Positions 1 to 45,546 are shown, counted from the whole stretch's first letter. The stretch: 45,546 bases of DNA, filler included, from Jimgerdemannia flammicorona (GCA_003990765.1; 2 parts of 2 records of this genome joined end to end with filler, not necessarily neighbours in it), one strand, 5' to 3'. Translations and numbers: made by a program. The notes: generated by a model not told the origin, from the letters alone.

Positions 1-220
1 GTCCTCCTCCAGAGCCCTCTCCGCCTTTCGACCCTCCAAAGGCCCCCATCCCCAGGCCAAAACCCCTCCCCACCTCCTGCCAGCTGAAAGCCCCAGCTCC
101 CCCCGACCCAGTATGCCCATCGGAACTCTTGCTTGAAGACATGTTGATAGTACCTTCTCTCCTAGTAGTGTCGAAAACTGTTGCTTGAAGTCTTGTGTAA
201 TGTGAATTATACCGGAGGAG
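1..220 (-). mobile_element. 5' end (5'UTR and ORF1 N-terminus) of an L1/Tx1-like LINE, running off the left edge
   Basis: Minus-strand ATG at 142 gives MSSSKSSDGHTGSGGAGAFSWQEVGRG, which aligns with ORF1 of the LINE at 28390 (MVSNEHTGG..GGSHAFDWQQVGRK). Both share CATGTTGATAGTA around the start codon and TCTTGTGT further into the UTR. Confidence 0.8.
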
Positions 221-2581
221 TAGATACTTCTCTTATCAAAGTTATATCAGGACTGACTATGTTTGTATAAATAAGTTTACTGTGAAGTTGTATTGAAAGA
301 CAGGATTTGTAACAAGATAGCAGACTTTCTGTAAAATAACTTAGATTCTCTTCAGGCTTATCTGGCAAATAAACCAAAAACATAGTGGACTTTTCTTGAA
401 AAGCAGACTCATTCTTTATATCAGAAATTGGATCAGAGGGGAAAGTAAGCTCACAATCTCCTAGCAGTAGCTTTAGAGTTTTTCTTAAAGTATAATAAGT
501 AGACTTGTCTCTTACTTTTAAACTTTTTAGACTGAGGTTTATTCACTCTTATCTCTGGGATATTTTATATAAGTTGATTGCTATCTGATTACTATATAGC
601 TAGGTATAGAATTCTATTTATAGCAGATATATATATAGAGTCTATATGGTATACATAGTCTATATAATATACAAAGTCTATAAAGTATACAGGGTCTGTA
701 TGGTAAATATACTCTTTTTGGTATCTCTGACTATTTCGACAAGTTGTATGATAAAGCTATCTTCAGTATCCTTAGAAATATTTGATTATCTTTTGTACTA
801 TATACCCAGAACTGCCTAGTGTACTTACTATAATATATAGTTATTTTATAATATTAGGAATATAATTTCTACTGCTAATTATACAATATAAATGACTACT
901 CTAAGATCTGAATATGTATCACTTACTACTTAGTTGAAAATTTCCTTAGCTGGTTCTCTGAGTTAAACTTTGAAGATAGTAGCTTTTCTCTAGATAGAGA
1001 GATTCTTTAAGGCTGCTATTTCTTTGATTCTATAAAGGAATTCTCTTGGGTCTTCTTCTGGTATTCTGCAAAGGTTGCCATTAAGATGGTCATTTTGTTA
1101 TCTTGAGTGAGATGTAAGAGATCTGGGTCTCCTTGAAGAAGCTATTACTGATCCTTCTGATTCTGTGGTTACTGGTCCCAGTAGTGGTTCAATGAGAGAG
1201 ACAGGTAGAGCTTCTGAGAGAAACCAGGATTATACAATATAGTTTTCTAATTCTTGTTTAAGCTTGTTAAAATTTCTGATAGAGCTGTCAATATTGTCTG
1301 ATTGATCTAGATCAGGTCTTCTGGCAATAAGTCTGTAGATACTGGCTGAGGATTCTGTACTATACTGGCTTTTGGTTAGAATTCTTCTAATACTAGATAA
1401 TTGGAAAATTTTGAGAGAATATCTTCTCTTTCTGTTCAAATACTAGTGATGACTCATTCTTCTGTAATGGCAGAGATTAGTATTATATCAAATTTATCCA
1501 GTTTGTCTATTAGATTCTTATGAGCTGAAAAGTCATATAGACTTTAAGAAAATCTTCCCAGTTGAGTACTCAAATGTAATATGTTGGCTCAATAAAGACA
1601 AATTATAAGATTAAAACTACTATATAGATTAGCTTGAGCCCATAGTTACTTTGTCAAAATTAATAAAATATTCTATAGTTTCTGATTTCTTATTTGTGTT
1701 TAATAGTATAATAGACAAATATGAATATTGAGTAGTTATCAGGTTTCTTATTGAGATATATTCTTGAGTATAAAAAGTGATTTTATATAAGATAGTGTAT
1801 TTATTTATCTATAGTATGAGCAGCTTCCTTATATAATTTCTATATGATAATATCTGTGAGTAGATTTTCTTATATATCTGATTTCTGCTAATGATCTCTG
1901 CAAATGGATTTTCTTATATATATAATGTCTGTATAATGATCTCTGATATAATATAGATAATTGATTATATTTCTTAATAAGCAGTAGATTGGTAAATTTG
2001 ATAGTCTTTCCAAAATAGTATAGATTTCTCTTGAACTGATGTATTAACTAAGATAATCTGAGATAATGCAGATTCTTTCTAACTATCAGACTTCTTGAAT
2101 AAAGTGAATAACTTGAGTAGTATAAATTCTTCCTTTATTAGCAGTCTACTTGAAAATAACTTAGATGGTATAGATTCTTTCTAAATTAGTAGACATCTAG
2201 CTTTATCTGACAAGTTTATCAAAATATAGCAGATTTCTTAAAGTTATATTAAAGACTGCTTTATTTGCGTAAATAGATTACTGTAAAGATTTATCAGATA
2301 GAGTAGCTTTATAGTAAGATGAAAGACTTTTTAAAAATAACTAGAATAATATAGATTTTTCCTAAATTGGCAGACTTCTCTTCTTTATATTGGAAAGTAG
2401 TCCAGAGCAGAAAATGACTCACAACTTCTTAATAGTAGATTGTTGGTAGGTTTTTTCTTCAAAGTATATCAGACAATTGACTTTTACTTTGATTTTTAAA
2501 CTGAGGTATATTTATTCTTATTTTTATATATATAGTTGTGATTGCTATCTGATTGCTATATAACTAACTATAGAATGCACA
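221..2581 (-). mobile_element. Highly degenerate LTR-retrotransposon relics (related LTR-like segments and a gag-like remnant)
   Basis: ~238-612 resembles ~2239-2576 (shared AAAGTTATAT, CTGAGGT, TGATTGCTATCTGATT..TATAGAAT). A TG...CA-bounded candidate LTR spans ~1575-2581. A gag-like 'PEEDPREF' reads on the minus strand near 1040-1065. The block is almost CpG-free and TpA-rich. Confidence 0.5.
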
Positions 2582-3154
2582 ATATGCTATTGTGGGAAGA
2601 AGAGTGACCAGGTGTGTCCACTGGATATAGGTATGTCTGATAGATACAGATGTGTCCTTAGGACACAGATCAATAAACTCAATTTGATATCTTGCTAATT
2701 ATAAGTAATAGTATATATGGGTAACTAGGTATAGATAACTATACTATACTGAGTATTCACATCATTTGGCTATACTGTATTATTCACTTATTATAATATA
2801 TATTCTCAAAGCTTTGATGGCATATCTTTTGTTCTATCTTTTATTTGCTGATATTATACCACACAAGCTTATACAGATGAAATTGTTATGATGTACTTTC
2901 AAAATCCAATTCCATAAGTTGGAGATACTTTGGAAGAATACAATTATATCTATAGACAAGTAAAAATGATTTCATTAGCAAATATTTTAATTGAGGTTTC
3001 TGATCTTCAGCAACCTGTCATCAGACCAAAATATCAAATAAAAACATCACACTGCATATTTTCATTTTATATAACCTAGGCAAGCATACCAAAGTACAGA
3101 TATGTTAGCATTTAATTTATCAAGTTGATCAAACAAAAAATTAAAACTACTTAC

Positions 3155-4870
3155 ATAAGGATTTCGATGGTGGTCGCAGCAGTAACCAGAGCTTCAACAT
3201 CTTCGGAATCGGCGTTTTGACAATGCATAATACTACAATTTCATTTACTCATTAGTAAGCAAAAGGAGTTAAAGGTCTAAAAACCTACCTGATTTACCGC
3301 AAACAGACACCAGATAGTGCGTGCGTCACCAATTTCGAAATTTATGAAGAGAATCCCTTGAAAAATCCCAGATTCGATATTAAAATAATTAAAACAACAT
3401 TGAGAACGATAAAAGATAAATATGAAAAAGGTAAGTTGAATATTTAAGACCAAAAAAGTGATGCGAACGTCAGCTCCCTAGTCTCGTCGTTAAACCTCAC
3501 GTTGACTTCGTTGAAACTACTCTCGATGAACGTATGAACATGCTGAACAGCATTGGTCACGTTCCATTCCGGGGAGTGAATCTCGCACACCCATCGCACT
3601 TTCGTAACATTATATTTCCCATGACAGAACACGGGCTGCAGATTTCCTAGTCGGTTGGCATTCTCCAAGCCCTGAAGATAAACTATAAAAAAAAATTTGA
3701 ATGAAATAATGAGCATACAAAGACATCAGGGCAGGTACACCTGGTATGATTCGTGGCATGCTTATCAGTAACCTCGAGGTTGTCTTCAAGTATCGTAAAC
3801 GTTATCTCAATCTGGGCGAAGAAGTCAAGTTCGGGTTCCATAAAGAATGCCGATTCTACGGCTTTGAATGCTGTTGAAGCAGCGTCACCACTAGCATATA
3901 GGACCTCTGATGCCGCTTTCTTAACTGCAGAAATGCATTCCAATAGGCGTCCTTCCAAGCGAGCGCCAGTATTAGATACGGCATCATCTATATTTCGAGA
4001 GAAATGTTATATGGTTGTAGAGGGAGCTCTGACCTCTATGCTCACTCAGATTACACACCATTTGCATGTATGGTCCATATTTAGTTACAAACTCAAATAA
4101 ATCAAAATAAAATAAAGATATAGTAAACAAAAAAATAAGAAATTCTATCGTAATAGTTGGAGTTAAAGGTATATCAATATCAAAATAATATACCTCACGT
4201 TGTCGGACGACAGGATGGCCGTCATGATATGCCAGATGGAAATATTTCATCTGACTGTTTTCGATTTCTTCGTGCTCGCAGAGAAATAATAGAGGGAACC
4301 TTTTGGTGAATAGGCTGTCAATAGATGTCGCCAACCAAATACTATCCTCAGGAAAGATGAAGAAGAGTCGCGGTACTGTATCCTCCAGGAGTTCAAGCAT
4401 GCGCTTGGGCAGACTGTCAATCCCCCTTTAAAGTTCCTCGAGTCTGTTGAGGATGCTTCTCTTTTCAACATTTATATCTTCTCTAACATGCTTTATGTCC
4501 TTAATGGTCTACATACCAATATATATATATATATATATCAGAGGCATCGCATAAAATCGTATCGAGATAAAAGTAAAACAGATAATAAATATTAATTGCT
4601 ACAAACCAACACGAAATTAGAAGGCGGTGCTAAAGTGATGAAGCATATGCCAGAAAGAAAATATTTTCTTTTAATGAATGTAACATTAGTCCATGTTTTT
4701 TTGAATGGTGGCATGACTAAAGTCATTATTCATCTACCTTGGAGTAACTTCTTTAAGATATCGAAAAGTTTCCACACCCTTTCAAGACGTTCAGCTAAGT
4801 TTTTGCAAAGTCTATCTTTTTCCTTCTCATCTGTCGTCGTTTCGATGTCAACAGAATAGAATGCGAGATC
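3155..4870 (-). pseudogene. Multi-exon pseudogene of the 'PRLF...FLCE...KYGPY...LGNL...WVC..H' family (Mortierella-type LRR/NLR-like proteins)
   Basis: Exon translations: VPRLFFIFPED..FTKRFPLLFLCEH..FHLAYHDGH (4194-4509), FVTKYGPY (from 4091) and RLGNLQ..KVRWVCEIH (~3580-3670). Intron-like AT-rich spacers with GT donors separate them. There is an in-frame TAA at 4428-4430 and a frame break near 3960-3990. Confidence 0.65.
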
Positions 4871-5273
4871 GTCACATTAAGTTGTACCGCACTATGCCGC
4901 CAGCATCGATGATTTTGGCCATGTCATACCAAATTTAAAAATACTATTTGGGCTGGATATCGGGGTTGCCATAACGCGACAACTGCATCAACAAAATTAA
5001 TTCCGCGGCTCGGCGACGTTTAAACATTAACCAGTGCAGCAGTGGTTTCTGAGAGCTTCATAATATCCGCAATGAAGCTCGAGACTTACCGTTGTGATTT
5101 AGCGCAATATTGAGAATCAAGTCAGTACTGTTTGTAGGATTCTTTTCTCTCATAAACATAGATATATAATTAGGATGCCACAGGGAGAAAAAGGCATACC
5201 CTCTGTGTGCTGCGTCTCTCGATTTGAGCCCAGATTCCCACCCTTCTGCGGGCTATTTCTAAAATTATAAATG

Positions 5274-5340
5274 AAGGGTTTCAAGAAGTGTCTCGGGAAG
5301 GGTTCCCGGAAGTGTTTCGGGAAAGGTTTCGGGAAGGGTC
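5274..5340 (+). repeat. Degenerate 12-bp minisatellite (GAAGGGTTTCGG-like), about 5-6 units
   Basis: gaagggtttcaa gaagtgtctcgg gaagggttcccg gaagtgtttcgg gaaaggtttcgg gaagggtc. Confidence 0.7.
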
Positions 5341-5726
5341 TGTGCGGAGACCGAATGATCGGACATTTGTCAGCTGTGCCATCATTGTGGCTGTGGCAGT
5401 GATTACTTTGATCGGAATGATCGTGCCGTGCTACAATTTAGCAGATGACTTTTGGACCATTTTGAGAACGGTTGTAAATATTACATGCATTTTGTTTGTC
5501 CAGTCCGCCCAATAGTTGATTCCGTAGATATGGTCTTCCATTTGAGACTCCGGCGTGTTGTGTGTGGCATGCATGTCTGTTACGTTGTTTACTCGTATCA
5601 TCGGCTCCGAGTGCCTTGATTGGGGAAAACCTCACACATGGCGCAGGTGAGATATTATGGTGTTATCGACATTAAAACTGGCTCACGAACAACTACCCAA
5701 CCCTTACCATACCCGGAGACAAAATA

Positions 5727-6617
5727 ATGGGAGACGCTCCCCAATCTATTACGCTGCGAACCCTCGAAGAAGGTCCCCCGTCCTCCCAAGGCGTTACATC
5801 CCCAAGCACCCATGATGTGACCAGCACCTCCACATCCACAACCATTGTCCCAGGACCCCCCGTCACGCCAAGTCTCTGCGCAAAGCGAACCCGCTCACAT
5901 CTTTTCGCCGCATTCCTCACTTTACTCACACCCATTCCCTACGTCCTCATCGGCTACTTCACCTGGCTATCCTTCCCACCGGATCCAGCCTCTGTCATAG
6001 ATCGCCTTTGGATCGGCTACGGATTGGTGACAGCGATCGTCTCGTTCTCACTTACAGCCACCGTAAGTTTCTTGGAGGGGTGCTTCTACTCCTACTTCGT
6101 TCCACACATATCGACCGACGCCATCCGGACACGTCAAAGCGTCCATCTAAGCAGCATCATCGACAACACCGTCCGACTCGCCGCAATCAACCTCCTCTGG
6201 GACGCGCGCAATTTTCACCACGCCTATTCTTTTGGTATCGGCTGGGTAGCATACGGTACCTTTTTTGTTCTCTGGGTGGAACTCTCCTCTATGTATGCCT
6301 GGACCTCCCCCAGCGCGAGCACGCACCGTAAGCGCACTGCGATGTGCGGGATTGAGTTGATGGGTGTTACTATGGCGACGTGGTGGTCACAACAGATCAG
6401 GGTGTTGACAATGCACGCGGGCAATATCGCTTGCTGCCTATTCTTCACCGTGTCGCCATTTTTTTTGCTCTTGGTGATGGTGTATGTTGTGGCGAGTGAA
6501 TTAGATAGTCGAGTGTTTTTAAAACGACCACACGGGTTGGTGTGGTCGGCGACAATTTATATCGTATTGGATGGAGGGTTGTTTGTGGGCGCGTTGGCAT
6601 TGGTTGGGAGGTTGTGA
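5727..6617 (+). CDS. Hypothetical multi-pass membrane protein, 296 aa, single exon
   Basis: Uninterrupted ORF in CpG-rich DNA with a Ser/Thr/Pro-rich N-terminus followed by about 6-7 hydrophobic segments. No family recognised. Confidence 0.75.
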   Translation: MGDAPQSITLRTLEEGPPSSQGVTSPSTHDVTSTSTSTTIVPGPPVTPSLCAKRTRSHLFAAFLTLLTPIPYVLIGYFTWLSFPPDPASVIDRLWIGYGLVTAIVSFSLTATVSFLEGCFYSYFVPHISTDAIRTRQSVHLSSIIDNTVRLAAINLLWDARNFHHAYSFGIGWVAYGTFFVLWVELSSMYAWTSPSASTHRKRTAMCGIELMGVTMATWWSQQIRVLTMHAGNIACCLFFTVSPFFLLLVMVYVVASELDSRVFLKRPHGLVWSATIYIVLDGGLFVGALALVGRL

Positions 6618-7022
6618 CATGGATGTATGTAGAGTGTTTTGGGGAGATTTTGTATAGAAAATTTCGTGAATCAGTCCAGATCGTCTCTCTTTGTATTTTA
6701 TCGATTTCATCTGTTTTCTTGTATTGCATTTGTATGTGCTTTTATTGTTTAGAATTTCTGTTCATTATTATTATTATATGATCGTCTTCATTGCGTTCTT
6801 TCCACACGTAAAATGGTCTATTCTCAACTGAATATACCTAATGCTTAAATTACTAACAACTTTAACTATACCCTAAAACTTTCTGCATCCCATGCTTTCG
6901 CAGAGAGCACGTCCAGTCCCACGGCACCAAAATGACGTGGCTACACGAGGAACTGTCTCCGTTCGTCGGCCGTGCGTCAGCCTCCGTGTTAGTTAGGGTT
7001 CCATAACAGGTGTTTATGATCT

Positions 7023-7226
7023 GGGGTGCATCTCAGATGTCAATGCAATCTCAGATGTCTCTGATGCCCTAGATGTCCTAGATGCCAGATGTCACCTAGA
7101 GTTCGAGTCGAGATGCACAATGTCTGCGATGCGATGCAGATGTCCAAGATGCGATGCAGATGTCCAAGATGCGTTGCAGATATCCGCGATGCGATGCAGA
7201 TGTAGATGCGATGCAGATGTCACCCC
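7023..7226. repeat. GATGC/AGATGT-rich tandem array (core ~20-bp unit GATGCGATGCAGATGTCCAA) with near-inverted ends
   Basis: The repeated units are directly visible. The ends GGGGTGCATCT (7023) and AGATGTCACCCC (7215-7226) are inverted except for one base. Confidence 0.75.
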
Positions 7227-7389
7227 AATGTACCGATGTACCTCTATATGTCACGTAAAACACTGTATTCTAATTATATTTATTGATTTACATTAGAAAG
7301 GATAAAGAAACGTATTATTTTACATTCAGAGTAGAATGATAACAATATTGCCAAATGAATAATACACCAATAGAAAATGAAAACGAAAC

Positions 7390-8930
7390 TTATTCATCAT
7401 TACCAAAGGGAATCTCGTCAGGCAAATCTTCCATATCACTAGAGGATTCACTGGCATCTTCGGAGTTGGAAACTTCATCTGGAAATTCTTTGTGAGAATC
7501 ATTGAGAAGGTGAGACCAGTTGATTTTATCAGAGCAATCAGCCTCTTGCAATGACGAGGCTCGTTCGAGCCCAAAGGTCAATGGATGCAGGAATGTCTTG
7601 GTTGCTTAGGTCTTTGGTGACATATACCTTGTCTTTGTTTTGGGCTGCATAGTGGGTGTACATTTTCTTTTTGGGTCTTCTTTGCATAATATTATCTAAT
7701 TCAGTGCTCTATGTACTATATACTATTCTTTATGCCACAATGTACATTTGCATTTGCTTTCATGTACATTTGCACTTGCTTTTTCTAATTACATCATATG
7801 CACAACATACTCCACCCTAATGGTACTCACTGTCAACTCTGGCCCACTATTCCGGCATGACCCCTCCAATATATCAAAAGGGCAACACAACCTTGGTACC
7901 GCATTCTGCTCATTCTGCTACAATATCCCCTTTATTGAATGCATACTCTGCTTTTTACAAGATGACTCTAATGAAGACGATAATCCTGACATTGGTGTCC
8001 TGATTTTATATCTTGAAAACTTGCTGGAAAAAGCAACTTCAGCTTCCCCCCAATGCTCTTTACGGCTCTTCACTTTTGTAATATCCAACATCCCTATTCT
8101 AGCATAGTCTCTTACTACAGAGCAGTCTATATCAGCAGCTCTGCCATTCCTTACCATCAACTTCAGAGGCCAGTATTATTATACTGCAAGAACATGCTTC
8201 TGCCCAGAACTGCTGCATTGATGAGCTGATCTATCTACTCTATGCTCACTATGCTATAATTATTAAGAACATCTGAAATCTGACTCTAATAATTAATATC
8301 TACCCTTTCAGCAATCTCACCATCCCCATCATGGATAAATCATTCAAAGATCATACTTTTTTATCTCTATCAGTAGCTATTGCCTCTGTGTTATCTCTTC
8401 TAACAGTGATGCCCATCTCTGCCCCCCCTGGCTCTCATAGTCTGCTTGGTAATCTCCAGGGTGAGTATTTTACTCTATCTGCTATCTCCATCACAATCAC
8501 CTCATTTATGGCATCAATCTCTTACTCAAGTATACTCATAACCAATACCTCTTGGTGGTAGTCATTGACAACTCCTTCTCTACTACTTTTCTTAGCTAGT
8601 TTGTAAAGCATAATATCATATCTTCCAGCTTCTCTCTTGAGGCTTAATTCATTGAAATAATCAATAACTCCAGCATAAGAGCTATTCTGCAGAAAGCCCC
8701 ATCTATTATTAAGAATCTCTCAGATATTTCAGCATTTCTCACCACACTTCTTACTTATTTCAGTATTCTTCAGGATACTTATCCTAGGCTCACAAAATCT
8801 ACTTCATTCTTTACCTATACTGCTAAACTCTCCACATTGTCCTTTTGATCAGTACTTCTCAATTATCACATCTCCTTTCATGCTAAGTACTTAGTAAAGA
8901 TTGTGAATAATAGTAACTTCTCAACCTGAT
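7390..8930 (-). mobile_element. Unclassified degenerate repeat or coding relic
   Basis: An acidic C-terminal-like ORF fragment (7390-7581) grades into CpG-depleted, stop-riddled sequence. No diagnostic motif recognised. Confidence 0.3.
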
Positions 8931-9379
8931 ATTACTTATAGGCTTACCACAATAATAATCTTTTCATCTATTCTAATTTCTCTGAATACTGATAACTGCT
9001 TCCAAGCCATCTAGACTTTTTACAGATCTCTATGGCTCTCCTGTTCTACTGAAGATATGACTTTCTATATAGGAGATACTATAGTAAGTCATCTCATATA
9101 ATAGTATTACTAGTAATAAATTTCTCACAAAGGATCTGGGCTGCCAGCAGAAGAACTGTTCCTATGCTCAAATTGTATATAGTATATTAAAAACTATCTA
9201 TAATCTTACTGCTCACATAATCTCCATTTTTGGTCATAGAAATTCATTCCTGCTCTGCTTGTCTGTATTTCTCTATCTGTTCTACTTATCTGCATTCTTC
9301 TATCTACTCTGCTCACCTATATTCCTCTACTTACTCTCAATATATTTCTTCAATAACTAATTATACTACTATCTAATAA

Positions 9380-10480
9380 TACTACTCAAACTATTTTATG
9401 GAGTTTTTCACCATTATTTATTACTCTCTACTCTACTATATAGATATTTAATCTCCAACATTATCTCAACCAGTCTGTCTCTCAATCTGTTATTACTACT
9501 ATTACTTAAGATATACTTCTTAGCTTATAACCACTATTCTGCTCTAGACCACCCAGATTTCATTATCTCAGATATTGCATAGGAACTTATAATAGATCAG
9601 ATCTCTAGTTTATTTTTAGTCTCACTGTTTGCCAATATCTACTTATCCCCCCTCAGTACTGTAGTAAAGAAAAACTCTACTACTCTCTAGTGATATATCC
9701 ATAACCTATCCTGGTCTTATGGTAATAGATCAGTAAATGCAGACATTGATTAAAATACTTTTATACTATTCTACATTTATTTTAATAATATATTAATTCT
9801 AATCTGCCAGTTCAGCTAAAATTGTCTACTTTTGAAGGTCAAACTTACTGATACCTATCACTATATACTTATCTATTCTATTGCTTGAGAGCTGCTTTAT
9901 TTCAAATAATCAGAGCTATTCTATTTCAATTGCTTTACTCTTTTTAGTGCATTTCTCTCACTCTTTCTTTTCAATTTCTTCACTGAGCTCCTTATATAGA
10001 TAGTACTTAGACATAGTCTCTAGACTCTTATATATTATAAGATAACACTCTGCTAGTCTCTGTATTGATCAACAGAGCAGCATCTGCTGACCTGTCTAAT
10101 TAAGAGTAGAAGATTGAGAGACTGTCAATATCTTTAGTATTTTTAGGCATCAAGCCCAATTCAGCCATAATAGAACTTGGCTCTCTATAGGCAAACTTAA
10201 CACTATCATAATGTTTCTTTATTAGTAATCTATACAGATATCTTATATAAGGCTCCAACCTCAATCTCTTATTAGCTCTTTAGTCTTTGTTAGTAAAATT
10301 GTCTCACTATAACAGCTTTTTCTTTAGTATTTCATCAATCTTCTCTTCAGTAACTCTAACTTCCATATCTCTTTATCTGATATATTTTATACTAATATTT
10401 AGTAGTGGCTTGCTTTTTTACTACTTTGGAATAGTATTTCAATCATTTACTTAATCAAGTAGTCTGGTTTATCTGATGTC
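9380..10480 (+). mobile_element. DIRS/Ngaro-type (tyrosine-recombinase retrotransposon) reverse transcriptase relic
   Basis: Read-through translation gives NHYSALDHPDFI..NIYLSPLSTVVKKNS..IHNLSWSYGNRSVNADID..LKVKLTDTYHYI..FYFNCF..LFLFNFF. This matches the DIRS/Ngaro RT pattern (NHxSA, SPLGxVxKK, IHxLSxP, SVNxGI, KxDLxxAY, PFxFN) once G>A/C>T changes are reverted. It is cut off by the LINE poly(T) at 10481. Confidence 0.7.
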
Positions 10481-11677
10481 TTTTTTTTTTTTTTTTTTAT
10501 AATCACTTAAACTCTCTTATTTATTACTAATCTAATCTATACTTACTAAATATAATAGTGAGGCCTGACCCTCTACTCAACCCTCTTATGAGGTCTACCA
10601 CTAACTTCTTCTCTATAGAATTTAACTATACTCTCAATTATCTGAATTCTCTTCTCAATCTTTATATAGATTTACTCTACTAGTTCTCAGTACAGACCTC
10701 TTCTGGGGCCCCATCCTATCCACTATCCATTCAACAATTAAACCAATAACTACTTCTATCTTATTACTCTTGCACTAAGTCATAGTCTCTGGCCATTCTC
10801 AAAGACAAACAACTAATGTCTAAAAAGACTAACTCATACTATAAGGGCCTATTTTATAGAAAGTTACTCATTATTAATCCCTCTAATCAGTCATAACTAG
10901 AGGGCTCCCCACTACCGTCTATTTACTCTACCTGATAGCTATATCTCCAGCCAGCCCTCAATGGCCAACCAGAAGTCCAACAGTACCTTATACTCCTTTA
11001 GTCAATGTTTCAGAATCTGTATCACTCTACTCTTCTGTCTAATATTAAAGTACTCCTTATATTCAAATGATCTTGCTTCTATCAAATATTCTGATTAAAA
11101 GTTTAGCTCACATTCTATCACTAGAGTCACCACTACACTACTCAGTACTTGGGCAGAAGCTACTTTGATACTTTCTCTCTCTACAACTAGATACTAATTT
11201 AGTTCCAAGCTTTATCAATTCTAACCCCTTGCCAACTATTGGGCTGCAGATCTCTACCAAATCTCCACTAATACTCCACACCATCTGCTAGCTGAAAGTC
11301 AGCCACTGGAGAACTCTCCAATAGAAGATAATCCCACCTTCACATCTCTAGTCTCCAGGCCACCTCTCTCTCATTACTATATTAGAGGATTCCAATCTGA
11401 TGGGCTCTATCTACCACTTCCACCAGAAGCTCTTATACTGTATTTGATAACTACTATCTAGTGTCACCAAGAACAGTAAGTCTTCAGATACTCCTCTGAG
11501 GAAGAATTATACCTCTCAGACCTTTTGTATAAGAGGTACCCAGTTCTGACCCCTCAGCTCACTAGTCTATTTCAACTACCATACTCTCAAGCAATGTAGC
11601 TACTTTATGAAGTGAATAAGTCTAAGCCCCCCCTAATTAACTGGTAGTATCAACATATCTCAGCCTATCTGATTATA

Positions 11678-11696
11678 TATTTTATAGTCACTTGGA
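11678..11696 (-). mobile_element. ~19-nt extreme 5'-truncated LINE 3'-end insertion with ~15-bp TSD
   Basis: Insert TATTTTATAGTCACTTGGA is flanked by GCCTATCTGATTATA (11663-11677) and GCTTATCTGATTACA (11697-11711). It matches the tail-adjacent sequence at 13741-13754 and interrupts colinearity with the young LINE. Confidence 0.65.
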
Positions 11697-13726
11697 GCTT
11701 ATCTGATTACACTATATAGCCCAAATCTAAGATCTGTTATCTTCAGAAGTTTGTTCACCACTTATATAGAGAAGTCCAGATAATATCTCAAATACTATAG
11801 CTTAGACAATTAGTATATATTCAGCACTATAACCTGTCCTTCCTATAAGATACTATGACCACCCTAGTCTAGGAGAATATTCTCTCACTCTACCAGCTTC
11901 TGCTCTTACTATATCTGAGACATCAATGAACTATATACTGAGAAGTAAATTCTCAAATATCAAACCATCTCTCTTACTGAGACAATTGTTCCAATTATAT
12001 CTCCTCTCATTACTCTACTACTAAGTTCCAATATCTCATATTTGTACTAATTGAGTTTGGCTCCAGAGTTCCCCTCATATCACTCTACTACTTCTTTCAA
12101 TATAATTATATCTATCACAAAGCTCAGCCTGACTACTATATTATCTGCAAAGACTCCCATATTTCAATTTACTCTCAGTACTATCAATTTCCCCACTCTA
12201 TATTGAATTCTGTCTAGTAAGAGTTTTAAAGAGAGAGTATAGAGAATAGGTAAAAGTGAGTTACCCTATAGCACTCCTCTACCCAAAGGAAAAAATATCC
12301 CCCAGTAGCTATTGATCAGGATAATTACTTTGCTTTCTTCTAATAGACTATCAAAAGCCTGAGTAATGCCAATATGTCTCAGTATACTATTCAACCACAC
12401 TCTGTATATATATATGTTTATATGTCTTCTCTCAGTCAAGAAAATCTTACTGTCCATTCACTCCTGCTGCTTTGGCTCCTTTGATAATACTATAGACCTA
12501 GTTAGTCCTATCCCAAATCAAGCAGTCTCCAACAAAGTCCTGCTACTCCTCACCTAGTACTCTCTGAGCTAAACTCTGCAGTAATATCATAATGACTTTT
12601 ATGACCAGCTTTTGATCTATATCCAAGGGGTTGATCATTTGTCAGTTCTTCTACTTCTCTCTTCTTCTTTTATTCTTAAACAGAAAAGTCACTAGTCCCA
12701 AGCACTGGTTTCCTAACTATACCTCAGAAGTAATAATTCTGTCATATATTAGCTATTGATTCTCCAGAACTACTCCACTCTTACTATTCATTTCCAGAAA
12801 TTCTAGAGTAGTCCATTCTCTCTAAAGGCTATTTAGAGATCAGCCTTAGCTAAGAAATTGAGAATCTCTATCCCCTGGACCAAATTTCTCAACTCTGTCA
12901 GTTCTTTTACTGGGGCTGGATACCAGTCCTCCAGATAGTACTCAATTGTCTGCACATCCTCACTTCCCTCCTCCTCACTCTACAGCATTTTCCATCTCTC
13001 ACTCAGCTAACTCAGAATACTCTGAATTTCTACCACCATCTCTCTCTTCTCATCCAATGTCTCCTTCCAGTACTGATACACTTTTCTTGTCTAAAGAAAT
13101 CTCAACAGAAACCTCATCAGTCTCTCCCCTTCCTCCAGAGCCTGCCACTATAGTTAAACTACCATACCCTATACTTATACTCTCTCCTTTACTTATAATA
13201 TATATGGCAGCTTCTCCACCTTCAATCAGGCATACCAAACTCTCTAACTCTCTACTCTCTCAGCCTTCAGAAGACCAGCCCATCCTTTCTGAAGTCTTTC
13301 TAATCTGTATGAGGCCCACCACACCCTCTCTCTCTACTAGATACTCCTTCTCCTCTCTGTCTTCTCTCAGAAATACTGATCATCATACTTCAACCTTTAC
13401 TATCAATCAATAATAGTGAGACCTCTCTCTCTTTAAGTGAGTATCTTAGGCCTAATATCTACTACTTAAGTAGTCTACAATAAATATTTATTTAGTAGTA
13501 TAAAATTTAGACACTAATTTCCAGATTCCTCTCTATATCTCTCAAACCTCTCTTATCTCAGAAGGCTCCAATAATTAGACTAGGGGCACCATTCAACTTC
13601 TAATAATTCTCAGACATTATTTCCCCAGTACTTAGCAGTCAATATCTAGTCAATTCTGAAGCCAAGTTCATATATCTAATATATAAATATCTGGTGATCA
13701 CTTTAGCCCTGCCTACCCCTATATCT

Positions 13727-13848
13727 TTTTTTTTTTTTTATATAGTCACTTGGACTCCCATTCTTTATTAATACCTCTATAGATAATACATAAATGCCTC
13801 TATCCACCTTAACCGATGCCCCTTGGGTCCCCCTCCTCACCCACCCCA
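13727..13848 (-). mobile_element. ~120-bp 5'-truncated LINE insertion with perfect 17-bp TSD, inside the old LINE's endonuclease region
   Basis: Poly(T) followed by ATATAGTCACTTGGACTCC. TGCCTACCCCTATATCT is repeated at 13710-13726 and 13849-13865. Confidence 0.85.
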
Positions 13849-16800
13849 TGCCTACCCCTATATCTATAAGAGAGCTAAGTTGTTCAATCTTCTCATAGCT
13901 ATCTAGTCTACTGCTCCTCCCAGACAGCTCTCTCCCATTATCTATCCTATTTACTCTCCCATTCTAGATCATATTGAAGTCTCTTCTCAGACATTCAGCC
14001 TCTGCTGCAACTAGCTCACCTAACTTCTACAATCTATTAATCCAATCCATATAGGCTCTTCTCTCTGCCAGACAGTAGTAGGACTCAACCACTACTAGAT
14101 CTCACCCTTGTCTCCTCCAAGTCTCCTATACCAACCTCTTCTCCCAATGTCTGATTCCTACAATATTCTTCTTTTCTTTATAAATAAGTATATCTACTCT
14201 GCTCTGCTATACTACCACTCTCCACCTATTCCTAAGTCTAATCCAGCATATATATTTAAGTCTCTATTGTTCCCTATATCCTGTGGTAGAAATAGGTCTA
14301 TTCTAGCTCTTTTAGCTAAGAAATAATATTTCTCCTCCATACTGCCTCTCTAAGATTATTAATATTTAAATAGAAGATTTTAGTTATACTATTCATAGGA
14401 AAAAAAAAATAGTTTACTAGAGTATTGACCAATCTATAGCTTTATGCTCACTTATCACTAACTATATCTAGGTTTCTTTCTATTACCAGTTCATCCTCTA
14501 TCTCTTATTGAGCATTTAGTACTACTAGTATGTACCTCTAGACAGTCCTCTTTATCCTTTTTCTCTATCATTATCTGATACTCCTTACATATTATCCATC
14601 ATTTTACCAGATCCTTCCTCAGTCTCTATAGATATACTATATACTTATTAGCAATCTTCTACAGAGTGGTCTCTCTATACTCATCTACTTTATACTCTTT
14701 CATCTCTAGTAGAGCTACTATCAGTTTATCCTATAGCTTCTGTGCAATCCTCTCTCTTCTCAGAATAGTTCCCCAGTATACCTCACTAATTTCTCTATAG
14801 TTGACCCTCTTCAACTCATCAGTTATCATATTTATCAGTATCTGCCAGAGCCCCCATTCTCTACTAACCCCCTTTTCTTCCAGATCTACCAACTCTCTCT
14901 CCATCTCCTGACTCCCCACAGTACTAGTCTCTATCAATTTATTCTAGATCTTCTTAGACATATCCTGCAGCTTGAGCCTCAGATTAGTGTTTGGACTTTT
15001 AGTTATTTATCTATAGATTTCTCATCTAGAGACTTCTTGAGTCTTTTTATGATCTCTTATATAGCTTCTTATAGACTTTTTTCTTTGAAATCTGAGCAGA
15101 ATAAAATTTCTATTCTCTTTTTATCTAATTTTCTAATTTTTGTGAAGATAATAATATTTATCAATTTATAGTATATAGTTATTTTGCTTGACTTAATCTT
15201 TTGCATAATTTACTTATATCTATATTATAAAAATAGTAGTTTGATATAATAGACACTTCTTTTCTTATCAGTAGTATCAGTAAACTCTGAACTAAATTGT
15301 ACTTTTCTCAGATTTTCATTATTACATATATATATGCAGTTTCTTCATAAGATTACTGTTCTTTTACTATTTTGTACTCTACAGCTAAGATATATTTCAA
15401 TTGATGAGAGTTATAGAAATTATATTAATAACTTTAGATACTTTGATTCTGACTTCTATAATACTCTCTATTGTGTAGTCTTGTAGATATCTGACTATTC
15501 AGTATTGCTAGATTTGTATATATTATCTTCTATGATAGATAAGGACTATAGGTGAGAATGAAATAGTAAGAACTATATATTTCTAGATATATTTCTTTTA
15601 TAAAGTTTGCTTCAGCTGGCTACTTGACCTCAGATATCATCTGTAGTTAGAAAGAACTATCTGATAGCAGATTTGAGTATCAAAAATATTTGAATCCTTA
15701 CTCATTTATTAATCAATAGTATTGAGTTGATTCTTCAGGGCTTGCTTGATTTTATCTACATATATTGTAGATGGCTTACAGCCACGTCTTCTGTAATGTT
15801 AGCATTGCTGCCTACTTATTTCCAGCATTGATTGTAGCTATGAATATAGCTCTTGCTGGGCCTCAGAGACTCAAGGGTAGTAGGGCTACTTGTTGGGTAG
15901 CATTCAGGTTTGTTATAGCAGTAAATTGTACAAAATCATCAAGGAAGGTGATGATAAATGTATCAAAGATATATCTGTGGAATACTTGTGGCCTCATATT
16001 GATCTTGTCTAGATGTCTTGGGTGGTGGTGTTGTCGTTCTCCTTGAACGCAAGGGATTTGACTTGAATCGGTGTATATGCATGCAGGCATATGAGTTTGC
16101 GTTCTTGCTAGCATTTTAGCATGTGGGTACGTGGATTCAGACGTGCGTGCGTCAGCCGAGCAGCAGGCTTGCGAGCATGTATGCACGTGGTTATGCGGGG
16201 ATGCATGAGGTTGGGGGCATGGAGGAATGAAGGCGTGCTGGTGTGCAGTTCACGAGCATATGGGGACGGGTGAGCCAGATGTATGGGCTAACAAAATGCA
16301 ATAAGGAGTTGCATGTGGGCTTGCGAGACGTTTCTGGGCCACAATTATTACGCCTTGTTACTCTCAAATCTGCTTACATGGTAGTGTAGAGAATTTTAAG
16401 ATTTATTTAATACAACATGCTTGCTGGCGAGATTCATTCATGTGTCTCCAATCACTCCTATACGGGCAGCTGATGGTTATGAAAACGTCTCCCTAATATT
16501 CCACACTCACTCGACAAACATTCATCATGTAACGACGATTACTATCAACCCGCAGATAAACTTTCCTCCCATCTTGCCAGCTCATTCAACTATCATTCAT
16601 CATGCCAGCCCGCCAGTAGGATTTCGTTAAACCGGCTTATCCAAATGAAGGAGAAAATCATTTAGCAATACGAATTCTTTATGCTTCCTCCAACCAGATT
16701 CAACATCCGCATCCTTTTTCCAATTCCACGATTGGTACCTAAGTCGAATTTTTGTTCGGACGGCGTACTCTATCAGGGAAGACCAACCACAAACGCGAAC

Positions 16801-17807
16801 GCAATGACAATATGACCCAACTAGCGACATGCTTGCGATTCACCGCGTGATGCAAATGGTCGTTCGCGATGCATCGGAGAGCTGAGAGCAACCGCGATGT
16901 TTGGGAACCATCGTTGCCGCTCTGAAAAATGAAGCAGTTTCCAAAAACTACCATATTACACAACTCCTAATGGCAACGAAGCATGTCTTCTACATGTCCG
17001 AAACATCCCTCGACTACAACATATGGCCTTACACCCCCTCAGCAAACACAACAAATTGGTCATGTAGCATCGACAATGATTTGTGCGGGGGCTTGCCCAA
17101 AAAAAAAAATAATGAAAAAAAATAAACACCATCACCATCACCAACACCAAATACATGCACCTAAAAAGTTCTTGTACCTTTACCATCTTTCTCCTTTCTT
17201 CGACCCTTGCGGACTCGACGCATCCTTTTCACAAACGCAACGCTCCCCCTACCGTTGGATTGTTCGCAACTCGAACAATAAGTGGTACACCACAGTTCAA
17301 CACACACACACGCCACAACTACCACCCACCCATCTAAATAATACAAGCGTCACATTTTATTCGACCAATCGGGCCAACCTTACAAGATCGCGTGCGGACA
17401 CTGGGGAAAGAAATGAAACGCGAATGAAAGAGGAGATCGAGGAGGTGTACGAAGTCTCTCCGTGGATGGGAAAGAGGGGGGGGAGGGACGGATAAAGGAA
17501 TCTGTATCCTGTGCAAACGATTTTTGAGATGAAAAGGGCTATACGTATTGTAAGGATGATGTAATCGTGTGAGAAAAGTGTTTGACCGTGCATGAGTGAG
17601 TGGTATTTATATGGACAAACGGGAAAATCAAGGTCCGAACAATTAATGATATGCACTGATATAATCGACCGAACGTATAAGGAGAGCGGAAAAAGGAGGC
17701 GGGCGAGAAAGAAAATACATAACGAAGTACCGCAATTTAAAAAGCAATCTCACCCCCAATTCACAGACCCGTCGACAGTGTTCCAACACCCTTCAACTAC
17801 ATCCTCC

Positions 17808-20079
17808 TCACTCTTCCTCGCCCTCCCAACCCTCCACCACGACCACGGGTTCTTTACATTTCTCCTTAATCGAAAAACTCCACCACCACGTCCCCACAGC
17901 CATAAAACTCAAGAACGCCCACATAAAATGTACTCTGACAATCCATGGGAATTTCTCTTCGTCCAATGCCCAGCTATACAGAGTCCCGCATAGAGCCGGC
18001 CCGATGGCCCTTATTCCGCTAGCCATGCACTGCGCGAACCCATTGATGGTTCCAAGAGCGTTGAGGGAAGGCGCCGAATTAGCCACGAGCATTATGGAGC
18101 TGGTGTACGCGACGACGATGCACATGGCGTTGGCCGCCAGGCATACTATGAGTCCTGCCCAGACGTAGGGACCCTCGAGATGGCGCAGAAATCCCTGACA
18201 AAAGTAGAGTGGGATGTAGACGGAGAGACCGAAGCGAAAAACGGTGAGTGTTCCCCAGCGACTATGCAAAAAAGGCCAGAGGAACAGTTGCATGACAAGA
18301 GTCAATACACCGCCGACGGAGAGGGAGATGCCGATGTCTTTGGAGGTGAAGCCGAGACCACCATCGGAGGGTGGTGTTGCGGCCCAGATGGAGTAAAGGC
18401 CGTCGTGCATGATGTTTTGGAAGCAGACGAGGACGTAGGCAGTAATGGTGATGAGAACGGGGAGCATCAGTAGTGAGCGGAGGGTTGGTTTGCTGGGTGT
18501 GGATATCGGTTTCGACTGAAAAGCAGTGACGGTGATGGTGGTGGGGTCGAGGGTGGGGTTTGGGGAGAGGAGATGGGAGCGGGGAGAAGGCAGGGATGAC
18601 TGGATTGTTGGGGTGGAGGGGGTGGATATGGTTGGGGGCCGGCGAGCTGAAAGATCGGGAAAGGTTTGATATTCAGCAGGGACGCCGGCGCGGGAGGGCG
18701 TCGCGGTTCCGGACTTCAGAGGCCGTCGTTCTGCGACCCCGCCATCTTCCTCACTTTCAACTTCACCATCCGCATCCCTACTCTTCATACCCAACGTCTC
18801 CTCCAGAAAAAAGATACCAAACACCAGTCCGACTGTGCATAAACTTGCACCGACGAAACACGGCAAGAAGTATGGGCATGTCTCAAGCAAGCTCGTAATC
18901 CATCCTCTACCGCCAAACACGGCGGGGTACTTCTCGACGGGATGGTTGAGGAAGCCGCCAAGGGCAGGACCGACGATGCATCCAATGCCGAATATGAGTG
19001 GCATAATGGAGAAGGCACGGGCGCGCTGGTTGGACGAGTGATCGGCTGTCAGCTCAGCGATCATGGACTTGAAAGACCCGAGGTTGCCGTTCAGCATACC
19101 GCCGAGCATACGCGAGGCCAGCGCCCAGGTATACGAGAGCGATAAGCCAAAAAGGAGGATCGAGATAATCGTGCCTAGCAGGCCTATGAGTATGACGGGG
19201 CGACGACCTGCAAATGGGTAGGTGGGTGGGTGGGTGGGAATTTAGAAGAGGGGTGAGTGATATTGTTCAAAGGTATGAGGAGTTGTTTCGTTGAACAGAT
19301 CATTAAGAGTCGAGGGAGAGAAACCATACCGATCCGGTCTGATATATATCCCCACGGAAGACCTAGTCAATTAATGAGTAAAAAGGAAACATTAGCCAAG
19401 GAATAGCAATGGGTTCAGTTCCGGCTAAACCTAATTCTAATGATTGTTTCGACTGACGAAAATGAATGCAACGATCTCTTCTCAAGAATTACAAATCAAA
19501 TCGCGACCCCTTCCGATCCCTCGCTTGTCGTTTCCATTCCTCCCATTGCATCGTTTTGGTCGCATGATGTCATTAGATAAGCAACGGTTTTCCGGATGTT
19601 CCATGAAACTCACATGAAAGGAATTGGGCGGCGGCGAAACTGGACGCCATGTAACCGACATAGTATCCAATCTTATTGAGGTCATCGGTGATGTTGAAAT
19701 CTCTCACCATCTGCGTGAAAATATGACGGGTGGGGACGGTTATTAAATCAAATAAGATTTTGCAAAATAACGCAAGATAAGTAGGTAAAATAAAAAAAAA
19801 TAAAACAAACGAAAGAAAAGAAAAAAAACCTCCCAGCCGAAAAGATACGGACAACAGGAGTTACTTACAAAGTAGATAAACGGTGATAGGAGGGTCATGC
19901 AGACGGGTTCCTGGAATGAGGTAATTGGTGGTTTCGGTGAGGAGGCCGAAGGTGGACGAAGAGCTCGCGAAACGAGGCCACGCAGGGTGGTGATATATAC
20001 GGACAGGGAAGTGACAAACACACAGAACGAACAACTGTTTTGTGGGGAGGGGCAGATATCTTGTTCCAGCAGTCTTCAT
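17808..20079 (-). CDS. Major facilitator superfamily transporter (DHA1/ZIFL/YCR023C-like), 5 exons
   Basis: Approximate exons 20005-20079, 19869-19910, 19614-19710, 19331-19363 and 17808-19207, with GT..AG introns. Spliced product: PLPTKQLFVL..EPVCMTLLSPFIYFMVRDF..WGYISDRIGRRPVIL (MFS motif A)..NGNLGSFKSMIAEL..GPALGG..YFLPCF..FLEETL. Confidence 0.92.
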
Positions 20080-22672
20080 GGTTGGGTTATGGTGTTGTGC
20101 GGGTAAGATGGGGGCATAAACGATGGTATGAAGTTCAGTTTAAATCTTGGGGCTGTCAAAATGCGAGCAATTTTCCATTCTGGGAAATTGACATTTGGCA
20201 CGGGATCTGACGTCAGTTAATTAGGCTGAGACGATGTAATTAAATGTTCACCGATCGAGACAATCAAGTTCTTTCCCTGAGCCACCAGATATTCGGCGTG
20301 ACGTAAGGAAAGGTTTGACTGCTACGCCTAATAATGCCCATGCAAGAAAGAATTTTGGAATAAAATATTTACAACGACCTGCAAACCTACAGTACCCAAG
20401 CAGCGTTGCTAATGTTACTATCTAATATATACTTTATTTATCTCATAACCATCAATGTGAAGTTAATACATTTCAACAAGTTAAACATTTCAACAAAAAA
20501 TTATATATTATGGGCAATCAGTCCCTATCTTATTCACTGTCTTACAATTGGACGATTTCGGTTATTTTTATAATGCTCATTGGGTCGAAATCCATATGGT
20601 TGCCGGCAGACACTTTGATCAGACGATGCAGTCACGTGGCAGTAAGGATATTATGCACACTAAATCGAATTTAGTATATACACCTGGCGAGGATACCGGC
20701 ACTTTGGCAACCTCACAATCGTCTACACGGAAACAGAAACACTTGTTCCTTCCAGAAATTACAATTCCCTCCACAAGTTCCATCATGTTTGTAACCTTCT
20801 AGAACTGGCAAAAAATCCAAAATATCATGGCATATACTAATTTAGGCAGGTAAGGTAACTGATAATGAGATCGTTCAATTCCATAATTAGAAATTCCGTT
20901 TTTGTTTTTATTTTTATCTGCGGTACTTTTTCCGACCCTGCTGCTATATCATATATCGTACAACTGTGTTGACTTTATTATTATTATTATTTAATTCCTT
21001 CAACATAGATATCAACATGTTTGAAGAGGGTATGTGTTGATTAGGTGACTCATGAGTGTTTTGATCATTTCAGTCGCCGACATTTTGATAGATCGAAATT
21101 ATTGGCTCACGCAGTAACCCAATCTATCAGACAAATCTTCATGGCGAACATGTCGGTTTTCCTATGGAATTAATAAACATGGCCCCGGGTCGACCATTTA
21201 TTGTGATTACTTTCACCCCATACGACAAGCACGTTAATATTATATGGATCCATGGAATGGTCATTCCACACCTCCTCCCTGCTATTGATCAACAATTATA
21301 AAATATTTGACAAGGTCACATTTACTTGAGTGTACTCGTAGAGTAGTCATCACGCCGAAGCGCGCGTAATTTTTCCGAAGTCGCTTATTGAACAAGCGAT
21401 AATTTTTTCCTAATCAGACTCGGCAAAAGCAAGCACTATATGGATCACGTAACGCAAACGCTACCTCATTCGAAATGCAAAAACACAGAACTATCCCATC
21501 CTCCACGTCCCGCAAAAATTCAAAAATTCCAGAAGGCGTCCTTTACCAAGTGCTTCAAGAGCTCGTCACCGTAATATCCCCACCAACGTGGTGGTGGCGC
21601 GTGAATCTGTCAAATAGTTACTTTGCCACACTCGTCTATCACATGATTCTTGAAATTCCAAAAGAACGTGTTTCCAAACAATTTACGTTATATAAGAAAT
21701 CGCTCCCAACTCTATGCCCATACGGATTTATTAGTATCTTCCTCGAGGTCCTTCCGTGGCACGTAATAGAGGCTCTTTACATAGGGCTGTCTATTTAAGA
21801 CAATAAGACAGTTATTGGTTCTCGGTTCTTCGAACTAAGAACGCGTGCAATCAAGGACGCCCGCTGCAAACGGGTTCATTTTCGGGCTCCTCAGGTTCCT
21901 TATCGATGCGTTACATATATGGAATTCGACATCCTGCGTCAATTAGAGTCAATTTGAGTGTATATACGCGTGAGCCCAACCTTTTCGGGCGCAGTCGGTG
22001 GCTTGATTCAGGGAACCTTGAATGTGACGTTCCACCAAAGTCGGGTCTAAAGCCAGTGAATTCCTTCAGTAAAGTGTCAAAGAGACGTCCTAAAGGGAAT
22101 ATTGTTCACAATTTCTTCAAACCGACCCCGCCCGCACGCAAACAAACGAATCATCCGCCGCACTTGAATCATGGAAACATGCAAACCAAAACCTACATCA
22201 TCGACGATTGTACCGTCTCGTATCACAGCACCGCGACCCACTCGACGCAAAAGTGTGTGTGTGTATATGTATGTTATGGTGTAGCCGATCTCCACAGTGA
22301 CAATTACATATGAAGCCATTTTCTCAGGGACGGAAATGGAACAGAACAGATTATATATAGTATAATGGCGTGTGGTGTGTGGGTTCTAAATATATTACTT
22401 TAAATGTTAGAATAAATAAGTCTAACCTAAATGAACGATAGAACAATGTAACGTAAATTTGAATATCAAGTGGTGCAGAATCCATGAGATTATCCATGAA
22501 GTTCAATCCAATGAGCCCTCTTTTGTAACATAAAATTCAACGCTTGCAATTATAAGTGAATTCTTACAAAGTGGCAATAATATACAAATTATTCCTCATA
22601 ATTCCTCCCTCTCTTCGGGTAAAAATAAAAATCCACCCAACAACCATTCTTGCCAAAAAAAAAAAAAAACCC

Positions 22673-22723
<51 letters not shown>

Positions 22724-22823
22724 NNNNNNNNNNNNNNNNNNNNNNNNNNNNNNNNNNNNNNNNNNNNTTAATTAATTAANNNNNNNNNNNNNNNNNNNNN
22801 NNNNNNNNNNNNNNNNNNNNNNN
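22724..22823. other. Artificial assembly spacer (44 N + TTAATTAATTAA + 44 N)
   Basis: Exactly 100 bp and symmetric. The 12-mer puts stop codons in all six frames. It is preceded by an A-run and a ~50-nt C-run typical of a low-quality contig end. Confidence 0.95.
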
Positions 22824-22837
22824 TGCCGAAGGACAAT

Positions 22838-25800
22838 CTATCTACCCACCACCCGAACTCTCCCTTCACTCTTCCTGCAGATACAGTCCACCAGTTTCCG
22901 GTGACTCCCCCCTCCCTCTCCCCACCCTTGCCACCAACCATTCAAAGTGTCTAGTGTTAACCATTCCCAGTATGCTACCCTTGCCGCAACAGTAGTTGCC
23001 TGCCCCTCCTCAAAGACACTTAGCCAATGACCCACCATCCCTACCCAAATTGCCAGGGCCCAACCCAGGGTCAACTATTCATCCCCAACCCCACCTACCA
23101 ACCACCACCTAAAGCACCCCCATCTCCCTCCCTCCCCTTCCAACAGAGGCTGTAGTCCCAACCGACTAGCAATAATGTCCCAAAAGTCCCCCATTACTTC
23201 ACACTCCCCAAGCCAATGTTCAGGCATCTGCACCACTCCCCCCTCCTGACCCACGTTCAAGCATTCCTCACACTCAAATATGCCATCAGGCACTAAGTGT
23301 CCTGTCCGATAGTTCAGCATCACATTCTGCCTCAAGAACCTCCACCATATCACCCAGAACTTAGGAGGAAGCCACTGCAACACCTGTTTGCTCCAAAGCC
23401 AAACCCCATTCCAATCCCACTCCTCTCCAATTCCAGCTCACTGCCAAGCCTCAGGCCATACATCACCCCCAAGACCCATCTGACATTCCATACCATTGCC
23501 AAGCAGATAATCCTCCACCACAGTACCACCCAGCAGCAGCTGGTCCCATCTCTACATCCGCAAACCCCATTCCTCCTCCCCCTCATCTCCCCTCCATCGA
23601 AGTCCTATTCGCCTTGCACTGTCCACCACTCCCCACCAGAAACCCTTGTAGCGCATCTTTCGACTTCCATCCAAAGCCACCAGTGCCAACAGATCACTGG
23701 ACTTGCCACATGGGGAGTACCGCACTTCTCACACTCTCTGCATAAGTGGTACCCATTCCCTTCCATGCAACTCACTAGCCCTCTTCAGCCACCAAGCTCT
23801 CAGGCAATGTAGATGCTTGGCCAAGTCCACCAAGCCCAGCCCACCCCGGTCAATAGGTAGTGACAGAACCTCCCAGCCAATTTGGCTCCACCATCCTGCC
23901 CAGATCCACGAACTTGCCATTTTCTGAAGCTGCTTGACCACCCAGGGAGGGAAGTCCAGATGATACCTCATATACCACAACTTTGGCAGCCAATACATGT
24001 TCAGCACCATCACCCTTTCTGCCAAGGATATATGCCGACCACCCCACCTCAGGAGAATGTTCCCCCATGCCAGCAGCTGCTGTTCCCACCATGCACGAGG
24101 TAGGAGAGACCCATACACTGAGAAATATATCCCTAAGTACCAGACCGGTTCTCCAGCAGGAACCACAGTTCCAATTACTTCGCTGCCAACTATTCCTTCT
24201 CCTAGTACCATAGTTTCACATTTGTGCCAGTTGAGTCGCGCACCCGAGCCCCTCTCATACCACTCCACAGTTCTGCGCAGTTCCTCCACATCAGCAAACG
24301 AACCCAGCCCAACCACCATATCATCCACAAAGGCTCCAACCTTCCAGTTAATCCCCAAAATGTCCAAACCCCCTATATGGCACCAGATCCTGTCCAGAAG
24401 GGGCTCCAAGGACAGAGTATATAGGATAGGCGACAAAGGATCCCCTTGTGGTACTCCATGACCTAGCGGGAAGTTTATACCCCTGTGTCCATTCACCACC
24501 AAAGCTGCTTGACTGTTCTCCAATAGGCTGATTAATGACCTCTAAAAATCCATCGGGATGCCTATACGCCTCAGTATACCTTCCAGCCAGACCCTCCTCA
24601 CTCTGTCATATACCTTCTCCTGGTCCAGAAAAACCAACTGGCCATCAACCCCAGCCACCCGAGCTCCTTCAATCACCCCATGGACCCATGCAGTTCCATC
24701 TCGGATCAACTGACCCCCAACAAATCCTTGCTGCTCCACTCCCAGTATGTGCTGAGCGATCCCCTGTAGTCTGTTCACCAAGATCTTTGTCACCAACTTG
24801 CAGTCCATGTCAAGGAGCATGATCGGTCGCCAATTCTTCCAATTCTCCCTCCTCCCCTTATCCTTAAAGAGCAGGGAGACCAGTCCTAGACACTGACTCC
24901 CAATCCAGGCACCAGATCAAATAACTTCATCACACATTACAGTCATCTCCTCCAAGACCCCTTCCACCTTGACCATCCTCTTCCAAAAGTCCCAGGGAAG
25001 TCCATCCTCTCCCGGAGCAGTCCCTTTACTTGTCGCAGCCAGGACTTTACACACCTCCTCTCCTCGTACTGGTTTCCCCAGTGTCCCCAGTCCTAGGGCT
25101 GGGTCCGGATGCCAGTCCTCCAACTGCCTTTCAATATTCAATGCATCCTCCCCTCCATCCTCCTCGCTCCACAAACACCCCCAGTGATTATACAGCAATC
25201 CCAGTATTTCTGACGTACCCCCCACCATTTCCCCATCCTCATCCAAGATACTATCCCACTGCTGCCTGGTCCTCCGTGCTTGGAGTAGCCTGGAGAGAAA
25301 TTTAGTAGGTCGCTCCCCTTCCTCCAACCCCTGCCATCGCAGTCTTGCTACCATTCCCTCCATTCGAATCTCTTCCTCCCTTCATAGTACCTCCTTCAGC
25401 TCATCTACTTCCTTCTTTATCCACAGAATTCACCACTCCGCTACTCCTTTACCCTCTATCCACCCTGCCCATTTCTCCAAAAGTGTCACCAATCTATGTG
25501 AAGCCCATTGTACACACCTCCACCTTTGTGCACTCTTCCCTTTCCCTGCTTCTCTCCAGAACTGCTGAGCACTTAACTTCAGCCTCCTCCATCGATCTCC
25601 AATAACCAATTCCTGCTCCCGCCATCTAATAATCTTCCTGGTAGCCTCCACCTCCCAATCAGTCCATAGAGAACCATCCTCCAATAGAGACGAGTTGAGC
25701 TGCCAATGACCTGGCCCATCCCCACTTCCCCCAAATCTCCCACTCCCTATTAGTCCCCAGTGATCAGACCATGGGCACCAAACCACCTCCAGTGTAGCCC

Positions 25801-26440
25801 AGACATCTACTCCCCAGTACTCTGCCGTTAGCACCCAGTTAATCCTGGATCCTAGTCCTGCCACCCAATGAGTATAGATTCGGCGATCGACCCAGAACTG
25901 TCACCCCGAGTCCACCAATGAACTCAACCTTTCCACCTCCATCCAATCCTCCAGCCCTCCACTTCTATCTCGCAGTCCTCTCCCCCCATCAGTCCTATCC
26001 ACCACATTGTCACACACCATATTGAAATCACCCCCCAGACAGTCTATCCCAGCTTCCCCCAAGACCCCTGCCTCACGCAAGTCCTTGATCCAGCCTATGC
26101 GTTCCCCTCTCTCAGCTGGGTAATAGCATGACCCAACAGTCAAAGTGTTCCAACCAGGCCTCCTCCACACCCCCCATACCAGCCTACTCCCCCAATGTCC
26201 ATTGTCCCCAATGTCCCCCATCCCTTTTCTAACCAGGATGCCCACCTGCCCTGTCCATATAGCTACCCCACCCCATTTCCAAGTCCAGTCCAGTAGGTCC
26301 ACATCTGGCTCATACTGCACATCCTGCAATAGGAAGAGATCTGCCTCCAGACCCTTCAACCAGCCAAAGATATTTCTATGCCATGACGCCCCCCTTAGCC
26401 CATTGACATTCAAAGAAAATATTCTAGTTATACTGTTCAT
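22838..26440 (-). pseudogene. LINE ORF2: apurinic endonuclease, reverse transcriptase and C-terminal Cys-containing region, disabled by point-mutation stops
   Basis: Motifs SLNVNGL, LLQD, GGDFN, SDH (APE) and APGEDG, WRPIMLL, DQEKVYDRV, GVPQGDPLSP, FVDD, YLG (RT). ORF-track pieces starting at 26467, 25864, 25363, 24820, 24523, 23383 and 23074 are all in one frame. Confidence 0.92.
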
Positions 26441-26469
26441 ATTGAATAATGTTGGTAGAGATATCACAA

Positions 26470-28390
26470 TCTAGAATTCCATGCTCCTCCTGTCCCCCTC
26501 CAGATCCAGGTGCCGTGCAGCCTCCAACTCGTCCTTCATCACCTCCTACACATCCAGTGCCTCCAAGATTTCCTGGCACTCTGCTCCATCAACCACTTCG
26601 AATTCTGTCTGATACTCCTTGCACACTACTCCCCACTTCTCCAACCCTTTCTTCGAGTTCCACAAGTAAGCTGCTCAATCATTCGCAATCCCTCGAAGTT
26701 CCTCCTCCCTCTGATCATCGACTTGATACTCCACCAACTCCAGGAGCACTGCCAGAATTTCATTCTGGACCTTCTTTGGCACCTCCTTGCTACGCAGAAT
26801 TTCCTCCCAGTGCCTATCACTCATAACCCAGAAGTCCTCACCTCCCAGCTCCTCAGCTGCCACCCTTTCCAGAGTCTTCCACAACCACTTCTCCTCATCC
26901 ACCTCCACCTTGGCACCTCGGGCACTCCCTTCCACCTCAACCACAGGGTCCACCAATGCGATCCTCCTCCCTGACTCATCCCACTCCTCCTCCAGGACAT
27001 CAAGAAGCTCCTCCTCACCTCTGGCTCCTCCTGGGACCCCATACTGTGGCTGTACTTCTACACTCATTTCAGCGTCCTCCACCCTGCTGCCCTGCCTTCC
27101 CTCCCCATGGACCTCTTGGGCCACCCTTTGAGCTACTCTGGGCTCCCCAGCCCAGTCACTTTTCCTCGATCCTACTCTACCTCCTCCCTCTCCACCTTCT
27201 ACCATGCCTTCTCCCAATTTCTCCAGCAGCTCCTTCTGATTTCACCTCCTCTGCATCTTCTCCCAGGTTCCTCGATCCATCCTGATCTTCTTCTCTTCTA
27301 CAATTTCCACCACTGTCTTGGCCTCATACTCCTTCTAAGCCAATCGTCTCCTCTCGATAGCTCCCATCAGATCCTCAAGAGCCTCCAGCAAATCCTCCTC
27401 TTCCTCCAGCATCCCTTTCACCCGGGAGACCCTGCACTCAACTGGTCTCCACTTAAGCATCACCGGCCAGTCCCTCGCCTTCCCTGTATTCTCCTGACCA
27501 AACAAGCGTACTCTTATGTCAACATCTCCAGTCCTAAGTTCCATGCCCTCCCAGACCTTGAACCCAATATTGATGATATCTCCATACTCCTTGACCACCT
27601 CCACAATCAGCTCCCTGGCCCTCTCCTGTGACATCGTAGGAAGATCCAGCACCATCAACTGCACCACTTGTGGGTCCCAGCAGATGCACCTTGCCATAGG
27701 AACTACCACTCCACCCACCACTACCCCTTTCTCCACAGCCTCCAGCATCGATGCCTCTTCTTCAAACCCAACCTCAATCCCTTCCTTCCCCTTCAGGAAC
27801 TTGACCATAGCTGCCCCCTTCACCTCCTGCACCACCAGCCCCAGAATCATCCTCACAGTCACCGCCAAGCCTCGGAAACACAATGTGACTGCGAATTCTG
27901 ACCTCAACTTTTTGAGTAATGGTGCTGACACCATGCCTGTCACTCCATCAGCTAAGTCCCCAGGCCTCGTGCCCTCCTTCTGTCCAGATCCGCCAACCAC
28001 TGTCACATCTGGATTTTTTTCCAGATTCCCCGTCACAGCCCCATCAGCAGTCACACCTCCAACCCCTACTCCCCCTCCCCCCATACCGACTGAAGCTCCC
28101 ATGGGGGGTCCTCCCTGTCCTCCTTCTGAAACCGGCATCGCCTTCCCCAGTCCCAACCAACCCTCCATCCTTGCTGCCATCTTCCCCATCCTGACCTTGT
28201 CAGCAAAGGACGTCCTCCCCCCACCTTGCTGCCTCAGTCCACCTCTCCCTCCACCTCCAGCGCCACCGCCAACCACAGATGGCCCCGGCATCCCCAAACC
28301 ATCTCCTCGTTTCCTCCCAACCTGCTGCCAGTCGAAGGCATGGCTGCCCCCCTGGCTGACATGCCCACCAGTATGCTCGTTGCTCACCAT
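26470..28390 (-). pseudogene. LINE ORF1 (Gly-rich N-terminus, Tx1-type RRM-like core, acidic/coiled-coil C-terminus)
   Basis: ORFs 27335-28390 and 26675-27217 are in the same frame, separated by TAG/TGA. The pattern SFADKV..VLDLP..KEYGDI..RTGDVDIRVRL is typical of Tx1/L1 ORF1. Confidence 0.75.
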
Positions 28391-28480
28391 GTTGATAGTA
28401 GCTTTTCACCAAAAACTTCACAGAAAGTGTTGTCCAAATCTTGTGTCACCTGAATGTTACTGGTGAAAAGAGTGCCACGC

Positions 28481-29430
28481 CTCTGTGATTATTAAAGACC
28501 ATATTGAGTATAAAGCTGAGAAAATTCTTGACAAATGAATCTACTACCACTATCTTGAATATCTAGTCAAGTGGATGGGTTACCCTGAATATGATGCTAT
28601 CTGGGAACCACTGGTCAACCTCAAGAACTCTCAAGATCTAGTTCAAGACTTTGAGATAAAATATATTGTCCAATCTCTGTAGTGACTTTCTTGGATTATC
28701 AATGACCTATAGCAATGACTAGTGTCTTATGCATCAGAAGTTTACTTTGGGACCCTGGAACTAGTAGAATATTTAATGAACAAGAAGTCCACTGAAATGA
28801 AGCTACTAGCTGAGTTCAAACCCCTTCCAGTTGGTTAGTCTGGTAATAGGTCCTCTGCTCTATACAAGGATGGCCAATCCCCACCAATACACTGATATAA
28901 GTTTGAGAAATTTTGGTTAAGTATATCTAGTCTTGTATTATCTAAGAACTCAATGAGAATATTGGTTCTTAAGGAGAGAGGGATGTAATAATTTCATAGT
29001 CATATTTAGTCTTAGTATATTTTTGTGTCTTTTAGTTAGTCTTTTCTTATTATTTCTTAAATATTCTACTATATTCCACCACCTTCTACTTGCTTAGAAA
29101 CCTTCTCTCAACACCCAGACACTATTTCTTAGTACCAAGTATCTTATCTTAGCTAGTTATGAAACCTTTTGGAATATTGTAGAATAGTATTAATTAGCTT
29201 TACTGAGAACCTATTTCTTGACATTTCTCTTTCTTTCTAAGATTCTTCCAGATCTTTCTTTCAGATCATATATAAATATCCTTGTTCTCTACCTGGATAA
29301 AGCTCAGAATATTTTTTCTCAGAAATCCTTCAAGAACACTTGAACCTTTAAGTATCTCTTCAAGCTACTTTAGGTCAACTAGAACTTTCCGATTTAGCTA
29401 CTTCCTCTTAAAGAAACTAGAACTATTATA
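28481..29430 (+). mobile_element. 3' end of a second Ty3/Gypsy chromovirus copy: chromodomain, PPT and 3' LTR (28984-29430)
   Basis: Colinear with ~36547-37503. EYLVKWMGYPEYDAIWEPLVNLKNS. PPT AAGGAGAGAGGGA at 28971-28983. The LTR starts TGTAA and has a ~17-bp deletion relative to the other two copies. Confidence 0.9.
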
Positions 29431-30309
29431 GAAAGAGTTTACTACTATTCTTCAGTAGGTCCTTAGAAGAATGTAACAACTTATCAAATATAGACTATAG
29501 TAGTAGCAAAGAGTTATTTCAGAGTATAATCTTGATTGTTTGTCAGAAGGTGGTCAGCAACTTACTTATTGGTCTATTAGTTGACTTCAAAATTAGTATC
29601 AACTATACTAATGAAACTTTGGACTTCTTGTGCAGTACTATTGAAGATAGGTAGGCTCAGACTTTTTGTTGGTCAGGTCTGTTTAACTAAGGTAGTAATG
29701 GTTGCTACTATTATGACTACTTGGGCTATGAGGTCTAGAATCTGTTAGTTTGCTATGTTGTTTACTGGAGATGGTTGGACTACTGGTAATAGTATTACTG
29801 ATATGACTTGAGGTACTAGTGCAGAGTATAATGGTGTTCTTTGAGTTTGTGTAAGTTACTAGAGTAACTGTTATAGGTCTGGAGTAAGAGCTTGATAGAT
29901 AACTTTCTATTGCTATATAGGTATATTTTGTTCTGATAGAGGTGTATCTTCTTTGGTAGTATATCTGGAATTAAATTCACTGAGATACTTCTCCTCCTCT
30001 TTACTTTAGTCTTTATATAGTTGAGTTTGCTCAGCATTAAAGTAGATAGTATCAGTTATATATCAGATTTCAGATGAGCTTAATTTAAAAGCTAGTTCTG
30101 GTTCAGTAAAGATTTTAGTTTCAGGTAGAGCCGTAGCTAGGCCTGCTTCTGGTTCAGGGTTAGATTGTTGATAAAGGATTTCTCTTGCTTCTTCTTTAAG
30201 AATATAGTAGGCCTTATAATTTTGAAAGCAGTAGTATAAGACAGTCTTAGTTCTGATATAGTGAAAGTTGGTAGAGTTGAGCCACTTGACTATAGAGGCT
30301 TAGACTTTA
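29431..30309 (-). mobile_element. Older LTR-retrotransposon gag relic that hosts the Gypsy insertions (probably continues at 37504-~38500)
   Basis: Minus-strand read-through LPIFNSTAQEVQSFISIVDTNFE..VVTFF*GPTEE***TL is gag capsid-like. The TSD at 30305/37504 shows the two flanks were once contiguous. Confidence 0.55.
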
Positions 30310-30773
30310 TATAACAATTTCACAGTCATATTTAGTCTTAGTACATTTTCATGTCTTTTAGTTAGTCTTTTCTTATCATTTCTTGAACATTCTACTATGT
30401 TCCATCATCTTCTACTTACTTAGAAACCTTCTCTTGGTACCCAGACACCACTAAAACATTCTTATCTTTCCTTAGCACTAAGTATCTTATCTTAGCTAGT
30501 CATGGAACCTTTTGGAACATTGTAGAATAGTATTAGTCAGCTTTGCTGAGAACCTATTTCTTGGCATTTCTCTTTCTTTTCAAGATCCTTCTGGATCTTT
30601 CTTTCAGATCATATATAAATATCCTTGTTTTCTACCTGAATAAAGCTCAGAATATTTTCTCCCAGAAATTCTTTGAGAATACTTAAACCTTTAAGTATCT
30701 CTTTGAGCTACTTTAGGTCAATCAGAACTTCCAGATTTAGCTGTTTCCTCTTAAAGAAACTAGAACCATTATA
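30310..30773 (+). repeat. 5' LTR (464 bp)
   Basis: Ungapped alignment to 37040-37503. Termini read TA...TA, from TG...CA. Confidence 0.93.
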
Positions 30774-31817
30774 CTTGATAGCAGTAGTGTTGTTATATCT
30801 TGCCTTATTAAGAAACCTTATACAAATTCAGAAACCAGTCACAACTAGTCACATGAACCTGAAATGAGCCATAAAGAGTCAGTCTATCAGCCAGACCTCT
30901 CTGCTATAGAAGAAGCAGGAGGACTGTAGCTCAACATAGAAGATATGATCAAAAACTTCAAGTATAACTAGAATACCAGAAAATACAAACTGTGGGTACA
31001 TCACATCCTGCCATAGCACTAGTTAGTTTCAAGCTACTCAAGCCAGATATCTTTAACAGTTATTGAGGAAGACTATCTACAGATACATGGACCTTCTAGT
31101 TGGACCAATACTTCAAACTCACAAGAATGGAAGATGACATGTAAGTCCAATTTGCCACCATACTTCTCTGAGGAAATACAGCCATCTGGTGGCACAATCA
31201 TATTATGATTATATCTGTATATGTACTCATATATACAAATCAGAGATTGGGAAGCTTTCAAGAGAGCCCTTCACAAGCAGTTCAAGCCTGCTAATGCCAC
31301 TAAGCTAGCCAGGAATAAGCTAGCAAATATCAAGCAACTCAAGTCTGTACAAAGCTACAATCCACAATTCTTGTCAATCATACTCAAGCTATCAGTAGTA
31401 TCTGAGGATGAAAAGATAGACCACTATGTCTGAGGTCTGAAGGGAAATACATGAGTCAAGGTTGAGCTAGAAGAGCCCAAATCTCTTGATGAAGCTATGA
31501 GAATTGCTAATAGATTTGATGTTATTATCTTTAGCAACCACTTCAAACCAGAACACTACAAGAACCACTTCAAGAACTACCACAGAAACCAACCAAGGAC
31601 AGTTGGCCCAGTACTAATGGACTTAGACACCATGAACAAAAAGAATACCAAGCTTACCCCTGAAGAAAAGAACTATCTAAAGAAATCTGGAGTCTGTTTC
31701 TTCTATCACCAAACAGGACACATTACAACCAAATATCCTAGGAAGACTAGCAAACCCTCAAGACCAGTCACCATGTTGTCCAAGGATACACCTGTCAATC
31801 CTACTATCAGTCAACTT

Positions 31818-32232
31818 GAGCTAAAGATCAAGAAACTTCATCTGAAGGCCCAGGTCCCTCAATATCAAATAGAAGGAGCTATTAGTCTTGACCTACACTC
31901 AGTCAAACAAATCACTATTCCAGCCAAGAGCTGTACTCTGGTGCCTACTAGAATTGTAGTTCAATGCCCTGAAGGACATTATGCTAGAATTGCACTACAA
32001 TCAGGACTCAGTATCAAATATTATTTGGATATAAGTGCTGGTGTCATTGACCCAGACTTTCGAGGACAAGTTCAAGCCTTGCTTGTTAACCAGAAGGATC
32101 AAGATTACACAGTTAAAGAAGGAGACCAAGTTGTACAAATGATCCTAGAAAAAACCAGTCAACTCAAGATTACAGAAGTCCAAGAACTCTCTGAAACCAA
32201 ATGAGATCAAAAGGGTTTTGACAGCACTGATC
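31818..32232 (+). pseudogene. dut: Retrotransposon-encoded trimeric-type dUTPase domain
   Basis: All five motifs are recognisable: GAISLDL (I), ALQSGL (II, from PRSG), AGVIDPDFRG (III), GDQVVQMI (IV), *DQKGFDST (V, from RGxxGFGST). In frame with gag upstream and protease downstream. Confidence 0.92.
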
Positions 32233-32753
32233 AAGCAGCAAGTCTTAGTGAAAATTGAGCTCAAGCTATGCTCATTTTCAAAGGCCTAGTTAAAGAAAAA
32301 GAAGTTCAAGTACTTATAGACAGCAGAGCTACAGAGAACTTTATCAATCAGAATCTCATCAAAAGTCTTAAGATCCTCACTAAGCCTATATCTAAGAATA
32401 ATAGTATAGTCACTGCAGATGGTACTCTGCACCCCATCAAGTCAATTGCTACTAAACTGCCCATCAAGATCCAGAAATATTGAAACAAGTAGACTTCGAG
32501 ATTACACCACTAGGAGATCATGACCTGATCTTAGGAAAACTCTGGCTTATGAAACACAACTCAGACATTGATTGGTATAAGAATGAGTCACCTTACTTCA
32601 AGATAGAGCCAACATTATGATCAAGACAGACAAGACTATGAGTAAGACCCAGATTGCAATACTGTTAGCTATACAGTATAAGAAAGTACTCAAGAAAGCA
32701 ATGTATGTCTTTATTGTAATGATCTGCTCCAAGAAACAAGATAAGAGACTATC

Positions 32754-33869
32754 TGTTGAGATATAACAACTCAATATATATGATGTCATCCATAGGAGAT
32801 ATCACCAATCTGTGTGATCAGTATGCATAAATTCACATCATATGTATTATCTAATAAATGGCTCTTTTTTCCCCATATTCCAAAGGAGTACTATTATATA
32901 ATAAAGGTTATGAGCCCTGCAACATATGGCAGCCCACCGAGAGTGATTCTCCACATTTGAGTCATTTGAACACCCAGTGCCTATCAAACTGGAAAACAAT
33001 AATGTGATATATACCCAAGGCAAAGGAAATGTTGGAATATATCTCTATGGGAATATTGTCAAGCCTGCAGCCATACTTGGGAATATACTATATACTCTGG
33101 AGATAGGAAAGAACCTCTTTTCTATAGGCAAGATAATGGCTTGAGATAATAAGAAGATGTACATACATTCAAAAGGTACAACCATATATAGCCTGCATGG
33201 TAATAAATACAATAAGACATTGATGACAGCCTCAAAGTGAGGCAATTTGTATATAATTAATGGAATACTGAATAGAGTAAAAGTCTTCACATACATGACA
33301 ATAACTATGTGCAACATATATAACATATGGTATAAATATTTGGGGCATATCAGTAAATCGAGCCTTGGACAAAGTATATGATTGCCAATTCACTTATAAA
33401 AGCTCTTCTGAAGCTGAAGTTCGAGCTATGCACTGAAGAAATGGGTCTTATGAGCAGGTTACAAGACTTTTCAGGCTGTTAAAAGCCTCTTATATCATAT
33501 TGAAATACATTGGTTGCATCCCTCATCTACAAGTGGATTATATATATTGAATTCTTCACTTATAAGTGGGTTATAATACATTTCTGCAGATATTACAGGC
33601 ATTTTGAAGTTTTCTAGTTACAATCTGAGTTATATACAGTTCTAGTCTTTTATATGCATAATATTGCTTTTATCTAGTTTGCATTTTTCTTTTTTAGTTC
33701 ATATCTCCTTAAGTAGGAGTATTGAGATATAACAACTTGATATGTATAATGTTATCTATAAGAGATATCACCAATCTGTGTGATCAGTATGCATAAATTC
33801 ATGTTATATATATTATTCAATAAATGGCTCTTTCTTTCTCATATTCCAAAGGAGTACTATTATACAACA
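32754..33869 (+). mobile_element. Internally deleted Ty1/Copia element (1116 bp, 150-bp LTRs) nested in the Gypsy between PR and RT
   Basis: LTRs 32754-32903 and 33720-33869; perfect TSD CTATC (32749-32753, 33870-33874); Copia-type PBS GGTTATGAGCCC at 32906; purine tract before the 3' LTR. The interior translates to GKGNV..KNLFSIG..GNLY..WYKYLGH (Copia post-protease and GAG-pre-integrase). Confidence 0.9.
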
Positions 33870-36800
33870 CTATCAGTCAATGAAAGTGTCAAGCTACTGC
33901 TAGAAGAGTTCAAAGATGTCTTTTCAGACAAGCTACCTAATCTACCACCTACATGAGAAGTTGATCATGAAATTGAACTGACCCTAGGAGCTATACTACT
34001 CAAGAAATACATGTACTGTATGTCACTACTCAAAATTGAAGTAGTCAAGAAGGAACTAGAAGAACTACTTGTACAAGGAGCCATCCAGCCAAGCAAATCT
34101 CCTTATGGCTCACTAGTCTTATTTGTCAAGAAGAAGAATGGTACCCTGTGAATATGTATAGACTATCATATACTCAACAAACTCACTATTAAGAACCACT
34201 ATTCACTACCCTTGATTGATCAAATCTTTGATACTCTCAGGAATGCTAAGTACTTTACCAAGTTAGACCTCATGTCAGAATACCACCAGATCTGAATCAA
34301 GCCAGAAGATATTCTCAAGACTACATTCATAACCCCCTTTGGACTCTACAAATTCCTGATCTTAGCATTTGATCTCACCAATATATCTGCCACATTCTAG
34401 ATCCTGATGAATAAGATATTCAAGGACCAACTATTTATTTTCCTGTTGGTATATCTTGATGACATTCTGATCTTTAATGCAACTAAAAAAGAATACCTCA
34501 AATATATTTGAATAGTTCTGGAGATTCTGCAAAAACACAAGCTTTATGCTAAGCTCAAGAAGTGTGAATTCTTTAAAGAACAAGTCAAATACCTTAGCCA
34601 CATTATCTCTATACAAGGAATTCAAGTAGACCTACACAAGATAGAAGTAATTGAAGAATGGCTCATTCTGTCAAACCTCACAGAACTCCAATCCTTCCTT
34701 GGTCTAGCTGGCTATTACTGCTACTTTGTTAGAAACTTCTCTGGTATTACTGAGCCACTGACTAACCTCATGAGGAAGGCCCCACACTCAGACCACTATG
34801 TACCCTACACCTAGGACCTCTTCTGTCAACAAGCCTTTCAAGAACTCAAGAACTGTCTGACCTATACTCCAGTTCTATGTAATACAGATCAAGGCCTAAA
34901 ATTTATAGTCACTACTGATGTGTCAAATTTTGCCATTAGAGCAGTCCTATCACAAGATGATAGCAAAGAACATCACTCTATTGTTTTTGAGTCTTGTAAG
35001 CTGGCTCCAGCTGAACAAAAGCTAGCTACTTATGAGAAGGAACTACTAGTAATAATATATGTACTAGACCACTGGTGATGTTACCTAGAAGATGTTGAGT
35101 TTGATATCATTACTGATCATCAATCTCTCAAGTACATCAACACCCAACCTACTCTGTCACATCTACAAGCCAAGTAGAGTCTCAAGCTTCAAACCTTCAA
35201 TCTGACAATCATCTACAAGTCTGGCAAGACACTTGTAATACCAGATATCTTATCAAGATGTCCAGACCTTGCCACAATTATATAAGTTACCTTGGCATCA
35301 GAATTCCTAGACCAAATCAGGCAAGCTTACAAAGAAGACATAGTTGCCACTAGAGTTTTCTTGAATGAACTCAAGGATATATGTCAAGAATAATCTAATC
35401 TATCATCAAGACCAAGTCTATCTATCTGAAAACATGAACCTACACTACAAGGTTTTGCAAGAACACCATGACTTCCCTCTCATCAGTTACCTGGGAATTG
35501 AGAAGACTGTCAAGAATATTCAATGCTACTACTATTGGCCAAACATGGTTAAGGAAATCAAGAACTATGTTACCAGCTATGATCTATGTCAATACAACAA
35601 GTCTACCAATCAAGCATCTGCTGGTTTACTACAACTACTGCCAATTTCTACCAAGAAGTTTGAGCAAGTCACCATGGACTTTGTAACTCAACTACTATGA
35701 ACTCAATCTGGTGCTGATACTATCATCATATTTATTGACCACTTGACTAAGACTATGATTGCTGAACCAATCACTATCAATGCTACTGTATCTGAGATTG
35801 CAAGAATCTTCTTCAAGTCTATCTTCCATCACTATATTCTACCACAAGTAATTGTTAGTGATCATAACCCAAGTTCATCAATTACTTCTAGCAAACCCTC
35901 TTCAAGACTTTGGGAACTCAATTGGCTATGTCTACTGCCTTTCACCCACAAACTGATCAACAAACTGAGTATATGAACAGAACTCTAGAACAAATGCTTA
36001 GAAACTATGTTTTTTACAAATAAGATGATTGGGATATCTACTTGACTTATATAGAGTTTATATACAACAATACTATCTAATTATCTACTGGTCTTTTCCC
36101 TTTCCAGTTACTCCACAGTCAAGATTCCAAGACCTCTGCAAGTCTATTCTCTTTCAAGAAACTCCACCAAATACAAGTCTTAACCACTAAGAACCTTACA
36201 GACAAAATGGACAAACTACTTAAGATTGCTACTATGAATCTTCAGAAGACTCAATAGCATCAAGCCAAGTATACTGACAAGAAACACCATGATGTCACTT
36301 ATACTATTAGAGATCAAGTCCTACTGTTTACTGAGAACCTCAAGATACAATCTCAAGTCAATCACCCTTCAAACAAGTTCCAACCCAAGTATATTGGACC
36401 TTTTGAGATCACTGAATAAGTCTCTGCATCCTCCTACCATCTCAAGCTACCTGAAACTATAAGAGTATACCCAGTCTTTCATATGTCACATCTTAAGACC
36501 TAGAACTAGTTACCACCCTACCCTGGTCAAATTCCTAAGCCTTCTGCCCCTGTAATTATCAAAGACCATATCGAGTACAAAGCTGAGAAAATTCTTAACA
36601 AATGAATCTGCTACTATCATCCTGAATATCTAGTCAAGTGGATGGGTTATCTTGAATATGATGCTACCTGAGAACCACTGGTCAATCTCAAGAACTCTTA
36701 AGATCTAGTTCAAGACTTTAAGACAAAATACATTACTCAACCCCTATAGTGACTTTTTTGGATTATTGATAACCTATGGCAATGACCAGTATCTTATGCA

Positions 36801-37039
36801 TCAGAAGTTTACTTTGGGACCAGAATATTTAATGAATAAGAAGTTCACTGAAATGAAGCTACTAGCTGGGTTCAAACTCCTCTCAGTTGGTTAGTCTGGT
36901 AATAGGCCCTCTGCCCTATATGAGAATGGCCAATTTCCATCAATGTACTGATTCAAGTTTGAGAAATTTTGGTTAAGTATATCTAGTCTTATATTACCTA
37001 AGAACTTAATGAGAATGTTAGTTCTTAAGGAGAGAGGGA

Positions 37040-37503
37040 TATAATAATTTCACAATTATATTTAGTCTTAGTACATTTTCGTATCTTTTAGTTAGTCTTT
37101 TCTTATCATTTTTTGAACATTCTACTATGTTCTGTCACCTTCTACTTACTTAGAAACCTTCTCTTGATACCCAGATACTACTAGAACATTCTTGTCTTTT
37201 CTTGATATAAAGTATCTTGTCTTAGCTAGTCATGGAATCTTTCAGAACATTGTAGAATAGTATTAGTCAGCTTTGCTGAGAACCTATTTCTTGGCATTTC
37301 TCTTTCTTTCCAAGATCCTTCCAGATCTTTCTTTCAGATTATATATAAATATCCTTATTCTCTGTCCAAATAAAGCTCAAAATATTTTTTCCCAGAAATC
37401 CTTCAAGAATACTTAAACCTTTAAGTATCTCTTTGAGCTACTTTAGATCAACCAGAACTTCCAGATTTAGTCACTTTCTTTTAAAGAAACTAGAACTGTT
37501 ATA
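37040..37503 (+). repeat. 3' LTR (464 bp)
   Basis: Follows PPT AAGGAGAGAGGGA and is followed by TSD CTTCA. Confidence 0.93.
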
Positions 37504-39789
37504 CTTCATAAAGAACTAAGGCTAAAAAGACAGCTGCTGGTTGTCCTAGGTCACTTAGATTTATAGAGCTAACAAAACTCTTATTGAGAAGAGTAAAGAA
37601 GGCTTCTATAAGATCTTCTTCATCTTGACTTGTGGGATATAGAGCAAGGAGTTTAGTATATAGAGTTTTATTTATCTGCTAATTTAATTGGAGTATTTCT
37701 TTTTATAAATGAAGTCTGTTCCACTTGTTGTAGATGTGGAGGTCAAATTGTCCTTGTATATTAGGTTCAATTCTCTCCAAATTATCAGATAGTTTAGAAT
37801 GAATTCTAATTCAGAGGTTGAGCTTTATATCAACTTGTAAAAATTCTTATAGAGATTTATATATAGTAGAGTAAGGAAGCATCTTGAAGCAGAATTGGAT
37901 TATAAACTACTGCTACTAAGTTGTAAGAGAGTTACTATTAAAAGTACCATTATATAGTTCTAGGAGGGTTTTCTGAAAGTTCTAGATATTCTGGAAGACT
38001 ATTTTCTTAAGGTTAAGATCAATTTCATATAGAGTATATCCTCTATATTTATTGATTTTAAGATAGAGTTGATGTCTTAATCAAAGTTCCTTTTTGAACT
38101 AGTTCTGGATGTTCAGGATTTTCTATATTTCAGGAAGTTCAAGAAACTAAGACCAGTTTAGTTGAATTAGTATATTACTACAGACAATATCTAATTAGAA
38201 AATTTCATGATATGGTTAGGAGTAAGATCTAACAGAGTATAGATTTACTTAAGAGTGGTTTGTAGGTTATTAAATAGATTTATTTACTATTTATAATATT
38301 ACTATACTAGGAATAGTATGTGAAGAGATATTGTGGAGAAGTGTTCAGGAGTTTTTATATGTTCAGATCTATTTAAGTCTGAGTTTCTGAGATCTGAGAG
38401 AGGGGGTATTTATACTAATAAGAGACTATCTAGACTATGCTAAATATAGATATAACACTTAGTACCTTACTGAGTTAGAATATAGATATATAGTACAAGT
38501 GTAAACTGATATATCAAGAGATTATCTGACTGCTGAGTTAGTATATAGTTATATTATACAAAGCTAATCTAACTATACTAATGACTGCTAAGTTATCTAT
38601 AGATTTAGATACTATCTCAGTAGTCTTCAATGACATTACTATTAATGATATCATCTCTGATAAAGTAATTATCTAGAAAGAGTAGTTCTTAGATTACTTC
38701 TCCCTATTTACTCAGGTAATAATATATTGGAACTATATCACTATTTTATAGAATAGTATTATTTGTCTCATATGCTAGGTATAGAGTTAGTAGATAAAGG
38801 AGAGGTATATTGTTTTCATTTTTATCAGATTTGCTATCTACATATCTTCTGTAGGTTATAGTACTATATGTTGCTGGGTTGTAGTAAATAGGTAGCTATT
38901 CTTCATATTACTCATACTTAAGTAATAGAGTTGTCAGTTCAATCTTAAGAGTTGTCTGAAGATACAAATTGTATTCCTTGGTCTCTTCATTGTAGTTGAA
39001 GTAGTTAGATATAAATGTGGATTAGTACTTATATTAGTAGTCATTATTCCAATAGGTCTCATAAGTAGTTATGAACTGTTGTAAGTTCATTGGCAAAGTT
39101 GGTGAGATAATTAGAGTTGGCAGAGATCCTTAGCTCAAGATTATATCAGTATCAGAGAGATTATTATCTTCTGCTTTATCATTATAAAACTGGATTATAT
39201 CATAGATATTCTTTATAGTATATCCAACTTGGGGCATTTGCAGAATATAGTCATCAGAGTGCAGGAAAGTTCTATCTATAGTTTGAATATATTCAATATA
39301 CTTATAGTTGAGTTCTTATATCATATCATCAATTTGGCCATAAGACAGAATGGCAATCATTTCAGTAATAGTAACTTAAAAGTAGAGAATAAAGATGCTA
39401 TACTTATAAAAGAGTTCTCAGTATTTACAGATAATAAGTTTCTAGTATTGAGACATCTGAATAATATTTGTATTATAGTAGTATTCAACTATATCTTATA
39501 GGAGATAGCTGATCTAGTAGTAGCTTGAGATTTGTCTAATTCAGTAGACTTCACTAAGTATGTTCAGAGTATTCCATCAGACTTCTACAAAGTAGAGAGA
39601 TATCAGGCTATAGATATTCATGAGAAGTAGGGGAGGTGTGACTCAGTTGATAATAGTATTCCAAATATCAGCATAGATGTAGTTATAGATCTTAGTCGTC
39701 ATAGTTGTATATATATTCAAAAATTATAGTTATTTATTTAGTTTGTTGTCATTTCAATATATTTGAGTACTCAGTATATATATATTTAG

Positions 39790-41600
39790 TCCTGATTGGT
39801 AAGGTTCCATTTTGTGTAAATCTTGTATTCTATGACTTTGAGTTGACTCAGCTTTATACTCTGTAACTTCAGTTTGACTTAGCTTTGTAATTTTATATAT
39901 GATTTCCAGATTTATTCTAAGGGTAATATATGATTTTAGTAATTTGGAGGTTGTGTGCTTATAAGTACTAACTAAGGTTTTCTCAGAATAATGTAGTATT
40001 CTTATAGAAATACTATATAGAGATTTAATTTTTTAAAGTACTCTTGTATTGTACAGAGTAACTTGACTATCATTTTATTGACTTGATATTCCTTTTCATT
40101 AGCTATGGAAATCTTGAACTCCACTTATTACAGTAGCTTAACAGTAATGATCTTCAGCTTCTTTACTATCTCTTTACTAATAAAGTTATCAGATATATTA
40201 CTATCAATAAGAATATCTATTTTTTATTCTTTGACTTTTCCTTTGAATAGTAGTAGACTAATATTGATAGTACTGATATTCTTCTTATATGTAGTTTATA
40301 CTTCCAGCACTTCCAAAGCTTTTAGTATCCTAAGCAGTTTCTTTTAGATTTGTAACTTCTTTAATTATTGGTACTTTGACTTATTTTAGAATTAGTTATA
40401 TAATCTAGTCTTACTTTTTGATTTTAAAGAGTTATGTATCATTGTTGATCAAAAGTACTTTAATTTTCCTATAATAGTCTAGGTCTATATATTATTCTTA
40501 TACTTAGATCAATACAATGTTTGATACTAAGACCTGATTATAATATAATTCTTTTATAATACTCTTAAGGTATTGGTATAGCTAGTCTAATAGCTATGAG
40601 TTATTACTATCCTACAGAGATTATTATATCTTAAATAGTCACTAGGTCTAATCTAATTACTCCTGAGATTTTTACTTCTGATATAATAGTATTAGAATAT
40701 AGTTTCTGAACTATTAGATATACTTCTTCAGTTTGAGTAATGAGTATTATTATTTTCTTCTTAGTAATAGTTAGAGTTTTCTTTATTTCTGTTTTGTCCT
40801 TAATCTTTCTTGAGTATTTGATAGTAATGTGTCCTTTTTCTTAGTAGTAGAAGTAGGCTCTACTCTTATATAATTTTTTCTTTTTCTCTAGTATAAGTCT
40901 TGATTTGATGATAGTATTCAGATCTACATATTAGAGCAGAACCTACAACTTTTTTTAGGGTATCTATATCTTTGTTGAGACTTCTTGGATTATTTGGAGA
41001 AATGATTTCTTCTAAAAGAGATTGTATTAAAGTAATTAGTAATTAATATTACTTCTTCAATAGTATTTAGATCTCATAGTTCTACTTTTCATCTAATATA
41101 ATCCTTGAGTCTCCATATATATCTATTAAATTTTTCAGCTTTGCTGATGTTGTTAATCTCTAAGACTATACTCATAAAGATAGTAGTATAGATCTTAACT
41201 AATCATATTTATTACAGAGATATCAACTTGTCTCTAGCTATCTTTTTTAAGTTAATAGACTTAAACTATCATATAAGTTGATCTTAAAACTTATTCCAGT
41301 TTGAAAGATCTTTCTCTTCATCTCTGACTATTTAGACTTTTATTTTTTATCAAATAGCTACATCTTCTCATAATGGTTACTTTTTTCTAATAGTAGAGAG
41401 AATATAGTATATAAAATAAGATATAAGCTATATTAAACCCTACTATATCTAGTATAATAGAACTACTGGACAATAGTAAATCTAAATTAATAAAAGTACA
41501 GTGTTCAGAAGAAAGAGAAAAAGGATTTTGACCTATATAGTTTAGATTTTCTTTTAATAAAAATCTGTAAAACATTGTGTCTATTTAAAAATATATATAT
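39790..41600 (-). mobile_element. Second, more eroded Gypsy relic with gag-zinc knuckle-dUTPase-protease order
   Basis: Minus strand: DLNTIIKSRLILEKKK..RAYFYY*EKGHITIKYSRK (knuckle relic, ~40805-40925); SGLSIKHCIDL..KIKVLLIN (dUTPase, ~40440-40535); KSFGSA (motif V, ~40305-40325); LLFKGKVKE*KIDILIDSNISDNFIS (protease, ~40175-40255). Confidence 0.75.
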
Positions 41601-42369
41601 ATATATACAACTAGTCAAATCTAGAAGAATGAGTTAGCAATAATTCAAAGCTAATATAGAATTAACAGCAAGAGTAGTAAACTTTTATCTAGATCTATAA
41701 GAAAGATAAAATAATCTTTTATAAAAACTAAATAAAAGATCTCAATATCTATTCTTTAAATTCAGATATCTATATATTTATAATATAGTATTCTTCCATC
41801 TATAATTATAGTAAAATAGATACTAAAAATTATAAAAGCTTATTTATCTTTATCTTACCCTTGATGACCTTATATCTCAAACTATTAAAACTCTTACTAA
41901 AAAAATAAAATTTAATAGATCTATATATAATAGTAGATAAGTTTCTCACCTTTCTCTCTCATGAATTAATCATATCATAGCTTCACCTTTATGTCCTTAA
42001 ATTTACCAGCAAAAAAGGGGTCTGAAGGAGACTCCAAGCTGTTTGGATGCTTGATGGGCAGAAAGAAGAGTCGGCAGAGCACAAAAATACTTAAAAACAC
42101 ACATACATTATATATATCTATTCTGCTAAGAGAGGCTGTGGCATAAGAAAGACCAGCGGCATAAGAGAGATGTCATAAAGGCTGGTGTAAGAGATGTAAG
42201 AGAGACGGTGTAAGAGGCTGCGGTGTAAGAGAGATGGCGTAGGAGGCTGGCGTGCTGGCGTGTAATAGAAGGTCGCGTAAAAGTTTAATAAAATTGGTCT
42301 AACGGCTCTACATGACGTCACTCCTAAGAAAAGCCACCAAAGATGAAGTTTCGGCTCTGAAACCGCAAC

Positions 42370-44915
42370 ATGAGCCACAAGAAGCGAAATTATCGTAAAA
42401 GAGATCTGGTGGAAGATGAAGGAGAGACAAGCGCCCCTGTGAAAATCTCGGACGATCCGTCCGGTTCCCTCTCGAGACTGAGCTTTGCGGACGAAGAGGT
42501 CTTGGTCGTAAAACCTGTGAAGATTGATCTTATCCTCATTATTCGCGCAATAACACTGGCAATTGACCGAATTTCGCTTCTTTTTGGATCAAAGTAGGTC
42601 CCCAAGCAGACCGCAAAACCAAAACGACCCAAGGAAACCTCGTCAGCCGCGACAGCTACGACAGCTGCGACCGAGCAATCAATCGAACCCGCTTCCATTG
42701 CATCCCAACAAGATGATCCGATCGTGCTGCTTAAATGCGCCAAAAAGAAGCTTTCCGTCCGACGTCTTCCGGACCGCGGGCGAGGCGTATGCGCCGAGGA
42801 AGATATCAGTGCCGGTAAATTTCTTCTCGGCCAAGATATGCACCCGATCCTGCGACAAACTATTGATCCAACATTGAACCCTGTCAGGCCAGACCCTACT
42901 CGAGGAGGATTCCTACGCGGCGGTGGTCGATGATAATAACCTCTCGCGGCGGTGCAGCGGGTGCTTTGGCGAGGCGAAGAAGCTTTCGCGGTGTTCGGCG
43001 TGTAAAGTTGTGCACTACTGTAGTTCGGTACGTTGCTCTGCATACGATTTGTTGGAAATTTTGAATATTATTCTGACATCTTTGGTATGGTGCTATCCTC
43101 GTCTCATAGGTGTGTCAGAAACGCGACTGGGTGACCTCACATCAGGAGGAGTGTAAGGCCTTTGTCAAGGTTGGCAGGCCTGTGCCAACGGCCATTCGGG
43201 TGGTGTCTCGGATCTTGAGGAGGAGACAGAGAGATAGAGAGTCGGCACGTGAAATTCCTGCATCTCTTTCTATTTATTCGATTTTTCATACGCTGGTATC
43301 AATCTAATTTCAAATCGTTCCGCGCTCACGGCCATTTAATTTAGTATTCGGAGGTCGAGAATCTTGAAAACCGTATGTACCGTACCAATCCCACTTTCGA
43401 ATTGTTAATCGTGCTACTGATTTCTACAGAAGAACTACACGAATACAATTCACCTCCCATCGCCTCTATCCAGGTAAACTAGATTTCCCTCTCCCTCAGC
43501 TCCAGACCTTTGCGCAGATAGCGATGGTGGTGCGCGACTGCGTGACCGAGGCCGCTATGCCCTCGGCGTCTGAAACCATCGATCTGTGGTGCCGAGTAAG
43601 CCGCTTTTGCCATCCCTTCCTTCGCATAGAACAATCTATATCTGTCTCACACCAAATCACACCTTAGTTTACGACCAATAGCTTCTCAATCCTGGACGGC
43701 GAGATGGTCGACGTGGGTGTTGGAGTCTACCCGGCCACGGCGATGATCAACCACTCGTGCTGGCCCAACTGTGTTGTTGTGTTTGAGGGTGCGAGAATCT
43801 TAGTGAGGTCTATTCGGCCTATTAAGCGTGGTGAGGAGGTAGGTGTTGATACAATGTCACGTGCATGCGTTTGAGTATATATTCCAGACACTTTCGATAT
43901 ATTTATTTACAATTTTCCAGATAACCCAGAGCTACATTGATATCGCCGAACCGGTGAGCCGACGACGTGCGGACCTGCGGCAACGGTATTTCTTCCTCTG
44001 CCAGTGCGAGCTGTGCGAGAGGACATCCAAGGTACTGAGTGATGTTGCACTCGCGGGTTGAGAATTCTTTTAGTGACCTCTTTGAGTTTTGCCAGGATAT
44101 GGACCCACGAGAGGCTTTGAATTGCCCCACGCGAGATTGTAAGGGGGCTATCCCACCACCAGGCGAGACCGTTTATCTGATTGTCACGTTCTATAAACAC
44201 TAAGTCTTTTCTTTCCGTGCCAGGCACCTTCAAGAAATTGACGAATATCACCATTACACCGGAATGTTTGTTCTTTCCGAACCATTTAGATCCTCTCGAC
44301 ATGTCTGATTTATACGAGACCGCGTGCAGAACCTGCGGGAACATTGTGAACCTCGACGCCGACGACATCCGGGATACGCTTCGCCGAGCCGACAAGTACT
44401 CCGAGTTCGCCAAAGACCTGGAATCCCAAGGTCCGCATCTCTCCTCGTGTCATATCCACCATTTTCCGTCTATCACACCGCCCACCCCCTAACCATCCCT
44501 CTCCATAATAGACCCCACTCGAGCCCTGCAAAACCTGCATCACAGCCTGAGAATCCTCAAACCCCTCTTGCACTTCTCTCACGCCACCCTCCTACACACG
44601 CAGCAGCACCTCAAGGACCTCTGCACGCAGCTTCGGGACTGGCCAGCGGCGTACGGGCACGCGTGCGCCCTGCTTGACGGCTACCGCGTCGTCTACCCGT
44701 GTAACCATCCGCTTGTCGGTGTGCTGGCCCTAGCTACCGCCAGGATGCTGCTCACGTGCGGGGACGAGATCGAGGTCGCGATCGAGTTGCTGAGGGAGGT
44801 GGTTATGGTGATGGAGGTCGCGTTTGGGGCGGAGAGTGCGATGACGAGGAGGGCGAGGGAGGAAGAGGTGGAAGTGACAAGGGAGTTTGAGAGGAAAAAA
44901 CTGGGGAGAGGGTAA
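42370..44915 (+). CDS. SET and MYND domain protein lysine methyltransferase (SMYD family), multi-exon
   Basis: GRGVCAEEDI (N-SET); CSGC..RCSACKVVHYCS..CQKRDW..HQEEC (MYND); GVYPATAMINHSCWPNC..RPIKRGEE|ITQSYID (SET); YFFLCQCELC (post-SET); C-terminal helical region YPCNHPLVG. Introns are GT..AG except one probable GC..AG. Confidence 0.92.
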
Positions 44916-45264
44916 AATGTGTTTTGTCGTTGGCCCACATCCTTCAAAGATTGATCAAATACAAGCACATAGAATTATGTTTCAAAACTATATTGGTGTG
45001 TATAAAAGGACAAGTGCGTACAAGCAACAAAAATATAGATTCCATCCCCCTCATGTCCTCTTTTACTCGCGAGAAAATTACAATGAAATATCCGAGGTCC
45101 AATTGTCCAAGTTGAATAATGGCTATGAGCATGAAAAGATATCACCAACCCCACGGACAGTCCAAAACCAAAGAGAAATGCACTGGCAATATTCGAAATG
45201 TGTCTCCATCCCGAGACCCCGGCCGGCCTTCGTTCCGTGCAAAAAACCTTCTCGTCATAGCCTC

Positions 45265-45546
45265 TCATTGACTATTAAATACAGCCCCACATCTCTCGCA
45301 CGTTTCCTCTGTCATATCCATGCAGCACACGAATCCGATGGGAAAGAGCACAATGCCAATGATCCACCCTGCGAGTGTGTACTGCGTGGTTAGAAGGTGG
45401 TTCCCAATGCACGAGTCAGGGGCAACAATGGCGCCGTAGCCGGCATTTGGCGGTGAGGTGTTGGGTTGGGGAGGGGTGTTGGGTTGGGGAGGGGTGTTGG
45501 GTTGGGGAGGGGTGTTGGGTTGTGGGAGGATGTTGGGTTGGGAGGG
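45265..45546 (-). CDS. 3' part of a BRI3 (brain protein I3)/LITAF-like small membrane protein, partial
   Basis: Minus-strand translation (NTPPQP)n NTSPPNAGYGAIVAPDSCIGNHLLTTQYTLAGWIIGIVLFPIGFVCCMDMTEETCERCGAVFNSQ*. A Pro-rich region precedes a hydrophobic FPxGxxCC segment and a terminal CxxC. Confidence 0.75.
   Translation of the reverse strand, partial: PSQPNILPQPNTPPQPNTPPQPNTPPQPNTSPPNAGYGAIVAPDSCIGNHLLTTQYTLAGWIIGIVLFPIGFVCCMDMTEETCERCGAVFNSQ
45459..45546 (-). repeat. Coding 18-bp tandem repeat (TGTTGGGTTGGGGAGGGG on +) encoding NTPPQP
   Basis: About 4-5 units are visible up to the window edge. Confidence 0.85.

Follow-up and report, generated by a model that had tools for sequence, protein, structure and literature searches.

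The window, that is the whole stretch of DNA analysed here (45,546 nucleotides, filler included), carries a Ty3/gypsy element of the chromovirus type at positions 30310–37503. This assignment is given by its LTRs, its 5-bp target-site duplication, its polypurine tract, its gag-PR-RT-RNase H-IN order and its C-terminal chromodomain. The following features were annotated in and around this focal element.

30305..30309, + strand, left target-site duplication CTTTA, one C/T transition from the right copy CTTCA
30310..30773, + strand, 5' LTR of the focal Ty3/gypsy element, 464 bp
30776..30787, + strand, possible primer-binding site TGATAGCAGTAG, 2 nt past the 5' LTR
31239..31559, + strand, gag (Ty3_capsid / Retrotrans_gag; Pfam, on the frame with stops replaced by X)
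31848..32228, + strand, dUTPase domain within the polyprotein (PF00692, E 2e-24)
32271..32477, + strand, aspartic protease, weak match to RVP_2 (Pfam, E 0.0011)
32756..33867, + strand, internal rearrangement, with 146-bp direct repeats (32756-32901 and 33722-33867) around about 820 bp
32914..33138, + strand, copia-type Pol_BBD match inside the 820 bp or so between the 146-bp repeats
34125..34607, + strand, reverse transcriptase RVT_1 (Pfam)
34824..35198, + strand, RNase H (Pfam)
35437..35604, + strand, integrase zinc-binding domain, in a frame different from that of RT, with two frameshifts around integrase
36312..36728, + strand, integrase C-terminal SH3 (Tf2-1 type) and chromodomain (Pfam)
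37028..37039, + strand, polypurine tract AAGGAGAGAGGG, abutting the 3' LTR
37040..37503, + strand, 3' LTR, 464 bp
37504..37508, + strand, right target-site duplication CTTCA

The sequence at 30776..30787 is one that we take to resemble an initiator-tRNA-Met primer-binding site. An extra dUTPase is found between gag and protease in this chromovirus. The target-site pair CTTCA/CTTTA described in the earlier note was recovered, with CTTTA on the left. Both focal LTRs begin with TA while the LTR of a further copy (28984-29430) retains TG, in agreement with the TG>TA change proposed in that note for the LTR start; at the 3' end, where that note proposed CA>TA, all three LTRs read TA. Four other repeats of the window are relevant to the analysis.

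10789..14868, - strand, older and strongly decayed copy of the LINE family listed next (GC about 0.35, CpG O/E 0-0.04; recognised partly by eye)
23432..28405, - strand, LINE (endonuclease and RT) at an earlier decay stage, 1658-codon frame with 13 in-frame stops and no frameshift
28479..29430, + strand, truncated second copy of the focal element's family (505 bp of internal sequence, polypurine tract, LTR 28984-29430)
37504..41000, - strand, older relic of a related retroelement with dUTPase and protease (GC 0.27, CpG O/E 0.01)

The truncated copy is 85% identical to 36546-37503; its LTR is preceded by the same polypurine tract and has a 17-bp deletion. The older relic, which the focal element adjoins, matches dUTPase faintly (E 1.7e-4 and 0.013) and has a protease-like stretch recognised by eye.

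The only informative host gene in the window, an MFS gene, was sister to Endogone sp. (support 100/98), and both were enclosed in a Mucoromycotina clade (support 96/90). As judged from this one gene, which is separated from the focal element by N runs (22724-22823) with the same LINE family on both flanks, the host is an Endogone-related member of Mucoromycotina outside the Dikarya, and an ascomycete is excluded. The non-Dikarya, Mucoromycota-like host suggested previously was thus supported, and since the gene falls inside Mucoromycotina, the objection that the organism might be a RIP-competent ascomycete falls.

Gapless alignment of the two focal LTRs (30310-30773 and 37040-37503) gave 49 differing columns, which correspond to 48 transitions (28 C/T and 20 G/A), a lone transversion (T/A at LTR column 170) and no indel. 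These are exactly the counts that had been obtained by hand. Similar spectra were observed for the internal part of the truncated copy aligned to the focal one (55 transitions, 1 transversion, 11 gap columns) and for the 146-bp direct repeats, where 17 of 146 columns differ and all 17 differences are transitions. When the three young repeat pairs were pooled, 120 of 122 substitutions were transitions, with 2 transversions in all 1104 aligned columns. The chance of at least 48 transitions out of 49 is P=6e-8 at a Ti:Tv of 2:1 and P=2e-4 at 4:1; for the pooled set it drops to 6e-19 and 7e-10 respectively. Older repeats of the same window have ordinary substitution spectra: one pair shows 32 transitions, 14 transversions and 19 gap columns, and another 1071 transitions and 652 transversions. 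Since the two LTRs of an element start out identical when it integrates, the focal LTR differences arose afterwards.

The direction of change was evaluated on pol and on the LTRs. Twenty in-frame pol stops were covered by at least 20 of 30 homologues, and at 12 of them the majority residue was R, W or Q. In each of these 12 cases a single C>T or G>A change leads from the homologue residue to the stop (6 R>TGA, 3 W>TAG, 1 W>TGA and 2 Q>TAA), so that the TGG>TAG and CAA>TAA stops read earlier from the sequence are borne out by the homologues; the remaining eight lie at poorly conserved positions. In the three-LTR alignment, parsimony yielded 27 apparent T>C sites, located at CpG (11), CpA (11), CpC (4) and CpT (1), whereas 3.9, 6.9, 6.8 and 9.4 respectively would be expected for true T>C changes (chi-square P=3e-5). 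This skew indicates parallel C>T hits, not genuine T>C changes. Both strands were affected alike: of 107 columns with a C, 28 show C/T differences, and of 60 columns with a G, 20 show G/A differences (P=0.37). Together, these results show that the hypermutation is real, that it is directional (C>T), that it occurred after integration and that it struck both strands, in each copy independently.

Sorting cytosines by their 3' neighbour gave 29 of 30 hit at CpG, 60 of 133 at CpA, 43 of 100 at CpC and 13 of 157 at CpT (CpA versus CpT, Fisher P=1.5e-10). CpG is hence nearly saturated, close to 45% of the CpA and CpC sites are mutated and CpT escapes. As the earlier note had stated, many changes are non-CpG: CpA, CpC and CpT make up 116 of the 145 hit sites, and ancestral CpG sites do not explain the whole excess. 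No clear 5'-neighbour preference was seen (hits at AC 21/42, CC 14/33, GC 14/26, TC 27/69), and runs tests found no same-strand runs of changes (P 0.09-1.0). AID/APOBEC-type deaminases are steered by the 5' base; dependence on the 3' neighbour instead corresponds to the way in which DNA methyltransferases read CpN.

In the window, this C>T process is restricted to transposon DNA. Host-gene blocks have a CpG O/E of 0.9-1.2 and a GC of 0.40-0.57 immediately beside CpG-free transposon blocks (CpG O/E 0-0.09), and the composition shifts abruptly at the element boundary 28478/28479. The LINE at 23432..28405 has a GC of 0.53, a CpG O/E of 0.29 and an excess of TpG+CpA (O/E 1.29), the focal element has a GC of 0.36, and the older relics have a GC of 0.23-0.31 with low CpA/TpG and elevated TpA. 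This graded series fits a fast CpG component together with a slower non-CpG component. RIP is usually diagnosed by a high TpA/ApT, a (CpA+TpG)/(ApC+GpT) below about 1.03 and a composite index above 0. The focal element gave 0.97, 1.27 and -0.29 for these three indices, and the composite index reached +0.35 at 37504-42000 and +0.82 at 29431-30304 in the older relics.

Several known systems share part of this pattern. As in the RIP of Neurospora crassa and other Pezizomycotina, the changes are almost exclusively C:G>T:A, affect both strands of repeated transposon DNA and depend on the 3' neighbour; stop codons kill the elements and AT-rich relics remain. RIP is CpA-dominant, and in Neurospora its context order is CpA > CpT > CpG > CpC, unlike the CpG > CpA = CpC >> CpT observed here (29, 60, 43 and 13 hits respectively); nor are the classic RIP indices reached on the focal element. 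Transposon-directed C>T change with a CpG preference outside Ascomycota recalls the RIP-like hypermutation of Basidiomycota, said to occur at TpCpG in Pucciniomycotina (Horns et al. 2012) and reportedly CpG-biased in Rhizoctonia solani AG8. That type is essentially CpG-limited, with a 5' T in Pucciniomycotina, unlike the largely non-CpG hits without 5' T preference found here. Passive decay of CG-methylated transposons would likewise give a transposon-restricted CpG loss with a TpG/CpA excess such as that of the LINE, but it leaves non-CpG sites at the background rate, whereas here 43-97% of CpC, CpA and CpG sites were hit and only 2 transversions fell in the 1104 columns. In mammals, spontaneous 5mC decay gives a ratio of C>T to transversions far below that found here, which argues for an active mutator over passive decay. 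Methylation of CG restricted to transposons is described in Rhizophagus irregularis, which belongs to a related phylum (PMC8647823, available sections).

The system closest in enzyme type is that of Zymoseptoria tritici, where, according to the available part of PMC8016269, the DNMT1-superfamily enzyme Dim2 drives C>T mutation in methylated transposons during mitosis, accounting for >95% of all mutations there. The present case is similar in that C>T change is confined to transposons and includes non-CpG sites. It differs in context, since Dim2-dependent mutation is described in the same text as >98% at CpA with CpG spared, whereas CpG is nearly always hit here and CpC as often as CpA. The same source states that Neurospora DIM-2 prefers CpT, the very context that is spared here. 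The host differs too: canonical RIP requires a filamentous ascomycete with RID, and the portion of PMC9963178 available reports RID from Pezizomycotina and from no other group. Both Endogonales and Glomeromycota are credited there with DIM-2-like DNA methyltransferases. The earlier note, which knew of no characterised RIP pathway in Mucoromycota-like fungi, is qualified by this report, since the presence of DIM-2-like enzymes in Endogonales offers a plausible enzyme for dense, multi-context 5mC-linked deamination.

The reading that we favour, and to which we give an even chance, is a transposon-confined C>T process linked to DNA methyltransferases, RIP-like in its effect and distinct from canonical RID-type RIP. 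Once integrated, the transposon copies of the window underwent C>T mutation and almost nothing else. A DNMT1-type enzyme may keep CG methylated in transposon heterochromatin, a DIM-2-like enzyme may add non-CG methylation or mutate directly, the modified cytosines would end as T, and the elements would be killed through stop codons. The methyltransferase link is suggested by the context specificity and by the literature, and of the two options raised in the earlier note, we rank 5mC-linked deamination in many contexts above an undescribed repeat-directed defence. A more specific form of the proposal, a RID-independent RIP-like mutator of Endogone-related Mucoromycotina, aimed at transposons or repeats with the above context order and probably using a DIM-2-like enzyme, is advanced only tentatively. 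Three points count against the favoured reading: the context departs from both documented Dim2/DIM-2 behaviours, the ratio of C>T hits to transversions speaks for an active mutator and not for passive 5mC decay, and the data are drawn from a single retrotransposon family, an internal duplication and a single LINE family, all within 45 kb.

A process in which duplicated DNA is recognised, perhaps at a sexual or pre-meiotic stage, and mutated through a RID-independent pathway such as the DIM-2/heterochromatin route of the second RIP pathway of Neurospora overlaps with the favoured reading, the trigger being the sole difference; we regard it as doubtful, though a serious contender. All demonstrated hypermutated sequences occur at least twice in the window, the LINE, whose near-intact copy is seen once, lost mainly CpG, and the 120:2 ratio, the sharp boundary at 28478/28479 and the positive composite indices of the older relics are RIP-like. 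However, the focal element fails the classic indices, CpA does not dominate (60 hits, versus 85 in the other contexts), and single rounds of Neurospora RIP leave runs of same-strand changes, which were not found. Restriction of RID to Pezizomycotina (PMC9963178, as far as its available text goes) also weighs against such a trigger.

Editing of transposon DNA or cDNA by a cytidine deaminase, whether of the AID/APOBEC family or of some other, would account for a very high load of pure C>T change, but it is improbable given the equal strand effect and the lack of a clear 5' preference. Moreover, the LTRs of one insertion differ from each other, so the changes occurred in integrated double-stranded DNA and not on a cDNA strand, and the target-site duplication was mutated as well. 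Neutral decay under an extreme genome-wide transition bias, with no transposon-specific process, is very improbable: the older repeats of the same window are rich in transversions and indels, and gene blocks with CpG O/E near 1 lie beside CpG-free transposon blocks. An artefact of RNA editing (A-to-I), of error-prone reverse transcription or of assembly has hardly any likelihood. Neither the retrotransposon nature of the element nor the presence of N runs in the scaffold favours it specifically, while the LTR differences post-date integration, their direction is C>T and not A>G, the pattern is transposon-confined and context-dependent, and the N runs are 7.5 kb from the focal element.

To our knowledge, RIP is regarded as peculiar to ascomycetes, and a defence of this kind is firmly documented only in that group. 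Within the text available, a 2025 kingdom-wide k-mer screen recorded RIP-like signatures in Ascomycota only (PMC12543289), and papers on mycorrhizal fungi, citing Venice et al., state that none was detected in Gigaspora or Mucoromycotina (PMC8647823 and PMC7082362, sections available). For Zoophthora radicans (Zoopagomycota), the accessible text of PMC11105155 describes a RIP-like composition from the composite RIP index alone, with the authors' caveats. Compared with that non-Dikarya claim from dinucleotide indices, the present evidence comes from alignments within a single window and provides direction, context and an internal clock from repeat pairs (2 transversions versus 120 transitions). 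What the window adds is alignment evidence for a very strong C>T destruction of transposons, extending well past CpG, in an Endogone-related fungus. If the RID-independent mutator is true, mutagenic genome defence would predate the Dikarya or would have arisen more than once, and the published no-RIP statements for Mucoromycotina would need revision. If the process is genome-wide, it would account for the AT-rich, CpG-free transposon blocks of these large genomes and would affect transposon dating, as LTR divergence here overstates age more than tenfold. It would also offer a natural system in which to ask whether DIM-2-like enzymes are ancestral mutators.

The Ty3/gypsy chromovirus at 30310–37503 is a single insertion whose LTRs were identical at integration. 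This is demonstrated by the direct orientation of the repeats, by the target-site duplication (CTTTA on the left, CTTCA on the right), by a polypurine tract that directly adjoins the 3′ LTR, and by the Pfam domains detected in the three forward frames with X placed at stops (gag, dUTPase, protease, RT, RNase H, integrase and chromodomain). An origin of the LTRs from two separate insertions was ruled out because the target-site duplication agrees save for one transition. Three young repeat pairs were compared, using the following features.

30310–30773 and 37040–37503: LTR pair of the focal element, 464 bp each, direct, found by repeat search and self-BLAST
28479–29430: second, shortened copy of the same family, comprising an internal stretch of 505 bp, the polypurine tract seen in the focal element and an LTR (28984–29430) with a 17-bp deletion
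32756–32901 and 33722–33867: 146-bp direct repeats within the focal element, with 17 differing columns, 17/17 transitions

The gap-free alignment of the focal LTRs has 49 differing columns, corresponding to 48 transitions (28 C/T and 20 G/A) and one T/A transversion, exactly as counted in the earlier note; with a background transition:transversion ratio of 2, such a proportion has P=6e-8. The internal part of the second copy, aligned to 36546–37039, differs by 55 transitions and 1 transversion, with 11 gap columns. Pooled over the three pairs, transitions make up 120/122 substitutions. Older repeats show ordinary spectra: the direct repeats 412–612 and 2381–2576 differ by 32 transitions, 14 transversions and 19 gap columns, and two diverged LINE copies by 1071 transitions and 652 transversions. 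Transversions and indels thus do accumulate in this genome, and the young pairs carry a large excess of transitions over little ordinary change. The older direct repeats (about 200 bp, 74% identical) lie in a CpG-free, AT-rich block and may be the LTRs of a far older element.

In order to orient the changes, thirty homologous polyproteins (45–54% identical) were aligned to the focal element by tblastn. Twenty in-frame stops were covered by at least 20 homologues, and at 12 of them a single C>T or G>A change would lead from the majority homologue residue to the stop (R to TGA at six, W to TAG at three, W to TGA at one and Q to TAA at two); the remaining 8 fall at unconserved positions. Parsimony on the three LTRs scored 49 changes as C>T/G>A, 27 as apparent T>C/A>G and one as A>C. 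The contexts of the 27 apparent reversals (CpG 11, CpA 11, CpC 4, CpT 1) depart from those expected of real T>C changes following T sites (3.9, 6.9, 6.8 and 9.4, respectively; P=3e-5), showing that two of the three copies were hit by C>T in parallel at these sites. Both strands are affected alike, with C/T at 28/107 C-bearing columns and G/A at 20/60 G-bearing columns (P=0.37), and a runs test on same-strand changes detected no significant clustering. Together, the stop residues in pol and the parallel LTR hits demonstrate that the process is C>T only; it is strand-symmetric and struck each copy independently.

The context of the hits was counted over the three pooled alignments, a C or G being taken as ancestral if any copy keeps it.

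Cytosine sites with a hit in one copy or more, by context
CpG: 29/30
CpA: 60/133
CpC: 43/100
CpT: 13/157

Non-CpG sites account for 116/145 hit sites, which rules out CpG-only decay: the proposal in the earlier note that mutation extends beyond CpG is borne out, and ancestral CpG sites do not fully explain the excess. CpA is clearly preferred to CpT in the LTR set (Fisher P=1.5e-10), while the 5′ neighbour of the hit cytosine has no clear effect. No CHG-type symmetry was seen (CAG hit at 7/28 sites, CAA at 23/45). The third copy carries two CG>TA double hits; since CG→TA needs a second hit in CpA/TpG context, CpG events alone cannot account for CA/TA differences.

Composition separates transposons from host genes along the window, with an abrupt shift at 28478/28479.

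3000–8000, 16000–22700 and 42000–45546: host-gene blocks, GC 0.41–0.50, CpG O/E 0.94–1.03
1–3000, 8000–15900 and 28479–42000: transposon blocks, GC 0.23–0.40, CpG O/E 0–0.11
23432–28405, minus strand: younger LINE, one frame of 1658 codons with 13 in-frame stops (8 TGA, 5 TAG) and no frameshift
about 10789–14868: older copy of the same LINE family, by tblastx homology
37504–41000, minus strand: old dUTPase/protease relic

The transposons form a graded decay series, from the younger LINE (GC 0.53, CpG O/E 0.29, TpG+CpA O/E 1.29) to the focal element (GC 0.36, CpG O/E 0.03) and then to older relics (GC 0.23–0.31), in which TpA is raised, CpA/TpG are depleted and the composite RIP index is positive. 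On the focal element itself the classic RIP indices are negative (composite index −0.29). Against 150 homologues, only one stop of the young LINE lies at a conserved residue (25903, TGA vs R in 59/109). The two LINE copies, at 56% identity and with their 652 transversions, show a directional excess of 788 vs 283 and are too diverged for context. Reading the low-GC LINE through with X matched 0 Pfam families. Both copies share a stop, at 23731 and at the matching site in 8000–15900, after …LMQRV and …LIQKV; it is probably the natural end of ORF2, in which case 10/13 in-frame stops of the young LINE would be premature. The LINE sense strand (23000–28478, minus) is very G-rich and C-poor, with a plus-strand GC skew of about −0.5 over 5 kb, and G, W, E and V abound in the encoded protein. 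The shortened gypsy copy abuts the LINE 5′ end exactly at the 28478/28479 jump, and the LINE probably inserted into or beside this older copy; self-BLAST within the window, which has the N-run gap there, did not find the rest of the gypsy copy beyond the far side of the LINE.

Two further features of the focal element concern its architecture. Its dUTPase (31848–32228) lies between gag and protease, an arrangement with chromovirus domains also present in metagenome proteins (e.g. P0157, P0199 and P0217); dUTPase-bearing Metaviridae are described in basidiomycetes. One dUTPase fragment (P0241, 161 aa, JGI metagenome) is 73% identical, and a related-locus search with it retrieved 27 loci, each at most 51% identical, its own contig not being among them. 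A degenerate 51-nt LTR pattern had 0 matches in a metagenome scan. At 32756–33867, the two 146-bp pol repeats bracket about 820 bp bearing a copia-type Pol_BBD match, and the second repeat runs in frame into RT. This region resembles the outcome of template switching or recombination more than a nested element bearing LTRs of its own. A dUTPase is also joined to Pol_BBD in one metagenome protein, P0244.

The host was placed with a single gene in unspliced translation, an MFS ORF (17811–19241, minus strand) lying across the N-run gap (22724–22823) from the focal element; the same LINE family and the same CpG-free transposon signature on each side tie the two sides together. The ORF is 56% identical to Endogone sp., 49% to Bifiguratus and 40–43% to Phycomyces, Paraglomus and Zychaea. 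A maximum-likelihood tree of 26 rows makes it the sister of Endogone (100/98) within a Mucoromycotina clade (96/90), and asco- and basidiomycete rows are separate from it, which agrees with the non-Dikarya host suggested earlier. A protein atlas search for the taxon of genes right of the focal element reached a best score of 0.79, with no usable match. Host-side ORFs there match zf-MYND (42878–43153, plus strand, E 8e-5) and the BRI3 family (45268–45546, minus strand, E 2e-8). Between the MFS gene and the LINE/gypsy block lie 44-base N runs (22724–22767 and 22780–22823), preceded on the left by A-rich, then C-rich homopolymer-like sequence.

The process works like RIP, but it departs from canonical RIP in three defining respects: CpA does not dominate, the focal element is negative on the composition indices, and the host belongs to another clade. 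It follows neither the basidiomycete pattern, which is restricted to CpG, nor that of Zymoseptoria Dim2, which is restricted to CpA. Among the articles open to full-text search, which include a minority of subscription journals, none was found that describes such hypermutation in Mucoromycota from alignments. Of those that were found, a kingdom-wide screen places RIP-like signatures in Ascomycota only (PMC12543289), RIP signatures are stated to be undetected in Gigaspora or Mucoromycotina (PMC8647823, PMC7082362), and a RIP claim for Zoophthora uses an index alone, with caveats (PMC11105155). The signal described here is strong and drawn from one window, and the interpretation in the earlier note is supported in part, for the taxon and for the reach beyond CpG.

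The process affects transposons only, as double-stranded DNA that has already integrated; it converts C to T and nothing else, with the 3′ neighbour steering it. DNA methyltransferases read CpN by the 3′ neighbour, whereas for AID/APOBEC enzymes, which work on single strands, it is the 5′ base that steers. Editing of cDNA by an APOBEC-like enzyme was considered and rejected; so was RNA editing in the A>G direction, since the changes run C>T. In the literature, RID is reported from Pezizomycotina alone, DIM-2-like enzymes are reported from Endogonales and Glomeromycota (PMC9963178), Phycomyces is reported to have a DIM-2 homologue and DNMT1 (PMC13297926, PMC7862722), CG methylation is concentrated on transposons in Rhizophagus (PMC8647823), and Dim2 of Zymoseptoria causes mitotic C>T changes in methylated transposons, nearly only at CpA, in what is called a mitotic version of RIP (PMC8016269). 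Because of the 3′-neighbour steering and these reported fungal enzymes, we favour methyltransferase-linked deamination in transposon heterochromatin.

The alignments give, by arithmetic, about 0.001 transversions per site per copy vs 0.2–0.9 C>T hits per susceptible site. Passive 5mC decay, as known from mammals, has a far weaker effect relative to transversions, and the size of the effect therefore argues for an active mutator. For this reason a homology-triggered process, which would differ from methyltransferase-linked deamination in its trigger alone, retains a substantial probability. Under the favoured methyltransferase-linked reading, C>T mutation of transposons in this fungus would have two components, fast at CG and slower at CA/CC.
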